Source: an uncultured Nitrospiraceae bacterium
Lineage (GTDB): Bacteria > Hydrogenedentota > Hydrogenedentia > Hydrogenedentales > SLHB01
Assembly (NCBI GenBank): GCA_964493915.1
Contig: CAZBQH010000425.1
Coordinates: 121 to 64,120 of the forward strand
Direction: 5' to 3'
Length of the DNA stretch: 64,000 nt
Part shown: positions 1 through 64,000 of the stretch, in pieces
Position numbering within the stretch: position 1 is the stretch's first letter
Layout: each line of letters starts with the position of its first letter
The notes under the pieces: generated by a model
Seen by the model: the letters and a program-made list of their open reading frames with translations, nothing else
The model's database searches: none
What the model was told of the DNA's origin: nothing
Program-made: the position numbers and the translations under genes

Positions 1-370
1 ACTACTTCAACCCATTCTGACCCGCTGCCTGTTCGACGCCGCGACCCCGTCTGTTAGGCGTGCAGTACGCACCGGAGCGCGCTGAGCACACGAAAAACCG
101 GGGGTTATGCTTCCAAAGGTCTGCAAAAAAGCGGCATGATGGAGACTTCGAATTCGAAACTAACAAATAGGAACGAGAAGACGCCCTGCCGCCGTCTCCA
201 GAATCTGAGAAGCGCAACTCCCCATCGCGCGCCAGGCCATGAGACCTCCCAGGGTAAGACGCTATTCTGTCCGCCGGGCCTCGCCGGGTTTGCCAAGATG
301 TGTGTCCGAATGGCTATCGGCTGTGGCCGTCCATGGCAGGTCTGCCCCACCACCCCGGCTTTATATCCGG

Positions 371-527
371 TTTCCGTTCGGGACGTCCGGGTTTTAGACC
401 CTGACGTCCTGCCCACGATGTCTCGCGCGACCGCAGTTGTCTTTGCCTCGCCCTTCCCCCTACCAGCTCCTGCAGAGGACTTGCACCCCATAACCACAGC
501 GCCACCCTGGCACGCAGATAGCAAAGG
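371..527. repeat. Copy 1 of a ~160-nt structured repeat. It contains hairpins GGACGTCC-N14-GACGTCC and GTCCT-GCAG-AGGAC. Its second copy is at 2520-2686.
   Basis: Direct comparison of the two regions gives about 85% identity over about 160 nt, and the palindromic stems are conserved in both copies. Confidence 0.6.
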
Positions 528-545
528 GGCCCATATCGGGCCCCT
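525..545 (-). terminator. GC-rich hairpin (AGGGGCCC-N5-GGGCCCCT) immediately downstream of the BNR gene. It is a possible terminator with a weak U-tract.
   Basis: An inverted repeat is visible in the sequence, positioned 40 nt after the stop of the minus-strand CDS. Confidence 0.35.
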
Positions 546-582
546 TTCACAGACAAACCTATCCGTTTGTTATATCGACTTG

Positions 583-2298
583 TTACCTTCGCCTGATGCG
601 ACGCCTCGCCGCAGCGCCCAGCACACCAGCCAGCATCAGCAAACCACCCACGCCTGCGACTGGCAAGCCTTCGGGCTCCTCGTGTTCCGGCCACGTATCC
701 GGGTTGGTCGGGTCGGCGCCTATGTCATACGCGTCGCCCAGTGTAAAGCCCGTCACCGGATCCAAAACGGTCTCTCGGAGGCCACTGATGGTCGGGTCGT
801 AACCGTACTGGTGGTACCAGCTGTTGGGGATGCCGTCGCCGTTGTAGTCCGAATCCGGGTCCTGGTAGGCGTCCACGCCCTCGAGCCCATTGATGACGCC
901 GTCGTCGTCGTTGTCGGCCCCGTAGGGCAGAATGGCATACCAAGCGTTACGGTCGGAATTACTTCCGGGCATTGCCACGGCCGCGTTCTGGTTATACCAA
1001 ACCACCATGGCCTGGCCGTCTCCGCCGAAAGCGATACGGGGCTCGCGGTCCGATGCGACCTCTCCCGGGGTGTCCCCATATTCGTTCACCAGGGCCGCGG
1101 TCCCCCAAGTCTCGCCGTTGTCGTTGGAGAACGCGACAAAGACGTCACGCTCAGCGCTCTCAGCACCCAGATAGTCGGCCTCAGATGACCAAGTGCAAGC
1201 CCAAGTGCCCCCTGCCCCCATACCTGCGGTCTCGGCGGCGCCGCCGTCCCAGAAAGCCAAAGCAGGCCGCAGCGTGTTGGCCGCTGACCCCGTCGACTGG
1301 CTGACCAGCACAGGATCGGACCATGTGGCGCCGTCGTCGGCTGATGTGGCACTGTAGATGTCGGTTTCGGTCGTCCAGACGACCATCCAGGTGTTGTCTA
1401 CACTGTTGTAGCCCACATAGGGGTCCTTGTCAACGACCGTGTCGCCAGCAAAAGTGGTGTTGACGTAAGAGATGTCATTGAAGCCACTGCCGTCCAACAC
1501 CCACGACCGGCATCCGATATCGAGATCGGAACCGGCTGTGCCCGTGAAATCATTCGCCGTTGACCATACAAACATAAACCTCTGGTTGCCGTAGGCCCCA
1601 CTGATTGGCGGGTAGTCTCCCGCGAGATTGGATTCATCGGGAACAAAAGGACCCAGCGCGTCTACTGGATACCAATTCGCCCCATCGTCCTCCGATGCGG
1701 TGTAGCGGACGTCCCTGTCCCCGCCGACTGGGTCTTTGGCCGTATTCCAAACAACGGCCCATATTTCCTGGCCTGGCTGACCGACTACCCGAGGATTGTA
1801 GTCCGTGCCGATTGGGGTGTCGGCCGTCAGATTCACCGGATCCGACCACGTCGCACCGTCGTCCGAGGAAACCACGACGCCTATGTCACGCCGAGCCGAC
1901 TCATCGGTGAAATGGCTACGGGACATCCACGTGAGCACCCAGACGCCGTCCGAGTAGGCGATGTCTGGCTGACCGCCGTTGGCGCGGTTCACATTGGCTT
2001 GGTTGTAGACCTTTGCCATCACTTCAGGACCCCAGGTGGCGCCGTTGTCCGTCGAGGTGCGCGTGATCATGTTGCGCCCACCCCCCTCGGCGCCCTGAGC
2101 CCATGCCGCTATCCATGTCCCAGCCCCATTCGTGGCGACGCTTGGTTCACGGTTCTGGACCGTCACGCCTTCCACAAAGGCATCCAGGTTCAGGTTTACT
2201 GTGCCCAGTACCGGGGGCGGACTGGATTGTGCCCCGGCGGACATGGCGACAAGCATGACTGCCAGGATCATTACGGATGCTAAGTAACTGCGATACAT
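583..2298 (-). CDS. Secreted BNR/Asp-box repeat protein, sialidase- or glycosyl-hydrolase-like, with a Ca-binding D-x-D-x-D-G stretch and a C-terminal PEP-CTERM-like anchor.
   Basis: At least five S-x-D-x-G-x-T-W Asp-box motifs are present (STDNGATWG, SSDDGATWSD, SEDDGANWY, SADDGATWSD, SNDNGETWG). An N-terminal signal peptide reads MYRSYLASVMILAVMLVAMSAGAQS. The C-terminus reads EPEGLPVAGVGGLLMLAGVLGAAARRRIRRR. GGAGGAG lies 8 nt upstream of the ATG at 2298, and the in-frame upstream extension to 2400 has no RBS. Confidence 0.8.
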   Translation of the reverse strand: MYRSYLASVMILAVMLVAMSAGAQSSPPPVLGTVNLNLDAFVEGVTVQNREPSVATNGAGTWIAAWAQGAEGGGRNMITRTSTDNGATWGPEVMAKVYNQANVNRANGGQPDIAYSDGVWVLTWMSRSHFTDESARRDIGVVVSSDDGATWSDPVNLTADTPIGTDYNPRVVGQPGQEIWAVVWNTAKDPVGGDRDVRYTASEDDGANWYPVDALGPFVPDESNLAGDYPPISGAYGNQRFMFVWSTANDFTGTAGSDLDIGCRSWVLDGSGFNDISYVNTTFAGDTVVDKDPYVGYNSVDNTWMVVWTTETDIYSATSADDGATWSDPVLVSQSTGSAANTLRPALAFWDGGAAETAGMGAGGTWACTWSSEADYLGAESAERDVFVAFSNDNGETWGTAALVNEYGDTPGEVASDREPRIAFGGDGQAMVVWYNQNAAVAMPGSNSDRNAWYAILPYGADNDDDGVINGLEGVDAYQDPDSDYNGDGIPNSWYHQYGYDPTISGLRETVLDPVTGFTLGDAYDIGADPTNPDTWPEHEEPEGLPVAGVGGLLMLAGVLGAAARRRIRRR

Positions 2299-2519
2299 TT
2301 TTTTCTCCTCCTCTTGCGTCCACAAAGACCACAAACCTCCGCGCTTCGAGTCGTCCTGCAACTCGGATAGGGTGGGCAACCAGAATACAAGAAATCGCAA
2401 CTAGCTTTCGGAAACAGCTTCACCGAACCCAGAACTACTCTCTGCAGCCGACGACCCGTCACGGTTTATTATCACTATAAGGTAAGGCCCGCGGCAAGTC
2501 AAGGCATATTTTCGGGCAA

Positions 2520-2686
2520 GCTGTGTGCGTTTCTGTTCCGGACGTCCGGGTTTTAGGCCCTGACGTCCTCCCCACGATGTCTCGCGTGACCGCAGTTGTC
2601 TTTGCCTCGCACTTCCCCCTACGAGGTCCTGCAGAGGACTTGCACTTCATAAGAACAGCACCATGCCTGGTACGCAATTGAAAGGG
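2520..2686. repeat. Copy 2 of the ~160-nt structured repeat. It abuts the left att-like direct repeat and lies in the 5' region of the BNR gene.
   Basis: The region aligns to 371-527. Confidence 0.6.
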
Positions 2687-2768
2687 CTTACGATTACTCG
2701 TAAGCCCTTGATATCATTGGTGAACGGGGCGGGGCTCGAACCCGCGGCCACCGGATTAAAAGTTCGAT
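2679..2768. repeat. Left copy of a 90-bp direct repeat (attL/attR-type). It contains the 3' 51 nt of tRNA-Lys(UUU) (2718-2768 on the minus strand, anticodon loop to CCA) plus the terminator hairpin.
   Basis: 89/90 nt are identical to 33177-33265. The tRNA homology stops inside the anticodon stem. Confidence 0.85.
2684..2710 (-). terminator. Perfect hairpin GGGCTTACGA-N-TCGTAAGCCC followed by a T-run on the minus strand. It is a copy of the tRNA-Lys terminator.
   Basis: An inverted repeat plus a U-tract is present. It is identical, except for one loop base, to the hairpin at 33181-33204. Confidence 0.5.
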
Positions 2769-2983
2769 CTTTCGTAACGCAATATACTGCAACCGGTTGC
2801 AACGCAATGATCGGCTCTGCAGGCAGCTGCAATATCCTGCAGCCAATTACCAAAGTGTGTTGTACAAAGTGTTGTACAGACCCGACGGAGGGGCGGTTGT
2901 CGGACAAATATCACGTATTCGCGATGTGGCTCGATTTTGCGGGAAATTATGGGGATTTTCTTGAGACACTATCGCCGTGATTA

Positions 2984-3010
2984 CCGGGGGCGGGATTCGA
3001 ACCTGCGACC
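2984..3010. repeat. A 27-nt motif resembling a tRNA 3' end (reverse complement GGTCGCAGGTTCGAATCCCGCCCCCGG). Its second copy is at 32764-32790.
   Basis: 25/27 nt match between the two copies. It is a T-arm plus acceptor-like sequence. The pair is nested inside the tRNA-Lys direct repeats. Confidence 0.55.
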
Positions 3011-3071
3011 TTATGGGTTATGACCGCGGATGAGTTTTCAGGAACGACAGTGCGCGAATCCAGCAAATCGG

Positions 3072-6041
3072 CTACTTCCCACTCTTTCTGCCGCGCTTCT
3101 TGGTCGCGCGTGCTTTTCTTGGCAACCGGAAGATTTCGAGTTCTGCCTTGGCGAGGAGTTCAGGCCAAAGGTGAACGGCTTCACGATCGTATTTTCGCAC
3201 AGATTCGGGTAGGTTTTCCCAACTCACGATGTAGGGCGAAATCCTGTTCTTAACGCTTTTCTCCCTCCCATAGGTCCAGCCGGAAGCGATGCGTTCCAGT
3301 ACCCAGCGGCCGTGCTCCATCTCAGCCATGCGCTCAATCTCCTTTTTGGTGAACGCGGGATTGTTAGGTGGCAGGCCCGCCGGGCGGATCGCGAAGTTGT
3401 TTGCGCGCAAGATATCCTCGAGGTATTCGATCTGATTACGGTTGAATTCTCGCAGGTCTTCGCGAAGCTTTGCCCACGGCTGCATAACCGGATCGGGATG
3501 GCTGTAGCGCTGCTGATCAAGGAAGTCCTCATGTATTTGCCTGGCTGCAGTCATGACGATTTTCGGCGATAGTGTCGTGGAATCGCCAACGCCAAAATGT
3601 AGGAACGCGCGAACGGTCATGGGGTCTTTGGGCAGGACAAACAGATTGGGTGTCCTATCGGGCGGCCAATCCTGAATAAGCCGCTCGGCTTCGCGGCCGC
3701 TGTTCTTAAGCAAGCCCACCCGCGCGCCCAAGGCCAGTGCAAATCTGTATTCCAGGCCCGCGATGAGTCCGCCGTTGATTCCCAGCAACCGGACATCGGC
3801 GGGTGTGACGCCTGTGGCCAGAAGGTCCAGCCACACCTGAACCGCCTCAGTGGGGCTGAAGAACCGTTTGCTGTCTGTTTTGCGCAGTTCTTTGTATCGG
3901 TCGTCTCGCGTGGCGGTGTTATCTGTTGGCAATTGGGGCGGAAGATAACCGATCGCGTGGATACGGCCTTTGGACTTCTGCGCTATCTCGCCGACCAACC
4001 CGCTGACCCCTTGCTCCGTGCCTCCGGAAATCACCACACCCTCGAAATCGGCGAAGGCCGCATGCAGCAACTCCCGATACGTCTCCATGTTTAATTCGAT
4101 GCACGGGTCGCAACCGCCGGCGACGATGACAAAAGGCCCGTTATGCTGGATAGGTTTCGCAGCTGGGAATGTGACATTTTCCGGCATGGGGATTTCCAGG
4201 AATCGAGAGCGCAAGGCCGCCGCGAGGAATCGCAAGGCGCATTCCAAATCCTGCCGATGGGGTTCATATCCTGCCAACAGGGACGCATCGCAGAGCGCAC
4301 TCACAAGTGCATCCGGCGAACGCGTCTCGCGCACAGCTTGGGCAAAGGTAGCGAGGCTCTCCCATTCCTTGTCGGCGCCAAGCAGTTGCAAGAATCCCGC
4401 GATTCGATACCGCGCGCGGGGCAGGTCGGCCTGGGCTGCAGCCAGTTCGCCGCACCGCCGAATGGCCGTCTGAATCGCAGGCCGCGCAATCGAGACGAAT
4501 TCAGGATCCCTTGCGGTCAGTGCCTTTTGACGAATCACACCGCTGAGCGCCGCCGGATTGCCGGGCTCAGCTTCGAAAGCCTTGAGATAGTGCTTGAGGG
4601 CGCCAAGGTTGCGCCTCTGCTCCGCCAGGGAATCGGCCAGCAGCAGCCTCGGCTCCGCAATGCGCGGAGATATTTGTGCTGCCTCTTCCATTTTCTGCCA
4701 TGCTGCTTTCCGTTTGGCGTCGTTTCTGGCCAGCTTATACATAGCATAACCGCCCAATGCCATAATCATTGGTTTTTTTGATGTATCTATGTTCTTATCT
4801 TTGGCCACTTGGACGACTTCCTGCCAGTCCTCGATCTCCGCTGCCAAGCGGGCGTGGCGCAGCGCCAGATCAAGATCCTTCGGGACGTGCCTGCGGATTA
4901 CGCGCGTCAATTCGATGCACTTGCGCGCGCTGTCGCTGTCCGCGCAGCGCGGCTGATGCGCCTCGTAGAAGGAGATCCCCTCGACCAAACGCTGGAACTC
5001 TTCGTCCGCTGCCTCGAGCAACGCTGCCACGCGGTTGGCCTCACGCTTCCAGTAGTCCGAAATCTCGCATGCCCCTTTGTAGAGCCGGTCGTGGCCGATG
5101 TCCGACCAGGCGTGCTGGGCGATAGTGCGCACTTGAATTTCTGCCTTGAGCCCCATCAATCCGGGCGGGATCTTCACTCCCGCCGGCTTGTTCTTAATGA
5201 TCTGCACGATGTAATGCACCGAGCGATAACCGAACTTGTCGGGACCTAGGCGCGAAAGCATATCCAGGCTGTTAGCTTCGTCAATGTGGAATATCTCGCG
5301 GATAATGCGCTCGACAGCCTCGACTTCGGACGGTAAATGAACGACCACGCGAAGGCCGGCGAGATCGGTCTGTTGATGGACGGGGTCGGTATATTTGTTT
5401 TTCTTGACGGTTTTATCCGCGAAGCTAACCAGCCCCTTGGCTCGGCCCCCGATGGTCGCCAGGGGGAATTGCGGTTTGATGGCCGTTTCGAGAACGCCGA
5501 TCAGAAAGTCCTTCAGCTGTTTGTGCTTCGGCAATGCCCTTACGAAGTCCTTAAGAAATCCGTCGAGTTTCTCGGGTGTTACCAAGGCCTCAGGAGGGCG
5601 CGGCGGTGCCGGTGGCTGTTGCGACTCGATGAATTGTTTGAAGTGGCGGCCCACGCCGCGGAACTGCGGCGAGAAATCAATGTCCTCGAGATCGCTGGGC
5701 GCTACCCACTGAAATTCGTCGTGCTCTTCGCTCAACCGGACCTTGCCCGGCTCCGCCTGCGCCAACATCACCAGGTAGACCACCTGCCGGTCGGGGAGAT
5801 CGGACATGGCGGTCTCAAACGGGCGGATCAGCCGGATGGTCAGGCCGGTTTCTTCGCGTACTTCGCGAGCAAGCGCCACATCGAAACTCTCGTCCGGATC
5901 AATCTTGCCGCCCGGCATTTCCCATTTTCCGGCGTTGTCCTTCGAAGCTGCCGAACGCCGCAGCAGCAGACACCGCCCCTCTGTGTCGAGCAATAGCGCC
6001 TTCAGAGACAACGATTGGGGTTTCGGAGTGATTGTGGACAT
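3072..6041 (-). CDS. A 989-aa multidomain protein made of four parts: an N-terminal Nudix hydrolase, a RelA/SpoT-family nucleotidyltransferase (synthetase-type), an alpha-helical TPR-like repeat region, and a SLOG/LOG-like Rossmannoid domain followed by a C-terminal RyR (Ry) domain.
   Basis: The Nudix box reads GGKIDPDESFDVALAREVREETGL. The RSH synthetase motifs are DLAGLRVVV, GYRSVHYIV and EIQVRTIAQHAWSDIGHDRLYK. The SLOG/LOG-like motifs are VIVAGGCDPC and VVISGGTEQGVSGLVGE. The RyR-like stretch reads EIERMAEMEHGRWVLERIASGWTYG...PYIVSWENLPESVRKYDREAV. Confidence 0.7.
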   Translation of the reverse strand: MSTITPKPQSLSLKALLLDTEGRCLLLRRSAASKDNAGKWEMPGGKIDPDESFDVALAREVREETGLTIRLIRPFETAMSDLPDRQVVYLVMLAQAEPGKVRLSEEHDEFQWVAPSDLEDIDFSPQFRGVGRHFKQFIESQQPPAPPRPPEALVTPEKLDGFLKDFVRALPKHKQLKDFLIGVLETAIKPQFPLATIGGRAKGLVSFADKTVKKNKYTDPVHQQTDLAGLRVVVHLPSEVEAVERIIREIFHIDEANSLDMLSRLGPDKFGYRSVHYIVQIIKNKPAGVKIPPGLMGLKAEIQVRTIAQHAWSDIGHDRLYKGACEISDYWKREANRVAALLEAADEEFQRLVEGISFYEAHQPRCADSDSARKCIELTRVIRRHVPKDLDLALRHARLAAEIEDWQEVVQVAKDKNIDTSKKPMIMALGGYAMYKLARNDAKRKAAWQKMEEAAQISPRIAEPRLLLADSLAEQRRNLGALKHYLKAFEAEPGNPAALSGVIRQKALTARDPEFVSIARPAIQTAIRRCGELAAAQADLPRARYRIAGFLQLLGADKEWESLATFAQAVRETRSPDALVSALCDASLLAGYEPHRQDLECALRFLAAALRSRFLEIPMPENVTFPAAKPIQHNGPFVIVAGGCDPCIELNMETYRELLHAAFADFEGVVISGGTEQGVSGLVGEIAQKSKGRIHAIGYLPPQLPTDNTATRDDRYKELRKTDSKRFFSPTEAVQVWLDLLATGVTPADVRLLGINGGLIAGLEYRFALALGARVGLLKNSGREAERLIQDWPPDRTPNLFVLPKDPMTVRAFLHFGVGDSTTLSPKIVMTAARQIHEDFLDQQRYSHPDPVMQPWAKLREDLREFNRNQIEYLEDILRANNFAIRPAGLPPNNPAFTKKEIERMAEMEHGRWVLERIASGWTYGREKSVKNRISPYIVSWENLPESVRKYDREAVHLWPELLAKAELEIFRLPRKARATKKRGRKSGK

Positions 6042-6553
6042 CAGACTTGCTCCCTAGGTTCCACACCTTACCGGACCGGCGGAAGCGGCAAGGGGTCCTC
6101 CCCCCAAGCTCCGCCTTTGAAAGCTTCCGAAAAAACTGTTCAGGGCCGTGCCGCTTGCGGTTTGCCATTCCGAGGCTCCTTTGTCTGCCGTCGCCGGGTT
6201 GGGACTCTCACAATCCACGGACCAGCTTACAGGGATCAGGGCAGAAGAAGTACCCTAATGCTCCGAATAGTAGCACAGAAGCGTACCCAAATACTGAATT
6301 TCCGAAATCGCTGGATAGCATCCATTCGTGGCGCGCAACGAAAGCCAAGGCGCGCCGTTCCGCGCAAGAGGCTTGCATCCAGTGGGTGAGTGCGCGCCTT
6401 GGCGGAACACGCCTGTCAGCAAGGACTTCGAGCGCGTCACAACCCGCCTACCCGGCGGTCGAGGAATTTGTAGAGACGGTCGGCATGTCCGTATACTCGA
6501 TACTGGCAAGATAAGATTTGCGAAAGGATGCGAGTCTTGAAGAGGTGGAAACC

Positions 6554-8221
6554 ATGGTAAGGCGGCTTGTGAAGAAATGGATGGCACATACTCTTGCGGC
6601 AGTTTGGGCGTTGTTGCTGTTTTCGGCGTGTCCACTCTCGCAGCAGGCAGGGACGGAGTTTGTGACGACAACCGCCGATTGGCTTCCCCAAGATTACGTG
6701 GATAGCCGCGGAATCGTCTCTGTTGCCAATGCGAATGGACGCTTGGTGCTTGAGGCCGACATGAAGGGCCAGGATCCGGAACGCTCGAGCGGGGAGATAT
6801 TGTTGGATCTGCGGTATTATCCGGGCCTTGAAAGCCAGGTTCCGCTGGACCTCAGTGACGAGGCAGTCACGGTGCAGCTTTGGGTTCCCGCCACATTTGC
6901 CGGTCCCACAAACGCACCAAACGGCATACAAGTTTTTGTGAAGGACGCGCAATGGGGCACGTGTTATTCAAAGTGGGTCAATGTAACGCGCGGCGGGAAT
7001 TACCGGATCAGTATGCGTCCTGGCGAGGGGGACGAGAATATCGTTACACCGGGCTTCGGTCCCACCCGAGTGCGGACGCTTGGCGTCAAGTTCGGCATGA
7101 ACGCGCGGAACAGGGATCTATTTTGTGGCACCATTATTGTCACCAGCATCACGATAACGCCTCCGGTGACGTTTTCCCCGCCGCCGGACCTCCCCGCACA
7201 GCCCCCGGCGCCCCTCTCCGCGACCGAACGGTTTGAACTCAGAGAAGATGGATTTTACCGTGAAGGACAACGGCGGTTTCTGGTGGGCGCCAATTGGCAG
7301 CCGATCGCCTATGGCCAGAACTTTGGCGCTACCGCGTGGTTCCCCTTGGGTAACGGCATATCCCGGCGGACAGGGTTTGTCCGCACGAATCTGGATTACG
7401 CCGCGCGGGCCGGCGTCCACGTTGTCCGCGTGGGACTCCTGGACGATGGCCGGGCAGCCCTGGATGCCGACGCGCGCGTGGTTGGGTGTTCCGAGTTGTT
7501 CCGCCAAGATGTGCAAGCGCTGCTGGACATGGCCAGGGACTTGGGATGCCGCATCGAATTCGTCCTGATGGATTACCAGATTGCCGGACAACCGGAGGTG
7601 GTGGATGGCGTTCTTCTACGCGGAAGAAGCCAACTGCTCCACGACGCTGAAACCAGAGCAGCCTTTATCGCCGAGTTTCTGGAACCGTTCCTGGATGATT
7701 TCGGGACCCATCCCGGCCTGTTCGGAATTGACCTCATCAACGAGCCGGAATGGCTGGTGAGCCACACGGATGGGGGCGCTTGGGAAGATGCAGACGACCC
7801 CTCGACCAAACCATCTTCTCCCATACCCGGCGCCGATCTGGCCGCCTTCATCGCCGCCAGCGCTGACACAATCCACGCGCGCGCTCCCCATCTGTTTGTG
7901 ACGGTTGGCGTATCCGCCCCGTTCATCGGCCTGGTCGAGGATGCCGGGCTCGACTATCTCGCCGTCCACCATTACCCCTGGATGGGTGATTTCCCGGACG
8001 CGTTGCCGCCGCTCTCATCGGGCATACCGTGGATGCTCGAGGAATACCCCACCCGATCAACACCCCTGACAGTGACCGAATACCTCGATGGCGCTGTGTC
8101 TGCGGGCGCCGTCGGCGCGATGCTCTGGAACCTGACCCCTGAACTCGATGAATATGCCTTTACCCATGCTGAGAGAAATCCCTTGGTGGAGACCTTGCGG
8201 TACTGGGTCGAAAACCTATAG
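6554..8221 (+). CDS. Secreted lipoprotein-type glycoside hydrolase of clan GH-A (GH5-like). It has an N-terminal beta-sandwich or CBM-like domain.
   Basis: The signal and lipobox read AVWALLLFSAC. The NEP acid/base motif reads DLINEPEW. The nucleophile-like motif reads TVTEYLDG. The RBS GAGGTGG lies before the ATG at 6554. Confidence 0.65.
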   Translation: MVRRLVKKWMAHTLAAVWALLLFSACPLSQQAGTEFVTTTADWLPQDYVDSRGIVSVANANGRLVLEADMKGQDPERSSGEILLDLRYYPGLESQVPLDLSDEAVTVQLWVPATFAGPTNAPNGIQVFVKDAQWGTCYSKWVNVTRGGNYRISMRPGEGDENIVTPGFGPTRVRTLGVKFGMNARNRDLFCGTIIVTSITITPPVTFSPPPDLPAQPPAPLSATERFELREDGFYREGQRRFLVGANWQPIAYGQNFGATAWFPLGNGISRRTGFVRTNLDYAARAGVHVVRVGLLDDGRAALDADARVVGCSELFRQDVQALLDMARDLGCRIEFVLMDYQIAGQPEVVDGVLLRGRSQLLHDAETRAAFIAEFLEPFLDDFGTHPGLFGIDLINEPEWLVSHTDGGAWEDADDPSTKPSSPIPGADLAAFIAASADTIHARAPHLFVTVGVSAPFIGLVEDAGLDYLAVHHYPWMGDFPDALPPLSSGIPWMLEEYPTRSTPLTVTEYLDGAVSAGAVGAMLWNLTPELDEYAFTHAERNPLVETLRYWVENL

Positions 8222-8950
8222 GCCTCGATATTCGGCGCTATAGGCAGAGTCTTCGTCGGGTGGCCGTATTCCAACCGCAATGATGACCACCTCTATCTCC
8301 GAACGCTCCTCATCCTCCACGATGGTACCGATGATGATTCGAGTGTTACGCTCGACGCTTGATGTGACCTGGGCATGGACTTCCGATACTTCGCGCATCA
8401 GCAGGTCGCTCCCACCACGCACACTGATGATGACGCAGAAGGCGCGGGAGATGTCCGTGTGATCGAGGAGCGGGCAGGTCAGGGCGTTTTTGGCGGCGCG
8501 GGTTGCTCGTTCTGCGCCACCAGATACCCCTATACCCATCACGGCGCGGCCGCGTCCCCTCAACATGTTGCAGACATCAGGAATATCCAGGCCTATCAGA
8601 CCGCGGTTGGAAAACGCGTCGGCAACAGCGCGAATGCCTGTGTGAAGCACTTCATCACTCATGTGAAACGCTTCCCCCAGACTCACCCGGCTATCCGTCA
8701 GTTCAGCCACCCGGCCGTCGGGAATCGCAATCAACACATCGGCATGTTCGCCGAGCGCATGCAGGCCGTCAAGTGCTTGGTCCATGCGTGGTTTTCCCTC
8801 AAAGTGGAACGGCAGGGTCGCAAAGGCCATCACGAGCGCGCCAGCAGCAGCAGCTTCTTCGGCGATGACCGGCGAAGCCCCGCTGCCCGTGCCGCCACCC
8901 AGTCCCAGCGCCAGGAACACGATGTCCGCGCCCTGAGTCATGTCACGCAA
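8216..8950 (-). pseudogene. ftsZ: FtsZ-like protein lacking the N-terminal 90 to 100 residues. It begins just before the tubulin signature GGGTGSG. It has a TTG start and sits 17 nt downstream of the NACHT gene stop.
   Basis: The FtsZ core motifs are present: [20 protein letters not shown], a T7-like GLIGLDIPDV, and MGIGVSGG...RA..AA. The reading frame is closed by a stop at 9017-9019, so there is no room for the missing N-terminus. Confidence 0.55.
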
Positions 8951-8966
8951 GCGATCCCGATAGTCC

Positions 8967-11216
8967 TCACACTGTCGACTGACAGCCTGCGGGCTGGCCC
9001 ATGGAACGCTCTTCCCTCAGCCACACCCAGTAGCCGAGGAGTTCGTTCCAGTCGCGCTTTTGCATCAGCAGGAAGCGGTAAATATCCAGTAGGCAGGCGC
9101 GGAGACGGTCGCGGGATTCGGCCTGCCGCAGCAGCCAGGGGAGTTCGTCGGCTTGCCGCGCATCCACGGACCGCGCGGCAAATTCGTCGGCCAGCCGCAG
9201 GCGCAAGGCCCGGGCCGTGCCGGCATCGGGCACGTACCGCCGTTCGACCGCCACGTGCAGGTACTCGTGCGCGAAAGCCAGTACGCCGTCGCGGTCAACC
9301 AGGCCATCCTCCAGCGCGCAGCGCACTGGCGACCAGAGGGCAGCGGGCAGACGTTCCTGTCCGGCGGGTTTCAGCGCCTCCAGCAACTCCGGTTCGGTCA
9401 GGCCGCGGCGGGCGGCCCAGAGCAGCGACAAGGCCTCGCGCACCAGCCCGGGCCAGTCGCGCTCGTAGTCGCGCTCGAAGCGGGTCAGGATCTTGCCTAG
9501 CAAGGCGGGGATGTCGGCGGCCTGGAGATAGTCTGCGATTTGCCGGTCGAGCAATTCGTGGTCGCCCGTGGCGCGCAAGTCGTCGAGCAGGGTCTTGATG
9601 TACAGCGGATTGGAGGCCGCCGCCGCGCCCGCGATCTTCCGCGCGCGGGACTCGGAAAGGCCCTGCGCGAAGTGGGCGAGGTAGCGTGCGATCAGCCGGA
9701 CGCGTTCCTCCGTTGTGAGCGGCTCGACGGTGAGCGCGGGCCAGTCGCGTGGTTGTAGGGCGTCTAATGTGTCGCCGGGCAGGGCGGAGACGACCAGACG
9801 CAGTTCACCGGGCAGGCGATACGGCAGCCAGGCCAGCAGACGACCGCGTTCCCGGTCTTCGAGCTGGTTGAGGGCGTCGAGAACAAGGACCGCCCGGACC
9901 CCTTTCTGCCTGGCCCGTCCGGCGAGGCGGCTGAGGTAGTCGGGAAAGACCTTCACGATTTCCTCCGCCGCGGCGGGAATCTTCTTCTCTTCCTCCTCGA
10001 GCCCGCTCGCGCCGGCGGGATCGTCCGCGCCGCACCAGCGAACAATGGCCACCATCAGCCGGCGCATCAGGGCCAGATGCCCGGCGCTCATCGCGGAACT
10101 GCCGATGTAATGCTGAAACACGAAGTCGTTGGGGTTTACCTGACGCCGGCGCGCCACCCAGTTGGCCAGGAGCGCGGATTTGCCGCCCCCCGACGCGCCC
10201 AGAATGGTCAGACCGCAGCCATCGGCACCGTCGCGGGCAAAGGCGTCCAGCCGGTTGAAGTAGGCGTCGCGCCCGATGTAGAAGGCGGTGCGGCGGCTCT
10301 TCGCGTAGGCTTCGTGGTCGCGGTCTTCGCGAGACCAGTCGTCGGGCGTTTGGTCGGGCGGGAACTCGGCGTCAATGGCGCCCGTGAGATCGGCGAGAAC
10401 GAGGACGGCGAGGGCGTGGGGATGAGCATAGTTCTCGTGCAGGGGGATGCCCTTAACGTCGCAAACCGCCCTCACCTTCTGTTTGAGCGCTTCCTGGCGG
10501 GCGGCACAGGCGGCATCCTCCGCCAGGTAGTCGCCGCCTTGGGACGCGGCGTAGTGCGGGTCGCGAAAATAGAAGAAGGCCCGCCCGGCCATTTCGGGGT
10601 CGTTGAGCACGCCATGATAGATTTCCAGTTCGGTGACGCTGTGTTTGGCGACCTCGCGCTTCAGCCAGTCTTCTTCATCCAGGAGCGCCGGCGTAAAGGC
10701 CTCCGGGCCGGGCGTCCAGCCATAGCGTTCGCCCAGCAGCCCGATGAAGTAGGGACGGCAGCGCTTGATCTCCGCCAGACAGTGGCGCAGCGTTTCCTTC
10801 CGCTGCGACTGTTCTTCGGTGACACCCCAGCGCAGGTCCACCTCGACAAACTCCACCGCCCGCCCACGGCAGACCTTCCGCAGGGCCGGCCAGACGTGGG
10901 CCATGAGTTCGTTGCGATCTTCGATCATGTCGCGAAACGTCGAAGAGACGAAGACGCGGACAACGCGGTCTTTGGCGGAGGACTTGGGGTCCGGATTGGA
11001 AACGCGATCGGCGTCCGGGGGCGCGCTACTCGTGTTCGCCGGGGTCACCTTTTCTTGCCACAGACTCGCGGAGTCGGCATTCCCCGCTGTGCCGGGCGGT
11101 GTGTCGCCTGGCGGACATTGGGCTGAAGCGCTGGCCGGGGCCGGTGCTTCCGAATCATGCTCGGGTTGGTTCTTGTCCGATTTGCCGCTGCCAAACAGTC
11201 GTTTCCACAGGCTCAT
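8967..11216 (-). CDS. STAND (NACHT-type) P-loop NTPase with an N-terminal DUF4062-like domain.
   Basis: The N-terminal motifs are VFVSSTFRDM...DLRWG...FIGLLGERYGW. The Walker A reads ILGASGGGKSALLANW. The long alpha-helical C-terminal region is typical of STAND proteins. Confidence 0.7.
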   Translation of the reverse strand: MSLWKRLFGSGKSDKNQPEHDSEAPAPASASAQCPPGDTPPGTAGNADSASLWQEKVTPANTSSAPPDADRVSNPDPKSSAKDRVVRVFVSSTFRDMIEDRNELMAHVWPALRKVCRGRAVEFVEVDLRWGVTEEQSQRKETLRHCLAEIKRCRPYFIGLLGERYGWTPGPEAFTPALLDEEDWLKREVAKHSVTELEIYHGVLNDPEMAGRAFFYFRDPHYAASQGGDYLAEDAACAARQEALKQKVRAVCDVKGIPLHENYAHPHALAVLVLADLTGAIDAEFPPDQTPDDWSREDRDHEAYAKSRRTAFYIGRDAYFNRLDAFARDGADGCGLTILGASGGGKSALLANWVARRRQVNPNDFVFQHYIGSSAMSAGHLALMRRLMVAIVRWCGADDPAGASGLEEEEKKIPAAAEEIVKVFPDYLSRLAGRARQKGVRAVLVLDALNQLEDRERGRLLAWLPYRLPGELRLVVSALPGDTLDALQPRDWPALTVEPLTTEERVRLIARYLAHFAQGLSESRARKIAGAAAASNPLYIKTLLDDLRATGDHELLDRQIADYLQAADIPALLGKILTRFERDYERDWPGLVREALSLLWAARRGLTEPELLEALKPAGQERLPAALWSPVRCALEDGLVDRDGVLAFAHEYLHVAVERRYVPDAGTARALRLRLADEFAARSVDARQADELPWLLRQAESRDRLRACLLDIYRFLLMQKRDWNELLGYWVWLREERSMGQPAGCQSTV

Positions 11217-11266
11217 GACTTACTCCTTTCCAAACAGCGGATGCGTAGCTCCCGCATATATCGGTG

Positions 11267-11512
11267 CTACAAACGTGATCCCATGACGCCCAGGATGCCC
11301 ACGAAAAAGGGGCGGCACACGTCGATCTGTTCGAGGCAGAGGTCGAGAACGCGGTCGTTCTCGGCCTCCTCGGGCGTAATGCCCCAGCGCAGGTCGATAT
11401 CAAACAGGTGGATGCGGTAGGGCAGCAGCCGTTCGCGCAGCCGCGGAAAGACCCGCTTCACCAGGATATCCCGCTCCGCGTCCATGTCGCGGAACGTCGA
11501 GGAGATAAACAC
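11267..11512 (-). pseudogene. A 5' fragment (about 75 codons) of a third DUF4062-NTPase paralog. It is truncated right after ...CRPFFVGILG.
   Basis: The motifs SSTFRDM...DLRWG...GILG are present. The fragment lies inside the 380-bp repeat at 11287-11666, and the frame terminates after 5 unrelated codons. Confidence 0.65.
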
Positions 11513-11666
11513 CCGTACATCACGCCATCGATGCGATATGGGTCTACTCCATCCCGTGTGTGTTGCTTGCCCTCAGCCCCGTTGCCGCTTGGAAATCAAC
11601 TGCATAGTAGCAGAAGTCGAAGCCAATGGTGAACGAAGAAGTGCAGCGAGGCAACCAGGCATGCGT
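11287..11666. repeat. A 380-bp repeat unit containing the upstream region plus the first 75 codons of a DUF4062 gene. Copy A of two.
   Basis: It aligns to 30740-31119 at about 88% identity, with identical end points. Confidence 0.7.
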
Positions 11667-11727
11667 TAAGGATTCCCGAGGCGCGCCTTTGTGAACTCGT
11701 CGGGTGCCGCTTTGATGCGTCCCCTTT

Positions 11728-12840
11728 TCACGCGGCGCTGTCCAGAAGCGCGTTCATGCACGCCATGGATTCGTCCTCAACCAGTCGAATGGCCCGTATT
11801 GCCTTCTTGTTTCGTGCCACTGTCCCCGCGATCATGTGGAGGCGCCCCACGTTTGCGATAACAGGTTTCCACAGGGGGATGTCCGCTTTCTGTCCGGCTT
11901 GCCACCGTACGGGCGTCATCAGGAAGGTGTTTACATGATGCGACAAACGCTTGTACATCTCGAGGCCGGTCTTTGCCAGACTGCTCATGGCCGCGGCGTC
12001 CATGCCGTCGAGCATGGACAGCAACCGGCTGATGCCCGGGTTGGGATAGATCTCCTTGAAGAACCGGGCCATGTCGTCGGTCAGAAAACGCCGGAGTGTA
12101 CTCAGGTCGCAGCCGAGGGTAAGGTAGACCAGCTCGATGACGTGGCGCAACGAGGGGATGCCGAAGCCTTTGGATACAAGAAAGGCAAACCGCTGGTCGC
12201 TGTGCCATGCGCCTTGGAAAACACACCTTCCCAAGGCGTAGAGAAGCGCATCCACTTCCGCGTTGCCCTCCTCGCAGCGCTTGGCGAGAAGGTTCCGTGC
12301 GTCGTCGCGGAACAGCGAGAGCCTGAGGAAATACCGTTCGCGTCCGTACGTCATGAGGCGGGCAAAGCGTTCATCCAGGAGGGGGTATTCAGGACTGCGG
12401 TATAAATCCTCGGCAATGAGGCTGTACAGATCGTACCAGTCTTGACTGACGCGGGAGACGTAATAGGCGGGCATGCCGAATTCGAGCCGGCGAACGCTGA
12501 AGCTGACATCCCCCTGGCCGATCGTGCGCAGGCTGCTTCTGAGTTTGTCGGGCTGTGCGAGTGAGACCGTCGCCTCTCCATAGAACCCTTGGATACGTAC
12601 TTCCTTGGAAAGCACCTGGTTCGTTGCGTTCAACAGATCCTTCGTGCCGCCCTCCGTAAACAGCGTGTGCCGCAAGGCATCGTACTCGCGCAGGAGGCAG
12701 AAAAGGGACTGCAGGCCTTCGGGATCATACGCCGCCCTGCGGTGCCAAACCCCTGCAGCGTAGTATTTGGAAGGAAACCACGATGCGCCATGCTCGCCGG
12801 TGTCCACCCGGGTTCGTGCACTATGGGCGGCCTTGTCCAT
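11728..12840 (-). CDS. Hypothetical 370-aa protein. It is the last gene of the ClpB-like/MoxR/vWA operon.
   Basis: A long ORF on the same strand lies 20 nt after the vWA gene. I recognised no motifs in it. Confidence 0.5.
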   Translation of the reverse strand: MDKAAHSARTRVDTGEHGASWFPSKYYAAGVWHRRAAYDPEGLQSLFCLLREYDALRHTLFTEGGTKDLLNATNQVLSKEVRIQGFYGEATVSLAQPDKLRSSLRTIGQGDVSFSVRRLEFGMPAYYVSRVSQDWYDLYSLIAEDLYRSPEYPLLDERFARLMTYGRERYFLRLSLFRDDARNLLAKRCEEGNAEVDALLYALGRCVFQGAWHSDQRFAFLVSKGFGIPSLRHVIELVYLTLGCDLSTLRRFLTDDMARFFKEIYPNPGISRLLSMLDGMDAAAMSSLAKTGLEMYKRLSHHVNTFLMTPVRWQAGQKADIPLWKPVIANVGRLHMIAGTVARNKKAIRAIRLVEDESMACMNALLDSAA

Positions 12841-12860
12841 AAAGCCTCCTTTTCTTGTTT

Positions 12861-15026
12861 TTACGCGATATTGCGGCGTTCAGAAACGCAGTTTGCCACG
12901 TAGGACCCAATGACCTGAGCCGCTTCGGCCGCGTTCACGAGGTCGTTGGGCTCGATCACCATCACCGAATCCACGGCGGCCCGTATTTCCTCGGATACCT
13001 TGTCCTCCAGTGCAACCAGTGTAATGTGGAGTCGCTGATTGAATTGGGTTCGCGCAGAATCCAAGACCTCCCGCACTTCCTCGATGGGCGAGCTCTTGGA
13101 AGCGGGGAAGGACTTGTTCCATGAGCAGTCGCTGATAAGAATCAGATACGTTTGTGAACCTCGCGCCAAGGCCTTTGCCTCATCCAGAAGATATGTCAGA
13201 GACAGTGCGTCTGACTGGCGGCCCTGCCCCGAATCCGGCAGGGCGGCGACGGCCCGGACCGCCTCGCTGTGCGAAAACGCCGCTGTTTTTCTGGGGTGAT
13301 ACATCCACTGCACCAGCGGCGCCCCTCCCCGGTTGCCGACCGGGCCGCTGCTGTAAAGTGCCGCAATGATCTCGATCTGCCTGTTTTTGACGCTTTCCAG
13401 CCATGCCGCCACCAGCAGCTTGCACATGCGCATCTGGGAGTCTGTCAATGACGACGAGCCATCCGCGGCGATAAGTAGGAGTGCTTTGCCCGCGGGATCA
13501 CGTTGGGTGGACACGCGGGTCTGGCGGTAGACAGAATCGCTGAATTCCGCTATCGGGAGGCGCCGGGGGTCCATCTGTCCCGATGTGCGCGGGAACTCCA
13601 GTATGAACTCGTCCACCAGGCTCGGGTACAGATTCCGGCGCAGTACGTCGGCGATGGGGAAGGCGTCGTTCCGCAGCATCTGCACTTCGGCCTCGTTCTC
13701 ACTCAGAGCGACGGGCCGGTCAAAGAGTTCGCCCCCGACCTCCTTGCCCCCAAGCTCGCGGGTGATGTTCATCCCCGTTGTCGGCTGCCCCTCGAGAGGG
13801 CCCTTCGCGAAGGGTTTTCGTTCGATGTCTTGGCCAACCAGGTCTTCACGCATATCCTCCCATTGGGCATTCTGCCCGCTGGCCTTGTAGGCCGTTTGGG
13901 TCATGTCTTCGAATGCCTTCTCGGTATCTTTGTCCCGATTGGCCTCTTCGTCGAGGCCCGCCCCAAGATTGGCCACGTCTTCTGGCGTCTGCGAACCGGA
14001 CTGCCTCGAATTCAGCAGATTCTTGAGCACATCCCCGTGAGACGCAGGTTGCGTCAGCGCGGGGGCCCTCGGTTGTCCTAAAGGGGGAATGCAGTCTGAA
14101 TTACATTCCACTTCCTCGTGCTGGGGACCGTATTCGTATCTTTGATGCCCCCGACTGTTGAAGGCGGGCTGACCGGGCCCCTTCTTGGCGGAAGGTTGAG
14201 GCGGCTTGGGGGGCGGTTCGGCGGGCAAAAGAGGCAGTAGAGCGGCCATGATCTTTTTGCCCCAGGATGCATAGGAAGCAAGGGCGGTTTCCCCGTCCGA
14301 CACACCCTCCAATTCGGCATAATCCCTCGAAATGTCGGATAACCAGCGTAGTATTTGCGCCGTCATGGGGTGAAGGCGCATCTCGCTCTGCTCGGGGAGC
14401 ACATCCCCGAACAGCACGGCATGCCGAATCACATCATGGAGGTTCCGGAAGCGCAATGACGACTGTGATACCTGGAAGAGCCGGTAAATCTCCACGCACC
14501 GGAGTTCGGGCGACCTTGTCAGATCCGCCAGAATGGCGCGGTGGGCCAGCGCCAGCGCGACATCATGGCACACCTGCTTATATGCGGGCAGCAGTTTGCC
14601 GTGCCTGTTGGCCTCATCAAGGTCAATAACAGGCGCGATAATCGCTTTGTATATCTCATAAATGAGGCATTCCGTTTCCATGTATATCGTGTGTCCGAGC
14701 GCGGCGCGAGCCGGCCAGGGAAACGAGGTGTAGAAGGCGCTCAACTGGGGCTGCGCACCCTCACCCTTCTCCGGAAAGGCAAACCCGAGGTCGTTCTTGC
14801 GCAGGACGCTCCGCAGGTTCTGGATGGCCTGGTAGAACTTGATCTGCCCCTGTCTCTTGAATGTCCAGGGCGTGTCCTCGCTGAAGGCGCGGTCGATGGA
14901 CGCTCCCGCCCAGGTCTCCTTCGGAAGCACACGGGCGCCATATCTCCCGTGCCCGTAGGTGGAGCACCCGGCGGCCCCGTATCCCCCATACGAGCCATAC
15001 ATCAGGTAATCGTCCTGCATCATCAT
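12861..15026 (-). CDS. A 721-aa protein with a C-terminal von Willebrand factor A (vWA) domain and an uncharacterised N-terminal region of about 450 aa.
   Basis: The MIDAS motif reads LLLIAADGSSSLT. The sequence ILISDCSW is also present. The start codon overlaps the MoxR-like gene stop (ATGA). Confidence 0.65.
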   Translation of the reverse strand: MMMQDDYLMYGSYGGYGAAGCSTYGHGRYGARVLPKETWAGASIDRAFSEDTPWTFKRQGQIKFYQAIQNLRSVLRKNDLGFAFPEKGEGAQPQLSAFYTSFPWPARAALGHTIYMETECLIYEIYKAIIAPVIDLDEANRHGKLLPAYKQVCHDVALALAHRAILADLTRSPELRCVEIYRLFQVSQSSLRFRNLHDVIRHAVLFGDVLPEQSEMRLHPMTAQILRWLSDISRDYAELEGVSDGETALASYASWGKKIMAALLPLLPAEPPPKPPQPSAKKGPGQPAFNSRGHQRYEYGPQHEEVECNSDCIPPLGQPRAPALTQPASHGDVLKNLLNSRQSGSQTPEDVANLGAGLDEEANRDKDTEKAFEDMTQTAYKASGQNAQWEDMREDLVGQDIERKPFAKGPLEGQPTTGMNITRELGGKEVGGELFDRPVALSENEAEVQMLRNDAFPIADVLRRNLYPSLVDEFILEFPRTSGQMDPRRLPIAEFSDSVYRQTRVSTQRDPAGKALLLIAADGSSSLTDSQMRMCKLLVAAWLESVKNRQIEIIAALYSSGPVGNRGGAPLVQWMYHPRKTAAFSHSEAVRAVAALPDSGQGRQSDALSLTYLLDEAKALARGSQTYLILISDCSWNKSFPASKSSPIEEVREVLDSARTQFNQRLHITLVALEDKVSEEIRAAVDSVMVIEPNDLVNAAEAAQVIGSYVANCVSERRNIA

Positions 15027-16099
15027 ACCAAGTCTCCACCCGCAGCGACGGAGTTGGCCGTCTCACGCCGAAATCCGAACACCTCGCAGAAAAGGGCTTG
15101 CGCCGCCTCACGGTCCTCCAGGTTCGCCGACCCGAGAAGTGTCAGGTTTGCGACATCCGGCAGCGGGTAATGCGGGTCGCGGGCGGCCTCCCGGATGAAC
15201 GCGCAATACCCATAGATTGTCGGCGGAGCTAGGCTCAACAGGTTCCCCTGCGCACGTTGCGTGCGCAGCATCCCTCCAAGCTCCACGATATTGAGTACCA
15301 GGCCCTCATCGGTCGCGGGGAGATACTTGGTCTTCATCAGATAACGCAGAATCTCGACTTCTTGTTCTGGGGAGGGGAAGTCAAACGCGATGCTGACCGT
15401 CCAGCGGCGTTTCAGTGCGTCGTCTTGGGTGACGAGGATATGCGTGGACGTTGCATCGGTATGGTAGTTGGAATCGGCGAACCAAGCGACCCCGGCCCCG
15501 CTCACCATGGCGTTGTCAGATATCCGGGTGAATCCCTGCGTCATGAGGTTGAGCAGGCCGCCCTGGATGGCGGCCGTGGACACGCGGCCAATCTCGCGGA
15601 GCCAGATGACGGGATAAACATCATCCAGCACCTTCTTCGACTCCAGGATGGCATTGACGATACAGCTTGGCTCGTCATACGTCTGCCCGTCCCGGATGGC
15701 GCGGCGGTAGTACATCTCCGAGATCGTGTCAAAGACAACCATTTCGACGGGAAACACGCGCAGCGGCTTGTACTTGATGCCCCTCAGCGCGCACAACGCT
15801 TTCCAATTCTCCGGGACATAGGCAAGCGCCTCGAAGAAGCCCGTCTTCGCAGTGCCGGTGTGCCCGTGAATGTGAATCATTTCCGCGTCGGCTATTGCCC
15901 CGGCTATGGATTCCGGGATCCGCTTCGGCAGAACGATGGGCGGGCGGCCCCTGTCTGGCACAAGCGCCACCAGTTCCGAAGGGCCGGCCTTGGCCAGTTG
16001 TTTAGTGTCACGGATATCGTAGATGCTGGGGGCCGTGGAAGCCCGGTTCGCGTCCTGCGCCGCATACGCTTCCGTCTTTGACCGCCGTGCAAATCGCAT
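15023..16099 (-). CDS. MoxR-type AAA+ ATPase of the AAA_5 or CbbQ/NorQ-like type.
   Basis: The Walker A reads IHIHGHTGTAKTGFFEALA. It is about 360 aa, and it is translationally coupled to the downstream vWA gene. Confidence 0.6.
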   Translation of the reverse strand: MRFARRSKTEAYAAQDANRASTAPSIYDIRDTKQLAKAGPSELVALVPDRGRPPIVLPKRIPESIAGAIADAEMIHIHGHTGTAKTGFFEALAYVPENWKALCALRGIKYKPLRVFPVEMVVFDTISEMYYRRAIRDGQTYDEPSCIVNAILESKKVLDDVYPVIWLREIGRVSTAAIQGGLLNLMTQGFTRISDNAMVSGAGVAWFADSNYHTDATSTHILVTQDDALKRRWTVSIAFDFPSPEQEVEILRYLMKTKYLPATDEGLVLNIVELGGMLRTQRAQGNLLSLAPPTIYGYCAFIREAARDPHYPLPDVANLTLLGSANLEDREAAQALFCEVFGFRRETANSVAAGGDLV

Positions 16100-16144
16100 G
16101 GGATTCTCCCTTCTATTCCGCCCGGGTGACGGACGGTGTTGCCA

Positions 16145-18376
16145 TTAGCTTTCCGCGGCGCTCACACTCACGCGCAACCTTCCGTCGAATGCGAGTTCAA
16201 TCCAAGGGACGCCGTCTTTCCTGCTGAATGCCGGGCCGTGCCATGCCTCGACAGCAATCGCGGTTTCGGTGCGGGCCAGCCGGACAAGCCCCCGAGCGCC
16301 GTGGCTCATGGCGCTTGATTCCCACCCCGCCAGCAGGGCATCGGCGGCACCGTTCGCCACCGTGATCCGTGCAGAAGGGCTGCCCAAACGATCCAGCGCG
16401 GTGCGCGCGCTGTCCTCGATTGCCCGATGCACGATGCGCACGCGGGATTCCAGAGAGAGAGGTTCGAATAATACTGGCTCGCCCACGCGGCTTAGAAACG
16501 CACCTGAAACCATTTCTTTGACCGCGCGCTGTACGTCTTTGCTCACATCGGCGTGTACCGGCGCAGGCCCGAAGCCGGTCCGGCGGTATGCCTTCTCATC
16601 TTTGCCGCCGGGCAGGTTCAGCGTGAAGAGAATCGCCAGATTCGAGCATGAGAACATACTGCCTACGGCAGACTGAGCCTCCCCGGTTTCCAATATCTGC
16701 AGGAAGAGGTCGCCCAAAGCGCTCCGCACCGACGGGACTGCATGGTCCAAATCCGCCACTTCGACCACGGCCCCGCGGTGGTGTTTCGCCACCTGTTCGA
16801 GACGCCCCGCCTGGTAACTGCCAACAATTCCGCGGCCGCTTCCCAGAAGTTGCGAAGCCGCCGTATGCGGATCTGGCATGCTCGCAGCATCAATAACCAC
16901 ATACGGAACATCAAGCCACTTCGCCAACAGCGAAAGGGTTTCCGACTTGCCTGTGCCAGGGGTTCCCTGGAGGGCGCCGGTAAACGGTTGGCCCAAGGGC
17001 CGGGTCAGCGTCTCGCGTTTCAGGAGCGCACCGAACTCGTCCAGGGCCCGCTCCTGTCCGAGTACCCGTTCGCGCAGGTAGACTCCCAGTTGAGGGTCGC
17101 AGGCTCCCTGCAGGAAGTGTGCCTGAACCTCGGCGGATCGGTCCTGACTACGCTGTGTCCCGAGCCCCGCGAATGTTTCATGGCATAGACCCAGGCGGGA
17201 TGCGAAGAGGTCTACATCGGGCAAACACCCCCTGCTGCTTTTGGCAACTGCATGTTTGATCAGATGTGGAAGTAGTCGCTTCGCGGTGTTGCCCGGGTGG
17301 CCGGTCAGCGCGTTAAGGATGTCTTCATTTGCTTTGGCCTGAGTCTTGGGGGAGAGCATCGCACCTTCAGCCGCCTCGCGCATCCCGAAAGAGGCAAGCG
17401 CTTCGACCGGTATATCCGGCACCCGCCGGAGAACGGGCATCAAGGGGTCGTTCTTCGCTCCCTGGCCGCCATGGAACAATGTCTGCAGTTCGCTGAACGT
17501 GCCTTCAAACAGGCACGGAGTGCCGGCGCTGTTCAACACCGCAAGAAGACTGGTGGTGGCATTCCCCATTTCGTAAGGGCTCACGGTCAGCCCGAGCGCG
17601 CGCGCCGGCATCACCAGCCGCCCCTCGGTGTTCTGTGCCAATTGCACCAGTTTCTGCGCATCGAGTGAGGGGAGCAGGACTTGCCCAAGAACGATATCCT
17701 TCTGAAGGCAGGCCCCGGCCACCAAGACGATGGCAAGCCGGCGCTCGATATCACATTCGCAGGTAATGCCGATGCACAGCCCCGATTCGAACAAGTCAGC
17801 CGTTTCCGCAGCCCAGTTAGACACTCCGACGGGCACCCCGTCGTCACCGCCGGCCCAGGGCATCACCGGCTTCACGATCCCCTGCATGCCCTTGAATACC
17901 TTGCGCAAGGCGGCCTCGTCGGTCGAGGCTGACCTGGCAGGGCATACGAGAGCCGCCACCTGCCGGATCAAGTCCAATTCGCGGCGCCATTCGGCCAGTT
18001 CCAGAAGACTTGGTATCCCATCCCGCACCAACCGCCTGAGACCCAGCGCGGGCGGAGTTTGCCCTGCCGCCTCTTCCCATCCGAGCATCCAGTGGGCCGA
18101 GAGCTCCGTCACGGATTCCAGTGCCTCGGCAGGTAGTCCTCCAGACCGCAAAGTGAGCGCGCACTCGACGTACACCTCCCCACCCTCGTCGCGTCCTACG
18201 ATAACCTTGATTCCCTCGCGTCCCGCAAACTGAATTTGGCCAGGCTCCACCTCCTTAGTTTCACCCAGGTCAGGCCATGCCTCCCCAACAATACCGGCCA
18301 TGCGTCTCACCAACTGGGCCGGGCTCTGCTTCGTGAATACCTGCCCATTTCCCATGGTCGTGTCGGACGCGCTCAT
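16145..18376 (-). CDS. A 743-aa protein with a C-terminal ClpA/ClpB-type AAA+ (AAA_2, D2-like) domain and a novel N-terminal region of about 430 aa.
   Basis: The stretch GQERALDEFGALLKRE...LQGTPGTGKSETLSLLAKWL...VVIDAASMPDPHTASQLLGSGRGIVGSYQAGRLEQ parallels the Clp D2 sensor and Walker region. Confidence 0.6.
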   Translation of the reverse strand: MSASDTTMGNGQVFTKQSPAQLVRRMAGIVGEAWPDLGETKEVEPGQIQFAGREGIKVIVGRDEGGEVYVECALTLRSGGLPAEALESVTELSAHWMLGWEEAAGQTPPALGLRRLVRDGIPSLLELAEWRRELDLIRQVAALVCPARSASTDEAALRKVFKGMQGIVKPVMPWAGGDDGVPVGVSNWAAETADLFESGLCIGITCECDIERRLAIVLVAGACLQKDIVLGQVLLPSLDAQKLVQLAQNTEGRLVMPARALGLTVSPYEMGNATTSLLAVLNSAGTPCLFEGTFSELQTLFHGGQGAKNDPLMPVLRRVPDIPVEALASFGMREAAEGAMLSPKTQAKANEDILNALTGHPGNTAKRLLPHLIKHAVAKSSRGCLPDVDLFASRLGLCHETFAGLGTQRSQDRSAEVQAHFLQGACDPQLGVYLRERVLGQERALDEFGALLKRETLTRPLGQPFTGALQGTPGTGKSETLSLLAKWLDVPYVVIDAASMPDPHTAASQLLGSGRGIVGSYQAGRLEQVAKHHRGAVVEVADLDHAVPSVRSALGDLFLQILETGEAQSAVGSMFSCSNLAILFTLNLPGGKDEKAYRRTGFGPAPVHADVSKDVQRAVKEMVSGAFLSRVGEPVLFEPLSLESRVRIVHRAIEDSARTALDRLGSPSARITVANGAADALLAGWESSAMSHGARGLVRLARTETAIAVEAWHGPAFSRKDGVPWIELAFDGRLRVSVSAAES

Positions 18377-18413
18377 GACAATCTGCTCCCTTCATGTGGC
18401 CGTCCATGGATAA

Positions 18414-18429
18414 GGCAAGAATCGGGCCA
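18414..18429 (-). promoter_or_regulatory. Putative sigma54 (-24/-12) promoter TGGCCC-GATTC-TTGCC, 38 nt upstream of the ClpB-like gene ATG.
   Basis: GG and GC are spaced exactly as in the TGGCAC-N5-TTGCW consensus. An EBP-like gene is divergently encoded. Confidence 0.4.
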
Positions 18430-18455
18430 GTCTGCGGACACGCAGTAATGCGCTG

Positions 18456-18471
18456 CTAAGCCGTGGCTTAG
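18456..18471. promoter_or_regulatory. A 16-bp perfect palindrome CTAAGCCGTGGCTTAG in the divergent intergenic region. It is a candidate activator or UAS site.
   Basis: It is a perfect inverted repeat seen directly, about 30 bp upstream of the -24 element. Confidence 0.3.
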
Positions 18472-18593
18472 AGATCGGGCAGTCCCGGGAGGCTTTACCG
18501 AGAGCTGGGTTGTTTCAATCGAAATGTTGGGTTAATATTTCAAGAACTCAACACAGTCATCATGAACAACCCTAATACGCAAAGTGGGGGAAT

Positions 18594-20213
18594 ATGCTGG
18601 CAATACGAGTCGATTCCCAGAACGAAACCCTGGTTGAAGTGCATGACGGCGATCCGGGCCGGCTTCGCGAAGTGCTCTGCGAGCCCAAGTGCGCTCATGT
18701 GCTGTCTAACGAATGGATAGACGAGGTGTTGCGGGCTGCATTCCCGAAGAAGCGGTGCTATACAAAGAACAAGAACAAGGGATTCGCCAGTTGCATTGAT
18801 CTGAATGCCGGCGGTATACAGGCGGTTCGCACGAGCTACAGGTCCGAGAGACGCCTGCTCAGTCAAGGTTTGCGGCCATTGCTGAGGCAGATTCCCGAAG
18901 AAGCGGACACGTCGATTCTGGCAGGCGTTCCCGATGCGTTGTTCGAGCAGATGGCGCAGCGCCTCGACGATGGAGAGCATCCGGACCGCATGTGCGAATC
19001 TCGCACAAACCTTAAGAGAACCCTCCTCGACCTGCTGCCGGACATCAAGCCGCCTGCAAATATCCACCTGGAGGATCTCTTTCGCGGCCACTCGATCGAC
19101 GCGAAAACTGTTCGAAAGCTCATCACCATCACAGCCCGCGCGGACATGCCCGTACTGGTTCTTGGACCGACCGGCACGGGCAAGGGCATCGTCGCTCGAG
19201 CTATCCATGATTGCAGTAAGCGTTCGGGAGACTTCATCACGGTTAACTGCGCCGCGATACCTCCACCCCTGTTCGAATCGGAAGTCTTTGGCTATGTTTC
19301 GGGAGCGTTTACGAACGCGCTCAAAGCAGGCAAGAAAGGAGCTTGGGCTCGCGCCAACAATGGAACGCTGTTTCTCGATGAGATTGCTGATCTCCCCATC
19401 GAGTGCCAGCCCAAAATACTCCATGCGCTCGAGGCAGAGCGCATCCTGCCCGTAGGTGCGACCGAAGAAGTCTCTGTGTCGGCCCGGATTATCGCCGCAA
19501 CCAGCCGGAACCTGTTTCGTCTCGTTGAACAAGGTCTGTTCCGCGAAGACCTGTTTCACCGGCTTCGACGAACCACGATCAACACGCCGCCCATCGAAAC
19601 TGAAGGCAAAGAGCTGCGCAAAATCATCGCTCTTATGTGGGCCGACCTGTCTGAGAAAACCAAGTGCCCTCTCAGTCCCCAAGTCATAGATATGCTCGCC
19701 GAGCAGCGTTGGGCAGGACACTTCCGCGACCTGAAGGGGTTCCTCGAAGGACTCGATGCAACCTGGCCCGGCCAAACCATAACCCCGACGCACGTGAAGG
19801 CGCTCATGCACCACCGCGGACCGACGCCTATGCCTGAACCCGAGGATGGCGCCAACACCCGCCTCGCCCGCGAGATTCGCCGCATCGAGCGCCAGCATCA
19901 TCTGAACCGCACCGCCGAAATCCTGCATGCCGTTCAGAATGCCGTGGCCGTGCTGACTCGCAAGAACAGCCTCCTCCCCCCGGACCTCGAAAGCGTCATC
20001 ACGCACCGCCTGGTCGAATTGGACCTCATGCTCCATACGCCCCTACGGTTCGGAAACGGAAACGTGTATGAAGCTGTGGCCGCCGTGCGCAACAGCCTGG
20101 CGGAACTGTGCAGCCTCCTTGGGCAGGACGCTACACAAGCCCGCACCCATGCCCGGCGCCGCACCGTCCCGGTCATCAAAAAAGCCCTTGCAGTCCTCTT
20201 CGGCGCGACGTGA
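18594..20213 (+). CDS. A sigma54-interaction-domain AAA+ protein (bacterial enhancer-binding-protein-like). It has an unknown N-terminal domain and no recognisable C-terminal HTH.
   Basis: The Walker A reads VLVLGPTGTGKG. A GAFTNA (GAFTGA-like) motif is present. The stretches ANNGTLFLDEIADLPIECQPKILHALE, ARIIAATSRNL and GLFREDLFHRL are also present. The RBS GTGGGGGA lies before the ATG. Confidence 0.65.
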   Translation: MLAIRVDSQNETLVEVHDGDPGRLREVLCEPKCAHVLSNEWIDEVLRAAFPKKRCYTKNKNKGFASCIDLNAGGIQAVRTSYRSERRLLSQGLRPLLRQIPEEADTSILAGVPDALFEQMAQRLDDGEHPDRMCESRTNLKRTLLDLLPDIKPPANIHLEDLFRGHSIDAKTVRKLITITARADMPVLVLGPTGTGKGIVARAIHDCSKRSGDFITVNCAAIPPPLFESEVFGYVSGAFTNALKAGKKGAWARANNGTLFLDEIADLPIECQPKILHALEAERILPVGATEEVSVSARIIAATSRNLFRLVEQGLFREDLFHRLRRTTINTPPIETEGKELRKIIALMWADLSEKTKCPLSPQVIDMLAEQRWAGHFRDLKGFLEGLDATWPGQTITPTHVKALMHHRGPTPMPEPEDGANTRLAREIRRIERQHHLNRTAEILHAVQNAVAVLTRKNSLLPPDLESVITHRLVELDLMLHTPLRFGNGNVYEAVAAVRNSLAELCSLLGQDATQARTHARRRTVPVIKKALAVLFGAT

Positions 20214-20459
20214 GCACAAAGACCTGTACAACATCGCCACTGAAAACCGCGTATGCGAAACGTTTGCCTGGCAAGACGGTTGAAGCACGCTGCCTCAGGA
20301 GTCCCGTCGGCCTACCCCGCATACCGGACGATGCCGTAGGCCTATTGGGGTTACCCCAGTGTTGCGCGGGGGAACACATCGCCATAGGCAGCCTCAAGTG
20401 CTCAAACGCCGGTTTATACCCCTAATCCGGCAATTGTGGAAGCCACTTGGAATGTGAAC

Positions 20460-21803
20460 CTAACCTTCCGTCAATTGCATCACATGAAGGACACCCCATC
20501 TCTCTTTCACATAGAGACATCCATCCCACGCCGCACCAAAATCGCCGGGCTGGAAAAAGCCGCCTCCCGTGGGGAAGTGGGCAATGCAATGCTGGTGTTC
20601 TTCTACGGCTACATCGCCATCCCTACATGGCTTTACCGAGATATTCCATGTTCTTGAGTGGGGATTGACGAGCTTCCTTGATTCAGTATCCCAAGTGCCA
20701 AATCGTATGGACGATGCGGTACGCCAGAATTCTTTCTGACGGTCTGAATCTATCAAAGGCGCCTCATTGCTGTTAAGAGCCCAAACACGGACATAGCCCT
20801 CCCAACAGCCCGTGGCTATCCGTCCATTGGGAAGGGCAACCAATACATCCACAATATCAGGATGCCTGAAGATGTGTTCGAGTTGCCCGGATGTGGCGTT
20901 CCAAACATAGACGCAATTACTCCAAGCAGCAACCACCCGTCCCCCCATCAAGATAAGCGCCCTTACGTCTCCGTCTTCTTCGTGAAGCGTCATCTGTTGG
21001 GCTGTAGCCCGGCTCTGCATGATGAGACGCATTTTGCTCACCCCTTTGTCCGTCTTACCACAGCATTCAGCAAAAACACGGCCGCCATTTGGCAGAGTAA
21101 GGGGGTCTACAGACGGATCTGCAAAGGAGCAGTTCGGCTTCGCCTTGTCTCGGAGATGCTCCGGGAGTTCCACGACACTTGTTACGTCTTCAGGCGTCCC
21201 AAAGCGCTCGATATGCCATCGAAGCACGCGGCCATCTTTTGCGGCCGAGATGAAGCATTTGGCAGATTCCGACAAAAGAAATGTTACGGCATCATTGTGA
21301 CCCTTCACCGATGCAAGCGACAGCAATGAAGTTGCATCCCACAGGCGAACAGTGCCATCGCCTCCAGCCGAAATTAGGTAATTCTCAATCACCAAAAGCC
21401 CGGTAGCATCGGCCCCATGTCCAGGCTGCAAAACAGTGCTGCGTGGCGCACCCAGTCTACAAGTATATGGATAAAGTGAACGTACCCAAATGAAGCCGGG
21501 CATTATATATCCCTTGGCTTCCCGCCATTGCCCAAGAATCGCTGAAAGCTTTATGCATTCCTGCTCCCATGGTGGAGTGCTCTTATCGCCATCGCTCACC
21601 TTGTAATACTCTGCCGCCTCCGGACAGTCATACCACCAGCAGGAATTCCACATGCACTGGAAGAGCGTAGTCGGATGGCGGTCGATGAAGTAGATGTCGC
21701 GGCGGATGGCTTCTGCGAGCAGGCCCAGCATGCGGTGCTTCGGATGCTCAACGGGCATCGCCGCCACGGCGTCATGGAAGTCTTGTGCGAGGGAGAAGAT
21801 CAT
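20460..21803 (-). CDS. WD40 repeat protein of about 447 aa. Its N-terminal domain of about 90 aa is homologous to that of the 864-aa WD40 protein.
   Basis: GDGTVRLWD-type WD repeats are present. The GGAGGGAG RBS favours the ATG at 21803 (MIFSLAQDF...), and this start aligns to MILALLQDL of the upstream gene. Confidence 0.6.
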   Translation of the reverse strand: MIFSLAQDFHDAVAAMPVEHPKHRMLGLLAEAIRRDIYFIDRHPTTLFQCMWNSCWWYDCPEAAEYYKVSDGDKSTPPWEQECIKLSAILGQWREAKGYIMPGFIWVRSLYPYTCRLGAPRSTVLQPGHGADATGLLVIENYLISAGGDGTVRLWDATSLLSLASVKGHNDAVTFLLSESAKCFISAAKDGRVLRWHIERFGTPEDVTSVVELPEHLRDKAKPNCSFADPSVDPLTLPNGGRVFAECCGKTDKGVSKMRLIMQSRATAQQMTLHEEDGDVRALILMGGRVVAAWSNCVYVWNATSGQLEHIFRHPDIVDVLVALPNGRIATGCWEGYVRVWALNSNEAPLIDSDRQKEFWRTASSIRFGTWDTESRKLVNPHSRTWNISVKPCRDGDVAVEEHQHCIAHFPTGGGFFQPGDFGAAWDGCLYVKERWGVLHVMQLTEG

Positions 21804-21837
21804 GCAGCACGCTCCCTCCGAAATTTGCATACGTAAT

Positions 21838-24432
21838 TCATTTGTGGTCTTCTACGAGATGACGATCGAGCCACAGATTATTGACGTCAGGGCTTTCCAA
21901 CAGACCACAGAGATTCAACACAAAACGCCTGGCGTGAGCATCATCGCCCTCAGCACGAATCACAAGCTTCGTGCCTTGACCCGCAGCAAGGACGAGCACA
22001 GCCATCATGTCGGTGGCATCGGTTGCGTCAGATGCAGCAACGTCAGGTCTCCGGAGGGTCACAGCGTGCCCGAACCTTATGGTTTCACGCCCCACGACAT
22101 TCGCGAGAATGGCATCGAGTCCTGTCTCGACACCGACGGTTACGGTCGCAGTGGTTTCGCCGTTGCCTTGCTTTAGAGGGCATGAGAGTCCTGCGGTCAC
22201 CCATGTCAATCGTCTTTGCGCACCATGTGCTACGCGTTGGTCTCTATCTTCGACAAAGCATTTCAGCAAAGACGGATCGTGAATGGCACCTATCGCGATT
22301 GAGCGCAGATGCAAACAATCTTCATCCCCGATCAACCCTATGAGCTTGGCATAGATCTCACGGCGTTGATCTTCGTCGAGCGTAGACGCTTCTGCCGTAG
22401 TAGTTAGTGACTTCAGACGATCCGCTGCCGCGACGCGTATATGAATAGGCGTGCCTGCGGATTCGATCAGTTCGAACAGATGGTTAATGTCATCGCTGTG
22501 CAGAACACCGTCCCTTTCTCTCAAACGGGAAAGGACCTCTTCTTCTTGCAGGCGAAGTTGCGCTGGAGGGATACGATGTCCTCCATCAATGTTGTCCACG
22601 GCGAAGAACGCCACGCCGCCGCCCAAACAACCAACGGCAAGAACGCCACCATTCTCGGATAACTTGCAGCAACTTGGCGTGTGTTCAAGAACGTGCGAGG
22701 CGAGCGGCAGTGCCGCTTGGCAATCCCAGAGCATCACGGCTTTGTCTATCCCTACAGACATTGCATATTGGCCATCAGCGGATATCGAACAATTAGTTAC
22801 GGGGCCAGTATGTCCAACAACTGTTCTAACCGAAGGAGCGACGCTGGCGAAATCGACAAATGCAATCTTGCCTTGCGAATCCCCAATAATGCCTTGATGC
22901 GCGTTCATGCTTAATGCACAAGGGAGCGACGTACAAATATTCAACTCTAGACCAAAATGCCCCGTATACGCGTTATCTACACACAGCCACCGCATACTGT
23001 CCATTTGTTGCTGCCAAACGATTTCGCCCCAATGATTCTCGGCCCGCAAATCGAAGAGCATAGCCACTCCTTTGTAGCAATCTACTGCCAGCAAAGCACT
23101 GTGCGCAGAAAAGGCCGCAATATCGATACCCCAGGGAAGAGAATGATCAACTATCTGATAAATTTCTTGTGCTTCCTGAAAATCATTGCGACCGAATTGC
23201 TCTAAATATGAGGATATATCGACAATCCAACAATCAAATTTACGCCCCCAATACTTCCCTAATACATAACCTGTATATTTCGAAGCACAGAGAGGTATTA
23301 ACCACGTCTGAAAGTCCTTTTCAAGAACTCGAGGATTTTCGGATATTGGATGCCATGCTATGTCTTTGGTTCTGCCAGTTGAAATATCGAGCATTTGAAC
23401 GAATTTCTTGCATTGCACAAGTGCTTGATTTTGTGATGGGAGGTATTCCAAAAATGGCCCAATTTCTGAGTACCTTCCTAAAGCCGATTTGTGTACCAAG
23501 CACGCTTCGTCCAGATTCCAGACAATGCATTCACTATTCAAATCTAAGGAAATGCATCTTCTTCCCTCGTAGTCCAAGTCAATAGATCTGACTCTAGTCG
23601 AATGACCTTCGATAGATGGCGCATTGCTTTTTACGAGCTTTGCTGCATCCCAGACTGCAATCTCTCCAGACTTGGATGCTGTAGCAAAGCGCGTTCCGGG
23701 GCCTAATTGGATTAAGGACGTTATTGATAAATCGTGGGGTCGCCATCCGCAGTAGAAGGGTTTCACTATTTCAATAGAGCGACCTCTTATATCAATCTCG
23801 ATGTGAAAATCGTTGCCGATGCTTAAAGCATCGATGCCTGATGTGCCCTTCTTGCCCTCAAAGTATATTTGTTTGTTGTTAAGTGTAACACAGAAGGTCT
23901 CGGGTAATAGCAAGATAGAGCCAAACCAAGTCAATTCTTTATCATCCCTAGTTTGCGTTTGCCTTATCGTCTCTTGTCTTGTGTCCGGAACGACAAAGTC
24001 ACAATGCAGAATCTTGCCAGACGTAAGTTTCCATAGTAAGGTCTTCTTCTCTGCTGTTACGGCCAAAAGAATGTCTTCTTCTGGAGCATATGCCAAAGCT
24101 ACGTCCTGGCCACTAGACTCAATGTGAAAGACCCAATCCGGTGTTTGGTTAGCTCCAGAGGAAAGGGGAACATGTATACAGCGCAACCAGGGTTTTCCCT
24201 GATCTGATTCCCATGCAGTGAGTAACTGGTGCAACTGATCGCTAGCATCTGCTCCATGACGCGACACCAAATCGGCATAAAGAATTCCAAAAAAACACCA
24301 TGGATATTCTATTATTCGGGGTGCAACCCGTCGAACTGCTCGGGTAATCTCCCTAATGGCTACGTAACTCGTATTAGCAGATGGCATCGCATCCAAGGCA
24401 TTATTTAAGTCCTGCAAGAGTGCTAAGATCAT
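21838..24432 (-). CDS. An 864-aa WD40 or beta-propeller protein with a shared N-terminal domain, HEAT-like helices and a C-terminal HPr-like domain in which the active-site His is replaced by Asp.
   Basis: WD-like repeats are present. The C-terminal stretch TVGVETGLDAILANVV...VAASDATDATDMMAVLVLAAGQGTKLVIRAEGDDAHA...LCGLLE aligns to HPr (GLHTRPAAQFV...[29 protein letters not shown]). The start overlaps the NACHT gene stop (ATGA). GC is lower than in neighbouring genes. Confidence 0.55.
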   Translation of the reverse strand: MILALLQDLNNALDAMPSANTSYVAIREITRAVRRVAPRIIEYPWCFFGILYADLVSRHGADASDQLHQLLTAWESDQGKPWLRCIHVPLSSGANQTPDWVFHIESSGQDVALAYAPEEDILLAVTAEKKTLLWKLTSGKILHCDFVVPDTRQETIRQTQTRDDKELTWFGSILLLPETFCVTLNNKQIYFEGKKGTSGIDALSIGNDFHIEIDIRGRSIEIVKPFYCGWRPHDLSITSLIQLGPGTRFATASKSGEIAVWDAAKLVKSNAPSIEGHSTRVRSIDLDYEGRRCISLDLNSECIVWNLDEACLVHKSALGRYSEIGPFLEYLPSQNQALVQCKKFVQMLDISTGRTKDIAWHPISENPRVLEKDFQTWLIPLCASKYTGYVLGKYWGRKFDCWIVDISSYLEQFGRNDFQEAQEIYQIVDHSLPWGIDIAAFSAHSALLAVDCYKGVAMLFDLRAENHWGEIVWQQQMDSMRWLCVDNAYTGHFGLELNICTSLPCALSMNAHQGIIGDSQGKIAFVDFASVAPSVRTVVGHTGPVTNCSISADGQYAMSVGIDKAVMLWDCQAALPLASHVLEHTPSCCKLSENGGVLAVGCLGGGVAFFAVDNIDGGHRIPPAQLRLQEEEVLSRLRERDGVLHSDDINHLFELIESAGTPIHIRVAAADRLKSLTTTAEASTLDEDQRREIYAKLIGLIGDEDCLHLRSIAIGAIHDPSLLKCFVEDRDQRVAHGAQRRLTWVTAGLSCPLKQGNGETTATVTVGVETGLDAILANVVGRETIRFGHAVTLRRPDVAASDATDATDMMAVLVLAAGQGTKLVIRAEGDDAHARRFVLNLCGLLESPDVNNLWLDRHLVEDHK

Positions 24433-27035
24433 TGCCTGTTTACCTCATGTACGGAAAACAATCCGGAGAAGTTGCCCTCCGAGGAGTTCGGGTCAGCCTC
24501 GGCTTTGGCTTCGAGAAACTGCCAGTCGGTGAGGAGATCAGCGACAACGTCCCAGTACTTGGACTTCGGGTCGAAATTGCCGCCCAGCTTGGCGGCTTCC
24601 AGGCGATGGTACGGCAGCTCGACGACTTTGCGAATGTTGGCTGGGCGTGGTGTCTGGGGCAAGCGTTTGGCGCGGGCGCGCTGGGCTTCGAGGGATTCAG
24701 CCCAGTAGTCGAGCGTGTGAAAGTAATCGCCAAGGCGGTCGTGGGCCGCAAGTTTGGCCGCTTTCTCTCTTAGATAGCGTGTTGTGACGGCTTTCCCGAC
24801 CTGGCGGTGATAGAAGTTCATGACGACGGTGCCGTCCGCGCGCCGCTCCGTCATGTAGGGTTTCATGTCGGCGTAGAGCCGCGACCAGACGACGATAGGC
24901 AGCCGGTCGATTTCTTGTGGTGATTCGGGGTTGCGTGCGAAGTAGTCGTTCATGACGGCCTTCTCGCGAGAGAGAACATCCAAGATCTCATCCTCAGTGA
25001 GTCCGTTCTTGGCGGCGGCGACATTGCTGAGGGCTCGTTCGACAAGCAGCCTTCCGTGCTGCCGGGGTAGTTCAAGCCGCTGCAGCATGTCGGCAAGTAT
25101 GCCTTCGATTCCTTTATGCAAACCCGATACTCCATCGGCAGTGCAAGGCAGTCCGTCCCATGATCGCCAGAGGCGGGCTTCCTCGAACGCGATCTTGAGA
25201 TAAAGTGGGCGGCCATCCTCGTTGAACTTGGTTAGTACATCATTCTCTTGAGCCTTTTGTAAGGTCCTGTTGACTTCGTCAAGCCAGCTCTTAAGCAATT
25301 CTTTGCCGTCCTCAGGGGCGAGACACCCGATTCTTGCAAGCGACTTTGGCCAGATTTGCCGAGCGATGCTGAAAGGATCATTCACTGCGGTCTTCGACAC
25401 CTCAGTCTTTGGTTGCTCTTTTCCAAGCATCGAAAGGATCGGCTTGACACCCGACCAGATTTTCTGATCGATTCTGAAAGGGCCATTTACGGCGGTTTTC
25501 GACTCCTCTGTCTTTAATTGCTCCTCTTCAAGCACCGAGAGGATCAGCTTGACACCCGATGCAAGCTGCCGCGGCAGCCAGTCGAGCATTTGGGCGTTGT
25601 CGGTGGGACTAAGTTGGTCAAGGGCATCGAGAAAGACCACTGTGGGGCCCGGTTTTGCGCCTTCCTCACCCTGCACAGGGCCTGAAAGGCGTTCGCGAAA
25701 GGCTTCGATCAGTTCATTCATGTCTATGGGAGGAGAATCAATACCCAACTGTCGGCACAGGCTTCGCAGGAGGTTGCCCAGATCAGCCGATTGCGGAGTC
25801 GCCCCAATAAAGCGCGCAACCGCCTGATCTGGGGCAGTGAGCGTCAGCCATGCCCGGGCCATCAGTGCTGTCTTGCCCGTGCCGGAAACGCCGTGGATGA
25901 CGAGGGGGAGTTGGTCGGCCCCATTGGCGAGGTACTTCTTGATTCTGTTGAGTTGCTTGCGCCTGCCGATAAAGTGCCGGCTTCGCTCAGTAGCGAACTC
26001 GCGATGCGCATCAACCTCTCGCTCCAGTTCGGGATGTTGCTGAAAAGCCCGCAATTCCATGTCAATGATGTCCTGCAAATCCCTCAAAACCTCGTCGCAA
26101 AGTTGCGACAGATCCGGCTCATTGTGGAGATCCATCGCCCGTGAGCGTGACCGGTCCCGCGTCTCAACCCGATTCCAGTCCGCGGCATATTTGAAAATGT
26201 GTTCAGGCGGCAACCTTAAGCCTATCTGCTCTTTCAATGCCTGCAAATCGTCCTTATCCTTCCCCGTATCGATGAAGGTGCTGGCCGGCCCGTTTTCTGG
26301 TGCGCCCGTAATCTCCCGGAAATAGGCAAAGACGTGTTTCTCCGCCTCGCTCGCCTGGAATGCGCCATGTTCGATTTCCTGATGCGTGGCCGACTGCTCA
26401 TAGTCTGTGCGGCGCGGATCATCCATGGACCAGCCCAGGGCATTGATAGCATCGCGCAAGAAGCCACCCATTGCCGACTCAATGTCCTGCCAATCTTGTG
26501 CTTCGGCTTCTTTCATGCGCTGCATGTCTTCGGCGGACACGTTTTCGGGGAAAAAGATGGTGCGCGGCTGCAGGACGTACTCCTCGGGCACCGCATTCCG
26601 GTCTTTGCGGTACCAGCCTATCCGCTGTTCGATGATGTTTTCGCACCACGCCACTGGTGTATCTTCTCCTGCCAACAGCGCCCGCCCAGCCTCCGGCACA
26701 ATATCGAGAAGCGACTCGAACTCGTTCGCCGGAATCCGTGCCGGCAGCGGCCGCCATCCATAGCGTTCGCCCAGTAGAATGATGAAGTTCGGACGCGGCG
26801 ACATTTCCTGGCATCGCGCCAGTTCCTGGAAACAGATATTCATTGTCTGCTGGTCCAGAGCCGCCTCGGTGCTCACGCCCCAGCGCAGGTCAATTGCCTG
26901 AAAGCGAGCCCCATGCTCCTGGCAGTACTTCCGCAGCGCTGGAAACACATGTTGCTGAAGCGCGTTCCGCTCGGCTTTCAAGTCGCTGAACGTCGAGCTC
27001 ACAAACACCCTGAAAATCAGGTCTCGCCTTGCCAT
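24429..27035 (-). CDS. An 868-aa STAND (NACHT-type) NTPase with an N-terminal DUF4062-like domain. It is upstream of, and coupled to, the WD40 genes.
   Basis: The N-terminal motifs are VFVSSTFSDLKAERNAL...IDLRWGV...IILLGERYGW. The Walker A reads LVIHGVSGTGKTALMARAW. A winged-helix-like tail is present. Confidence 0.7.
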   Translation of the reverse strand: MARRDLIFRVFVSSTFSDLKAERNALQQHVFPALRKYCQEHGARFQAIDLRWGVSTEAALDQQTMNICFQELARCQEMSPRPNFIILLGERYGWRPLPARIPANEFESLLDIVPEAGRALLAGEDTPVAWCENIIEQRIGWYRKDRNAVPEEYVLQPRTIFFPENVSAEDMQRMKEAEAQDWQDIESAMGGFLRDAINALGWSMDDPRRTDYEQSATHQEIEHGAFQASEAEKHVFAYFREITGAPENGPASTFIDTGKDKDDLQALKEQIGLRLPPEHIFKYAADWNRVETRDRSRSRAMDLHNEPDLSQLCDEVLRDLQDIIDMELRAFQQHPELEREVDAHREFATERSRHFIGRRKQLNRIKKYLANGADQLPLVIHGVSGTGKTALMARAWLTLTAPDQAVARFIGATPQSADLGNLLRSLCRQLGIDSPPIDMNELIEAFRERLSGPVQGEEGAKPGPTVVFLDALDQLSPTDNAQMLDWLPRQLASGVKLILSVLEEEQLKTEESKTAVNGPFRIDQKIWSGVKPILSMLGKEQPKTEVSKTAVNDPFSIARQIWPKSLARIGCLAPEDGKELLKSWLDEVNRTLQKAQENDVLTKFNEDGRPLYLKIAFEEARLWRSWDGLPCTADGVSGLHKGIEGILADMLQRLELPRQHGRLLVERALSNVAAAKNGLTEDEILDVLSREKAVMNDYFARNPESPQEIDRLPIVVWSRLYADMKPYMTERRADGTVVMNFYHRQVGKAVTTRYLREKAAKLAAHDRLGDYFHTLDYWAESLEAQRARAKRLPQTPRPANIRKVVELPYHRLEAAKLGGNFDPKSKYWDVVADLLTDWQFLEAKAEADPNSSEGNFSGLFSVHEVNRQ
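25351..25559. repeat. A tandem duplication (2 x about 104 bp) inside the NACHT CDS. It encodes a 35-aa repeat (LSVLEEEQLKTEESKTAVNGPFRIDQKIW and LSMLGKEQPKTEVSKTAVNDPFSIARQIW).
   Basis: Adjacent copies of about 80% identity are visible in the DNA and in the protein. Confidence 0.6.
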
Positions 27036-27367
27036 ATCCCTTATACCTCATTGACGCGCTTTGTACGGCGCCCTGTTTACACCACTCTATTGTAACGAAC
27101 TTCTCTTCCCATCCGTACGTGGGCTGTCCTCAGCGATTCCGCAGGCCTTTTAGGAAGTGCCTGTTTCAGTGGGGAGTTTTGGCATTTTCGCTTGTGTCAG
27201 CTTCGCAGAGGTGTTTTCTCCCCGTTTTTTCTTGCGCATGGAGGAGTTGCGGGTGGTTCAGTGGGGCGTCTGGGAGCCCGGTGGGCAGCGGGAGGGACGG
27301 AGGCGCCCTCTGCCAGGGATTTGGCGTGAGACAGAGGGCTCGGGAAGGATTCGAGACCCGGGCGTGG

Positions 27368-28480
27368 TTATCCGGGGCGTAGGAGCGCCGCGTAGAATTC
27401 CGCTTGTAACTGGCGGGAGAAGTATTTGGCAGTGTGGCGTTGGCGTAGCGCTGGCTTCAATCCGCGTTCGAGCCAGACATGAAAGACATTGTAGGCCAGG
27501 AACACCAAGAGCAGAATCGCGGTGATAGCGTTGGTGTTGAGGTGGTAGACGTGGTCGGCATGCCAATCGTGGACCAATTCGTTGAACCCTTCGTTTTCGA
27601 TGCCCCAACGTCCGTGTCCGATGCGCACGATGGTGTGGGTGAGGGCCTTGGCTTTGGAGAGGCTGGTTGCCCAGAGCCATTCACTACGCTGTTCCTCGCC
27701 GTCTTTGGTCAGTTGGCGGCGGACAGTGCACGTTTCTTGGGAGCGAACAACACGGACTGGCGCGTCCATCTGCGTCCATGAAGTGAAGCCTTCGATGTCG
27801 TGGCAACGGCATTGTTTGCCGTGGTATTCAAATTGCATCGGCGGGCCGTCTTCGAATTCCATCAATGCCCGGAAGTCCTGGATAAGCGCCCGGTTCTCGT
27901 TCTTGAGCACGGCGATGAAGTCTTTGTTGCTGCCAAGGATCAACCGGCACAGGCGGGGGTCGAGATAGAGGGCGTCTCCGGCCACGACGTTGAAGGCCCG
28001 CGGGCTGTTTTCGAGCAGGCGCAGGAAGAGGCGCTCGGCGGTGGCGATCTCGCCTTCGCCGGGACGCGGCATTTCCAGATCCAGCAGGACATGCCCCGTG
28101 GGGCCCATCAGGTAGGCCGCCACGTAACGGAGATAGTACTGGGTGCGGACCTCGTCTTTACACTCCACTTGGCGGGAAAGGACTCCCTCACAGCATTGAC
28201 GGTAGCTTGTCCACATTTCATGCCCGTCGAAGATAAGGACACGCAGGCCTCCGGGAAAGGACGGCAGGGTTTTCTTGCGCTTGCGCCGCCGATGGTAAGC
28301 GGAAAGCGCCGCACGAAGCTCGTTCAGGTTCAATAGCGCCGCCACTTCGCCCAAGCGGTCCGCGCTGGGCAACTCACCGCCCATCCACTTTTGCCATCGT
28401 GTGCCCAAAGTCCCCTTGCCGCCCAAAGCATCCTCTATGGCGTTGAGGCTTCCTATGCGTGCCGTCACCGCGAGGAACAA
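27368..28480 (-). CDS. DDE transposase (IS4/IS701/ISAs1-like superfamily).
   Basis: The C-terminal stretch GHGRWGIENEGFNELVHDWHADHVYH is typical of DDE_Tnp_1-like transposases. It is about 370 aa. Confidence 0.55.
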   Translation of the reverse strand: MFLAVTARIGSLNAIEDALGGKGTLGTRWQKWMGGELPSADRLGEVAALLNLNELRAALSAYHRRRKRKKTLPSFPGGLRVLIFDGHEMWTSYRQCCEGVLSRQVECKDEVRTQYYLRYVAAYLMGPTGHVLLDLEMPRPGEGEIATAERLFLRLLENSPRAFNVVAGDALYLDPRLCRLILGSNKDFIAVLKNENRALIQDFRALMEFEDGPPMQFEYHGKQCRCHDIEGFTSWTQMDAPVRVVRSQETCTVRRQLTKDGEEQRSEWLWATSLSKAKALTHTIVRIGHGRWGIENEGFNELVHDWHADHVYHLNTNAITAILLLVFLAYNVFHVWLERGLKPALRQRHTAKYFSRQLQAEFYAALLRPG

Positions 28481-28589
28481 TCCCGCTATTATCCGGATGG
28501 TGGGAATGAGCGGATACTGGCGTTGGTCCGTGACCTCTTGAAGGTCTTCCCGCAGGCCATAGATCTTGTCCGCATACTTGAAGAAGCGG

Positions 28590-29015
28590 CTAAGAATCGT
28601 CCTTTTCCTTTCGTCGCTTCAGTTCGTTCCACGCCCCCTCGGAAACCTGCTCCAAGAGGTCGGTGGCCATGTGGTAGTTCTCCACCCACGCACGGACTTC
28701 CTCTTCCATGGCCGATGGCACAAAGACCTGACGCTTTTTCCCCTTGACACTGGACACCAGATAAACTGCGCGGTGCCGCTCGCCCTGAGTGCAGCGGCAG
28801 CCTTTCTTGCCGCACGTGACATGGCGAACACTAAGCGTGGCGTGGATGAGCGTCTTCCCGCCAGCGAGTTGGGCGAGGCGCGAGCGCAGTTTGCGTTCCT
28901 GGACCGACATTTTGCCGCGGTGCATGAGGCCTCCTTTCTTGTATCTGTATACAATACAAGATTGCGGCCCAAAAGTCACCCCATTTGTGAATGCGACTCT
29001 GCTCGATACGGCCAA
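28590..29015 (-). CDS. A small Cys-rich protein (141 aa) commonly partnered with transposases. It is a paralog of the ORF at 29120-29467.
   Basis: CGKKGCRCTQGERHRAVYLV...VFVP is present. The pattern K-L-x2-R-L-A...RYVP...YH...RKE is shared with the 115-aa ORF. Confidence 0.45.
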   Translation of the reverse strand: MAVSSRVAFTNGVTFGPQSCIVYRYKKGGLMHRGKMSVQERKLRSRLAQLAGGKTLIHATLSVRHVTCGKKGCRCTQGERHRAVYLVSSVKGKKRQVFVPSAMEEEVRAWVENYHMATDLLEQVSEGAWNELKRRKEKDDS

Positions 29016-29119
29016 ACTGTGCCAACCTCAGTAAACAAAGCACCTTAGGAATGCGAATTTGACACCTTGCGGAATCGCTGAGCTGTCCTCTACCCCAGGG
29101 CAAACACATCTAATAGTGC

Positions 29120-29467
29120 TTAGGAGTCGGTTTTCCTGTCTTGGGCCTTCTGGTCATTGTGGGGGGCATTCGGCTTGTTGGGCTTGGCTTGCTTTGGATA
29201 GACTCGCTTGCGTTCCTTGCGCGTCTGTTTGACGACCTCGTCGGCGTATTGCTCGGCCAGCTTGACGAATTGGTGGTAACCGTCAATGGCCTGCTTGAGG
29301 AACTCCGTTTCGTTGGCGGGCACATAGCGCACCACATTGCGGCCGTCCCGCCACGTCTGATGGTTGTAGTGGGGACTGCCGCCCATCCGGCATAGCTTGC
29401 CTCGCTCCATCCGTTCAATCTTCGCCATCCGTTCCAGCAATCGCTGCATCTTCTTGGTCTGTTTCAT
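29120..29467 (-). CDS. A small transposase-associated protein paralog (115 aa).
   Basis: LCRMGGSPHYNHQTWRDGRNVVRYVP...YHQFV is homologous to the 141-aa ORF. Confidence 0.4.
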   Translation of the reverse strand: MKQTKKMQRLLERMAKIERMERGKLCRMGGSPHYNHQTWRDGRNVVRYVPANETEFLKQAIDGYHQFVKLAEQYADEVVKQTRKERKRVYPKQAKPNKPNAPHNDQKAQDRKTDS

Positions 29468-29469
29468 GG

Positions 29470-30739
29470 ACGCGAGTATATAGGAACCTATATAATCGCG
29501 TCAACGCAAACCATACGAGGAGACGGCCATGAGTAAAGAGAAACCATCCCCGCGAGAAGCCAAGACCCTGATCGCGTGTTTCGAGAAAGTGCCCGAGCCG
29601 CGCGTGGAGCGAACCCGGCGGCACAAGCTGGTCGACATCCTTGTTATCGGACTGTGTTCGCAGCTGACCAATGGACAGGGCTTCAACGACATGGTCGTGT
29701 TCGCAAAGGCCAAGAAGGAGTGGTTGGAAACCTTCCTGGAACTGCCTCACGGCATTCCTTGCCGCGATACCTTCAACCGGGTCTTTTCCGCCATCGACCC
29801 GCACGCCTTTCTGGAGTGTTTCGTGCAATGGGTCCAAGGCATCTGTCCGAATCTAGGCGACGAGGTGGTCGCCATCGACGGAAAGGCCCTGCGCCGCGCC
29901 CTAAACGAGGGAGAAAAAATCCCGTATATTGTCAGCGCGTGGGCATCGGAAAACGGCTTGGTCTTGGGGCAGGTCAAGGTGGACGACAAGTCCAATGAGA
30001 TTACGGCCATCCCCGAACTCCTGCGCGTGCTGCAACTCAAGGGATGCATCGTGACCCTGGATGCGATGGGGTGCCAGAAAGAGATCGCCGCCGACATCGT
30101 CGGCCAGCATGCCGACTACGTCCTGGCCCTCAAGGGCAATCATGCCAACGTCCACGATGAAGTCCGGGAGTTCTTCGACGACGCGGTCCCACCGTGTGTA
30201 ACCCAATGCGCCGACACCGCGGACCAAGCCAAGATGGAGTTCTTCCAAACCATCGAAAAAAGCCATGGGCGCATCGAGACCCGGCGCTATTGGCAATCCA
30301 CCGACCTGGCTTGGTTCCAAGACCAACCCCTCTGGAAGAACCTGCGTAGTCTCGGCATGGTCGAGTCCATTCGTAACATCAAGGGAAAGAATACCATTGA
30401 ACGCCGCTACTTCCTCTCCAGCCTGCCCCTGGAAGCCCAAGGACTCGCCAGGGCCATCCGCGGCCACTGGGGCGTCGAAAACTCGCTACACTGGAGTCTC
30501 GACGTGACCTTCCGCGAAGACGACAGCCGCGCAAGAACACGATACGCCGCCCAGAACCTTGCAATCCTCAGAAGAATTGCCCTCAACCTCGTCAAGAAAG
30601 ACAACTCGAAAAAATGCTCGCTCAGACAGAAGAAGATCTACGCCGCACTCGATTCGGCATTCCTTCAACATCTACTGGGATTTTAGATGCGTTTGCCCTG
30701 TCCTCTACCCATGAGCTCGGGAAACAATGTCGTTGCAAT
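29470..30739. mobile_element. An ISAs1-family insertion sequence with approximate bounds. It is inserted into and truncates a DUF4062-NTPase gene.
   Basis: The transposase gene has short flanks. The truncated target fragment starts at 30740. Confidence 0.5.
29529..30686 (+). CDS. ISAs1-family transposase (H-repeat-associated type).
   Basis: GHWGVENSLHWSLDVTFREDDSRAR is the hallmark ISAs1 motif. It is 385 aa. Confidence 0.8.
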   Translation: MSKEKPSPREAKTLIACFEKVPEPRVERTRRHKLVDILVIGLCSQLTNGQGFNDMVVFAKAKKEWLETFLELPHGIPCRDTFNRVFSAIDPHAFLECFVQWVQGICPNLGDEVVAIDGKALRRALNEGEKIPYIVSAWASENGLVLGQVKVDDKSNEITAIPELLRVLQLKGCIVTLDAMGCQKEIAADIVGQHADYVLALKGNHANVHDEVREFFDDAVPPCVTQCADTADQAKMEFFQTIEKSHGRIETRRYWQSTDLAWFQDQPLWKNLRSLGMVESIRNIKGKNTIERRYFLSSLPLEAQGLARAIRGHWGVENSLHWSLDVTFREDDSRARTRYAAQNLAILRRIALNLVKKDNSKKCSLRQKKIYAALDSAFLQHLLGF

Positions 30740-30992
30740 CGCCCAGGATGCCCAGGAAAAAGGGGCGGCACACGTCGATCTGTTCGAGGCAGAGGTCGAG
30801 GACGCGGTCGTTCTCGGCTTCCTCGGGCGTGATGCCCCAGTGGAGGTCCATATCAATCAGGTGGATGCGATAGGGCAGCAGGCACTCGCGCAGCCGCAGA
30901 AAGACCCGCTTCATCAAGATGTCCCTCTCTGCGTCCATATCGCGGAAGGTGGACGAAATAAACACCCGTACATCACGCCATCGAGGCGACAT
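30705..30992 (-). pseudogene. A 5' fragment of a DUF4062-NTPase paralog (copy B). It is truncated after ...CRPFFLGILG next to the ISAs1 element.
   Basis: It is about 90% identical to the fragment at 11267-11512 and has the same breakpoint. Confidence 0.65.
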
Positions 30993-31119
30993 GGGTCTCC
31001 TCCATCCCGTGTGTGTTGCTTGCCCTCAACCGCGGAGTTGACTGGAACTCAGCCGCATAGTAGAAGAAGTCGAAGCCAATGGTAAACTATGCAGTACAAT
31101 GAGGTAATCAGGCATGCGT
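30740..31119. repeat. The 380-bp repeat unit, copy B.
   Basis: It aligns to 11287-11666. Confidence 0.7.
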
Positions 31120-31173
31120 CACGGCTGCGAGAACCTCGCATCCGTCAAGGAAGACGAACACACTGCCGATGTC

Positions 31174-32046
31174 TCACTTTTCGTTGACTGGATCCCAGCG
31201 GCCTTTCGCAAAGCGCCAAGTCATCGCAAAGGAGGGCTCATCTTGATGCGCCGCAAGCAACGGTGGCCCAAGGAAATTGCGTACTTTACCGAGTACGACA
31301 GCGAAATCATCGCTCGCCGAATCCTCGATAGCGCTTCGTTTGAGGAAGCCTTTCCAGAGCCGTTTGCGGTCCTCGTCCTCGGCAAAGGAGTTCTCAAGGG
31401 AAAGGGGCAATTCTGACGGAACGGGTGTTCTGCGCCGGTGAAAGGTGGCGTGGATTGCTCGGCATAGGGTCTGGCCGTCATAGTCGAAACCGTTGGCGAG
31501 GGTCCAGATGTCGTGCAGCTTCTCCGCGAGGACCGTCTCGCGCGAGTATGCCCGGATACGGGGCGTGGGCAGCGCGTCAAGCAACGGCGTATAGTCGAGC
31601 AACTGGGCTTCGGGAGTCACTACGTCCCCGAAGCCCACGTCGATTTGCATCGGGATGCGCGCTTGCGCCAAGTGTGCCGTGAGCTTTATGCGTTGGCCAC
31701 CGTACTCCTGGTCCAGCCGGATTTCCTCGACGGTCATGGCAGTCTCATCGAAGGACAGACCGTCAGGCTCGACCTGGGTTCTGCATATGGTCTCGAAGGC
31801 CCGGCGCAGTGCTTCGGGTGATGCATCGCCGCAGCCGAGGAGGTCCAGGTCGCGCGTGGGGCGATGGGGCTTGTCGGTCCAAAGAGCGAAAAGGCGGGCG
31901 CCTTTGAGTACAAAACGGTCGGCGTACTCAGAGCAAGTGAGCCGGTATAGCAGGCGTTCGGTCGCAAATGCCGTCAGGATGAGATTGAAGTCGCGCTTCT
32001 CGCGCTGGGCCAGATTGTATAGGCGGTCGCGGACAGACGCCGCCAT
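31174..32046 (-). CDS. abiEii: AbiEii-type nucleotidyltransferase toxin (DUF1814 family).
   Basis: It lies downstream of an AbiEi-like gene and is about 290 aa. The start MAASVRDRLYNLAQ is assigned, because the long upstream in-frame extension overlaps abiEi out of frame. Confidence 0.55.
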   Translation of the reverse strand: MAASVRDRLYNLAQREKRDFNLILTAFATERLLYRLTCSEYADRFVLKGARLFALWTDKPHRPTRDLDLLGCGDASPEALRRAFETICRTQVEPDGLSFDETAMTVEEIRLDQEYGGQRIKLTAHLAQARIPMQIDVGFGDVVTPEAQLLDYTPLLDALPTPRIRAYSRETVLAEKLHDIWTLANGFDYDGQTLCRAIHATFHRRRTPVPSELPLSLENSFAEDEDRKRLWKGFLKRSAIEDSASDDFAVVLGKVRNFLGPPLLAAHQDEPSFAMTWRFAKGRWDPVNEK

Positions 32047-32063
32047 GTCCTTTGGCTTCTTCT

Positions 32064-32681
32064 TCAAAGGAAGAGCTCCAGGTAGGGGCGCATGATGCGG
32101 GCAACGCGGCAGATATGGGCAAAATGGTCGAGTTCTTGAACGGTGGCCTTGCGTTGCTTGATGGCGTCTCGAAGCGCTTCCACGGCCACGTCGCGGCCTA
32201 TCTTGTTGCGGTATTTGAAGCAATCGGCAACAGTCTTGGAGGGATTCGTCATGTGAACCGTGACGCCCTCGAGGATGTGGTCTGCGACACCCTGCGTCAG
32301 CGCCTGACCGGAGAAGCGAACAACCCGTAGGGGAATCTCCGGTATCTGTGGCGGCCGCGCCTTGGGATGAACGGCAACCCACGTCTCCGAAGGCAGCTGC
32401 GTGGTCAGCTCGTGGAATCGAAGAGCGGAAAGGAGACAAACGACGGCGTCCGGAGCGCGCTTACCTATGAGGGCAAGGCTGTGGTTTTCCGTTGGCGGGT
32501 TGTCCGGATGGACATAGAGCCCCCTTCCTACCCGGCGAAGCTGGCCGGTGCGAGAGAGAAGATAGGCGTAGCGCCTGGGAATGCCCTGCTTCTCCAGGTC
32601 GCGCGGGCGAAGAACGCCTTGCTCTTTCGCGAGAGCCAGTGTCTTTTCCACGTGGGATTGCTGCGGTCTCATTGCGTTCAA
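32064..32681 (-). CDS. abiEi: AbiEi-type antitoxin or transcriptional regulator.
   Basis: It is about 200 aa, has an N-terminal wHTH-like region and sits immediately upstream of the AbiEii-like gene with an 18-nt gap. Confidence 0.5.
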   Translation of the reverse strand: MNAMRPQQSHVEKTLALAKEQGVLRPRDLEKQGIPRRYAYLLSRTGQLRRVGRGLYVHPDNPPTENHSLALIGKRAPDAVVCLLSALRFHELTTQLPSETWVAVHPKARPPQIPEIPLRVVRFSGQALTQGVADHILEGVTVHMTNPSKTVADCFKYRNKIGRDVAVEALRDAIKQRKATVQELDHFAHICRVARIMRPYLELFL

Positions 32682-32763
32682 ACCGTTGGCAAATGTAACC
32701 TATTAACCAACACTTTGTACCATAAGTTTAACGAAGAATGCAAACTTGATCTGCGGCAGTGTA

Positions 32764-32790
32764 GCGGGGGCGGGATTCGAACCCGCGACC
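32764..32790. repeat. The tRNA-3'-end-like 27-mer, right copy (reverse complement GGTCGCGGGTTCGAATCCCGCCCCCGC).
   Basis: It matches 2984-3010. The flanking 90 nt contain an 8-bp stem hairpin but no canonical cloverleaf. Confidence 0.55.
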
Positions 32791-33176
32791 TGTCAATCGG
32801 TCAGTTTCAGACGCTCCTCCGTAGGTGCAAATACAGTCTGAAATACGCGCCGCTCTTTCTGTGGCAGAGGTATGTCTTACCATAGTCCGTGTCTCAAGGC
32901 AATTGAGGTCCTTCGACGCGCGATGGCGTGGCGCGGCGATATCGCAGCAACTCCAAACGTTGATTCCGGAAGTCACTGCCCAACGCGCACCCTGCGCCAC
33001 CCGTGGCGAACGCCCGGCGGAGAATCCGATGCTCGCAGTTAAAGCTTGATCTGAACAAGGTATTCTGGAAAAAGAATTTGCAGCGTCTGAGAAAGCCGGC
33101 CCTTCCCTATCCTCTTGCAATACGCTGCAACCTGTTGCAGCGCGTATACGGCAGTCCGTTGTACAGCGGCCAAAAA

Positions 33177-33265
33177 GAAAGGGCTTACGAGTACTCGTAA
33201 GCCCTTGATATCATTGGTGAACGGGGCGGGGCTCGAACCCGCGGCCACCGGATTAAAAGTCCGAT
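33177..33265. repeat. Right copy of the 90-bp direct repeat. It overlaps the 3' half of the intact tRNA-Lys and its terminator.
   Basis: It is identical to 2679-2768 except for one base. Confidence 0.85.
33181..33204 (-). terminator. Rho-independent terminator of tRNA-Lys (GGGCTTACGAGTACTCGTAAGCCC plus TTTCTTTTT).
   Basis: A perfect 10-bp stem is followed by a T-run on the minus strand. Confidence 0.6.
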
Positions 33266-33290
33266 GCTCTACCACCTGAGCTACCCGTCC
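33215..33290 (-). tRNA. tRNA-Lys (anticodon UUU) with an encoded CCA.
   Basis: The hand-folded sequence is GGACGGGTAGCTCAGGTGGTAGAGCATCGGACTTTTAATCCGGTGGCCGCGGGTTCGAGCCCCGCCCCGTTCACCA. The acceptor, D, anticodon (loop CTTTTAA) and T arms are all consistent. Confidence 0.85.
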
Positions 33291-33780
33291 TGAATCTGTA
33301 AAGAGGCACAAATCGAACGGCACAAGACAGGGAACCTATCCTTTTTGATGGTAGCCAAGGGCGGCCGGTAAAGTCAAACCTGCTTCATTTGATTCTGTCA
33401 ACGCAAAGTAGAAATGTCCGCTCCAATACTGGGGACTGGCGCCATGCATCGAGGTCTGTTACCCGTCACGGTTTGCCGACGGGGCTGCTCCCGCAAAGTA
33501 ACTGGGAATCGGGTTCGGCAAGAGGCTTCGCAGCGGCATGGCGTGACGCCGGCGCAACGCAGAGAAGCAGGGCCAGCTGCTCCGCAAGGTCCAGGATTAC
33601 CGGTAGGCCGGAGAAAAACACACGAACGTCCCCCAGAGACAATCGCCGCCGAGGGCGCGGCGCCGCTGGCGCCGAAGGCGCGGTATGATTACAGTCCCCA
33701 CAGCCCGCACAAGGGCTGTGACCTTGAGGCCGTCTTCAGCCATCAGGAGACGTGCAAGGCCGCTGACGGCTGCGTCATCG

Positions 33781-34011
33781 TCAAGCCGTCTGAACGTCAG
33801 GTCGCCTTGGCGCACGCAGGGCTGATGGTCCAGTTTTGGAGATACTTTGCCCGGGGGTGAAAGACGCGCCCAATCCGGCCTTCTCGACGGCTTCGGTCAT
33901 TTCGAGGGCCTCGGCGCTGTTCATGGCGAGAGGTTTTTTGGAGAAGACCATCTTACCCGCCTTTGCTGCCGCCAAGGTGATGTCGAAGCGGGTGTTGTTT
34001 GGACTGGCCAT
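33781..34011 (-). pseudogene. An internal fragment of a Gfo/Idh/MocA-family oxidoreductase.
   Basis: [38 protein letters not shown] matches the conserved A-G-K-H-V-x-C-E-K-P region. Only about 50 homologous residues are present. Confidence 0.45.
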
Positions 34012-34213
34012 GTCGACGAGATCGATGTCCGGCCGCTGGACAAGGGCGCACCAATCCGTCTCGGTGGTTTACCGAGCCCCTTGGGGGGCCTTCCGGTCCC
34101 GTGGAGAAGTCTCTGAATTGACGGGGTCTTAGGGTGCTCATGGTATGTGACAAAACGCCGCAAAGAGTGTAAAGTATTCGAAACGAGCTAAGCGTGGGCA
34201 TTACAAAGGAGGA

Positions 34214-35050
34214 TTGGCCATGCGTTGCACACGAGCTTTGTCGGTCATGTTGGTTGTGGGGTTGGCCGCGTACGCGGTGCCGGCCGCTTGGGCAACGATT
34301 CACTTGGGGATTGAGGCTGATTTTGAGGGGAAGCCTGTAGACCAGCCCATCGGCACAGGCGGCGCTGCCGTGGGGGAGCCGGTCGAGATCGTTCAGTCCA
34401 CGGAGGCGATAGTCCGCGACACCCCTATGCCGAGCCGCTGTCTCGAGATGTCGGATATTGACGAGTACTTCGCAGGCGGCGCTGCTTTCGAGTTTCTGAA
34501 CAGCGCCGAGTACGCGAGCGGTGTGGTGAAGATAGGGATGGACCTGTGGTTCGAGGGACTCGAAGACTACTTCGTGTACGTTCGAGAGCATGGAACGGCG
34601 GCCGAAGTGTTTGCCAACGTACGTTTCTGTGCAGGCGGGATCGTGCTGGCCGAAGACGCGGACACCCCTACCGGGCAAGTTGTAGGCACGTACGAGGCGG
34701 GGCAGGTCGTCAAGGTCGTCATCGAGATCGACCTTGACAACGGCGTGTGGCATTTGGATCTGGACGGTACGCGGGTCCTCGCAAATGAACCCCACGGGGT
34801 GACTGATCGAGGCGTTGGCCAGGTGATCATCGGCGTAGGGCATGACGAGGACCTTGACGGAAAGGTCAACCTGGACAACCTCGTCGTGACCTGGGACGAC
34901 AGGCGACCCGCTTGCGGCGCAGTGCCTGGCATTCCGAAGCCGGCAGACGGAGGCTATATTCTCCCGCTGGGCCTGGCTTTGTGTGTTATTGCTCTGGCAG
35001 GCGTCGTGATGCGTTGGTCGGTCAAGCCGGCGTCGCGGGATGCTTTCTAA
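34214..35050 (+). CDS. Secreted protein with a C-terminal hydrophobic anchor that may be PEP-CTERM-like.
   Basis: A signal peptide MAMRCTRALSVMLVVGLAAYAVPAAWA is present. The C-terminus reads PKPADGGYILPLGLALCVIALAGVVMRW. Confidence 0.5.
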   Translation: MAMRCTRALSVMLVVGLAAYAVPAAWATIHLGIEADFEGKPVDQPIGTGGAAVGEPVEIVQSTEAIVRDTPMPSRCLEMSDIDEYFAGGAAFEFLNSAEYASGVVKIGMDLWFEGLEDYFVYVREHGTAAEVFANVRFCAGGIVLAEDADTPTGQVVGTYEAGQVVKVVIEIDLDNGVWHLDLDGTRVLANEPHGVTDRGVGQVIIGVGHDEDLDGKVNLDNLVVTWDDRRPACGAVPGIPKPADGGYILPLGLALCVIALAGVVMRWSVKPASRDAF

Positions 35051-35087
35051 GGACGTCAGGCGCGCAGAATCCGGGGTATCTTAGCAT

Positions 35088-35999
35088 TCAGCGGTTGAGT
35101 GCCGCAGCCATGGCCCGGGCAATGGCCCGGACGTGTTCGGGTCCTGAGCCGCAGCAGCCGCCGATAAACCGTGCACCGGCGACGAGCAACTCGTCGACTA
35201 CTCCGGCGAAGACCTCCGGAGTGGCTCGATAGACCGTGTTGCCTTGGGCGTCCAACTCTGCTCTGCCGGCGTTGCCCTTGACCCAAAGGGGCAAGTCAAT
35301 GCCGCAGGAGGCAAACTGCTCTGCAATAGCCACAAAGGTCGTAATGCCTGCGCCGCAGTTAGCGCCGACAAAGGCAGCCCCGCTGTCTCTGGCGAAAGCG
35401 CAGACCTGCGGAATACTCACGCCCATCATGGTAAAGTCGTTGTGTTCTCCAGAGTCGAAGGTGAAGGACACGCCGACCGGCACATCGGATGCGCGGAGAC
35501 AGCCGCGCAGCGTCGCTTCAGCTTCAACGAGATCGCTTTGCGTTTCGATAACGATGGCGTCTACGCCGCCCTCGGCGAGGGCCGCCGCCTGTTCCGCTGC
35601 TGATTCCTCGACTTCTTCGGGCGCGACGTCGCCCATCATGACAACCTTCCCGCAGGGGCCGATTGAACCGAAGACATAGGTTTTCCCTGCAGAGGCGCGC
35701 TTCGAGATCTCGGCGCCGGCTGTAGAAAGGGCAGCAGCTTTGTCAGCGAGACCGTGTCTTGTCAAGGCGATCCGGTTGCTGTTGAACGTGTTGGTAAGGA
35801 TGATCTGGGCGCCGGCGTCGACGTAACGCTTGGCCACTGTAAAGACCTTGTCGGGCTCGTCGAGATTCCACGTGTCGCACATCTCACCGGGCTCGGCGCC
35901 GTATTTCAGCATCTCGGTGCCCCAAGCCCCGTCGGTACACAGGGGCGGCAGTTCTTTCAGGTTGTCTCTTGTAAGTTTCACGTTCGGGTCGAATTCCAT
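35088..35999 (-). CDS. Homocysteine S-methyltransferase family protein.
   Basis: The GGCCGSGP motif is present, and the length and pattern match the Hcy-binding (S-methyl_trans) domain. Confidence 0.65.
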   Translation of the reverse strand: MEFDPNVKLTRDNLKELPPLCTDGAWGTEMLKYGAEPGEMCDTWNLDEPDKVFTVAKRYVDAGAQIILTNTFNSNRIALTRHGLADKAAALSTAGAEISKRASAGKTYVFGSIGPCGKVVMMGDVAPEEVEESAAEQAAALAEGGVDAIVIETQSDLVEAEATLRGCLRASDVPVGVSFTFDSGEHNDFTMMGVSIPQVCAFARDSGAAFVGANCGAGITTFVAIAEQFASCGIDLPLWVKGNAGRAELDAQGNTVYRATPEVFAGVVDELLVAGARFIGGCCGSGPEHVRAIARAMAAALNR

Positions 36000-36177
36000 G
36001 GGGCTGTTCTCCTTTCCTCAAGAATGTGTCCGCAGATGACGCAGATGAAGGCAGATAAAGAATTGAGGAGGCGCGAAAGCTGAAGGTTGCTTTCACTGGG
36101 GCTCATTCTTCATTCCTGAAACCTTCTTTGCGATAGTCTGCGCAATTTGTGGATGATGTCTTACCCCTCTTTTCCAG

Positions 36178-37206
36178 TCAGCCCTCCGCGAGGAGGGAGT
36201 TAACTTTAGCCAGCACTTCGAAGGCGTCGGCAACGTAGAGGACATCGGCCTTGCCATGGGCCCAGCCGCAGTTCGGGTCGAGATTGATGGCGCGGCGTTC
36301 GTTGACGAAGCGCCAGCCTACGACATGGGGCTCCTCGCCGTGGCAGCACGTGGCCAGTCCTTTTGGATGACGCGGCGTCGATCCGGTCTGCCCTACTTGG
36401 TTGAGATGGGTCATGAACGGCAGGACCGCTTGGCCCTCACTAGTCAGGTCCACCATGGACTTGCTCCCTCCGAGGGACGCCTTGGTATGGCCGAGGAAAT
36501 CGAGGATGAGCTCAGCCGCCTTGTCTACGTGGGCTTGGCCGTCCGCCTGTTTCTTAGTCCAACCGGCGCCGGCCACGAGGAGGAGCTCCGCCTCGGGGCG
36601 AATGGTTTGTGTACCCGTGTCCGGGGTCTGGAACCCCTGGACGCGCGTCCGTGCGGACGCGGGAAGCGCGACGCGTGCCAGCTCGACGTTCACCTCAGCC
36701 GACTCGCCTTGCCACGGCGCATACGTGCCTGGGTCAATGGCCAGCAGCCACGGCCGCTGCTGGCGCTGGATGCTCGCAAGCATGCGTTGGCGGTAGTACC
36801 AGCGCGACGCTGCCACCCGGTTGTTTTCCGCGCCTACTCTGGTGATGTGCAGGTCCGCGGCCCCGCCCAGACGATGGCCGACGCCTGCCAGCACCCGGTT
36901 GACCCGCGACGTGCCCGGCGCGACAACGATCGTCGCTTCTGCTGCTCTGCATAAGGCTTCCGCCGCTGCCGCGTCCGCAGCGTAGCGCGCCTCAGCGAAG
37001 TCAGGGCCAGCGACGCCGAGGATGCGTTGCGCGCCGCAATGAGCTATCGATTCTGCAGCCGGCCGGACGTTTTCTCCGATGAGTGCGGCTGTCATCGCGC
37101 CGCCTGCAGCACCCTGCAGTTCCTTTGCGGCGCCCAAGGCTTCGAGAGCCGGTTTGGGCAGTTTGCCGTCTGCTTCCGTATATGCCAGAAAGAGGATCGT
37201 TTCCAT
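36178..37206 (-). CDS. etfA: Electron transfer flavoprotein alpha subunit.
   Basis: The C-terminal FAD-binding region reads AINLDPNCGWAHGKADVLYVADAFEVL. It is adjacent to etfB. Confidence 0.75.
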   Translation of the reverse strand: METILFLAYTEADGKLPKPALEALGAAKELQGAAGGAMTAALIGENVRPAAESIAHCGAQRILGVAGPDFAEARYAADAAAAEALCRAAEATIVVAPGTSRVNRVLAGVGHRLGGAADLHITRVGAENNRVAASRWYYRQRMLASIQRQQRPWLLAIDPGTYAPWQGESAEVNVELARVALPASARTRVQGFQTPDTGTQTIRPEAELLLVAGAGWTKKQADGQAHVDKAAELILDFLGHTKASLGGSKSMVDLTSEGQAVLPFMTHLNQVGQTGSTPRHPKGLATCCHGEEPHVVGWRFVNERRAINLDPNCGWAHGKADVLYVADAFEVLAKVNSLLAEG

Positions 37207-37265
37207 AGTTCACATCCTTGCCGGTTGTTGTGGGCCGCCGCAAAACGGCCGTTTTTCTGCCGCGC

Positions 37266-38078
37266 TCAGGCTTTCCTGATCCACTCGACGATATCGCGGG
37301 CCATCTCGTCGGAAGTGGCGTCTTTTTCGATGCGCGTCTCGCGCCGCTGTTTGGGGAGCTCGACGCTCAGGAAAGTCAGGTCCGAGCCGTCGGCTTTGGC
37401 GGGACGCGCCTTCTGCAAGGCCGGCATGACGGTCCGCATGTTGATCATGCCCACTTGAGGGTTGTTGGGCGGCTCGGGCAGGTTCCCCGTGGCCCAGCCA
37501 AGGACGGCAGGGGGACCCACGCACAGCGAGACCTGGTGGCGCCCCCCCTCGACGCGTTCGAGTATGCGCAAGCTGCCGTCGCTCTGGACGGTCAGCTCGT
37601 CTACGCCTTGGAATTGATCGACAATACCGAGACGTTCGCCGACTATCTGGAGGGTCGCGCCGGCGCCGCGCGAGGCCGATTCCCAGCCTCCGAACAGCAG
37701 TACGCGGGCCATATCGAGCCCGGGAATGGCCTGGATGGCTTCGGCGAGGACCGCGGCTACGCCGGCCGCGTCGGTGAACCCGCTGGACGGTCCATCTATG
37801 GCGACCAACTCGAAAGGCGCTTTCTGGGCGATGGTCATCATTACTTGCTGGAGCTTGGCTTTGGGCGCCATCGAGACGAGGTAGACCTTGCTGTTGGGCA
37901 TGTTTTTGGCCGCGTTCGCCGCCTCGAAGAGAGCGTGGCTTGCCCACGGGTCGAGCACGGCCGGCAACATCATCTCATTTTTAAGCGTTGGGCCTTGAGG
38001 GCCTGTTACAGGCTCGAGGGTCTGAAGGGGGTCCGGCACAATCCCGGCGCATACCACAATCTGATATCCATCGCTCAT
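37266..38078 (-). CDS. etfB: Electron transfer flavoprotein beta subunit.
   Basis: EtfB-like sequence of about 270 aa lies upstream of etfA. Confidence 0.7.
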   Translation of the reverse strand: MSDGYQIVVCAGIVPDPLQTLEPVTGPQGPTLKNEMMLPAVLDPWASHALFEAANAAKNMPNSKVYLVSMAPKAKLQQVMMTIAQKAPFELVAIDGPSSGFTDAAGVAAVLAEAIQAIPGLDMARVLLFGGWESASRGAGATLQIVGERLGIVDQFQGVDELTVQSDGSLRILERVEGGRHQVSLCVGPPAVLGWATGNLPEPPNNPQVGMINMRTVMPALQKARPAKADGSDLTFLSVELPKQRRETRIEKDATSDEMARDIVEWIRKA

Positions 38079-38467
38079 CAGAAATACCTCTCGTTCTTCG
38101 TGAATCTCGCCGCCTTGGATAGAATGCCGATTATACGGATCCTGCTCCCGCTATCCAAAGCCGGAGCATAATGGAGAAAACCGTCTGCAGATTGCGCAGT
38201 TCGATGCAGATAGGAAGGGAAGACGCATGTCGAGAACAGAAGAGACAAATAGCTGTCAGGCAAGGCATGGGCCTGCGCGTCAACGCCCGGACTCTCGGGG
38301 AACGCACCTTCCCGGCGGCGACGCCATCCGGTATCTTAACACCCAGCATTTCCTCAATGTGCATCCCTCTGCGTGATCTGCAGACGAACGGTCCCCTTGA
38401 CGCGTCCAACAGTATGCGCTAGATTTTCGTTCTGGCGGGGAACGACTCACTAAAGGAGGAGGGAGCC

Positions 38468-39859
38468 GTGGAATATCGCGTCGAGCGCGACAGCATGGGC
38501 GAGATGCGCGTGCCGAGTCAAGTCTATTACGGGTGCCAGACGGCTCGCTCGCTCGTAAACTTCAATATCGGAGAGGAGCGCATCCCGCGCGAGGTCATCC
38601 GCGCCCTGGGCCTGCTCAAGAAGGCCGCTGCTCTGGCTAACAACGAGTTGGGTTTGTTGTCTGACAGTCTGTGCAAAGTCATCTGCCAGGCCGCCGACGA
38701 AGTGATCGAGGGAAAGCTGGACGGCCATTTCCCGCTCTCAGTGTGGCAGACGGGAAGCGGAACGCAGACCAACATGAATGTGAACGAGGTGATTGCAAAC
38801 CGCGCCATCGAGCTGCTCGGGGGCCAACTCGGGAGCAAAACGCCCGTCCATCCCAATGACCACGTCAACATGTCGCAGTCGTCAAACGACGTATTTCCCA
38901 CCGCTATGAACATTGCGGCGGTCGTGCAAATCCAACAGGCGCTCCTTCCGGCCATGCGAAAACTGCGCGATGCGCTGGCGCAAAAAGCCGGAGCGTTCGC
39001 CGACATCATCAAAATCGGGCGGACGCACCTCATGGATGCGGTGCCGCTAACGCTCGGACAGGAGTTCTCGGGCTATGCGCAGCAGATGACGAACGGCATC
39101 GAGCGGGTTCAGTTGGTCCTTCCCAAGCTTAAGGAACTGGCCGTCGGCGGCACGGCGGTCGGGACGGGGCTCAATACGAAAGAAGGCTATGCCGATCTTG
39201 CGGCGGCGAAGATCAACGAGCTAACCGGTCTTGATTTCGTGTCCGCTCCAAACAAATTCGAGGCCTTAGCGGCGCATGATGCCGTCGTTATGGCGTCGGG
39301 CGCGCTCAAGACTGTCGCATGCAGCCTGATGAAGATCGCCAACGACATCCGTTGGCTCGCGAGCGGGCCCCGCTGCGGTCTGGGCGAAATCGCTCTGCCC
39401 GAAAACGAGCCGGGATCGTCGATCATGCCGGGCAAGGTGAACCCTACCCAGTGCGAGGCCGCGACGATGGCCGCTGCTCAGGTCATCGGCAACGACACGA
39501 CGATAGCCGTCGCAGGAGCGTCGGGCAACTTCGAACTTAACGTATTCAAGCCGGTCATTATCTACAATCTGCTCCAGTCGATTCGTCTCATTGCAGACGT
39601 GTGCAGATCTTTCACCGATTACTGCGTCGCCGGCATTACGGCCAACCGTCAGCGGATCGAGAAGCTTCTCCACGAATCGCTCATGCTCGTCACCGCGCTC
39701 AACCAGAAGATCGGCTATGACAAGGCTGCCGAGATCGCGAAGGCCGCTCACGCCAATGGAACCACGCTCAAAGAAGAGGCACTGAAGAGCGGGTACCTTA
39801 CGGCGGGTGAATTCGATGCCGCGACGGACCCGGGAAAGATGATTGGGCCGTCGAAATAG
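38468..39859 (+). CDS. fumC: Class II fumarate hydratase.
   Basis: The [16 protein letters not shown] signature of the fumarase/aspartase family is present. It is 463 aa. Confidence 0.85.
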
Positions 39860-40092
39860 CAGGGAACGGCATTGTTCAGGGCGGAAAATGGCGTATCGGA
39901 ACTTGGCATGGCCGTCATTGCGCCGTTGGGGTCGTCATCATGAGGAGGGAGTATGACACGTCCGCTTTGCATTCTCGCAGCGGCTCTCAATCTTCGCGGA
40001 GTGGCGAAGCACGAACGCTCGAACGCTGCGGCCAAGCTGTACGGATCCCTGTGTTGGGATCATAGCTTCAGCAACTGGGCGGTCCCTGTATC

Positions 40093-40821
40093 ATGAAGGT
40101 CCACCTTGTCGAGGGAGAAGGAGGCTGTCGCTACGCAGTCGAACACGACTGCGTAGCGGTGATTATAGATGCGCTGCGTGCCAGCGTAACCGCTGCGATG
40201 TTGTTCGACGCGGGTTGTGCAGGAATTATCGTCGTGAGCGAGGTCGAGCAGGCCTTTGCCTTGCGCAAGGCATACCCCGAGGCCTTGCTCTTCGGCGAGC
40301 GCGGCGGGTTCGCACCGGACGGCTTTGACTTCGGCAACAGTCCGCGCAATGTGTCCGCGGCGCGGGGCCGGTGCGTGATTCTCACCACGACGACAGGGGC
40401 GGGCCGTACAGTGCAAAGCTGGGGCGCGCGAGCGGTGTACGTTGGGTCGACCGTCAATATGAGCGCGTTGGCCGCAGCGGCCGTCTCACACGGCCGTGAC
40501 GTCGTGCTTGTGCCGGCCGGTCTGATGGGCGACCCCGGGTTTGATGCGCAAGAGGACTGGGTTGCGGCTTGCGCGATAGCCGGGAAGCTTGGTCTGCCGA
40601 TCGGGCAGGGGGCCGGCCGTTTCGGTTACTGGCGCCGCCGGATCCGGCAAGAAGGGATCCCTGCGCTTTTTGTTACTGCGCCCCACGCGGCGAAACTCGA
40701 TGCGGCGGGATTCAGCGCAGATGTCGCCTATTGCGCCGAGACGGACTTGACAGACGCAGTTCCCGTGGCTGTGGAACGGAGCGGACCAGGGGTCGTTCTG
40801 CGCGACGTCAGGCGCCTTTGA
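40093..40821 (+). CDS. 2-phosphosulfolactate phosphatase (ComB) family protein.
   Basis: The motifs VVIDALRAS, LFGERGG, GFDFGNSP and VILTTTTG match the pattern of this family. Confidence 0.5.
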   Translation: MKVHLVEGEGGCRYAVEHDCVAVIIDALRASVTAAMLFDAGCAGIIVVSEVEQAFALRKAYPEALLFGERGGFAPDGFDFGNSPRNVSAARGRCVILTTTTGAGRTVQSWGARAVYVGSTVNMSALAAAAVSHGRDVVLVPAGLMGDPGFDAQEDWVAACAIAGKLGLPIGQGAGRFGYWRRRIRQEGIPALFVTAPHAAKLDAAGFSADVAYCAETDLTDAVPVAVERSGPGVVLRDVRRL

Positions 40822-42841
40822 GCCGTTTTTGGGCGATCGCGCGGCGTACCCGCTGCACCCCAGGATCGTTGCTTGGCGCCCCCAGGATCCCTCCCTTGCC
40901 GTCGGCGATGCCGATTACCCGGGTGGGATGGCGTACGCTGTCGACGATAACGTCGCCTTTCCGCCCGATAAGCCCGCCGGCCACCACGCTGACTCCGTCC
41001 CATGCCTCGCGGCCCATATGTTGTTCAACGAGCTTTCTCATGCCAATCAGTTCGAGGGCGGAAGCAGCCAGGCTTGGGCGCATGTCCACGCGCACCACGC
41101 GGACTCCGCGCACTTCTGCAGCAGGCGTCGCATCGGGTTCCAGCGAGCCGATCCCGCCGTCATAGAGCAACGCCCCGCTCGCCATGCGCGCCACAAGATC
41201 CGGCCCAACGCAGGGACGCCGGGGCGAAAGCGAGACGAGTGCGTCGACGTCCGCGACGGCTTCATCCAAACGTGCAAAGGCGATCCGGCCGGGACCGGTG
41301 CGGGCGTCAAGTTTGTACGCATCCTTTTCGAGCTCGGCGTCGAGCCGGACCAGCGCCCCCGCTTCAGCGAACGACAAGGCTGCACGGACGGCTAACGGCG
41401 GCACGCCGGTGAGCGCCACCTTGCGTCCGTCAACTGTTCCTCCCAGCAGAATGGCAACGTGACTGACTGTTGCTCTGGCCCACATCTCATGGTCCAGATA
41501 ACGCAACAAGCGGGTCCGTGTAAGGGCGTTCTCCGGAACCTCGTGACCGCCGGCATCGAGCAGGACATAGTCGATCAGCCCGTCGGCGGCGCGCAATACG
41601 TTTTCGAGCAGATCTGCCTCGGCCAGCATGATGTTTGTCATGGCGCAGCCGTAGTTGGTGTCGCAGAACGGGGATACGCGCGTCATTTCGTAAGGCGTGA
41701 CGACCACGTTGAGAACCGACGGATAGCCCGATTTGCAGGCCTTCTCCCGCAGCTCGAGGATGCGTGCGCGGACTTGTTCGTCGAAGCAGGCAGGGGTCTC
41801 GGCAGTTGTCGCGGCGATATCCACGCGCACCCCCTGGCGGGGCTCATCGGCCGCGATTTGGGCCGCCAGTTCCTCGATGAGCGCGGCGGGGGCCTCGACC
41901 TGGTCGTGTTCCCCGAGCCGCAGGATGAGGTCGCGCGGGTCAATGCCGAATCCTGTGGCGGCCTTCATAATGCGTGCCAGGAATGAGGAGTGGAACTTCG
42001 CGCGTCCCGCGGTGATCCCGATCGGCGTGTGTCGCGCTTCGCGCAGCAACGGCCTGATAAACGCCTCGCTGATATCGAGCAGTCCATTGACGTCGAGACC
42101 TGGCAGCAGACCCCGCTTTTGCAGGATGGCTGCCAGGACTTCGGTCACGGCGTTGCCCTCCGAGCGGCCCATGCCCTGCAGGGAAGCGTCAAGCACCGAA
42201 GCGCCTGCTGAGAGGGCCTCGAGCGTATTGGCTACGGCCATGCATAGATTGTCGTGGCCATGGAAACCCAAGGCGGCGGTGCAACGGCTGCGCCCTTCAT
42301 GAAGGTAGGAGCGGACGTCCTCCGGCAACATCCCGCCGGCGCTGTCCACAAGGCAGACGACATCTGCGCCGCAGGAGGCGGCCTCGCGGGCCTTTTCCGC
42401 CCATGCCTTGGGGGGCAGGGCATAGGATTTCATGAGGTTGCTCCACACCCTAAAGCCTAGCTTCTTGGCAAGGGCAATGAAGGGCGCCCCTTGCTCCAAC
42501 TCCGTGACATTCGTGCCAATGCGCACGAATCCCATGCCGCAATCGCGGGCCATGCGCAGGTCGTCTTCCGCGGCAATTCCAGGGATGAAAAACGTGCCAA
42601 AACGGGCCTTGCGCAATACGCCGGCGGCCGCTTTGAGATAAGCGGCGTCGGGCGCCGGTTGGTCGCCTTTGCCGGCACGGGCGCCTCCAAGTCCAACACC
42701 GTGGCCAATTTCGATCAGGCGGATGCCCGCCGACTCGAGCGCCGAGGCGATGAGAGCGGTGTCTTCGGGTGTGAACTGGAAATCGATTGCGTACGATCCA
42801 TCGCGCAGGGTCGTGTCGAGAATCTGAACTGTGTGTTCCAT
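40808..42841 (-). CDS. HMGL-like (pyruvate carboxyltransferase or 4-hydroxy-2-oxovalerate aldolase-type) TIM-barrel domain fused to an uncharacterised C-terminal domain of about 330 aa.
   Basis: The N-terminus ILDTTLRDGSYAIDFQFT is DmpG-like. The C-terminal half is unassigned. Confidence 0.55.
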   Translation of the reverse strand: MEHTVQILDTTLRDGSYAIDFQFTPEDTALIASALESAGIRLIEIGHGVGLGGARAGKGDQPAPDAAYLKAAAGVLRKARFGTFFIPGIAAEDDLRMARDCGMGFVRIGTNVTELEQGAPFIALAKKLGFRVWSNLMKSYALPPKAWAEKAREAASCGADVVCLVDSAGGMLPEDVRSYLHEGRSRCTAALGFHGHDNLCMAVANTLEALSAGASVLDASLQGMGRSEGNAVTEVLAAILQKRGLLPGLDVNGLLDISEAFIRPLLREARHTPIGITAGRAKFHSSFLARIMKAATGFGIDPRDLILRLGEHDQVEAPAALIEELAAQIAADEPRQGVRVDIAATTAETPACFDEQVRARILELREKACKSGYPSVLNVVVTPYEMTRVSPFCDTNYGCAMTNIMLAEADLLENVLRAADGLIDYVLLDAGGHEVPENALTRTRLLRYLDHEMWARATVSHVAILLGGTVDGRKVALTGVPPLAVRAALSFAEAGALVRLDAELEKDAYKLDARTGPGRIAFARLDEAVADVDALVSLSPRRPCVGPDLVARMASGALLYDGGIGSLEPDATPAAEVRGVRVVRVDMRPSLAASALELIGMRKLVEQHMGREAWDGVSVVAGGLIGRKGDVIVDSVRHPTRVIGIADGKGGILGAPSNDPGVQRVRRAIAQKRLKGA

Positions 42842-43022
42842 GGCTGAGGGATCTTACACTAACCATGCCGAGAGACCCAATACCTTGACCTTGCGCCGAC
42901 AAAGCTAGGGAATCTTCCATGAAGGCGAAACGTTGACAGAAGAACTGGAGTTTTTATAAGATGTTGGCTTGCTTTGGGTTGGGATGATCAGTCAGAGGTG
43001 TCTGAAGGAGGAATCCAACACA

Positions 43023-43388
43023 ATGTTTGAGGTTGTGGTGTTGATGATTCTATCGCAGCAACCCCCTGTACCTGTTGCGGAAGGCGTCGCTTCGTATTAC
43101 ACGGTTGCAAGCAGCAGTACGCTGACGGCTTCGGGCGAGCGGCTGCATGATAACGAGTTAACCTGTGCGCTCCCAAAGGGCGAGTTCGGCAATTACTACC
43201 TGGTTGTTGCGGAGAATGGGCGCTCGGTCGTTGTCCGTTGTAACGATAGGGGGCCCTATGTAAAACGGCGGGTTATCGACCTGTCGCGCGCGGCCATGAG
43301 AAAACTCAGTGCAACGGCGGGTACGCTGAAGGTTAAGATCTACCACCTGGGTCATGAACGGCCGCCAAACATGGCTTATCGGGACTAA
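43023..43388 (+). CDS. rlpA: RlpA-like double-psi beta-barrel lipoprotein.
   Basis: GVASYYT...TASGE...NGRSVVVRCNDRGPYVKRRVIDLSRAAMRKL is present. Confidence 0.65.
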   Translation: MFEVVVLMILSQQPPVPVAEGVASYYTVASSSTLTASGERLHDNELTCALPKGEFGNYYLVVAENGRSVVVRCNDRGPYVKRRVIDLSRAAMRKLSATAGTLKVKIYHLGHERPPNMAYRD

Positions 43389-43459
43389 GGCCCAGGACGG
43401 CATTTACGGGCGGCGCCGGTTTTTCAGCGCCGCCCGTGCTCTGTTGCTCTAAGAGTTCG

Positions 43460-45925
43460 TCAATAGGCCGGAGGCTCGATCCGCTTTACGAAGGGGCGAT
43501 CGGCAATCCGTTCGAGGTCCTCGACGCGGACCCGAGCGAGGACCCGTTTGCTGGATCGGGCATGAGAGACGATTTTCACCCCTAGCGCACGCAGCTCATC
43601 GAGCCGCTCTTCCGAGTCGTCCTCAAGAGTGATGAAGACCTCGACCATGCCGTCGCGCACTCTCACGCGGCCTTCCGTGTAGCTTCCCTTAACGACCTTC
43701 GCGGCTAAGCCGCGGAGCGCCGGATGCAGTTTTCCTGCCTCTTTGTCGTCCGTCGAACTGGAACTGAGTTCCGGCGCGGGGGCCTCTTCGTCTTTGGAAG
43801 CCTGTGGCGGAGCGAACTGGCGGCTTTCCAGACTTTCGACAGCCGCCACGCCTCTTGCCTGCTGCTGCATGGCTTGCGGCGCCGCCATCGCTTTTCCAGC
43901 AGCTAGGCGGCCCATTACGGCGCCGCCCATGAAAGCGACAGCGTCGGTTTCATGGCCAAACACGCCCTCGTAGCTCACGCCGTCCGGCATCTCGACCGGG
44001 ACTTCGACTCGCTTGGTCTTGCCATTCTCGTTGATGATCTTTTCCTCGACCGCAACGAAGCTGGTGTATTGCGTGACCAGCCCGAACTCGATCCCGAGCT
44101 GCGTAACGGCCTTCTTGATGTCAGGGTCGGGTTTGCCCTGTTGGGCGCCGAGCCAGTCGCGCTCCATCAACCATGCGACGCGCTCGCGCGCCCATAACGG
44201 GGCCAGCACGTCATGTTCCGGCTCATCAGCCGGGAGCGACACCTCCACCTGCCTCTCGAAAAGGCCATGGGGCGTGTTGCCTCGCACCGTGATCACGCCC
44301 TCCGCTGCGTGGGCATAGCGCCCTTTCAACACCAGCGGATTTGCCGCGAAGAGGTCCGGCATCGCGCCTGGGTCAGGAAACACCTCCTCGACAGGCAGCC
44401 CGCCGAAGTCCACGCTGATATCGGTCAGGATGGGGCTTTGGATGCGTTCATGAAACCGTTTCGCCGCTGCGTCTGCGCCGGACTCGAGCGAGACGATCTC
44501 CGCATGCCCGCGGCCGGTCCGGGCCATGCCTTCGATAAGGAAACGGTTTACGCTGTTGCCGATGCCGAAGGAGAAGACGCGGGCAGTGCCTGCGTTTTTC
44601 TGAATCGCATCGAGGATGGCCATGTCGTTGCCGATGTAGCCGTCCGTCATGAAGCAGACGATGCGCAGGCGCTGGGGGTCCGGGGCGCCTCCCAAGGCTG
44701 CGTGGATGGCCGGCATCATCTGCGTGCCGCCGCTGCCCTCGAGCTTGTCCAAGTAATCCAGGGCTTTCCGGCGGTTCTTGTCGGTGTTGGGAACGGCGTC
44801 CGGGAACGCATAGCCGAGTCCGCCAGAAAACGAGACGAGGTTGAAGGTGTCTTGTGGATTCATGCCCTCAATGCAGAGCCGCATGGTCTTTTTCGCCTTT
44901 TCGATGGGAAAACCGCGCATTGAACCGCTGCAGTCGATGACGAAGATCATCTCTTTGGGCGCAATGCCATCCGGCGCGACCCGCGCAGGCGGCTGCATGA
45001 TCAATGTGAAGAAACCGCCTTTTTCGGCCTTATGCGTTAACACGGCGTCTACGATCGTGTTGCTTGCCACGGCGTAGTGGAGCACAAAATCGCGGTTAGG
45101 GATGGTCGCCTTGTCCGTAAGCTGTGCAATAGCCGTTGTGTCGCTGGGACGTTCGATGTCCACCTCGTGAAGATCCGATTCGATGCTTTGGATGGGCGCC
45201 CCGGCATCAATGCGCACGGCTAACGACACATCATGGCCCGCACGCGTGCCCTCAGGCGTGACAGGCGGGGTGATGCGGCCTGCGTCCGGCACTTCGTCCG
45301 TGCCGCCACGCTCGGGAGCGGGGGCAATCATGGGCCCGACAGGCTTCTGCGAGTCCGGCGTTCCCGGTATAAAGCGCGGGCCGACGACCATAGGGAATGA
45401 GAAGGCATATTCCCCCTCTTCGTACTTGAGGTACTCAACATAAGAGATGGTGATCGAGATGCTGTCGCCGGGCATGATATTTGCCACCGACTGTGTGAAG
45501 ATATTGGGGCGCTCCTGGTCGAGCAGGCTGGCGGCCTTGCCCGCTTCGCGCGCGGCCTCGTAGATGCGCCTGGCCTCCTCACGTTCCTTCACAACGCCCT
45601 TTATCGTGCGATCGCCGATTTTCATCAGCATCGCGTCTACGGCGGCGCGTTCGGACAGGGGAAACGTGTAGATGGCCTCGATGGGCTCGAGGAACGGGTT
45701 GTCGAACTGCTGGGTCAGGGTGACGCGCGCGATAAAACCCGCAATATCGACCTCGACGCTTGTGTGTTTGAGGGGGCACTCCCCAACAGGCTGCATGTCC
45801 TTATCAAGGGCAAGCAGCCTGCCGGCCGCGGCGTCTTGAGCCCAAGCGGGCGCAGGGCCGTACGCCAGCATCACAACCAATGCGTAAGCCGCCGTCGCTA
45901 AGATCAACCATTTCACCAATCGCAT
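43460..45925 (-). CDS. Secreted protein containing VIT and vWA domains.
   Basis: A signal peptide is present. The vWA MIDAS motif reads FVIDCSGSM. The GGAGGG RBS favours the second ATG. Confidence 0.65.
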   Translation of the reverse strand: MRLVKWLILATAAYALVVMLAYGPAPAWAQDAAAGRLLALDKDMQPVGECPLKHTSVEVDIAGFIARVTLTQQFDNPFLEPIEAIYTFPLSERAAVDAMLMKIGDRTIKGVVKEREEARRIYEAAREAGKAASLLDQERPNIFTQSVANIMPGDSISITISYVEYLKYEEGEYAFSFPMVVGPRFIPGTPDSQKPVGPMIAPAPERGGTDEVPDAGRITPPVTPEGTRAGHDVSLAVRIDAGAPIQSIESDLHEVDIERPSDTTAIAQLTDKATIPNRDFVLHYAVASNTIVDAVLTHKAEKGGFFTLIMQPPARVAPDGIAPKEMIFVIDCSGSMRGFPIEKAKKTMRLCIEGMNPQDTFNLVSFSGGLGYAFPDAVPNTDKNRRKALDYLDKLEGSGGTQMMPAIHAALGGAPDPQRLRIVCFMTDGYIGNDMAILDAIQKNAGTARVFSFGIGNSVNRFLIEGMARTGRGHAEIVSLESGADAAAKRFHERIQSPILTDISVDFGGLPVEEVFPDPGAMPDLFAANPLVLKGRYAHAAEGVITVRGNTPHGLFERQVEVSLPADEPEHDVLAPLWARERVAWLMERDWLGAQQGKPDPDIKKAVTQLGIEFGLVTQYTSFVAVEEKIINENGKTKRVEVPVEMPDGVSYEGVFGHETDAVAFMGGAVMGRLAAGKAMAAPQAMQQQARGVAAVESLESRQFAPPQASKDEEAPAPELSSSSTDDKEAGKLHPALRGLAAKVVKGSYTEGRVRVRDGMVEVFITLEDDSEERLDELRALGVKIVSHARSSKRVLARVRVEDLERIADRPFVKRIEPPAY

Positions 45926-46132
45926 CGTTTTTCCCTCCAGTTTCACTTGATTCTCGCCACGTTGCGTTACTTCAGACACCAAGCTCGACCGTTTGTTCGC
46001 ACTTGCGCCTTATGCGAAGTCCAGTCATATTGATGGGACGTCAGAGGAAAACAACGAGGCGGCCGTTTTGTTGTTGCCCTCCGGGGAAAGGCTTGGTAAC
46101 ATGGCGACGATAGGGTAAGAGAGGAGAGAGAC

Positions 46133-46885
46133 ATGCTCAAACGGCTGGCGGTATTGGGGAACGACGAAGCATTCCACGAGACCGTGGAACGGACCGCCCA
46201 AGATACGGAGCTCCAGATTTTTCGGATGCGGCGGGGCGATGATGTGCCGCGCGCAGCGGCGGCGCTATTGGCCCCGGAAAGCGAGACGGAATGGGCGGTG
46301 CAGGGGGCTTTGGTACTGGCTGCGCGACAGGAAGAGCTGCTCTTTCTGTTGGGTGAGGCCATTGATTGTCGGGAAGCTTCGATTACAGGCGCCGCGCACC
46401 GCGTCGTAGACCATGCTTCGCGCTTCTCCATTCACCTTAACCTCACATCGAAAGAGCAGTTGACCCTCGAGCGGGCCGCCTTGGTGCGCAATATCGGCAA
46501 GTTGCGCATTCCCAACGACATCCTGCTCAAAAAAGACGTCTTGAGCTATGATGAGTGGGCGCTTATCCGCTCGTTCCCCGCTTTGGGCGCCGAGTTTGTT
46601 TTGACCACCGATTGCCTCAGCGACACCGCTGAAGTCGTGCGCCGCTTCCACGAGTGCTACGACGGGACGGGTTACCCGGACGGGATCGAGGGGGAGTTCA
46701 TCCCTTATTTGGCCCGCGCGCTGAAGATTGTGGACGCATACTGCGCCATGACTACGCCCCGCGCCTACCGGCCCGCACAGTACACTCACGAGGATGCTGT
46801 GGCGTACCTCGAGCAAGAGAAGGGGACGCACTTCGATCCAGAGTTGGTAGATGCCTTTGTCGAGGGCCAGATAGGCGCTGCCTGA
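46133..46885 (+). CDS. HD-GYP-like domain protein with degenerate catalytic residues.
   Basis: FHECYDGTGYPDG is present, but the LHDIGK motif reads LVRNIGK and HHE reads FHE. Confidence 0.6.
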   Translation: MLKRLAVLGNDEAFHETVERTAQDTELQIFRMRRGDDVPRAAAALLAPESETEWAVQGALVLAARQEELLFLLGEAIDCREASITGAAHRVVDHASRFSIHLNLTSKEQLTLERAALVRNIGKLRIPNDILLKKDVLSYDEWALIRSFPALGAEFVLTTDCLSDTAEVVRRFHECYDGTGYPDGIEGEFIPYLARALKIVDAYCAMTTPRAYRPAQYTHEDAVAYLEQEKGTHFDPELVDAFVEGQIGAA

Positions 46886-46914
46886 GCGCCGCGCTCGGGG
46901 GGAGCGCATCTGTT

Positions 46915-48456
46915 TCAGGCCTTGATCTCTTTGCGGGTTCGGGCGCTGAGCAGTTTGATGTCGTGAATGTGGAAATCTGAGACGGACTCGATGGTGATCT
47001 CGCGGTCGAAGCGTCGCGCGACCTCCTCGAGCAGGTCCTTGTTCTCGTTGCGCAAGCGCCTCGCTACGTCGGAATGAACCTGAAGGATGACCCGCTTTTC
47101 CTTTGACTGACAGAACATGCTCCGCAGCCGGCGCAGCGTCTCGAAGGTCATGGTAGTCACACTGCGGACCAGGCCGCTCCCATCGCAGTAAGGGCACGGT
47201 TGCGAGAGTGCTTTCAGGAGGTTGTGCTTGACGCGTTTGCGGGTCATCTCGATCATGCCCAACTCGCTGATCTCGGAGATGGTGGTCTTGGCGCGGTCCT
47301 GTTTTAGCGCCTCCTGCAGGGTTTTGATGAGCTGCTTGCGGTTGCGTTCATATTCCATGTCGATGAAGTCAATGACGATGATGCCGCCCAAATCGCGCAG
47401 ACGGACCTGCCGGGCAATCTCCGCGGCCGCCTCGAGATTGGTCTTGAGCACTGTTTCCTCCAGATGCGTCTTGCCGGTGAATTTCCCGGTATTGACGTCG
47501 ATAGCAACAAGGGCTTCGGTTTGGTCAATGCAGATGTGTCCGCCGCTCTTGAGGAAGACTGTTCGCTGAAGGGCCTTTTGGATCTCTTGCTCTATCTCGA
47601 ATCGTTCGAAAACGGGCCGTTTGCCTTGGTACAGCTTGCATCGCCTTTTGAGATTGGGCGCGAACGTATCCAGAAAGTTAAGGATGCGGCTGTATTCCGA
47701 GTTGCTGTCGATGGTGAGTTTGGACACGTCGTTGGTGAACGAATCCCGGACGACGCGGAGGATGGGGCCGAGGTCTTCGTGAAGGAGGGACGGCGCTTTC
47801 GCGCTCTCCATCTTGTTCTTGATCCTCTGCCAGACTTTGGTCAGATAGCGCACGTCGGCCTCGAAATCGGGCTTGCGGCGTCCTTCCCCGGCGGTCCGCA
47901 CAATGCAGCCCAACCCGGGGGGCCGAACCTCCTGCAAACAACGCTTAAGCCGTTCCCGCTCGCGATCGCTGTCGATTTTACGCGAGACGCCCAGGTGCGA
48001 GACGGTCGGCATAAACACCAGATACCGCCCTGGCAGCGTGACGTAGTTGGTCAAGCGGACGCCTTTCGCGCCCATCGTGTCCTTCGCGACCTGAACCATA
48101 ATGGACTGGTTTTTCTTGAGGATCTGCTCGATGCGAACAGGCTTGCCGTGACGCCCTTTGGTCCGCGGTTTTACGGTCCCTTCTTCGAACACGAAATCGC
48201 CCGTGCCTTCCGTGCCTGCGATGTCGGACACATAAAGAAAGCCGTTTTTCTCGAAACCGATGTCGACAAAAGCAGCTTGAATGCCGGGGACAACCGAGTC
48301 CACAAGGCCTTTATAGATGTTTCCGACGAGGCTCCGGCTTTCCTGGCGTTCGATGTGAAGCTCGATAGGACGCTTGTTTTCGATCAGCGCAACACGCGTT
48401 TCCAAAGGTTCTACATTGACAATGAATTCCTTCGTCACGGTTTGAGATCCCTCCAC
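46915..48456 (-). CDS. rng: Ribonuclease G of the RNase E/G family.
   Basis: An N-terminal S1 domain plus an RNase E/G catalytic core give 513 aa. Confidence 0.8.
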   Translation of the reverse strand: MEGSQTVTKEFIVNVEPLETRVALIENKRPIELHIERQESRSLVGNIYKGLVDSVVPGIQAAFVDIGFEKNGFLYVSDIAGTEGTGDFVFEEGTVKPRTKGRHGKPVRIEQILKKNQSIMVQVAKDTMGAKGVRLTNYVTLPGRYLVFMPTVSHLGVSRKIDSDRERERLKRCLQEVRPPGLGCIVRTAGEGRRKPDFEADVRYLTKVWQRIKNKMESAKAPSLLHEDLGPILRVVRDSFTNDVSKLTIDSNSEYSRILNFLDTFAPNLKRRCKLYQGKRPVFERFEIEQEIQKALQRTVFLKSGGHICIDQTEALVAIDVNTGKFTGKTHLEETVLKTNLEAAAEIARQVRLRDLGGIIVIDFIDMEYERNRKQLIKTLQEALKQDRAKTTISEISELGMIEMTRKRVKHNLLKALSQPCPYCDGSGLVRSVTTMTFETLRRLRSMFCQSKEKRVILQVHSDVARRLRNENKDLLEEVARRFDREITIESVSDFHIHDIKLLSARTRKEIKA

Positions 48457-49178
48457 CCACCGGGCAGCGCCGGCTGGACGAGACGGACATACACCCGCTC
48501 GACCTGCAGCTGGGCAATCTGCTTATCCGTCAGCCCGAAGATGCTTGCGACGACTTCGTTTGGCTTCGGCGTGCCTTGAGCTAGGCGTTCAATGCGCATC
48601 ACGACCTTTCTACCGTTGCATTCCATACGGGGAACGCTTACCTTGAGATCAAGGACTCGTTCCCGCCCTTTGCGGGTCTGAATTAGAGGCCACTGGGTTG
48701 CTTCTAAAAAGGCCTGAACCTTTCCAGGGTCAAGTGCTTCCTCAATAGCGTAGCAGAAACTTGCAACCGCCGCCATGAGATGGGGAGTCCATGGGGGCAT
48801 TCGCCGCTGCCACAACAACGCGAGCCCTTCAGGAAGGCAAGGGATCAGACGCTGGGCGAAGGCGGTAGCGGTTATTGGTTGGCCCACTTCGAAGTCTACC
48901 CACTCGCAACGGCTCAAGTGTCCTGGCGTAAGGGGCGGTCCTGGCGTGATAGCGGCCCGATGGGCCTGACCGGTCCGCTCGACGGGCACGCCCGAACGGT
49001 CTACGACATCGTGGAGCAACTCGACATAGTCTCTGTGCGTAATCCACCGCAATGCCTCGCCGCGCCCGAGCTTGACCCGCATTATGCCCATGGGCGGCGC
49101 CTTGGAAGGGCGGAACAGGGTCCCAGGCCCATTGCCCCTATGCTTCGCCCAGTCATCCATGTCAGCACGACTGGCCAA
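48435..49178 (-). CDS. DUF2344 or TIGR03936-like (radical-SAM-linked) protein.
   Basis: MRVKLGRGEALRWITHRDYVELLHDVVDRSGVPVERT...PGPPL matches the pattern of this family. It is in conserved synteny between rodA and rng. Confidence 0.5.
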   Translation of the reverse strand: MASRADMDDWAKHRGNGPGTLFRPSKAPPMGIMRVKLGRGEALRWITHRDYVELLHDVVDRSGVPVERTGQAHRAAITPGPPLTPGHLSRCEWVDFEVGQPITATAFAQRLIPCLPEGLALLWQRRMPPWTPHLMAAVASFCYAIEEALDPGKVQAFLEATQWPLIQTRKGRERVLDLKVSVPRMECNGRKVVMRIERLAQGTPKPNEVVASIFGLTDKQIAQLQVERVYVRLVQPALPGGWRDLKP

Positions 49179-49232
49179 GGCTTTTGGGACGTTTGCGGCG
49201 TCTTCTTCGAGACTTTTCCGGCTGGTTTTGGC

Positions 49233-50375
49233 CTAGGCAAAGTAAATGCCCCGTTTGATGTGGGCATTGAGCATCAGCCCGATACAGATCATCGTGGTCA
49301 TGTAAAAGGACCCACCGTAGCTCATAAAAGGCAGCGGGATGCCCGTAACGGGCATGATCCCAATCGTGATGGCCACGTTGAGGAAGACGTGAAATGCTAG
49401 AATGGCCACGCAGCCCGAGACGATCAACTTGCCAGACATGTCTGGGCAGTCGCGCGCGATGGAAAGACCGCGCAGCAGCAAGAGGGCGAACAGCCCAATC
49501 ACCACTACCGCGCCGACAAATCCCTCCTCCTCGGCCAGCAATGCGAAAATGAAGTCGGTGTGGTGCTGGGGAAGGTAACTGAGATGGGTCTGGGTGCCTT
49601 CTGTGAACCCTTTGCCCCACATCTGTCCGCTGCCCACGGTAATCTTCGTCTGAATGATGTGAAGCCCTGATCCCGTCGGGTCTGCGTTGGGGTCCGCAAA
49701 TGAGATGAAGCGCTGTTTTTGGTAGTCCTCGAGATGATCCCAGCCCACGGCAGCGCAGGCCGCTCCTGCTATAAGGACCAAGACGAGATGCCGGCGCTTG
49801 CAGCCCGCTACGTAAAGCATGGCGAAAATAATGGGCGCCAGCGAGGCTGCCGTGCCCAAGCTGGGCTCAATGAGGATCAGTACGCCCGGGACGGCTGCGA
49901 TAGCAAATGCGAGCAGAAAGAAGAATAGACGGGTTATCCGCTTCTCAATATGCATCAGGTACCAAGTAAGTGAAAGGATAAGGACCGGCTTGCTGAACTC
50001 CGAAGGCTGAAGCCGGAAAGGACCCACCCACATCCAACGCTGACCGCCTCCTGCGGCGTGGCCGTGGAACTCGACCCAGACGAGCAGCCCAATCACGATG
50101 CAGTAAAAGATCGGCGCCAGCGACACGAGAAAACGGTAGTCGACGCAAACGATAAGCGCTGCAAGCACGCCCCCGCCTAGTAGCCAGATGGACTGTTTCG
50201 CCCAATAGGGGAAATCGGCTGCCGAGCTTTGTCCGGCGCTATACAGGGTGAACAGTCCAATTACGGCGAGCGCCAATGTCAGTGAAAGCAACACCCAATC
50301 GATCCGCAGAATGTTGCGGTAGTCGATGACCCCGATATGGGAATCCATCATGTCGCGGTTCTTGGCTACCGCCAT
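49233..50375 (-). CDS. rodA: SEDS-family peptidoglycan polymerase RodA.
   Basis: It is a multi-pass membrane protein with FtsW/RodA motifs, and it lies downstream of mrdA. Confidence 0.8.
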   Translation of the reverse strand: MAVAKNRDMMDSHIGVIDYRNILRIDWVLLSLTLALAVIGLFTLYSAGQSSAADFPYWAKQSIWLLGGGVLAALIVCVDYRFLVSLAPIFYCIVIGLLVWVEFHGHAAGGGQRWMWVGPFRLQPSEFSKPVLILSLTWYLMHIEKRITRLFFFLLAFAIAAVPGVLILIEPSLGTAASLAPIIFAMLYVAGCKRRHLVLVLIAGAACAAVGWDHLEDYQKQRFISFADPNADPTGSGLHIIQTKITVGSGQMWGKGFTEGTQTHLSYLPQHHTDFIFALLAEEEGFVGAVVVIGLFALLLLRGLSIARDCPDMSGKLIVSGCVAILAFHVFLNVAITIGIMPVTGIPLPFMSYGGSFYMTTMICIGLMLNAHIKRGIYFA

Positions 50376-52318
50376 CAGGACGACTCCTCTCGCTTAGCCA
50401 CCTGAACATGATCGGCCCGTTGCCTGTAGAAGAACTCGATGATTTGCTTAGCGCGCGGCGCCGCCGCCGTGCTGCCGTGAAGCCCATGCTCGATAATGAT
50501 GCTGATCGCGATGGGAGGCTCCTCGCCGGGTACGCCGGCAATGAACAAAGCATTGTCTCTGTACAGGTAGGGTATGTCCTCCTCGTTCTCATAATGCTCG
50601 TACTTGCTTCGAGGCACCACTTGGGCCGTGCCGGTTTTGCCCATGACGACCATGCCTTCGATCTTGGCGTAGCGCCCTGTGCCGCTCGGGTAGTCTTCTT
50701 TTTCGACGCATTTGCGCATGCCTTTCTGGAGAATCTCGAGGGTCCGGTCGCTAAGAACTCGTTTGGGCTTATGCCGGCCGCGGCGGGCTTGGTCGACATA
50801 GGGCAGGACACGGTATCCCCCGTTGATCACCGTCGCCATCATGACGGCATTCTGCAGGGGCGTAGTCCCCGTTTCGCCTTGGCCAATGGACAGGTTAAGC
50901 GTGTTGCCGTCGTACCACTGCCATTCCCAGGGATTGTCGGGATAGCGCTCCTTCATTTGCTCCTTCTTCCACTCGCGCGAGGGGACCAAGCCGGCCTCTT
51001 CGCCCGGCAGATCGATGCCCGTGGGAACGCCCAGGCCCATTCTGTCGGCCCATTCCTTGATGGTGTCGACGCCGAGGAGAAGCCCCACATTGTAAAAAAA
51101 CACGTCGCACGAGTAAGCGAGCGCATCGACGACGTTAGTGGCGCCGTGACCTCCCTTTTTCCAGCATCCCCATCTGCGCGATCCCAAGGTGTAAGACCCG
51201 TGGCAAGTGAACGACGTCTTTTCGCTGATCTTGCCTTCTTCGAGAGCCGCTGCAGCCAGCATGACTTTGAACACCGAGCCCGGAGCGTACTTCGCTTGAT
51301 AAGAGCGGTTCGAAAGCGGGGCGAGTCGGCTGGTCAACACATCGGTGCGACTGTGGCTGGGGGCGACAAAGATGTTCGGATCGTAGCCGGGCGAGCTTGC
51401 CAAGGCAAGCACCTCGCCTGTCTTCGCCTCGATCACAGCGATCGCGCCTATCTCCCCTTCGAGAAGGTTCTCGCAGAAGGCCTGAAGCTCAACGTCGATG
51501 GTCAAGTATATGGGCGTCCCCGGTTCGGGATCGCGCCGCTGCTCGACATCGAGCTTCCGGCCGTAGCTGTCCATTGCGATAATGGGCTTGCCGTATTCGT
51601 TCGTCCGGAGTTCAGGCCGGCGGTCCGTTCGATAGACGACTACCACCATGCCGCCGTCCTCGCCGCGCAACGTTTCCTCGTGGAGGGATTCGAGCCCTGC
51701 TTTGCCGATGTAGTCGCCGAGGCGGTAGCCTTGCTCATAGAGCGCTTGCTTCTCCTCCTCGCTCATGCCGCGCGTGAAGGCCTCGCCGATATAGCCCAGG
51801 AGCTGGCCGGCGACTTTGCCGTAGTTGTAGCGTCGTTGGGGCCGAACGACTTCCATAACGCCTGGCAAAAGGTAGGTGTATTCGCCGACGCGGGCCAGCT
51901 CGGTTTTCGAGGCGTCCCGTTTGACCATCACTTGCTTATAGGGCGTGCGTTTCAGCGCCGCGATCTCTTTCAGAATCTCCTGGCCGTTCACGTCCAGAAG
52001 CCGCTCGAGGCGGCGACAGACCTCCTCGCGCCGCGCCTCGGGGCACTCGGCCGGAATCAGAACAAGATCGCAGGTGGCCCGGTTGTCGGCCAGCACGATC
52101 GTGTCGTCGCGTCCGTATATCATGCCCCGTGGCGCCTTGAGCCGCTGCGGGTGGAGTCGATTCTCCTCAGCCTGTTTCGCATACTCGTTTCCATCGATGA
52201 TTTGCAGGTGCCAGAGGCGCAGAACCAGCACGCTGAATGCCAGTAGAATGGCGAATGCGAGCCATGTCACCCTCTTTTCGGCTCCTTCATGGCGCTGTTT
52301 GTCCGGCTTGGCTATCAT
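50375..52318 (-). CDS. mrdA: Penicillin-binding protein 2 (elongasome transpeptidase).
   Basis: The SVFK, SCD and KTGTAQ active-site motifs are present. It is 647 aa. Confidence 0.85.
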   Translation of the reverse strand: MIAKPDKQRHEGAEKRVTWLAFAILLAFSVLVLRLWHLQIIDGNEYAKQAEENRLHPQRLKAPRGMIYGRDDTIVLADNRATCDLVLIPAECPEARREEVCRRLERLLDVNGQEILKEIAALKRTPYKQVMVKRDASKTELARVGEYTYLLPGVMEVVRPQRRYNYGKVAGQLLGYIGEAFTRGMSEEEKQALYEQGYRLGDYIGKAGLESLHEETLRGEDGGMVVVVYRTDRRPELRTNEYGKPIIAMDSYGRKLDVEQRRDPEPGTPIYLTIDVELQAFCENLLEGEIGAIAVIEAKTGEVLALASSPGYDPNIFVAPSHSRTDVLTSRLAPLSNRSYQAKYAPGSVFKVMLAAAALEEGKISEKTSFTCHGSYTLGSRRWGCWKKGGHGATNVVDALAYSCDVFFYNVGLLLGVDTIKEWADRMGLGVPTGIDLPGEEAGLVPSREWKKEQMKERYPDNPWEWQWYDGNTLNLSIGQGETGTTPLQNAVMMATVINGGYRVLPYVDQARRGRHKPKRVLSDRTLEILQKGMRKCVEKEDYPSGTGRYAKIEGMVVMGKTGTAQVVPRSKYEHYENEEDIPYLYRDNALFIAGVPGEEPPIAISIIIEHGLHGSTAAAPRAKQIIEFFYRQRADHVQVAKREESS

Positions 52319-52840
52319 CTAAGACGCGCCTCCCGCAATGGGATTGGTCCGCCGCAAAGCGCGATCGAGCACGAAGAAGACCACTGGCGTCGCCAGCCCT
52401 GTGTAGAATGCGCCCGGAACGACCTTGGCAGCAATCATTTGCAGCGCGCTCATGCTCGGCATTTGTATGTACTGGATCAGGGTATAGAGCAGGCCGTGGG
52501 CAAGGGCCGCAACAAAAACCGCGCCGGCTTTGACCGCAGGGTGTTCCGTTACCAGCCGGGTGGACATACGGCCTACGAGGTAGCCTGCCAGCACGTTGCA
52601 GAATACGTGATGGCCCAGCACGCCATTGCTGGCGATGTCTTGAAAAACACCCCCGAGCGCCCCCGTAAACATGGCGCGTTCCTCACCTTCCGCAATTCCG
52701 AAGTAGACGACGAGAATTAAAGTCAGATCCGGCAGAACGCCCGCCACGCGCAGAGCCTCCGGCCAAGTCGTTTGGACCAAGGCGGCGAGCATTACGACGG
52801 CCGCCCAAAGTAGGTTCTTGCGCATCAGTTCACCTCGCAC
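52319..52840 (-). CDS. mreD: Rod shape-determining protein MreD.
   Basis: It is a small polytopic membrane protein lying between mreC and mrdA. Confidence 0.65.
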   Translation of the reverse strand: MRGELMRKNLLWAAVVMLAALVQTTWPEALRVAGVLPDLTLILVVYFGIAEGEERAMFTGALGGVFQDIASNGVLGHHVFCNVLAGYLVGRMSTRLVTEHPAVKAGAVFVAALAHGLLYTLIQYIQMPSMSALQMIAAKVVPGAFYTGLATPVVFFVLDRALRRTNPIAGGAS

Positions 52841-52843
52841 AAG

Positions 52844-53767
52844 CTAGGGTGCATAGCGTTGTTGAATGGGGCGATCATCCGGCATTTCCGGCGCCACGGA
52901 GATCTCGGCGCCCGGAGCGTCCGCCGTACCGGACAGGGCCTCGGCGGCGTCTTGGGCTTGTGTCACCAAGAACACTTCATCCAACCGTGTGAAATCCACG
53001 GCTGGTTCGATGACAGCCAGTTTCAGGAGGGAGCCCGTGTCTTTCACGGCGACGACCTTGCCAATGGGATATCCGGCGGGAAAGATGCTCTCTCCGCTGG
53101 TGACGACCTCGTCGCCTTGGCGGATGTCGTCTTTCAGGTCGATGTTTTGCATCGTGCAGATGTGACTGCCCGATAGGCCGCTCCCTTGCACCTTGCCGCG
53201 GACCCGGTTGCGCCTGACCATTGCGCTGATAGTGCACTCGGCGCGGTGCAGCGTCATCACTTGGGACACAAGCGGTTCCACTTCGGTGACTACGCCCGCC
53301 ACGCCTTGCTCCGTAATGGCGCACATAAAGGGGCTCACGCCGTGCAGGGATCCCCGGTCGATGACCAGAACTCCTTTTGATCGGGCAATGATCTCGACAG
53401 GCTTCAGCACCAGCCGCGGTTGGCTTCGCTCGAAGTCAAGCATGCGGCGCAGACGCTCGTTTTCGGCCATGAGCTCCGTACGTTCTGCGATGTGAGGCAA
53501 GAAGGCCGCAATCTGACGGTTCAGACGTTCCATCTCCTCGCGCGATGCATCATAGTCGACAACAAGGCCCAGGGCATAGTCGGCCGCTTCGCCGGCTGTC
53601 GTGAAGGTCTTCCAGAAAGGGTAAGCAACAATGGAGACCGCCGTGCTCAAGAGGCGCCGGATCGCCAGGGCTTTGGCGCCCGACGCGAGCGACCCGAGCG
53701 ACAGCACGAGAAGAACGACCAGGATGATCGTGGGACGATGCTCACCTATCCGCCGCACCAGTGCCAA
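52844..53767 (-). CDS. mreC: Rod shape-determining protein MreC.
   Basis: An N-terminal TM segment, a coiled coil and an MreC beta domain are present. Confidence 0.75.
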   Translation of the reverse strand: MALVRRIGEHRPTIILVVLLVLSLGSLASGAKALAIRRLLSTAVSIVAYPFWKTFTTAGEAADYALGLVVDYDASREEMERLNRQIAAFLPHIAERTELMAENERLRRMLDFERSQPRLVLKPVEIIARSKGVLVIDRGSLHGVSPFMCAITEQGVAGVVTEVEPLVSQVMTLHRAECTISAMVRRNRVRGKVQGSGLSGSHICTMQNIDLKDDIRQGDEVVTSGESIFPAGYPIGKVVAVKDTGSLLKLAVIEPAVDFTRLDEVFLVTQAQDAAEALSGTADAPGAEISVAPEMPDDRPIQQRYAP

Positions 53768-53770
53768 GGA

Positions 53771-54817
<1,047 letters not shown>

Positions 54818-55107
54818 TTAAGATAGAACTCCCCGCCCAAACCTGCTAAACTAGCTAAATTGTCTATTGACAATCGCTTAAGGCATCTACCCTTGGAACC
54901 GGACACATTATATCAAAATCGCCCTGCAATTGAAAGACCGCCGGCTCCTTGGCGTCAAGAGCTAAAAGAGTCGAGACACCCGTCGCGGAACGAATGGTCA
55001 CAGCAACGATTTATTGAGGTTTCTCCCACGCAGAGGCCCGTTTTTCGTATCGTTGAGAGCCTTTTCTCAGGCCACAGACAATGGTCGGGCCTAGATGGTT
55101 CTTGCCC

Positions 55108-55740
55108 TCATTTGTTCGGCCAAGGCCGGAAGCTGCGGCCTCGAAGATATGCTACGGCTAGGATCGCGCCTGCAAAATCAGCGACGAGGTCCAGCGCGGT
55201 GTTGAGATAACCGCCCACCCCCGTCTCCGGAATCAACACCGTAGCCAGAAACTCGACGATCTCATTCAAAGCCCCGACCCCCAGCCCGGCCATGAGGACC
55301 ACGATCGACAAAGCGGTCCATCGCTCGAGGTCCGGGCGAAGCAAAGGACTCATGACGTGAAACATAAGAAGTGTGGCCACCCCAAAACCGACCATGTGGA
55401 CCACCTGATCATAGCGCAGAATCGGCAGTGTGTTGGATAGAGGGACAAGCATGACTCCGTAGAGAACGCCTTCGCCCACGGGGATGCCGCCGCCGCACAT
55501 GTGCAGAACAGCCCAAAGAACCAGCCCCCAGATGACGGGAAGAGGGTAGCGGAGTCGCCCGTTGGTCAGCGCAATAACGAAGGCGAAGAAGACGATCACG
55601 CCCACATACATTAAGAACTCATAGTTCCGCTGCACCGCGAAGTAAGTTGTGAACGCAACAAGTGCACACAATAACGTCGTGAGGGGCGCAATATGCTTTC
55701 GCTCGAAATGGACCGCGGACCATCTCTCCTGTCGTATGGC
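55108..55740 (-). CDS. DUF2238-like integral membrane protein. Its start is uncertain, and the M-start ORF up to 55884 overlaps the upstream gene.
   Basis: Multiple TM helices and YDQVVHMVGFG are present. Confidence 0.45.
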   Translation of the reverse strand, partial: AIRQERWSAVHFERKHIAPLTTLLCALVAFTTYFAVQRNYEFLMYVGVIVFFAFVIALTNGRLRYPLPVIWGLVLWAVLHMCGGGIPVGEGVLYGVMLVPLSNTLPILRYDQVVHMVGFGVATLLMFHVMSPLLRPDLERWTALSIVVLMAGLGVGALNEIVEFLATVLIPETGVGGYLNTALDLVADFAGAILAVAYLRGRSFRPWPNK

Positions 55741-55742
55741 GT

Positions 55743-57464
55743 TCAGCTTTTTTCCCCATCTGTCAGAACGGCTATCGACGCCCAGTAACCGGCCTCGCAC
55801 ATCCAGCCGGAGGGTTCGTTGAGCAGCTCGAGCGTGACGGTGCGTCCGGCGTAAGGGGCGAGGTCTACGAGGGCTACCAGCCACCCGTCGCGGACAGTAT
55901 CCGGTCCGACGGTCATCCTCTCAATTTCTTGACTGTCGACCTTCACGACAAAGGTCCAGTCGCCTTCAGGGTGATGGCTGACGACCGCTCGCAACGCCGC
56001 CTTAGCGCCTTCAGGAATACGAAGCTGCCGGGTCAATCTGCAAGCCGTCGAGGGATCTCGCGGGTGCGTCACAAGGACTTTCTGGTGGCCGCGGAAGGTC
56101 TCGCGGAGCCCGGGATCCATATCCCATCCGCATTTGCTGATGGTCCAACCGGGGGCAAACGCAGCAATGGCTTCCGAGAGATCCACGGAACCATCCGGCG
56201 TTGCCTTAGGGACGGCAAGCTGCGCCATCTCCGCTTGGGTATAGCGTGTGCCTGCGGGAGGCCCCGGGTCCCAGCATTGTTCGAGGGACAAAGGCTTGGC
56301 CGTAGCCACGGGGATCACGAAAACCTCGCGGCCTTGTGCGTCTTTAGCGATCTTTCCTCCGGCCTGCTTGACAGCCTGACGCGCCAGCGCCTCGCAGACT
56401 TTGACGAGCTTGGTGAAATTGTAGTCCGTATGGAGAAACTCGCGCTCGGCATCGAGGGTGGCGGTGTAACGCGAGGGCATGTTCGAGAATCCGATGGTTG
56501 TGCAAAGGATCCCAGCGGCGCTCGACGGATTACAGTCGGAATCCTGACCGCATCGCGTCGAGACGGCGATGGTCTTTTCGATGTCTCTTTCGCCGTACAA
56601 CAGGCCCATGACGATGTATGCGCCGTTGAGTTTGGCGTCAATATTAAATGCTGATTCGGGGCCGCTGCATGAAAAACGCCGGTAGTCAGGGTTCAGATGG
56701 TACTTCTTGTTGACCACTTCCCAGGTTCTGGTCCAGTCGTCAGGGAATTGCGCGTGCCAGGCGAGTACATCACTGATGCACTCATGGTACTGGCTTCCCC
56801 TTGGGATGCATGCAAGCCCGGCGCGGACGATCGCCTCGACGCTGGTCTCGAAAAAGGCCTCGGCATACATCCCGCCGACGAACTGACCCCCGTAGAGACC
56901 GTCGCCGTAGTTCATGAGCCGCCCGAAGGTCTCGCCGAGCCGGATGGCAAGATTGGGAAGCCCGGGTGCAATCAGCCCGGAGAAGTCGGCCTCGATTTGA
57001 TAGTCGATGTCGTCTGCATGATGGTTGAATTGTGGATGGCCCGAGTCGGGCGGAGCTATGCCCGTGCGCAGATTGGTGCGTCCTGCGTCATTGGCGTGCC
57101 AGAGCGGGTAGCGGCTGTTGGCGAAATCCAGACCCGCCTCGCGCGACGACGCGGCAAGGCCATAGCGCTCGAGGGTCTCGAGGAAGGTCATCTCGACGTA
57201 AAGATCGTCCTGCTGGAACTGGTTCACCATCTCGGGCGTCCAGTCCGGCATTTCCTCGGCGCTCAGCATTCGGCCCTGGGCCTTGAACTCGGTTGGACCG
57301 CCCCAACCGACACCCACCATCTGGCCGGCCCATCCCCCCTTCATTTTGTCAACATAAACATCTACAAGAATGGAACGCGTGTTTGTTTTCTGTTGTGCTG
57401 TTGCGTCAACAAGCTCCATGCCAAGGCCGAGCAGCCCAAGCGCCAAAGCAACTGTCCGCATCAC
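55743..57464 (-). CDS. Secreted ADP-ribosylglycohydrolase family protein.
   Basis: A signal peptide is present. GGWAGQMVGVGWGGPTEF, YGDGLYGGQFV and CGQDSDCN match the motifs of this family. Confidence 0.6.
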   Translation of the reverse strand: MMRTVALALGLLGLGMELVDATAQQKTNTRSILVDVYVDKMKGGWAGQMVGVGWGGPTEFKAQGRMLSAEEMPDWTPEMVNQFQQDDLYVEMTFLETLERYGLAASSREAGLDFANSRYPLWHANDAGRTNLRTGIAPPDSGHPQFNHHADDIDYQIEADFSGLIAPGLPNLAIRLGETFGRLMNYGDGLYGGQFVGGMYAEAFFETSVEAIVRAGLACIPRGSQYHECISDVLAWHAQFPDDWTRTWEVVNKKYHLNPDYRRFSCSGPESAFNIDAKLNGAYIVMGLLYGERDIEKTIAVSTRCGQDSDCNPSSAAGILCTTIGFSNMPSRYTATLDAEREFLHTDYNFTKLVKVCEALARQAVKQAGGKIAKDAQGREVFVIPVATAKPLSLEQCWDPGPPAGTRYTQAEMAQLAVPKATPDGSVDLSEAIAAFAPGWTISKCGWDMDPGLRETFRGHQKVLVTHPRDPSTACRLTRQLRIPEGAKAALRAVVSHHPEGDWTFVVKVDSQEIERMTVGPDTVRDGWLVALVDLAPYAGRTVTLELLNEPSGWMCEAGYWASIAVLTDGEKS

Positions 57465-58283
57465 CCCTCTCCCTGTTGCCTGCCCTCTTTGCGGCGCTTA
57501 GCATACTCCACTGGGAGGGGGCTCGCTACGCAACAAACAAGCTCCCTCGAGGGAAAGCTGCTTCTAGCACCGGAACTAAGTGCTTTCTGCCTGCAAACGC
57601 TTTAGCAACGAGGCGAGCAACCCTTCCTCACTGCGCAATTGGTCGTGCCACTCGGGGTTTCTCGTGCGGCGCGTCTCTATGCGCATGTCCGACAGGGCTT
57701 GCTCAACCAAACGTGCCAGCTCGTTCCGTTCTTCGTCCGTTATTTCCAGCTTCATGGTAGGGCTCCTTTTCGTGTTCCACGCCCTAGCCGCTCTTCTGTC
57801 ATACCGGCATTTCTGGAACCAACAAACTCGGCAAAGCAATTCCCGCAGGCTCGGCTTTACACTACGCTTCGATCTAGGAAGGCCCCCTTCCGTGCACGAT
57901 TCAGACGTGAGAGAAGGGGGCCGACCTTCCAACTTGCATCAGTCGCTAAGAACGGCTCAGCACCCTAACAAGTTCCACTCTTTGCGCATTTGAGCGGGGT
58001 CGTGCAATCCACATCAAAGGGATTGCCCGTACTCAAAACGCATTTCAGATACGCGAGATACGGGTCCATCTGAGCCGGGCGCGGTGTAGTCACCGCTTTC
58101 ACATGTTTCATAGCCTCTGCCTCCTTTTGTTGTCCCCTCCAGACCACGATTTGTGGTATTAAACAAGATCCTGTCAGTTTTGTCAATTGCTTGTTAAGAC
58201 TGCCTCGATACCCCAGACAGTCTCCATGCGGTATACTTGCACTTGCTGCCAGGACGCACTACGAAACAGAAAGGAACACAACT

Positions 58284-59519
58284 ATGCCCGAATTGAGCTT
58301 CTTCAATCAGCCCATAAAGGTCCTATTTGCTGCTGTCATCACTCTTTTATGCGCTGTCGGCGTTACGTCTGCCCTGGCGGACGACGTGCCGCCCTTTGGC
58401 CGATTCGTGGATCGGACGCGGCTTTGGGAACAAGTCAACGGCGATCTGCTGCACAGTTTCTACAACATGTACAACCTGGATATTGTGCCGGACCCAAGCG
58501 ACGCCGAGTATCCTTTCAAAGGGTGGTTCTTCGGGTGGTCTGTTGAAGGATGCAACCCCGGCTATCCCGGTTGCGATGCCATCTTCGCGGCGCGAGCGCC
58601 CAAGCTCTCTGGGCCGTGGGAGGTCTACTCGGGTGAAGAGGACGGCCGGGTTCTATGGGATAGAACCATGACGCCGTCGAAATGGGTACCCGTGGTGACG
58701 GCCCAGGGCGCCTACTACAATAGCTGGCACAATGGCGATCCGTCGGTCGTCCGCATGAAGGATATGTACTACATGGCCTACAGCGCTACGGGCCATAACA
58801 AAGACGGCATCCTCCATGGCCAACCAGGAGATGCCGATTCGGACATCAGTTGCGTCATGGGAGCGACCTCGAGAGACGGCGTCCATTGGACGGCCACGAA
58901 TGAACCGCTCCTCATCGAGCCCTCGAACATAGGCGGCGCGCCGCCGAAACCCGGCGCTTACGGCCATCCCAAAGGGAACTACCACCGCCCCTCGCTGATG
59001 TATGAGGAAGGCGTATGGAAGATCTGGTTCGACTGCATCGTCCATGGGAAGCCCATGATGACGATTTACGCGGAAAACCACGGCGATTTCGGAAAAGGGG
59101 AGGATTGGAAGATCCTTCGCGGCATGGAGAACCCCTGCATCATCGAGTATCCCAATCCTGACGTAGTCAAAGTGGACGACATATACTTTGCCTTCGGCGA
59201 CCCAGGCGGATACGGCCAAGGCTGGGCAGGGCGTAAGACCCTCGAGGCAGTCTCGCTGAACGGCAAAGACTGGGCGCTGCTGGGATATATGGAACCAGAC
59301 CCCGACGTCCAGGCCAATCATGTTCCTGAGGGGTTTGTCTGGCGCGAGAACACCAAAACGTGGCTGTACGTGAATTACGGCGGGCAAGTCCCCGGCGACT
59401 ACCGCTACGAGCGCATCCGGATGAAACGCCGTGAGATCACCGCCGCCGACCTGCAACGCTATCGTGACCTTTGCAAAGAGGCTTCGGGCCCGGTTCCCTA
59501 CGAACCGCGGCCGGAGTAG
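58284..59519 (+). CDS. Secreted beta-propeller glycoside hydrolase-like protein of the GH43/GH130/GH117-fold superfamily.
   Basis: A signal peptide is present. The RBS AAGGA lies before the ATG at 58284. The family assignment is tentative. Confidence 0.45.
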   Translation: MPELSFFNQPIKVLFAAVITLLCAVGVTSALADDVPPFGRFVDRTRLWEQVNGDLLHSFYNMYNLDIVPDPSDAEYPFKGWFFGWSVEGCNPGYPGCDAIFAARAPKLSGPWEVYSGEEDGRVLWDRTMTPSKWVPVVTAQGAYYNSWHNGDPSVVRMKDMYYMAYSATGHNKDGILHGQPGDADSDISCVMGATSRDGVHWTATNEPLLIEPSNIGGAPPKPGAYGHPKGNYHRPSLMYEEGVWKIWFDCIVHGKPMMTIYAENHGDFGKGEDWKILRGMENPCIIEYPNPDVVKVDDIYFAFGDPGGYGQGWAGRKTLEAVSLNGKDWALLGYMEPDPDVQANHVPEGFVWRENTKTWLYVNYGGQVPGDYRYERIRMKRREITAADLQRYRDLCKEASGPVPYEPRPE

Positions 59520-59570
59520 CGCTCATTCGGATTTCGCAACCATCATCTGTCTTAGCTGGCGTTCGCCGGG

Positions 59571-62500
59571 TCAGTCCAGGCGCAGCTCGCAATCGAGCGC
59601 CATGTCAGCCTCGACCAGGATCTCCGCCTCAGGACGCACCACAATCGCTTGGCCGGCTTGGCCAAACGCGGCGGAAATCTCTTTCCCGCCATAGCGAAGC
59701 GAGACGCCTTTTACATCGGCGCCGCCAGGCAAGGCGAATATCAACTCTTGTACAGGAAGACGGCCATAGGAGAGTTCGAAGCGGCATGATTGCACGCCAT
59801 TGCTGCGCTTCTGGCGGAAGATCCCCCAGCCTTCCGCTGTCGTGAAGAAGGAGGCGTGATCCTCGGGCCGCCACACGGGCTGGAAGCCGATGCGCCGCCT
59901 TGGTCCGTCGTAGATGAAGCCTTGGCTGGCGAGCAACAGCGACCAGACGCTCATGGCGCGCGCGTAATACTTGCCGGCTTCATCGTCGCCGAAGGGGTTG
60001 CCGCTGTAGCCCCATGAGGCATAATCTGACTCCGTGAGGCCAGTGCGGAGGCGGCCGTCGTACCGGTCGGCTACCGCTTTAGCTACCATGTAACCTTCCT
60101 TGAGCAGTCCATGCTGCACCATGTTCGCGGCTGCCGCGTACTCGAATCCCGTCATGACCTCGTCGGCGTAACGGGTATGGGGCGTAGGCCGCCGCCTGTC
60201 GGGCCAGACGATCATCTGCATTCCCGCATCCGGATCGGCCACGAATTTGCGCGGGACCTGGTCGACCCCGGCAAAGTTGTCGCGGAAGTTGTACTTGAGA
60301 AGGGAGCGCAAGGCGGATTGCACGCGGTCGAGCGGGTATAACGGGGGGAGGTCGAGCTGTTTCACCCACCACTCGCCCAGCACCTGGTCAATGCCGCAGC
60401 CGCTGGCGTAATCTTCGAGCAAATCAGGACCAGGCAGGTGGATGTAGAATTCACCGTTCCACAACGCTGTGTTCTGTTTCTCCTCGCCCGAGCGCCGGAT
60501 GCGCGCATAGCGAGCTCCGGCTTCGACATCCTTTTCGATAAGGGCCATCTGTTCGCACGCTGACAACGCGGCGAGGTAGAGGGACCCCAGCCAGGAACTG
60601 CAACCGCCCATCTCGCCGTCCAGTGTGTTGTGCTGCGGTCCTTCGAGCAGGCCGTCTTCGTCGGGGTCGTGGGTACGAATCAGGTAGTCCATGGCACGCT
60701 GTATATGGGGCCAATGTTCCTCGAGCCAGGCACCGTCTGAACTGGACAAATGTTCGCGGTAAGCGCCCAGAATGTCGCCGCACTGGCCGTCAACTGCCGT
60801 GCCGGTACTTGGCTGGCGCATCGGGATTGAGCCGTTCTCGCGTTGGAAGCCAAAGCCCTGCTCACGCATGCGCCGCCCGATCTCGGGAAACAGCCGTGCG
60901 TGTGCCTGGGCGTAATGCCAGACATGGTTGCAGTTGCCAGGACAACAGCCCATCGACCGGGAACAGCCCTCCCACCCGCCGAAGTAGCCGTCCTTGGCCC
61001 AGTAAACCGTTGGCGTACGTAGAATAGCCACCTGGGAGCTTACGCGGTCCAGAAGCCACTGGGGCAGATTGCTCGCATAGAACGTATCGTGATAGAGGCG
61101 CGTGAGCCGGGTCAGCTCGGGCAAGCGGTCACGCAGATCGCGGACTACGCCCGCCGCATCCGGCCACCAGTTCGCGTACATCACGCCCTCGCCCGCCCAA
61201 CGTCCGCCCGGCTCGTTCGGGAAATGCCAGGCCACGGCGAAGACGGTCGTGCGTTCCGCGCCGACTTCGAGTTTGAAAGACGCCGACAGCGCTCCGTCGA
61301 CGGTCTCGCCTTCGAGCGTTGGACCGGCCTCTCGTATGTTGGCAAGGGCGCCCGAACCGGCAAACGTCTTCGCCAGCTCCTCGACGGTATCCCAAGATGC
61401 GGCATAGGTCGCATCGTCGGCAAACACGGCCAGCGCCATGGTTCCTGCTCCGAGCATGTCGGCCCGTTTGTCGCTGGTCATCTCGATAAAGCAGAGCCCG
61501 CCCTCGGTAACGACGCGATTGCGGTTCCCGCCGTAGTCCCGATGGCGCCGTGCCTCGACCGCGTCGTTGCCTGTGAAACCTGCCGCATTCTGTTGCGCGG
61601 CAAGGAGGCTGACGTCGACAGGTTCGGGTCCTTCATTGCGGACCCTCACGCTGAAAATGGCGCACGGAATGCCGGAATCCCTGGCGTCAAGCGGGATGAG
61701 CGGCGAGAAGACCTCGAGTTGAACCGCGACCGACAGCGCGTCGTCAATGAAATCGTACCAGCCGAAAGGGTATTCGCCGCGGAACGTTAGGGCCTTCATG
61801 GGTACAAAAGGACCCACAGCCTCGGTTTGCAGAACACGCACGACCGGTTCGCCCGACGCGGTTAGCGCGCGAATCGCCATGAAACTGTGCGGGACGACTG
61901 CCTGGGTGTGGTTGTTAAAGATCTGCCAAACGGCGCGTTTACCTTGTCCGTCCATCTGGATGCAGCCTGCGCCTATCCCGCCGACAGGCAGCCGGATCGC
62001 CCCGAGGTGTTCGCCTTCGTAGATGCGTGTCTCGCCTCGATCAACCAGCGCGGGGTCGTTCAATCGGCGCTCGACAGCCTTTTGATGGCGGGCTTGGCGT
62101 TCCTTATCCTTCTGCGCTTCGGCCGTAAGGAGGTTTTCCGCAGCGGCGGCCGCTCGCGCGCGCCGCTCGCTCCAGCCGGCTGCGTCGACAAGAGCTGCGA
62201 TGGTCTCCGCGGGCAATGCGCGGTCGTAGAATGCGAGTTCGTCAAGGGCGCAGGGGCACTGCTCTTCGCCTTGCGGCGTGGACGCGCCGAGAACCAGCGG
62301 CTGGTTGTTAAACGCGAGGTTAAAAGAGCCGCCGCCTGACAACGGGCGCCGCGCGCCGTCCACGTAGACCTCCAACTCATAGCGGGACGACGCGACCGCG
62401 ACATGATGCCAGCGGCCTACTTCAAATGGCCCCTCGGGCAACGCGGCCCAACGTACCGATATCCCGTTCCATACAGCCAAGGCGCCTCGGTCGGCGCGCA

Positions 62501-62903
62501 CGTGGATGCTGAAGCGCGTTTTGTTTTCGACGTCGCGTTTGGCGACCAGGCAGGGGTTGTAGCCGTCGGTAGGGGCCTCAAGCAACTGGAAAAAGAACGT
62601 TACTGTGGTCTCGTGCGTGTCGAGGATCGGCGTGGGTCCCATGGTCACGTAGCGGCCGGAATCGAGCGCTAAAGCGTTGCCCGACACGGGTCCCTCGATG
62701 TATCGGATCGCGCCGCCAGACGCCGTGCCGTCGATCCCGCCGACGGCGTCGACAAGCGTTCCGTCGAACGGCCAATATGCCGCCAATCCCGCTTCGGCCC
62801 GGACTCCTTGAGCGTATGTCATATCTCCTCCTGCTTCCTCGGCGCCTGCAGCGCATGCGACGGCTAACACGATTATCCAAGTGCTGCTCTTACGACTGCA
62901 CAT
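59571..62903 (-). CDS. LamG/ConA-like domain fused to a GH116-family glycoside hydrolase (GBA2-type beta-glucosidase fold).
   Basis: A signal peptide is present. RLPVGGIGAGCIQMDGQG is a GH116 N-domain motif. It is 1110 aa. Confidence 0.6.
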   Translation of the reverse strand: MCSRKSSTWIIVLAVACAAGAEEAGGDMTYAQGVRAEAGLAAYWPFDGTLVDAVGGIDGTASGGAIRYIEGPVSGNALALDSGRYVTMGPTPILDTHETTVTFFFQLLEAPTDGYNPCLVAKRDVENKTRFSIHVRADRGALAVWNGISVRWAALPEGPFEVGRWHHVAVASSRYELEVYVDGARRPLSGGGSFNLAFNNQPLVLGASTPQGEEQCPCALDELAFYDRALPAETIAALVDAAGWSERRARAAAAAENLLTAEAQKDKERQARHQKAVERRLNDPALVDRGETRIYEGEHLGAIRLPVGGIGAGCIQMDGQGKRAVWQIFNNHTQAVVPHSFMAIRALTASGEPVVRVLQTEAVGPFVPMKALTFRGEYPFGWYDFIDDALSVAVQLEVFSPLIPLDARDSGIPCAIFSVRVRNEGPEPVDVSLLAAQQNAAGFTGNDAVEARRHRDYGGNRNRVVTEGGLCFIEMTSDKRADMLGAGTMALAVFADDATYAASWDTVEELAKTFAGSGALANIREAGPTLEGETVDGALSASFKLEVGAERTTVFAVAWHFPNEPGGRWAGEGVMYANWWPDAAGVVRDLRDRLPELTRLTRLYHDTFYASNLPQWLLDRVSSQVAILRTPTVYWAKDGYFGGWEGCSRSMGCCPGNCNHVWHYAQAHARLFPEIGRRMREQGFGFQRENGSIPMRQPSTGTAVDGQCGDILGAYREHLSSSDGAWLEEHWPHIQRAMDYLIRTHDPDEDGLLEGPQHNTLDGEMGGCSSWLGSLYLAALSACEQMALIEKDVEAGARYARIRRSGEEKQNTALWNGEFYIHLPGPDLLEDYASGCGIDQVLGEWWVKQLDLPPLYPLDRVQSALRSLLKYNFRDNFAGVDQVPRKFVADPDAGMQMIVWPDRRRPTPHTRYADEVMTGFEYAAAANMVQHGLLKEGYMVAKAVADRYDGRLRTGLTESDYASWGYSGNPFGDDEAGKYYARAMSVWSLLLASQGFIYDGPRRRIGFQPVWRPEDHASFFTTAEGWGIFRQKRSNGVQSCRFELSYGRLPVQELIFALPGGADVKGVSLRYGGKEISAAFGQAGQAIVVRPEAEILVEADMALDCELRLD

Positions 62904-62998
62904 TGATCTTCCTCCGGGGCCTTCTGTTTCTGAAGAGCATAGACTTGCAGAGGCGCATTCGGTTTCCAGCCAGGCGCTCCCTGCATCATCGGGAAACG

Positions 62999-64000
62999 CT
63001 AAGACTCGCCACGGGTGCGGCCGGAGAGCAGAATAACGTCCCGCAGGCCCTGCTCGTTGTGGGCGGCTAACCAGCGCTGCTCGAAGCCTTCATCCTGAAC
63101 TATCTGCGCGATCGCCGCCAAGGCGCGCAGGTGGAAGTTTCGCTCGTCGCGCGAACCAACGAGGACGAAGACCGTTTTCACTTCCGGTGCATCTTCTGAG
63201 AATTGTATCCCTTTGTGGGCACGGACTATGAGCAGGTCAAAACGCGAGGCCCCTTCCACGACCACGTGGGGGATGGCGAGCGAGGGGGTAAGCAGCGTGC
63301 TGCTTTCCTCCTCGCGAGCCCTGAGCACCCGCGCCAGGTGTTCCTTCTCCATCCCGAGTCGGGGGGCCAGGTGTTCGGCAGCCAGATCAAACAAGGCGAA
63401 CTTGTCGATGGAGGACTCGATGTCGAGCACCACCGCCGTCTCCACCAGGCGGTCGAAGCGGTCCACGACGATGTCGTCGCGATCGCGGATGACTTGCTTC
63501 AGCTCCGCCTCGAGCGAGCCTGTGACCAATTGGCGGTCGGTAAGCCGGGCAATGAGATGGAGCAGCGCGAACTCTTGTTTTGCCCGGCCTCTGCCGAAAA
63601 ACCAGAACCCCAGAAACGCGAGCAATATCAGTGCGGCGCTGATGAAATAGGCCTCGATGCCTAGTTTGGCCATGGCGAAGCCCATGCCCAGAACGCCTGC
63701 AATCTGAAGCCACGGATAGAGGGGCGTCTTGAAAGATGGACGGTAGTTTTGCAGCTCGCTTTCCCGCAAAACAATGACGGCGATACATGACAGCATGTAG
63801 GTAAGCATGAGTACGCAAGAGGCCGTCTCGACAAGGATGTCCAGATCAAGCAAAAGACTCAGCAGGATCAGGACGCCCGTCGCCATAATGGCAACGAAGG
63901 GGGTATGAAACCGCTGGCCGATCTTCGAGAGCGGGGCGGGCAGCAGTTTGTCCCGGCTCAAGGCGAGGAGATATCGGGAGGCAGCCATAATGCCCGCGTT
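62999..64000 (-). CDS. A C-terminal portion of an APC-type permease fused to a PTS EIIA-2 (EIIA-Ntr-like) regulatory domain. Its 5' end lies beyond the window.
   Basis: TM helices are followed by LAIPHVVVEG...VLVGSRDERNFHLRALAAIAQIV. Confidence 0.55.
   Translation of the reverse strand, partial: NAGIMAASRYLLALSRDKLLPAPLSKIGQRFHTPFVAIMATGVLILLSLLLDLDILVETASCVLMLTYMLSCIAVIVLRESELQNYRPSFKTPLYPWLQIAGVLGMGFAMAKLGIEAYFISAALILLAFLGFWFFGRGRAKQEFALLHLIARLTDRQLVTGSLEAELKQVIRDRDDIVVDRFDRLVETAVVLDIESSIDKFALFDLAAEHLAPRLGMEKEHLARVLRAREEESSTLLTPSLAIPHVVVEGASRFDLLIVRAHKGIQFSEDAPEVKTVFVLVGSRDERNFHLRALAAIAQIVQDEGFEQRWLAAHNEQGLRDVILLSGRTRGES

Follow-up and report, generated by a model that had tools for sequence, protein, structure and literature searches.

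A Nudix-RSH-SLOG-RyR protein of an uncultured Nitrospiraceae bacterium as a candidate effector of a nucleotide-signalling conflict system

We analysed a 64,000-nucleotide stretch of DNA from an uncultured Nitrospiraceae bacterium (the window) and found that it encodes a 989-aa protein in which a Nudix domain, a RelA/SpoT-homologue (RSH) synthetase domain, a helical TPR-like array, a TRPM-type SLOG domain and an RyR domain follow one another in a single chain. In our judgement there is about an even chance that the gene supplies the effector of a conflict system that is based on nucleotide signals and follows the logic of Thoeris, the RSH pyrophosphokinase replacing the effector domain of ThsA. 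The family adjoins genes for TIR and TIR-like NADases, and the protein is therefore probably an immune effector that is switched on by an NAD-derived signal. More tentatively, and with the odds somewhat against it, these loci may belong to a so far unrecognised pathway of immunity that is widespread among uncultured bacteria and archaea and in which TIR proteins, or NLR-like proteins with a DUF4062 NADase, signal by an ADP-ribose-type nucleotide to the RSH effector and, in some loci, to an RyR-gated channel.

The initial annotation had placed a multidomain protein of this length at the same position; the ORF was recovered there and assigned to the minus strand, which had not been given before (Table 1). 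The protein is already recorded, in identical form, as P0001, and full-length homologues with 30-86% identity mark a selected gene and exclude a chance ORF. The translation contains all of the motifs quoted earlier, namely the Nudix box GGKIDPDESFDVALAREVREETGL (residues 44-67), FGYRSVHYIV, AEIQVRTIAQHAWSDIGHDRLYK, VAGGCDPC and SGGTEQG. Every domain is backed by both profile and structure searches: NUDIX, RelA_SpoT, LSDAT_prok (SLOG) and RyR all score above the Pfam gathering scores, and the AF2 model has a pLDDT of 85.4 and a pTM of 0.71. The assignment of four domains and of a helical-repeat linker holds. At the sequence level, the catalytic residues of RSH and Nudix are all intact. The architecture had been thought to be undescribed, and no description of it, nor anything relevant on RSH combined with SLOG, RyR or Nudix, was found in the searchable literature, a scope that excludes the SLOG-fusion catalogue of Burroughs et al. 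2015 (NAR).

Table 1. Features of the 989-aa protein and of its island, in window coordinates.
Feature	Residues	Position	Strand	Basis or remark
Whole gene, Nudix-RSH-TPR-like-SLOG-RyR protein	1-989	3072..6041	minus	ATG-to-stop ORF, translation; stop codon 3072-3074
Nudix hydrolase domain, MutT/NudG/RppH-like small type	9-141	5619..6017	minus	Pfam, PDB, Foldseek
Nudix box GKIDPDESFDVALAREVREETGL	45-67	5841-5909	minus	fits GX5EX7REUXEEXGU with catalytic glutamates
RelA/SpoT-homologue synthetase (predicted pyrophosphokinase) domain, without HD hydrolase	156-362	4956..5576	minus	Pfam, PDB, conservation
All-helical TPR-like array between enzyme and sensor halves	369-613	4203..4937	minus	model, homologue Pfam
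SLOG domain, TRPM/LSDAT type; predicted nucleotide-ligand sensor	636-815	3597..4136	minus	
RyR Repeat12-like (R12) domain	826-972	3126..3566	minus	canonical repeat at residues 900-957; a conserved helical half with W856 and N867 comes before it
Basic C-terminal tail PRKARATKKRGRKSGK, low confidence	973-989	3075..3125	minus	translation; pLDDT <50 at residues 977-989
Candidate partner, DUF4062-AAA_16 STAND-TPR protein, 749 aa		8967..11216	minus	Pfam DUF4062 9e-13, AAA_16, TPR_NPHP3
Second DUF4062-NACHT STAND gene of the island		24429..27035	minus	Pfam
WD40 genes after the second STAND gene		20460-24432		
DUF4062 fragments		11270-11572, 30708-31025		DUF4062 profile scan of all window ORFs

The RSH domain is of the synthetase-only (SAS) type, and pyrophosphokinase activity is predicted from its motifs. 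The Pfam RelA_SpoT profile (PF04607) matches residues 199-323 with E=5e-16 (59.4 bits against a cut-off of 27), and the motifs RxKxxxSxxxK, DxxGxR, GYxSxH, EIQxRT and HxxxHxxxYK are intact. In the family alignment, R200, K202, K210, D226, G229, R231, Y272, H276, E301, Q303, R305, T306, H310, H317, Y321 and K322 are invariant (35/35) and S206 is kept in 34 of 35 sequences. The closest solved structures are the small alarmone synthetases RelQ and RelP (3l9d at 1.3e-12, 2be3, 5dec, 6ewz), with ~24% identity in structural alignment; the acceptor substrate is not readable from the sequence. A placement in one of the described toxSAS subfamilies (FaRel, FaRel2, PhRel, PhRel2, CapRel) was tried, and the PDB sequence searches returned RelQ/RelP only: CapRel (7ztb) was absent at E ≤ 10 with the window RSH, and appeared, at E ~0.2, with a prophage relative only. 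SAS-like proteins of plasmids and prophages (325-340 aa) share 31-40% identity and carry no classification themselves. In PADLOC, the window protein gave partial matches only, to the candidate (PDC) models PDC-S07 (Nudix part) and PDC-S33 (RSH part), and the Thoeris models did not match it, which speaks against the Thoeris-like model.

The Nudix domain is equally well supported, with a Pfam NUDIX match at residues 15-123 (E=1.4e-21, above the gathering score), a PDB sequence match to 3grn (E=2.8e-20), and Foldseek matches to 3grn, NudG (2rrk), MutT2, BdRppH and Ap6A hydrolase, most with target TM-scores of ~0.8-0.9. Among the Nudix-bearing members of the alignment, G45, E51, R59, E60, E63 and G66 of the Nudix box are kept in 18/18 and E64 in 17/18. 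We dropped a rule by which a proline 16 residues after the Nudix box identifies an ADPRase, because E. coli MutT carries the same FPDR; the LPDRQ of the window protein looks MutT-like, and the rule is therefore non-discriminating. Since the domain is MutT-like, the Nudix type does not identify the ligand. Its pairing with RSH is conserved, either as a fusion or as adjacent genes: of 77 loci, 8 have the fusion, 43 have the two genes side by side (in 41 of these on one strand) and 6 have them a few kb apart, and the catalytic R/K-E-x2-E-E is retained in fused and standalone forms alike. Because the Nudix is mostly a separate gene beside RSH in the relatives, the fusion records a conserved two-gene partnership.

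The enzyme half is followed by ~12 successive helices in the DSSP string of the model, with pLDDT mostly 85-95 over the array. TPR Pfam families are among the precomputed annotations of the homologues, and the window protein has a weak, sub-threshold match to NCBIfam PEP_TPR; the TPR element of the initial annotation is thus supported by the model and by the homologues, its own match being weak. Beyond the array, LSDAT_prok ('SLOG in TRPM, prokaryote') matches residues 636-793 with 27.4 bits against a cut-off of 25.4, on a Rossmannoid SLOG fold of the LSDAT/TRPM clade with Gly-rich loops, and Pfam RyR (PF02026) matches residues 900-957 (E=4e-12) on an R12 fold. The two are modelled as one tightly packed unit (pTM 0.89), whose structural matches include TRPM2 MHR1/2 with ADP-ribose, the ThsA SLOG with 3'cADPR, and RyR R12 with adenine nucleotides, PDB complexes of R12 with ATP, ADP and AMP-PCP being available. 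SLOG and R12 are folds that bind small molecules and do not sense proteins. Binding or cleavage of 2'/3'cADPR is described for RyR-domain proteins, with H/W/D ligand residues (PMC13232231). In our family, H910 and W913 are invariant (35/35) and D952 is kept in 33/35, and they align with RyDEP H75, W78 and D117; the mapping uses their spacing and an alignment to Bt/human R12, not a superposition on RyDEP. On the same mapping, the equivalent of the phosphate-binding His of R12 (RyDEP H100) is Ser, Thr or Asn, mostly Ser/Thr, in 32 of 35 family sequences, an observation that weighs against the Thoeris-like model.

We then compared the neighbourhoods of the relatives. We scanned 120 immediate neighbours with Pfam in an unbiased way, and the top families were DUF4062 (10), TrkA_N (9) and TIR_2 (6); no gene type is more common right beside the homologues than the DUF4062-STAND type of the candidate partner. 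Of 78 loci, 39 have a TIR-like or DUF4062 gene no further than 8 kb away, and the other half have none at that distance; part of the TIR count depends on an iterated profile, which may drift, and Pfam confirms only 6 TIR_2 and 10 DUF4062 genes as immediate neighbours. TIR_2 and DUF4062 genes are the commonest further neighbours, and translational coupling with the RSH gene is frequent: in three loci (L008, L014, L070) it overlaps a DUF4062-STAND gene or directly touches one, a TIR_2 gene lies 48 bp upstream in another (L086), a DUF4062-NACHT gene 68 bp downstream in a further one (L087), and in L088 DUF4062-STAND, TIR_2 and TrkA_N-RyR genes all surround it. In the relatives, DUF4062 usually sits on STAND/NACHT proteins, and its profile matches the PDB entry 'KpSwz TIR/DUF4062' and TEP1; DUF4062 has been described as a TIR-like NADase that yields ADPR (bioRxiv 10.64898/2026.05.01.722283). 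TrkA_N-RyR proteins occur in 19 of 78 loci, with other RyR-only proteins clustering nearby. N-terminally, the TrkA_N-RyR proteins carry two hydrophobic segments and a pore-like LYLAVQLFTLESG; these 2TM-RCK-RyR proteins are probably channels. The recurrent joining to TIR_2, DUF4062-STAND and TrkA_N-RyR makes the RSH gene look like one arm of a multi-gene pathway. The co-location of TIR/DUF4062 is a raw count, however, and could simply reflect the clustering of defence islands.

Within the window, the earlier description of the setting as a defence island is reasonable: the region at 3-32 kb contains four DUF4062 ORFs, of which two encode full STAND proteins, as well as WD40 proteins, two DDE transposases and AbiEii; the right half of the window consists of housekeeping genes. 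PADLOC, run on ten neighbours, returned AbiEii, a weak Avs1b-like STAND match and PDC-M37B for an AAA_2 protein, and nothing else. The 989-aa gene is solitary, with 476 bp in front of it and no abutting co-directional partner. Between it and the 749-aa DUF4062-STAND gene, which is on the same strand, lie an FtsZ-like fragment and an ORF of 567 aa on the opposite strand. No TIR gene was found among the ORFs of the window, the four DUF4062 ORFs are not adjacent to the 989-aa gene, and a tblastn search of the window found no remnant of a TIR gene of the L086 type. An adjacent TIR gene is thus missing from the window and the nearest DUF4062-STAND gene is 2.9 kb upstream, which tells against the Thoeris-like model. 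Sigma-54 control was considered and discarded: a strict -24/-12 scan upstream of the operon gave 0 sites in 76 loci against a background of 1/405, and none at 6042-6517 of the window.

The architecture is neither unique nor rare but belongs to a large, unstudied family of at least 631 clusters at 50% identity. We counted 560 loci among 185,579 species genomes of bacteria and archaea, almost all of them MAGs; the best 80 loci include eight archaeal MAGs, and two paralogues occur in some MAGs. In our view, carriage by archaea favours a universal target over stringent-response regulation. Rather than being widespread in core genomes with a housekeeping annotation, the family is patchy (~0.3% of species) and sits amid STAND, TIR and transposase genes. 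In plasmid and phage collections, the full architecture was not found, the matches being to single RSH or Nudix domains only. At least one carrier is cultured, Fundidesulfovibrio agrisoli (WP_243311169.1), which makes the hypothesis directly testable.

In the mechanism that we propose, infection or another insult would activate a neighbouring TIR or DUF4062-STAND (NLR-like) protein, which would turn NAD+ into ADP-ribose or a cyclic or modified ADPR. This ligand would bind the SLOG pocket, the R12 pocket or both, and the RSH domain would be released from inhibition via the helical array, probably with oligomerisation. It would then move pyrophosphate from ATP to a purine nucleotide, giving (p)ppGpp or (p)ppApp, or to the 3' end of tRNA, and growth would arrest. 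Hydrolysis of the RSH product by Nudix would provide a threshold and a reset, as small alarmone hydrolases do for toxSAS toxins; with lower likelihood, the substrate of Nudix may be the ADPR-type ligand, a reaction known from the Nudix of the TRPM2 chanzyme. About one locus in four has the 2TM-RCK-RyR channel-like protein, which would be a second RyR-bearing effector.

The same domains could be wired differently. RSH could be the generator of the signal, with the TPR-like array sensing the trigger, a pyrophosphorylated messenger being read by RyR domains (by the protein's own R12 for feedback or oligomerisation, and by the R12 of a 2TM-RCK-RyR channel encoded next to it, which would be the effector that kills) and Nudix clearing the messenger against self-activation. 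The TrkA_N-RyR genes with their pore-like N-termini, the RyR-only proteins nearby, the adenine nucleotides bound by R12 in PDB complexes and the tight Nudix pairing, which fits messenger degradation, all agree with this wiring. However, three quarters of the loci, the window included, have no RyR channel gene, so that the RSH protein there would lack an effector; we know of no RyR domain that binds 3'-pyrophosphorylated nucleotides; and the SLOG domain and the TIR/DUF4062 neighbours are left unexplained. We therefore regard it as unlikely. A physiological, non-immune alarmone enzyme resembling bifunctional Rel appears a little less probable again: the SAS domain would make (p)ppGpp, Nudix would replace the HD hydrolase, and SLOG/RyR would tune the balance by NAD/ADPR or adenylate status in environmental microbes with large genomes. 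The proximity to housekeeping-type RelQ/RelP, the degradation of (p)ppGpp by MutT-type Nudix enzymes, a chromosomal gene absent from the plasmid and phage collections, and PADLOC matches limited to two partial candidate models are what such an enzyme would lead one to expect, but the phyletic pattern is sparse and scattered, with archaeal MAGs and paralogue pairs, the family is flanked by STAND, TIR, DUF4062, transposase and integrase genes instead of metabolic ones, and Nudix fusion and fission with variable gene order is typical of conflict systems.

The initial annotation had itself suggested a self-contained abortive-infection or toxin switch. Spelt out as a fused toxin-antitoxin or abortive-infection switch, this would make Nudix a cis-acting antitoxin of an RSH toxin, with the C-terminal domains sensing the trigger directly, by a CapRel-like logic without partner genes. 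The lone gene of the window, with all modules in one chain, agrees with this, and fused toxSAS-sensor proteins such as CapRel exist. Nevertheless, the fused form is in the minority among the relatives (8 against 43 split), further conserved neighbours are recurrently joined to it, RSH has no sequence similarity to CapRel at E ≤ 10, and SLOG and R12 are folds for small molecules, not for sensing proteins. Its domains, intact active sites and conflict setting have held up; being self-contained has not, and we consider the switch in that form quite improbable.

The Thoeris-like model can be placed against known systems. In type I Thoeris, the effector ThsA combines a SLOG sensor with a SIR2 effector and works with the TIR protein ThsB; the window protein has an RSH pyrophosphokinase in place of SIR2, its SLOG belongs to the TRPM/LSDAT type, and R12, the helical array and the Nudix partner are additional; it escapes the PADLOC Thoeris models, and the window contains DUF4062 genes but no TIR gene. 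Like the toxSAS FaRel, FaRel2, PhRel and CapRel, it has a synthetase-only RSH domain with intact motifs, a hydrolase partner that could destroy the product and a mobile/defence-type context, but its 989 residues include three extra modules, its partner is a Nudix rather than an HD-domain SAH or a proteinaceous antitoxin, and its RSH is nearest RelQ/RelP, with CapRel undetected. RelQ and RelP provide the best sequence and structure matches to the RSH domain and share all synthetase motifs, yet they are single-domain housekeeping enzymes of stress signalling (~210-230 aa), whereas the window protein is extended by large regulatory parts and lies in a conflict-type setting. The TRPM2 'chanzyme' (SLOG/MHR1-2, channel and active NUDT9-H Nudix) has a SLOG of the same subtype, which heads the structural matches, and likewise joins SLOG, a catalytically intact Nudix and an output module in one chain; here the output is RSH instead of an ion channel, the Nudix is MutT/NudG-like and not NUDT9/ADPRase-like, and the protein is prokaryotic and soluble. 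With RyR Repeat12 and phage RyDEP (PF02026) it shares the fold and, on the mapping given above, the conserved H-x2-W...D ligand/catalytic residues, but its R12 is the C-terminal module of a multidomain host enzyme rather than a free phage sponge or glycosidase, its phosphate-binding His is changed, and its ligand binding is predicted.

If the Thoeris-like model is true, RSH/alarmone toxins would be linked with NAD-derived (TIR/Thoeris, DUF4062) immune signalling, two fields that have been studied apart, and such signalling would be coupled directly to alarmone synthesis or tRNA pyrophosphorylation, giving Thoeris-like systems a new class of effector. Bacterial RyR domains and SLOG domains of the TRPM type, for which experimental support so far comes only from animal channels, ThsA and phage RyDEP, would gain a function in the cell. 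The SLOG and Nudix pair of TRPM2 and the R12 of ryanodine receptors would then cooperate in sensing ADPR, in a prokaryotic setting that resembles an ancestral one and in a family that reaches into the archaea, where RSH enzymes are little studied.

The target gene encodes a 989-aa protein in which the initial annotation had recognized a fusion of Nudix, RelA/SpoT, TPR, SLOG-like and RyR elements. All of the motifs it quoted were found in the translation, and a Pfam profile search, in which domains scoring above the gathering scores were accepted, gave the four-domain architecture. NCBIfam gave only sub-threshold matches, of the MutT/NudG and YjbM types, and PADLOC matched the Nudix domain to the defence-candidate model PDC-S07 and the RelA/SpoT-homologue synthetase (RSH) domain to another such model, PDC-S33. 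Structure prediction, a check also proposed in the initial annotation, agreed with this reading. The AlphaFold2 model, built from an alignment of 35 sequences, was confident for the whole protein (pLDDT 85.4, pTM 0.71) and runs from a Nudix fold over a short disordered linker (residues 143-151) to the RSH α/β core and ~12 consecutive helices (residues 369-613), ending in a Rossmannoid domain followed by a helical one at the C terminus. Residues 615-989 modeled separately scored better (pLDDT 90.6, pTM 0.89), suggesting a single packed unit of SLOG and RyR. Foldseek with this partial model retrieved the TRPM2 chanzyme with ADP-ribose, TRPM2/4/5/8 and the Repeat12 (R12) domain of human RyR3 (~200 columns). 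Taken together, profiles and models confirm the annotated architecture, marginal SLOG call included.

Domains of the target protein (residues) and features around its gene (window positions)
Feature	Position	Description
NUDIX	residues 15-123	Pfam E=1.4e-21
RelA_SpoT	residues 199-323	Pfam E=5e-16
LSDAT_prok ('SLOG in TRPM, prokaryote')	residues 636-793	Pfam 27.4 bits, cut-off 25.4
RyR	residues 900-957	Pfam E=4e-12
Target gene	3072-6041 (-)	ATG start, 989 codons
567-aa ORF	6518-8221 (+)	divergent from target gene
FtsZ/tubulin-like ORF	8216-8950 (-)	244 aa, directly downstream of DUF4062-STAND gene
DUF4062-STAND-TPR gene, full	8967-11216	
DUF4062 fragment	11270-11572	
Conserved five-gene module	11728-20213	
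Sigma-54-like site TGGCCCGATTCTTGC	18415-18429 (-)	39 bp upstream of AAA_2 start
Sigma-54 activator	18594-20213 (+)	divergent from module operon
DUF4062-NACHT gene (next row), then two WD40 proteins	20460-27035 (-)	one WD40 protein with C-terminal PTS-HPr domain
DUF4062-NACHT gene, full	24429-27035	
Island border	27368-32439	two DDE transposases, DUF4062 fragment, AbiEii toxin gene
DUF4062 fragment	30708-31025	
AbiEii toxin gene	31174-32439	
ADP-ribosylglycohydrolase gene	55743-57464	far from target gene

In an alignment of 35 members (30-86% identity), R200, K202, K210, D226, G229, R231, Y272, H276, E301, Q303, R305, T306, H310, H317, Y321 and K322 were invariant, and these are all of the canonical RSH synthetase residues. 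The Nudix box is canonical as well, and its residues were kept in 18 of the 18 Nudix-bearing members except for one E64K. Sequence and fold both place the Nudix domain among the small MutT/NudG/MutT2/RppH/ApnA-type enzymes rather than the ADPRases. MutT and NudG break (p)ppGpp down to pGp, in vitro as well as in vivo (PMC5845004). The solved structures nearest to the RSH domain were the small alarmone synthetases RelQ/RelP (3l9d at 1.3e-12, then 2be3, 5dec and 6ewz), as also found by Foldseek, and the PDB sequence search at E<=10 returned neither CapRel nor other toxSAS structures, so the target is not detectably CapRel-like. RSH-only proteins of ~325-340 aa from plasmids (Bacillus, Cetobacterium, Ralstonia) and one from a Mycobacterium prophage are 31-40% identical to the domain and likewise match RelQ/RelP best, so this similarity does not discriminate between substrates or subfamilies.

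For the RyR domain, a comparison is offered by the phage 'RyDEP' proteins (PF02026), which bind 2'/3'cADPR with nanomolar affinity or cleave them to ADPR. Their dyad is H75/D117, with W78 stacked against the adenine and H100 in contact with the phosphates, and RyR3 R12 holds adenine ligands through these same residues (PMC13232231). The target counterparts are H910 and W913, both invariant, and D952, present in 33 of the 35 members, with spacings (+3, +42) identical to those of RyDEP. The H100 equivalent, taken from the alignment to Bt/human R12, is Ser/Thr in the target family.

Full-length relatives formed >150 clusters in the homologous-protein search and fall into two size classes, ~990 aa with Nudix and ~830-870 aa without it. 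When 1.84 billion representatives were searched with residues 381-989, 631 clusters passed E<1e-30 and 2,678 passed E<1e-10, and a scan of 185,579 species (one genome per species) yielded 560 loci. Almost all carriers are MAGs, so their assignment to taxa, archaea among them, is only as reliable as the binning; they include bacteria (Planctomycetota, Verrucomicrobiota, Chloroflexota, Gemmatimonadota, Bacteroidales, Actinomycetes, Proteobacteria) and archaea (Bathyarchaeia, Methanomicrobia, Methanoregulaceae, Halobacteriota, Thermoplasmatota), several of the archaeal contigs being 80-340 kb long, and two MAGs carry two copies each. The full architecture was not found in plasmid and phage collections. 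One relative (P0052, 1160 aa) has two tandem N-terminal Nudix domains ahead of RSH. In two other Nudix-bearing relatives, P0078 and P0082, the SLOG region is short and degenerate (SGGT replaced by TCGIDG or AFGTGG) while the RSH and RyR residues are kept, which suggests that R12 alone may be enough as a sensor in some lineages. In their source records, family members carry generic labels such as 'mutator protein MutT', 'ppGpp synthetase/RelA/SpoT-type nucleotidyltransferase' and 'RyR domain-containing protein', and neither the RSH classification of Atkinson et al. 2011 nor Kaur et al. 2020 mentions the architecture. A combination of RSH with SLOG or RyR was not found in the searchable literature, although an earlier catalogue of SLOG fusions may mention it. 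Burroughs et al. reportedly catalogued such fusions in 2015.

Gene neighborhoods, which supply the chief new evidence, were compared in the best 80 of the 560 loci, where ORFs were called by a simple longest-ORF heuristic and clustered. Where Nudix is unfused, its gene (~135-170 aa) directly flanks the RSH gene, on either the upstream or the downstream side. Among 77 loci, Nudix is fused in 8, adjacent in 43, within a few kb in 6 and not seen in 20, some of the last being on truncated contigs. The adjacent gene is on the same strand in 41 of the 43 loci, often overlapping or separated by <100 bp, and two Nudix subtypes, one upstream or fused and the other downstream, both keep R/K-E-x2-E-E. 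The target protein thus unites, as a Rosetta-stone fusion, the products of two genes that otherwise form a conserved pair.

Among 120 immediate non-Nudix neighbors, the commonest Pfam families were DUF4062, a TIR-like NADase domain usually found on STAND/NACHT proteins, TrkA_N and TIR_2 (raw counts 10, 9 and 6). Iterated profiles placed DUF4062 in 23 loci, TIR-like domains in 23 and either within 8 kb in 39 of 78; the TIR profile may hold false positives, and the counts confirmed by Pfam give a more cautious minimum. A study of the 'Swarozyc' system and human TEP1 reports that DUF4062 acts as a TIR-like NADase whose products are ADPR and nicotinamide (bioRxiv 10.64898/2026.05.01.722283), and the DUF4062 profile built here matches the PDB entries 'KpSwz TIR/DUF4062' and TEP1. 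In loci L008, L014 and L070, the RSH gene runs at its stop codon up to or into a DUF4062-NACHT/STAND gene. Four additional loci, L085-L088, for which Pfam annotation was already available, agree with the main survey. L085 (Fundidesulfovibrio agrisoli) has co-directional TIR_2, two unknown genes, an FtsH-like AAA+ protease and RSH; L086 (fused form, 55% identical) has a TIR_2 gene 48 bp upstream; L087 has DUF4062-NACHT 68 bp downstream, a second one upstream, and integrases; and L088 has a divergent DUF4062-STAND gene, a downstream TIR_2 gene and a TrkA_N-RyR gene. In three Gemmatimonadota loci (L039:4212-5207, L043, L049), the RSH operon is preceded by a TetR gene and by another ADPR-related neighbor, ARPP-1 (PF20208, tied to ADP-ribosylglycohydrolase systems).

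In the window itself, four DUF4062 ORFs and no TIR gene were found. The FtsZ-like ORF retains the GGGTGSG loop and FtsZ_C, with roughly 100 residues missing from the start of its tubulin GTPase domain; a truncated paralogue is one possibility, and an accessory through which the STAND protein targets cell division is another. The 567-aa ORF has no Pfam or PADLOC match, its sole similarity being to a 445-aa RSH-gene neighbor in L040 (29% over 174 aa). The module operon (-) encodes 370-aa, 721-aa and 358-aa proteins without significant Pfam match and a 743-aa ClpB-like AAA_2 ATPase; its genes lie in the same order directly beside the Nudix and RSH operon in L034 and L038 (35-45% identity), and a different ClpB-like AAA+ gene occurs within ~6 kb of the RSH gene in 11 of 78 loci. 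Past the island border are housekeeping genes (fumarase, RNase G, a PBP2-type penicillin-binding protein).

By analogy, the target may be likened to ThsA as a SLOG-gated effector, to toxSAS/SAH (small alarmone hydrolase) pairs as an RSH with a product hydrolase, and to the TRPM2 chanzyme as SLOG plus Nudix plus an output module. It is a member of its constituent domain families only: in contrast to Thoeris, it fails the PADLOC Thoeris profiles and has no adjacent TIR gene in the window. We know of no small alarmone synthetase that approaches its size. The ligands of characterized SLOG/R12-fold relatives are all ADP-ribose-type or adenine nucleotides, and the neighboring TIR and DUF4062 NADases (on NLR-like STAND proteins) are predicted to make such ligands from NAD+. 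The best-supported reading, for which we see about an even chance, is a Thoeris-like relay; domain identities, intact active sites and gene linkage are observed, and we infer its steps. A sensor NADase or TIR would be switched on and make an ADPR-type ligand, which would bind SLOG and/or R12 and activate RSH, and growth would be arrested via alarmone or ppApp synthesis or tRNA 3'-pyrophosphorylation. The Nudix would be a brake directed at the RSH product, as favored by its MutT/NudG-like nature, or alternatively a TRPM2 chanzyme-like timer directed at ADPR.

TrkA_N-RyR proteins, encoded near the RSH gene in 19 of 78 loci (e.g. L021:3129-4925; also L042, L078, L010), are ~600 aa long, with a pore-like LYLAVQLFTLESG and a pair of hydrophobic segments at the N terminus, followed by TrkA_N/RCK and a C-terminal RyR; the segments and pore-like motif indicate that they are probably RCK-regulated, ligand-gated channels with a C-terminal R12, apparently an unstudied type of prokaryotic 'RyR-domain channel'. 

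Three rival readings were weighed. That RSH generates a messenger read by these channels is rather unlikely in our judgment. We give somewhat less credit to a physiological Rel-like enzyme in which Nudix replaces the HD domain, and we consider the self-contained fused toxin-antitoxin proposed in the initial annotation improbable.

In its anatomy, the target pairs a predicted pyrophosphokinase with a predicted pyrophosphohydrolase, enzymes of opposing chemistry, and a helical array connects them to two folds that bind small molecules. We classify it as a putative nucleotide-gated immune effector in which effector and sensor are combined in a new way.

Follow-up and report, generated by a model that had tools for sequence, protein, structure and literature searches.

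The FtsZ-like open reading frame (ORF) that follows a DUF4062-NACHT gene in this contig is probably the remnant of a diverged FtsZ paralog of Hydrogenedentota descent, a middle-to-end piece of a gene rather than a working one. The locus itself most likely represents the scar of a deletion in a defense island that has undergone rearrangement. We base this reading on the extent of the FtsZ-derived sequence, on the junctions that bound it, and on the pattern of residues it has kept and lost within the window, by which we mean the whole 64,000-nucleotide stretch that was analyzed. Coordinates of all features are given in Table 1.

TABLE 1 Features of the FtsZ-like locus and its island, in window coordinates
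Feature	Position	Strand	Remarks
89-nt direct repeat (tRNA-Lys 3′ end plus terminator hairpin)	2680..2768		Distal island boundary
GH5 (beta-mannanase)-like gene	6518..8221	+	Convergent; C terminus apparently complete
3′ junction	8216..8221		Palindrome CTATAG, read as Leu and stop codon by the ftsZ fragment (-) and the GH5-like gene (+) alike
ftsZ-fragment ORF	8216..8950	-	244 codons from TTG; 241 from ATG at 8941
ftsZ-derived DNA, whole span	8222..8998	-	~259 codons, matching residues 77 to ~337 of P0002 (Hydrogenedentota FtsZ)
Chimeric 3′ end of the NACHT ORF	8967..8990	-	Last 7 codons (AGCQSTV) and TGA, read out of frame from ftsZ-derived DNA
DUF4062-NACHT gene	8967..11216	-	749 codons; C-terminally truncated
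5′ junction	8991..9001	-	NACHT-TPR homology stops and FtsZ homology starts, +1 frame
In-frame TGA upstream of the FtsZ frame	9017..9019	-	Within NACHT-derived sequence
5′ fragment of another DUF4062 gene	11270..11512	-	81 codons; directly upstream of the NACHT gene
tRNA-Lys (33215-33290) and proximal 89-nt repeat (33177-33265)	33177..33290	-	Other island boundary

Extent of the FtsZ-derived sequence

The FtsZ segment encoded by the ORF starts with strand S4 and the T4 loop (GGGTGSG), continues through helix H7 and the T7 loop, takes in the entire C-terminal domain, and ends 16 linker residues past the globular FtsZ domain. It aligns with residues 83 to 321 of Bacillus subtilis FtsZ (E value, 8e-51), with positions 100 to 184 of the 190 in the Pfam tubulin/FtsZ GTPase profile (PF00091; 2.5e-19), and with positions 1 to 94 of the 95 in FtsZ_C (PF12327; 2.4e-23). 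These alignments bear out the first-pass annotation, which had described a 244-codon FtsZ ORF running from GGGTGSG through the C-terminal domain without the N-terminal part that includes the T1 loop. The T4 signature GLGGGTGSG and the T5 motif LPFHFEG (PFxFEG) are intact, while the T1 (GGGGxN), T2, and T3 nucleotide-binding loops are missing and the GTPase domain is thus incomplete. The absent N terminus was not found elsewhere in the window by tblastn, nor was any second FtsZ-like sequence, in line with the earlier statement that this is the only one. The C-terminal linker and DLxIPxFLRR tail peptide of all nine aligned FtsZs are likewise missing from the fragment, and the tail motif D-L-x-I-P-x-F-L-R was not found in any frame of the window.

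FtsZ homology overlaps the 3′ end of the NACHT gene. A tblastn search with residues 77 to 320 of P0002 aligned to window positions 8998 to 8267 (49.6% identity; E value, 1.5e-57), so that homology begins 16 codons upstream of TTG 8950. Since it extends upstream of this codon, the TTG and the ATG, which align with Leu/Ile and Val/Met positions of FtsZ, are internal codons and not a native start, contrary to the start that had been proposed at the TTG. The FtsZ-derived DNA has a junction at either end, and its 259 codons contain no stops, frameshifts, or indels relative to FtsZ. An AlphaFold2 model of the ORF has a mean pLDDT of 87.4, with secondary structure in the expected order and pLDDT above 90 across most of the FtsZ_C domain.

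Junctions with the neighboring genes

The upstream gene was confirmed as DUF4062-NACHT by Pfam, with DUF4062 (PF13271; TIR-like) at residues 87 to 171 of its product (E value, 9e-13) and NTPase matches to AAA_16 (1.9e-7), NACHT (1.1e-3), and nSTAND1 (1.1e-3). Its translation contains an intact Walker A motif, GASGGGKS, and a Walker B motif, VLVLDALNQLED. Only positions 14 to 72 of the 239 in TPR_NPHP3 are matched, which means that the TPR region is cut after ~60 residues; longer relatives are mostly 900 to 1,700 amino acids with TPR arrays. Homology to the proteins P0268 (84% identical), P0260 (82%), and P0259 (67%) extends to residue 742 (window ~8991), beyond which these proteins run 370 to 520 residues further as TPRs. 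Homologs match up to EERSMGQP, which ends at that residue, and continue with YVQAFERW and TPRs. At the DNA level, nucleotide and translated homology to the DNA L017 (81% identical) end at 9007 and 8997, respectively.

FtsZ homology sets in at 8998, at residue 77 of P0002. The sequence at this point, TGGGCCAGCCC, reads MGQP in the NACHT frame and WASP in the FtsZ frame, and microhomology at the junction is possible. Because the NACHT and FtsZ homologies both break at 8991 to 9001, a single junction cuts both genes; these alignments show directly where it lies and that both genes are truncated. The NACHT stop (TGA, 8969 to 8967) lies 16 nt from TTG 8950, not 17 nt as first given, and the TGA at 9017 to 9019 does close the FtsZ frame as described. 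The ftsZ 5′ end had been described as overrun by the NACHT gene; instead, one rearrangement removed the NACHT TPR region and the 5′ third of ftsZ together. The earlier account was thus right about the N-terminal truncation of FtsZ but missed the cut in the NACHT gene at the same junction and the loss of the FtsZ tail.

On the other side, no FtsZ linker or C-terminal peptide lies beyond the 3′ junction, and the GH5-like gene, of which query residues 241 to 542 align with chain residues 4 to 327 (of 351) of PDB 3vup, takes up the stretch in which the 3′ end of ftsZ would be expected. The fragment is flanked by the NACHT and GH5-like genes and not placed in a dcw or murC-ftsQ-ftsZ cluster.

The locus sits in an IS-rich defense island flanked by tRNA-Lys, whose two 89-nt repeats are 98% identical. 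Pfam found two DDE-type transposases in the island and no tyrosine or serine recombinase-type integrase among the island ORFs scanned, which were those of at least 200 amino acids other than the ORF at 32064 to 32681. The context is a mosaic rich in gene fragments. For example, the DUF4062 fragment upstream of the NACHT gene breaks at 11287, the same nucleotide as an 88% identical copy at 30740 to 31119 that abuts a transposase. A STAND gene in the same island has its WD40 part as a separate downstream ORF.

An illegitimate recombination or deletion within the island probably fused NACHT-TPR codon ~742 to codon ~77 of an ftsZ paralog, out of frame by one nucleotide. The same event would have taken away the TPR sensor array of the NACHT protein along with FtsZ strands S1 to S3 and loops T1 to T3, and would have left the NACHT ORF terminating 7 codons into ftsZ DNA. 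A second, 3′-side junction would then account for the deletion of the FtsZ linker and its partner-binding C-terminal peptide. The paralog probably diverged while it still worked as a gene, and its truncation is probably recent, which would be why the ORF is still open. If made, the product would be unable to bind GTP or polymerize and would likely have no role, and we expect the real ftsZ of the organism to lie elsewhere, in a murC-ftsQ-ftsZ cluster as in its relatives.

Ancestry and divergence of the fragment

The fragment is of Hydrogenedentota ancestry. Its closest full-length relatives (P0002 to P0005) lie in murC-ftsQ-ftsZ clusters and belong to the “Candidatus Hydrogenedentes” FtsZ clade, and it carries 17 of 38 phylum-specific Hydrogenedentota residues, compared to a mean of 2.3 and a maximum of 10 in the outgroup. 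The fragment is also strongly diverged and has lost residues that are otherwise universal. It matches 53 of 65 universal FtsZ columns (12 lost), compared to 98.4% for other FtsZs, departs from 14 of 70 near-invariant columns (mean, 2.4), and sits on a branch of length 0.60, while those of its sister sequences measure 0.11 to 0.23. The universal residues lost include N165D, N207G, F210I, and A211P. Accordingly, the T6 loop has PDG in place of PND (loss of N165), and the T7 loop reads GLDIPD in place of NLDFAD, which departs from NxDxxD while retaining both aspartates. Universal residues were nevertheless kept far better than phylum-specific ones (53/65 versus 17/38; Fisher P = 1.8e-4), which suggests that most of the divergence took place under selection.

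No truncated relative of the fragment was found in 5.8 billion proteins or in scans of genome, metagenome, and viral contigs. It is known only from four contigs that share at least 99.95% identity, and the next match is full length and only 50% identical. Since the four assemblies are this similar, they provide no evolutionary replicate from which to judge constraint. A maintained family of the FtsZ1/FtsZ3 type would be conserved as a lineage across several genera or species, whereas the fragment is a singleton.

The idea of an inactive remnant, one of two raised in the first-pass annotation, is well supported by the junctions in coding sequence on both sides, the truncation of the NACHT gene at one of them, the replacements in T6 and T7, the want of a native start and of a properly spaced Shine-Dalgarno (SD) sequence, and the lack of any related truncated ORF elsewhere. 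The fragment thus combines break points shared with a truncated neighbor, no native start or properly spaced ribosome-binding site, and an excess of replacements at invariant sites. It has no internal disabling mutations, which is compatible with either a recent event or selection.

Expression and alternative readings

We considered whether the truncated ORF might be expressed. The fragment has neither a native start nor a properly spaced SD sequence: the only SD-like motif is an AGGA 13 nt from TTG 8950, while most genes in the window have theirs at 4 to 10 nt. Neither a correctly spaced ribosome-binding site nor a promoter-like site was found for the ORF. The ORF shares its strand with the NACHT gene and begins 16 nt past the stop of that gene, with no terminator found in between; it could therefore be co-transcribed with that gene and translated by re-initiation at TTG 8950 or ATG 8941. 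A product made in this way could act as a poison, its C-terminal domain and T7 face capping FtsZ filaments and blocking division, or as bait, an FtsZ mimic for phage-encoded FtsZ inhibitors that reports to the sensor-less DUF4062-NACHT NADase.

Several observations lend this idea some plausibility. The ORF is uninterrupted, AlphaFold2 is confident about the retained fold, and the C-terminal domain of FtsZ is reported to fold independently (PMC7327170). Overexpression of the truncated paralog FtsZ1 stops division in Agrobacterium (bioRxiv 10.1101/2025.09.29.679267), the immune protein CapRelEbc senses a phage inhibitor bound to FtsZ (PMC13423816), and DUF4062 has been described as a TIR-like defense NADase (bioRxiv 10.64898/2026.05.01.722283). 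The STAND gene with a separate WD40 ORF offers a parallel arrangement within the same island. However, the NACHT TPR region is cut at the very same junction, which points to an accident rather than a designed pairing. Replacements are most concentrated on the T7 loop-H8 surface that longitudinal contact requires (N207G, F210I, and A211P), and with half of the nucleotide-binding sheet gone, the N-terminal part of the fragment would probably not fold. Given also the poor SD spacing, the absence of a second example in the collections searched, and the lack of any match in PADLOC, we consider a poison or bait function unlikely. The positive evidence for the co-transcribed effector or decoy suggested by the first-pass annotation consists of an uninterrupted ORF and its place 16 nt downstream of the NACHT stop.

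If ribosomes shifted frame by +1 in a programmed manner at the NACHT stop or ahead of it, the two ORFs would instead yield one fusion protein, a STAND NTPase with an FtsZ-derived sensor. The FtsZ frame is indeed +1 to that of the NACHT gene and open from 9016, such that a +1 shift anywhere in 8970 to 9016 would fuse the two. Yet inspection of 8967 to 9016 found no slippery or hungry-codon motif and no prfB-type upstream SD stimulator, no homolog has such a fusion, and a random deletion yields an out-of-frame join two times in three. We regard this reading as very improbable.

Nor do we expect that the fragment arose by recent partial duplication of the organism’s own housekeeping ftsZ into the island, a scenario to which we give hardly any credence even though the fragment bears Hydrogenedentota-specific residues. 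Its identity to the FtsZs of Hydrogenedentota is 48% (maximum, 52%), whereas these are 85% identical among themselves over the fragment region, a distance from the housekeeping gene that the earlier account had overlooked. The window organism, a member of the Hydrogenedentota, is otherwise of typical divergence for its phylum as judged by PBP2 (53% identical to that of relatives, compared to 55% among relatives), and no protein between 52% and 100% identical to the fragment was found in a collection holding the organism’s own proteins. Finally, a chimeric assembly or a sequencing-derived frameshift masking a full-length FtsZ, for which we found no supporting point, can be practically dismissed, because the NCBI contig shares the identical junction with three JGI metagenome contigs from different samples (L001 and L002 at 100% identity to window positions 2675 to 21216 and L019 with 1 SNP, a nonsynonymous V-to-M change, in 2,034 bp) and the sequence upstream of it is NACHT homologous, not FtsZ homologous, in every frame.

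Comparison with known systems

Like DUF4062-NACHT-repeat STAND proteins of the NPHP3/NWD1 type, the upstream gene encodes DUF4062, a Walker A-bearing NACHT/AAA_16 domain, a helical domain, and the first part of TPR_NPHP3. Unlike them, it lacks the TPR sensor array (370 to 520 or more residues in the closest homologs), and the last 7 codons of its ORF are ftsZ DNA read out of frame. The fragment, in turn, resembles the housekeeping FtsZ of “Candidatus Hydrogenedentes” (P0002, P0416, and P0439) from S4 onward, in T4 and T5, across the whole of FtsZ_C, and in 17 of 38 phylum-specific residues. It differs in lacking residues 1 to 76 (T1 to T3), the linker, and the C-terminal peptide, in being 48% rather than ~85% identical, in the replacement of 12 of 65 universal residues, and in lying outside a dcw cluster with no native start.

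FtsZ1 and FtsZ3 of Agrobacterium, paralogs found in the Rhizobiaceae, are likewise extra, diverged FtsZ copies with no C-terminal tail. FtsZ1 retains a complete GTPase domain. The fragment, by contrast, is a singleton bounded by rearrangement junctions and has lost its nucleotide-binding half. The Rhizobiaceae paralogs form lineages maintained across families, and overexpression of FtsZ3, a noncanonical copy as the fragment is, had no detected effect (bioRxiv 10.1101/2025.09.29.679267). CapRelEbc senses the complex of T7 Gp0.4 with FtsZ and does so using the cell’s own full-length FtsZ, with no dedicated fragment (PMC13423816). In the locus described here, an FtsZ-derived sequence adjoins an immune gene in a defense island, and the parallel to a putative bait or guardee role is one of concept.

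An FtsZ Fragment behind a DUF4062-NACHT Gene

The TTG-start ORF that follows the DUF4062-NACHT gene encodes a genuine fragment of FtsZ, as the first-pass annotation had proposed, and profile alignment delimits its truncation. In Pfam searches, only positions 100 to 184 of the 190-position Tubulin/FtsZ GTPase profile were matched (E = 2.5e-19), together with an effectively complete FtsZ_C profile (positions 1 to 94 of 95; E = 2.4e-23), and comparison with solved structures aligned the ORF to residues 83 to 321 of Bacillus subtilis FtsZ (E = 8e-51). The T4 (GGGTGSG) and T5 (PFHFEG) loops are retained, and T1 to T3 are missing in alignments with other FtsZs. A tblastn search with a full-length relative returned no second FtsZ-like sequence in the window, in agreement with the annotation. 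Both stops, the in-frame TGA (9019-9017) and that of the NACHT gene (TGA 8969-8967), lie where they had been placed; the ORF does start close behind the NACHT stop, at a stop-to-TTG gap of 16 nt rather than the 17 nt first reported. The 749-codon gene upstream was correctly described, with Pfam matches to DUF4062 (E = 9e-13) and AAA_16/NACHT/nSTAND; in PADLOC it has only a weak match, to Avs1b. An AlphaFold2 model of the ORF was confident (mean pLDDT, 87.4; ~65 near the T7 loop and <50 for the tail, residues 233 to 244), a confidence that derives from homologues and is no guide to how stable half a Rossmann-type sheet, or half a nucleotide-binding domain, would be. Three JGI gene calls label the ORF "cell division protein FtsZ." This label is misleading: since the encoded protein, judged from its sequence, should be able to bind neither GTP nor partners, the ORF should not be counted as the organism's FtsZ.

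A Single Break in NACHT and ftsZ

The NACHT protein has a sole TPR match (TPR_NPHP3 positions 14 to 72 of 239), at its extreme C-terminus. Most of its best 150 homologues in a library of 1.84 billion representatives are 900 to 1700 residues long, and their alignments end at query residue ~730 to 744 with hundreds of residues remaining beyond. The three closest homologues, P0268 (84% identical; 877 aa), P0260 (82%; 929 aa), and P0259 (67%; 1269 aa), match the window protein up to "...GYWVWLREERSMGQP" (residue 742), beyond which they run on into "YVQAFERW..." and TPR repeats; after residue 742, the window protein ends in "AGCQSTV*" with no TPR continuation. At the DNA level, alignment with L017, a locus with 81% identical NACHT DNA, ends at 9007 (blastn) or 8997 (tblastx), and L017 carries a further 1.1 kb of TPR-coding sequence beyond that end. 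Residues 77 to 320 of P0002, a full-length Hydrogenedentota FtsZ, align to 8998-8267 (tblastn; 49.6% identity; E = 1.5e-57). FtsZ homology extends upstream past the TTG at 8950, and the alignment still shows the invariant Pro of "GAxP" in the T3 loop. Since NACHT homology ends and FtsZ homology begins there, the junction lies within 8991-9001, and a single junction truncates both genes. FtsZ is encoded in the +1 frame with respect to NACHT, and out-of-frame ftsZ DNA supplies the final seven NACHT codons and the stop; neither TTG 8950 nor ATG 8941 is a native start, both being internal codons of FtsZ. The TPR parts of the three NACHT homologues and the FtsZ N-terminus found only chance matches in the window (tblastn).

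The junction is not an assembly artefact, a possibility that the first-pass annotation had raised, as three JGI metagenome contigs, each from a different sample, show the same arrangement. Two of these (L001 and L002) share 100% identity with the window over 2675-21216, and the third (L019) has one nucleotide difference in 2034 bp. That difference, the single one among the four assemblies over the locus, changes GTG to ATG at the equivalent of window position 8650 and is non-synonymous (V101M in the FtsZ fragment). An ancestral adjacency of NACHT-TPR and ftsZ genes was considered and rejected, since L017, the closest NACHT homologue, is followed by a gene unrelated to FtsZ and the P0259 locus has no FtsZ. 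A programmed frameshift from NACHT into FtsZ was likewise rejected, with no slippery site or stimulator recognisable by eye in 8967-9016.

The fragment ends in a junction on its 3' side as well. All aligned FtsZs have a linker of 70 to 100 residues and a conserved tail, D-L-x-I-P-x-F-L-R, and the fragment ends 16 residues past the globular domain. The tail motif was absent from every frame of the window in a regular-expression search, and FtsZ C-tails gave only chance matches there (tblastn). A palindrome, CTATAG (8216-8221), encodes Leu and a stop on both strands, for the fragment and for the convergent GH5/beta-mannanase-like gene, which is seemingly complete because it aligns to PDB 3vup almost up to its last residue. 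About 777 nt of ftsZ-derived DNA (8222-8998) thus lies between two unrelated genes.

Ancestry and Divergence

The organism is an ordinary member of the Hydrogenedentes, since its PBP2, encoded in the window, matches Candidatus Hydrogenedentes proteins at 50 to 56% identity and those are ~55% identical to one another. The closest full-length relatives of the fragment (P0002 to P0005; 46 to 50% identity) are located in murC-ftsQ-ftsZ clusters and belong to the Hydrogenedentes FtsZ clade. Over the fragment region, identity among the 122 FtsZs of this clade averages 85% (minimum, 63%), and that between them and the fragment is 48% (maximum, 52%). It carries 17 of 38 phylum-specific residues, compared with a mean of 2.3 and a maximum of 10 in FtsZs of other phyla, which places its ancestry within the Hydrogenedentota. 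At universal FtsZ columns it keeps 53 of 65 residues (98.4% in other FtsZs), and a separate count gave 14 departures at 70 near-invariant columns (mean, 2.4). The 12 universal-column replacements, in ORF numbering with the E. coli residue in parentheses, are A70, D78 (N165, T6 loop), V109, F113, G120 (N207), I123 (F210), P124 (A211), L130, R169, C172, I207, and V222. The branch leading to the fragment is three to five times as long as those of sister sequences, and its identity to the outgroup is 40%, versus 51% for the sisters. Scans with the fragment found only unrelated FtsZs (33 to 40% identity) in genome contigs and no relative closer than 35% in viral and metagenome contigs.

Universal residues are retained significantly better than phylum-specific ones (53/65 versus 17/38; Fisher's exact test, p = 1.8e-4). 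Had the gene decayed neutrally from a canonical ancestor, both classes should have been lost to the same degree, so we infer that most of the divergence arose in a working, diverged paralogue under relaxed but real constraint. The locus also shows that a Hydrogenedentota bacterium formerly had a strongly diverged extra copy of FtsZ in a mobile defence island, which is a modest lead given recent evidence of immune proteins that monitor FtsZ.

The Surrounding Island

The locus is enclosed in an island of ~30.5 kb with defence and IS genes (see table below). The tRNA-Lys gene and the 89-nt repeats that bracket this stretch resemble the borders of an integrated genomic island; no integrase was found by Pfam among the large ORFs of the island. 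Nested just inside its boundaries are two 30-mers resembling tRNA 3' ends (2982-3011 and 32762-32791; 93% identical), neither called as a tRNA by ARAGORN, which may be a relic of older or tandem integration. Of the two DUF4062 5' copies, one directly precedes the truncated NACHT gene and the other borders an ISAs1/YbfD-like transposase (29529-30686). A locus scarred by deletion fits such an island, which is rearrangement-prone and littered with gene pieces.

Among the other genes, the 989-aa protein matches PDC-S07 and PDC-S33 in PADLOC, both candidate systems. In the second STAND locus, a WD40 sensor carries an HPr domain, an unusual combination. In the four-gene block, a vWA/MIDAS-like "DGSSS" motif was noted by eye in the 721-aa product, and a sigma-54 activator (18594-20213) adjoins the block. 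Outside the island, the second copy of the intron-region repeat begins a few bases past the terminator hairpin of the island-end repeat. L001 and L002 are identical to the window down to 2675 and only ~70% identical in 2610-2674, as if they carried a different intron copy there. No intron-encoded reverse transcriptase was seen; the ORF at 583-2400 is BNR/sialidase-like.

Features of the FtsZ-fragment locus and the surrounding island
Feature	Position	Strand	Details
Group II intron D1-D4 RNA match	258-432	-	Rfam RF02001, 39 bits
Repeat of intron region	370-504; 2529-2663		90% identical
Direct repeat, 89 nt	2680-2768; 33177-33265		98% identical; tRNA 3' 51 nt plus terminator hairpin
NUDIX, RelA/SpoT nucleotide pyrophosphokinase, SLOG (LSDAT_prok), and RyR protein	3072-6041	-	989 aa; conflict-type
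GH5-like gene	6518-8221	+	Convergent with FtsZ fragment
FtsZ fragment	8216-8950	-	244 codons; TTG start
DUF4062-NACHT gene	8967-11216	-	749 codons
DUF4062 gene 5' end and upstream region, two copies	11287-11666; 30740-31119		88% identical; break at exactly the same nucleotide
Four-gene co-directional block	11728-18376	-	AAA_2 ATPase, 743 aa (weak PADLOC PDC-M37B match), then ORFs of 358, 721, and 370 aa without Pfam family
Second STAND locus, split	20460-27035	-	DUF4062-NACHT-HTH_NWD1, 868 aa; WD40 with C-terminal PTS-HPr, 864 aa (4-nt overlap); WD40, 456 aa
Two DDE transposases			Island content
AbiEii nucleotidyltransferase toxin and overlapping upstream ORF resembling AbiEi antitoxin	31174-32681	-	Pfam E = 6e-37 for AbiEii; tRNA-proximal island end
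tRNA-Lys(ttt)	33215-33290	-	Island boundary

Remnant or Working Protein

We consider it likely that the fragment is what remains of a diverged FtsZ paralogue truncated at both ends. By rough estimate, a few per cent of neutral divergence should suffice for an unselected ORF to pick up a stop or a frameshift. All 259 ftsZ-derived codons are intact, with neither, which points either to a recent truncation or to an ORF that selection still maintains. Apart from one SNP, the available copies are all identical, and synonymous sites are saturated relative to the nearest relatives. Recent truncation is favoured because T4 and T5 are intact although useless in a protein without T1 to T3, the NACHT partner is broken at the same point, the fragment has no native start, its TTG is preceded by AGGA at 13 nt and no properly spaced Shine-Dalgarno (SD) sequence, and no second example of it was found. 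Most genes in the window have a 4- to 7-nt SD match at a spacing of 4 to 10 nt, which this TTG lacks. Neither a sigma-70-like promoter for the fragment nor a terminator between it and the NACHT gene was recognised. The same deletion junction appears to have cost a DUF4062-NACHT-TPR immune gene its sensor. The observed feature is real and ordinary in kind. Read as a scar, the locus is of interest chiefly for annotation, the 749-aa "nephrocystin-3" being a sensor-less stub.

That the fragment yields an expressed, functional product is unlikely. Such a product is not physically absurd, as the FtsZ C-terminal domain has been described as folding independently and as linked to the nucleotide-binding domain via H7 and T7 (PMC7327170), and a precedent exists in Agrobacterium, where overexpression of the truncated paralogue FtsZ1 blocks division and that of FtsZ3 has no effect (bioRxiv 10.1101/2025.09.29.679267). 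The adjoining DUF4062 is of a domain type described as a TIR-like defence NADase (bioRxiv 10.64898/2026.05.01.722283), and CapRelEbc, triggered by phage Gp0.4 bound to FtsZ, provides a precedent for sensing through FtsZ (PMC13423816). Against a filament-capping or bait role, however, no part of the fragment is more altered than the T7/H8 face, its pairing with NACHT results from a cut through the NACHT gene's own sensor, no PADLOC model matches it, and the ORF is a singleton.

A dedicated NLR-style bait or decoy for phage division inhibitors is in our view very doubtful. The fragment would then be a GTP-blind, tail-less, polymerisation-dead copy of the FtsZ surface that such inhibitors bind, retained beside a DUF4062-NACHT NADase that had shed its TPR sensor, and capture of a phage FtsZ inhibitor would lead to NAD+ depletion. 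Expression as bait or poison would make the fragment a new kind of defence component, which present evidence does not favour. If true, a bait of this kind would be a bacterial counterpart of the integrated or paired decoys of plant NLRs and a hard-wired version of the Gp0.4-FtsZ sensing of CapRelEbc.

Follow-up and report, generated by a model that had tools for sequence, protein, structure and literature searches.

A recurrent vWA-MoxR operon with a Clp-type AAA+ gene and an adjacent sigma-54 activator as a possible defence or conflict system

A four-gene operon lies in the 64,000-nucleotide stretch of DNA analysed here (the window), and it may well represent a conserved, horizontally mobile and transcriptionally gated vWA-MoxR ternary-type protein-remodelling system that acts most likely in defence or conflict, a reading to which we assign a probability of about 0.5. 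The defence role is drawn from guilt by association and from analogy with systems that are no more than predictions themselves. The gene order is the same wherever a related locus is covered by enough sequence, in about 30 loci of more than 10 phyla. An earlier note on this DNA had made conservation of the gene order in other genomes a test of its proposal, and in this respect the proposal stands.

The operon is encoded on the minus strand and consists, from first to last gene and by open reading frame calls, of ClpL743 (16145..18376), MoxR358 (15023..16099), vWA721 (12861..15026) and unk370 (11728..12840), the last of which encodes a soluble orphan protein of 370 aa. The genes are separated by 45, -4 and 20 nt, and the tight packing and all coordinates given earlier were reproduced exactly. 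The stop codon of MoxR358 overlaps the start of vWA721 by 4 nt, and the vWA gene directly follows the MoxR gene in all loci. No internal sigma-70-like promoter was found on the operon strand, and terminator-like sites in the operon showed no excess compared with shuffled sequence. The divergent open reading frame EBP539 (18594..20213, plus strand) encodes a sigma-54 enhancer-binding protein. Outside the region covered by the earlier note, Pfam matches revealed a NUDIX-RelA/SpoT-SLOG-RyR fusion protein of 989 aa (3072..6041, minus strand). The window as a whole is an island with STAND, DUF4062, WD40, AbiEii and transposase genes and a tRNA-Lys.

Across the related loci, the core is formed by the MoxR-like AAA+ protein, the vWA adaptor and unk370. 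The Clp-D2-type AAA+ gene, whose product has a hypervariable N-terminus, precedes this trio in most loci, and the trio stands without it in L048 and L049. The unk370 gene is the invariable third gene, even where the Clp gene is missing. A sigma-54 activator gene is adjacent in about 70% of loci, while about 30% lack activator and promoter, among them the cultured Desulfosarcina ovata, L014, L016 and L046. The private sigma-54 and activator circuit that had been proposed for the operon is thus frequent, but it is not universal. No homologue was found in phage and plasmid collections.

The flanks vary from locus to locus and are rich in conflict-type genes, including STAND/NACHT, TIR, DUF4062, RelA/SpoT-SLOG-RyR, AbiEii and transposases. 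They are not Cox, Nor or Cbb genes, and the metabolic maturation context that was named earlier as an objection was not seen. Enriched among the neighbours are RyR (7 of 93 ORFs), RelA/SpoT, TIR, SLOG, NACHT and candidate PADLOC families. In about 10 loci the cluster is linked to RyR-domain proteins, for the most part NUDIX plus RelA/SpoT-SLOG-RyR, which often share one operon with the activator; about half of the loci have no such partner. Directly downstream of the activator gene, L006, L007, L008 and L025 carry homologues of the 989-aa fusion, and the NUDIX and RSH-SLOG-RyR genes there are on the same strand at a distance of 10-70 nt from it; in L050 a homologue belongs to the same cluster, rearranged yet still linked. 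Further RyR-domain proteins are encoded beside the operon in L003, L004, L010 and L012. The RelA/SpoT synthetase motifs of the fusion look intact by sequence reading, and the 989-aa protein is probably an accessory partner of the system. Hsp70-like genes were found near the operon in L007, L008 and L046.

The ClpL743 protein carries at residues 432-743 an AAA+ module of the ClpA/B D2 type (HCLR clade), with large and small domains. Pfam AAA_2 covers residues 469-631 (3e-10), the NCBIfam ClpA/ClpB models cover residues 432-704, and the family profile matches ClpA, ClpC, Hsp104, ClpB and human CLPB, the best match being ClpA (4e-17). In hhalign, residues 432-731 were aligned with residues 564-851 of Escherichia coli ClpB, the large and small D2 domains, at a probability of 96.6%. 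The module contains a Walker A motif (GTPGTGKS), sensor-1 (N587), an Arg finger (FLSRIG), sensor-2 (GAR) and a pore-loop region GIVGSY, the counterpart of GYVGY in ClpB, and in all homologues the 'DE' of Walker B is replaced by '[S/A/C]D' (VVEVSDLDHA). Residues 1-430 matched no family, so both the D2-type domain and the novel N-terminal region of 430 aa that had been described from the sequence were confirmed. Within this region, residues from about 1 to 150 are highly variable, and those from about 150 to 430 form a conserved uncharacterised part with the motif FTG..ELQ.VFHGGQGG..DPLLPVVRH.P. Identity across homologues is 16% in the N-terminus against 57% in the AAA+ core. Neither Clp_N nor D1 was matched in Pfam or in hhalign against ClpB, and no internal AAA+ duplication or second AAA+ copy was detected. 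An assignment of ClpL743 as a ClpB/ClpA orthologue, that is, a two-ring disaggregase, was rejected because Clp_N and D1 are lacking and the equivalog scores are far too low (59 bits for TIGR02639, ClpA, with a cut-off of 993, and 48 bits for TIGR03346, ClpB, with a cut-off of 1232).

The MoxR358 protein is probably a divergent MoxR-class (AAA_5, bpMoxR-like or CobS-like) AAA+ protein, and it has at least 144 homologues. It has no Pfam match itself, and 26 of 27 relatives match AAA_5 weakly (best 1e-5, near or below the cut-off), while 21 of the 27 match bpMoxR (PF20030) below threshold (best 1.6e-4). The family profile matches CobS (1e-7) and the MoxR structure 2r44 (3e-3). The P-loop reads GHTGTAKT in MoxR358 and GPTGTAKS in the family consensus, with the general form GxxGTAK[ST]; compared with the Walker A motif GxxGxGK[ST], the Lys is kept and the second Gly is replaced by Ala. 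Walker B reads WLREIGR in MoxR358 and hhWLREMGR or hhWL[R/K]E in the family, with Arg or Lys in place of the Asp in all 27 sequences, and the Arg-finger region is DDALKRR. Since Walker B is non-canonical in both MoxR358 and ClpL743, ATP hydrolysis is not assured for either protein.

The vWA721 protein has no Pfam match. In the AF2 model, the N-terminal domain (36-266) is all-alpha, residues 275-415 form a disordered Pro/acidic linker, and the C-terminal part (515-720, pLDDT 80-90) is a vWA domain with a MIDAS; a conserved segment with a beta-hairpin lies at about 385-440. A Pro/acidic linker before the vWA domain is also a feature of CobT and BchD. In Foldseek, residues 515-720 matched best the VWA domain of NorD from the NorQ-NorD complex (9qh6_G, E 1.6e-6, probability 1.0), followed by vWF-A (vWF-A1) and integrin I domains, also with probability 1.0. 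The metal-site residues D522, S524, S526 and D633 are invariant in 17 sequences, which together with the fold match upholds the C-terminal MIDAS-type vWA domain that had been read from the letters. The putative MIDAS Thr position is GTG in most sequences and GQG in the window protein.

For unk370, no family was matched in Pfam, NCBIfam or PADLOC. In its predicted structure, residues 40-78 form a helical hairpin, residues 81-173 a 7-stranded sheet and residues 174-369 a helical bundle, and this confident fold model matched no solved or viral fold and no cofactor-binding fold. In relation to the MoxR-vWA pair, the protein is predicted to serve as client or effector. None of the core proteins contains a toxic or enzymatic effector domain that could be recognised.

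The sigma-54-interaction AAA+ core of EBP539 spans residues from about 160 to 410 and contains a GAFTNA loop, and it was identified by Sigma54_activat (PF00158, 8e-54) and by a PDB profile match (2e-89). It is preceded by an uncharacterised N-terminal domain (1-160) and followed by a conserved, helical and uncharacterised C-terminal domain of about 130 aa (411-539). No REC, CARF, PAS or GAF domain was found, and the description of a divergent activator with a novel N-terminus holds. HTH_8 and any other recognisable DNA-binding domain were likewise missing in EBP539, and none of 11 homologues matched the Fis-type HTH (HTH_8) at E<=1. The homology is full-length, orphan N-terminus included, in 10 or more loci, and the GAFTGA loop is degenerate in four homologues (L005, L010, L015 and L018).

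A sigma-54 type -24/-12 element, TGGCCC-N5-TTGCC (18414..18429, minus strand; TGGCCCGATTCTTGC at 18415..18429), lies 38 nt from the ATG of ClpL743, exactly where it had been placed. The sigma-54 consensus is TGGCAC-N5-TTGCW, with the GG and GC doublets 10 nt apart. By itself the element is not above chance in the window (2 matches observed, 3.7 expected); its significance depends on its position and on its conservation in homologous loci. Such an element precedes the first gene in 7 of 14 loci by the strict definition (p about 7e-7) and in 10 of 14 by the loose one (p about 3e-10), at 38-67 nt from the start, and the conservation on which the earlier note had staked its promoter is thereby seen. 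No sigma-70-like site was found on the operon strand in the intergenic region between ClpL743 and EBP539.

Further upstream, the conserved signal is a repeated AAnYCAAC motif. A candidate upstream activating sequence (18507..18572) contains four elements with a CAAC/GTTG core in two nested inverted pairs, the outer pair being GGGTTGTT and AACAACCC and the inner pair TGTTGAG and CCCAACA. The motif A[ACT][TC]CAAC, which was defined post hoc on the same data, was counted 32 times across 12 homologous intergenic regions where 1.2-2.3 are expected, and none of 2000 shuffles reached this count. Between these sites and the -24 element lies the inverted repeat CTAAGCC-AC-GGCTTAG (18456..18471). It had been taken for a 16-bp perfect palindrome, but it is a 7+2+7 inverted repeat, and other loci show no conservation of its sequence; it may serve as an operator or as a bending site. 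A different inverted repeat is present at the same relative position in L003.

The closest known kind is the "FtsH ternary" group of vWA-MoxR conflict systems, a class that is itself only predicted (Kaur et al., 2020). The systems in that study combine a vWA-MoxR pair with a second AAA+ chaperone, an all-alpha N-terminus of the vWA protein and a standalone effector gene, and a GxxxTAKS P-loop is a trait of the MoxR proteins of the FtsH and beta-propeller ternary subsystems (Kaur et al., 2020). The present operon shares with the FtsH ternary systems this P-loop, a divergent vWA protein whose large N-terminal domain is all-alpha, a second AAA+ chaperone with extra N-terminal regions, an adjacent standalone gene with an unassigned fold taken as the effector, and an occurrence in Deltaproteobacteria and Planctomycetes among others. 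The link to ternary conflict systems suggested in the earlier note is supported by the P-loop. In FtsH ternary systems, however, the third component has two FtsH-type AAA+ domains, the N-terminal one inactive, and a NEFF1 or radical-SAM effector gene adjoins (Kaur et al., 2020). The second AAA+ protein is here of the ClpA/B-D2 (HCLR) type, its matches within the thresholds searched include neither PF00004 nor an FtsH chain, and it gave no sign of an inactive N-terminal AAA+ copy. Moreover, vWA721 and unk370 match no Pfam family and the operon has no radical-SAM gene. The MoxR-vWA-beta-propeller systems (bpMoxR, PF20030) have the P-loop variant in common with MoxR358, and 21 of 27 members of its family give sub-threshold bpMoxR matches, which stay far short of confidence, but vWA721 has no beta-propeller and a TPR/propeller third component is missing.

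Characterised MoxR-vWA remodellers (NorQ-NorD, CbbQ-CbbO, CoxD-CoxE, CobS-CobT and RavA-ViaA) show the same direct succession of a MoxR gene and a MIDAS vWA gene, with NorD the closest vWA fold and CobS the closest to the MoxR358 profile. They differ in that the surroundings of the present operon contain no client or pathway gene of Nor, Cbb, Cox or Cob, the Walker B Asp is lost, and a Clp-type AAA+ protein, an orphan third gene and sigma-54 control are added. The ClpL743 module resembles ClpB/Hsp104 D2 and human CLPB (Skd3) in its D2 nucleotide-binding and small domains, GAR sensor-2, Arg finger and pore-loop region, and as in CLPB only one AAA+ module can be detected, preceded by an unrelated N-terminal region. 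In contrast to these proteins, it has no Clp_N, D1 or M-domain, SD stands for DE, and GIVGSY stands for GYVGY.

A sigma-54 activator beside its presumed target operon, with an N-terminal domain presumed to be the sensor, is common to EBP539, RtcR-rtcBA, PspF-psp and the RtcR-like activators of CoCoNuT. The best PADLOC and NCBIfam matches of EBP539 include RtcR (in PADLOC, the RtcR AAA+ core), whereas its N-terminal domain gave no alignment with the RtcR CARF domain, and the C-terminal helical domain and the upstream motif also differ. RtcR-like sigma-54 activators have been proposed to gate predicted CoCoNuT defence operons (Bell et al., 2024; PMC11090510). In PADLOC-DB v2.0.0, MoxR358, vWA721 and unk370 had no match, and ClpL743 matched weakly the generic AAA+ region of PDC-M37B. 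The text of Kaur et al. (2020) does not mention sigma-54, enhancer or RyR, refers to NtrC in a general remark only and to ClpB only in the title of a cited work; one of its supplements contains none of the terms sought there. The term undescribed, used earlier for the module, is too strong in view of these ternary systems and the CoCoNuT activators, yet the exact combination of a Clp-D2-type AAA+ protein, unk370, EBP539 and a RyR link was not found described.

Alternatively, the operon might be a dedicated maturation or activase system, in which the MoxR-vWA pair and the Clp-type ATPase insert a cofactor into, or remodel, unk370 or the RyR protein in ordinary physiology. The NorQ-bound NorD as best structural match of vWA721, CobS as best solved relative of the MoxR358 profile and the invariable third place of unk370, also in Clp-less loci, fit this well, and to our knowledge every characterised MoxR-vWA pair acts on a client encoded alongside it. 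We nevertheless consider it unlikely, given that no metabolic neighbour is consistent, the flanks differ per locus and are rich in conflict genes, the spread over distant phyla is patchy, the family is small and standalone, and unk370 matches no cofactor-binding fold; the linkage to an activator, NUDIX and RelA/SpoT suggests signalling more than a place in a pathway.

An inducible response to proteotoxic or envelope stress in the manner of Psp or Rtc is judged about equally improbable. Here the activator would sense damage, and the Clp disaggregase and the MoxR-vWA chaperone would repair host proteins, for which the ClpB/Hsp104/CLPB D2-type unfoldase module of ClpL743 and the Hsp70-like genes near three loci speak; dedicated sigma-54 activators, such as PspF and RtcR, typically control stress operons. 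General stress systems are usually inherited vertically, whereas the present system is rare, sporadic and island-borne, its Clp protein has a hypervariable N-domain and is dispensable in some relatives, and TIR, STAND and RSH genes are co-located. It is very improbable that the four genes are not autonomous and form a sub-module of neighbouring DUF4062-STAND/WD40 systems, with an incidental juxtaposition of the activator. DUF4062 or STAND genes do lie immediately next to the module in the window, L012, L018 and L025, and in L012 a STAND gene occupies the position of the activator, but most loci have no STAND or DUF4062 neighbour at all, and across phyla the activator and the promoter vary together with the module.

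Under the preferred reading of a gated defence or conflict system, the sigma-54 promoter would keep the operon silent until the orphan N-terminal domain of the activator detects a signal, possibly a nucleotide that the RelA/SpoT-SLOG-RyR and NUDIX partners produce or break down. The activator would then bind the CAAC repeats about 80-145 bp upstream and open the promoter complex. Held by the MIDAS of the vWA protein, as in NorQ-NorD or CbbQ-CbbO, the MoxR ring would remodel unk370 or build a complex around it, and the Clp-type ring, guided by its variable N-domain, would unfold or disassemble a target or a component of the system. The end result would be activation of the effector, leading to growth arrest or removal of the target.

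The four minus-strand genes of the operon are ClpL743 (16145..18376, a 743-aa ORF), MoxR358 (15023..16099, 358 aa), vWA721 (12861..15026, 721 aa) and unk370 (11728..12840, 370 aa), separated by gaps of 45, -4 and 20 nt. The sigma-54 activator gene EBP539 (18594..20213, plus strand, 539 aa) is divergent from the operon. The arrangement of four packed genes and a divergent activator, which an earlier note had read from the sequence alone, was confirmed in coordinates and gaps. A 498-aa ORF antisense to EBP539 (18540..20036, minus strand) had no family match and was taken as spurious.

The earlier note had also set the occurrence of this gene order in other genomes as a check, and the ClpL-MoxR-vWA-unk370 order was kept in all loci with enough sequence. 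Scanning one genome per species yielded 18 loci, which span Hydrogenedentales, Acidobacteriota, Lentisphaeraceae, Brocadiia, Cytophagia, several Desulfobacterota, Nitrospirota, a betaproteobacterium, Myxococcales and Saprospiraceae, and 20 further loci came from a metagenome scan. The four-gene core is also present in two cultured Desulfosarcina ovata genomes (L044, AP021876.1 1309416-1330429; L045, AP021879.1 1187731-1208744); it is preceded there by NACHT and HEAT-repeat genes of the same strand and followed by two small genes, and neither an activator nor a -24/-12 element was found at these two loci. In one D. ovata strain, an extra 532-aa gene is inserted just upstream of the core. Two more distant relatives, L048 (10001-14106) and L049 (10001-14121), have MoxR-vWA-unk370-like genes without a Clp gene, and because this trio is kept there, it is regarded as the core of the system. 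Convergent with the L049 genes, and just downstream of them, is a PAS-sigma-54 activator that has a normal HTH_8 domain. The locus L013 (10004-21010) carries a tandem duplication, MoxR-vWA-unk370 followed by ClpL-MoxR-vWA-unk370; in front of the first copy, a Clp gene was not detected. A tblastn search with unk370 against phage and plasmid collections gave no match in either.

The C-terminal 310 residues of ClpL743 form a ClpA/B D2-type module (AAA_2 at 3e-10). Residues 432-704 are matched by ClpA/ClpB/ClpV models, the family profile matches ClpA, ClpC, Hsp104, ClpB and human CLPB (best 4e-17), and hhalign aligns residues 432-731 with residues 564-851 of E. coli ClpB at a probability of 96.6%. 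Conserved features of the module are Walker A, sensor-1, an Arg-finger motif (FLSRIG) and sensor-2 (GAR); its pore-loop region reads GIVGSY. The profile searches on the novel N-terminal regions suggested in the earlier note left residues 1-430 of ClpL743 without a match to any known family. The first 150 residues are hypervariable, with 16% identity against 57% for the AAA+ core. A degenerate D1 ring suspected at about residues 190-430 was supported neither by hhalign of the N-terminal and middle regions against the C-terminal region nor by whole-profile hhalign against E. coli ClpB.

No Pfam model matches MoxR358 itself. Its family comprises at least 144 proteins of about 337 aa; among 27 sampled members, 26 weakly match AAA_5 and 21 give sub-threshold matches to bpMoxR, the MoxR of the beta-propeller ternary systems, while the family profile finds CobS (1e-7) and one MoxR structure. 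The P-loop of the family is GxxGTAK[ST]. Walker B is non-canonical throughout the families of both AAA+ motors. In the MoxR alignment (residues about 165-172) it reads hhWL[R/K]E, with Asp replaced by Arg or Lys family-wide; in ClpL743 (residues about 536-546) all homologues have [S/A/C]D for DE, and the Glu two residues before it is invariant in the alignment of the Clp-type family. In a Desulfobacterota-rich sublineage, the MoxR gene is broken at a shared point (about residue 256/267), giving ORFs of about 240 and about 99 aa (L015, 4546-5515; L016, 10016-11022; L017, 9998-11007; L018, 9992-10967; L034-L037; L046, 10001-11015). Independent gene calls confirmed the split in L046, which may represent a genuine gene split or a programmed frameshift.

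The vWA protein had no Pfam match in any of 17 homologues. In its AF2 model, an all-alpha region (36-266) leads through a disordered Pro/acidic linker and a hairpin to an alpha/beta domain (515-720). Among solved structures, this last domain best matches the VWA domain of NorD in complex with NorQ, with classical vWA domains next; the DxSxS motif and a distal Asp are invariant. The unk370 family has 215 representatives among 1.84 billion proteins, all standalone and mostly full-length at about 330-440 aa. Scans of MoxR358, vWA721 and unk370 against Pfam, NCBIfam and PADLOC, with single sequences or all alignment members, gave nothing useful, and the vWA and unk370 profiles returned only noise from PDB sequences. 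Transmembrane segments are not evident in any core protein.

The activator EBP539 has a textbook sigma-54-interaction core with a GAFTNA loop (8e-54 for the family match and 2e-89 against solved activators). Its N-terminal 160 and C-terminal 130 residues are conserved among homologues without matching a known domain, and no homologue contains HTH_8, REC, PAS, GAF or CARF. A CARF-like sensor was considered and dropped, as hhalign against E. coli RtcR aligned the AAA+ core only. Of about 21 distinct loci with upstream sequence, about 15 have an adjoining activator that is homologous over its full length; it is mostly divergent and lies downstream in some loci (L027, L050). The GAFTGA loop is degenerate in the activators of L005, L010, L015 and L018 (the four loops read GTHSEA, GTMPNS, GAFNLA and GSHATA), and in three of these four loci the -12 element is off-consensus (TTGG) or the -24/-12 element is absent. 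These coinciding sequence changes suggest that sigma-54 dependence may have been lost or altered in some lineages.

In the 217-nt region between ClpL743 and EBP539, the -24/-12 element TGGCCCGATTCTTGC (18415..18429, minus strand) lies 38 nt upstream of the ClpL743 start codon (ATG at 18376), ahead of which sits a GGGAG ribosome-binding site; no sigma-70-like site was found there on the operon strand. The promoter match alone is not improbable in 64 kb (2 observed, 3.7 expected). Its conservation in homologous loci, another point that the earlier note had proposed to check, was observed: an element with at least 8 of 10 positions and intact GG/GC precedes the ClpL homologue in 7 of 14 loci, rising to 10 of 14 when only the G at -12 is required, and in every case it is 38-67 nt from the start codon. 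Relative to the hit rate within the loci themselves, the recurrence has a p of about 7e-7 (7/14) or 3e-10 (10/14). The claimed 16-bp perfect palindrome did not hold up, as it is an imperfect 7+2+7 inverted repeat (18456..18471) that is not conserved in other loci, and it was discarded as the activator's site. The conserved signal is a CAAC repeat. The motif A[ACT][TC]CAAC recurs near the activator gene, with at least two copies in 11 of 12 loci; 32 occurrences in the 12 loci compare with 1.2-2.3 expected, and none of 2000 shuffles reached 32, a statistic that is optimistic because the motif was defined from the same data. Copies of the motif in the window make up two nested inverted pairs (18507-18572), about 80-145 bp upstream of the -24 element, which is a typical enhancer distance.

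The window from about 1 to 33 kb resembles a genomic island and is probably a mobile defence island. Its hallmarks are a group II intron D1-D4 fragment (258..432, minus), two DDE transposases and an AbiEii toxin gene (27368..28480, minus; 29529..30686, plus; 31174..32439, minus) and tRNA-Lys(UUU) (33215..33290, minus), and it further holds a RelA/SpoT-RyR gene, a truncated FtsZ-like gene, two DUF4062-STAND genes and WD40 genes. Directly downstream of the operon lies a separate STAND-type system (8216..8950, 8967..11216 and 11267..11512, all minus), comprising a small DUF4062-only ORF, a DUF4062-STAND(AAA_16/NACHT-like)-TPR protein and a 244-aa FtsZ/tubulin-like protein that is truncated at its N-terminus. 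The last of these agrees with the rare effectors of FtsZ type noted by Kaur et al. (2020). Beyond the activator gene, three more conflict-type genes (20460..27035, minus) encode two WD40 proteins, one of 456 aa and one of 864 aa that ends in a PTS-HPr domain, and a second DUF4062-STAND-winged-helix protein (868 aa). In other genomes the flanks vary and include TIR-TPR, NACHT, Ser/Thr kinases of PD-T4-6 type and PDC candidates. Large Hsp70-family genes lie a few kb from the module in L007 (15864-18071), L008 (16323-18362) and L046 (3756-6716); they may be part of a different chaperone-based system or an additional accessory.

One class of protein recurs in these flanks. Among 93 flanking ORFs from 17 loci, RyR was the commonest Pfam family (7 ORFs), followed by RelA_SpoT, TIR_2, SLOG, NACHT and Hsp70. 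The NUDIX-RelA/SpoT-SLOG-RyR partner is often co-operonic with the activator: in L006 (2440-5639), L007 (2899-5821), L008 (2933-5855) and L025 (2507-5572), a NUDIX and/or a RelA/SpoT-SLOG-RyR gene comes after the activator in the same orientation, with gaps of about 10-70 nt. The same domains, encoded by two genes elsewhere, are fused in the window in one 989-aa protein (3072..6041, minus), whose synthetase motifs look intact when its sequence is read. TrkA_N-RyR proteins stand in for this partner in L003, where a NUDIX gene follows the activator and the TrkA_N-RyR gene follows unk370, and in L004, where it abuts unk370. RyR proteins lie within 4-6 kb in L010 and L012, and L050 carries ClpL-MoxR-vWA-unk-EBP-HEAT-x-RelA/SpoT-TPR-SLOG-RyR on a single strand (RelA/SpoT-SLOG-RyR region at 19359-21050). 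The linkage outlasts these rearrangements, which argues for a functional connection of the RyR partner with the module. The idea of a RyR adaptor hidden in a core protein was dropped, as an hhalign comparison of the RyR alignment with all five component alignments revealed no RyR-like segment in the core proteins. The link to RyR and alarmone-type proteins is previously unremarked.

The closest described kind is the simple type of FtsH ternary vWA-MoxR conflict system (Kaur et al., 2020), of which the locus is most likely a variant. Both combine a GxxxTAKS MoxR and a second AAA+ protein with a divergent vWA protein, all-alpha at its N-terminus, and a standalone gene for the effector, but the second AAA+ protein is of Clp-D2 type here and of FtsH type there, and none of the Pfam-derived families of Kaur et al. 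(2020) matches the proteins of this locus. Their text does not mention sigma-54, sigma54, enhancer or RyR, and ClpB occurs in one cited title only. In the literature found on this combination, that study is the sole near neighbour, and a precedent for activator gating comes from the RtcR-like sigma-54 activators beside CoCoNuTs, which are predicted to gate a predicted defence operon (PMC11090510). The exact combination, called undescribed in the earlier note, was not found described elsewhere; a near kind exists. The proposed nearness to vWA-MoxR ternary conflict systems stands through the GxxxTAKS MoxR, while the defence or stress outcome is one that we infer. No experimentally worked-out member of this large predicted class was found.

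MoxR-vWA would, by analogy with NorQD and CbbQO, remodel unk370, the variable N-domain of the Clp protein would direct targeting, and the activator would sense a signal through its N-domain and bind the CAAC repeats; the end result may be conflict or defence. The NorD-like vWA domain and the CobS match are also consistent with a cofactor-maturation or activase system for unk370. The earlier note had named a Cox- or Nor-type metabolic context as a point to check; the flanks differ between genomes, genes of the Nor, Cox, Cbb or Cob systems were not seen in them, and we consider this explanation unlikely. A stress-repair response of Psp/Rtc-like type would equally employ a dedicated sigma-54 activator; such a response seems rather improbable. 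Beyond the conflict-system reading, the locus could be part of an unrecognised two-operon immune or stress circuit joining an alarm signal, a sigma-54 activator and a dual-motor machine, to which we give a low probability of about 0.15. In such a circuit, RelA/SpoT-SLOG-RyR would make a nucleotide alarm on infection or damage and be restrained by the NUDIX hydrolase. The orphan N-terminal domain of the activator would read the alarm, and the activator would turn on the Clp-D2-type unfoldase and MoxR-vWA, which would activate an effector with a fold seen nowhere else.

The variant is compact (five to seven genes), clearly delimited and widespread, with a cultured host in Desulfosarcina ovata. 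Together, its sigma-54 promoter, dedicated activator and candidate binding motif form an explicit on-switch, which makes the system testable. If the two-operon circuit is true, it would be a counterpart to the ternary conflict systems with transcriptional licensing and alarmone coupling. If the proposed links hold, alarmone-type signalling (RelA/SpoT, NUDIX, SLOG) would be tied to sigma-54 transcription and AAA+ remodelling, the bacterial RyR domain would gain a first function, and the unk370 family, without known fold relatives, would be added as a client or effector.
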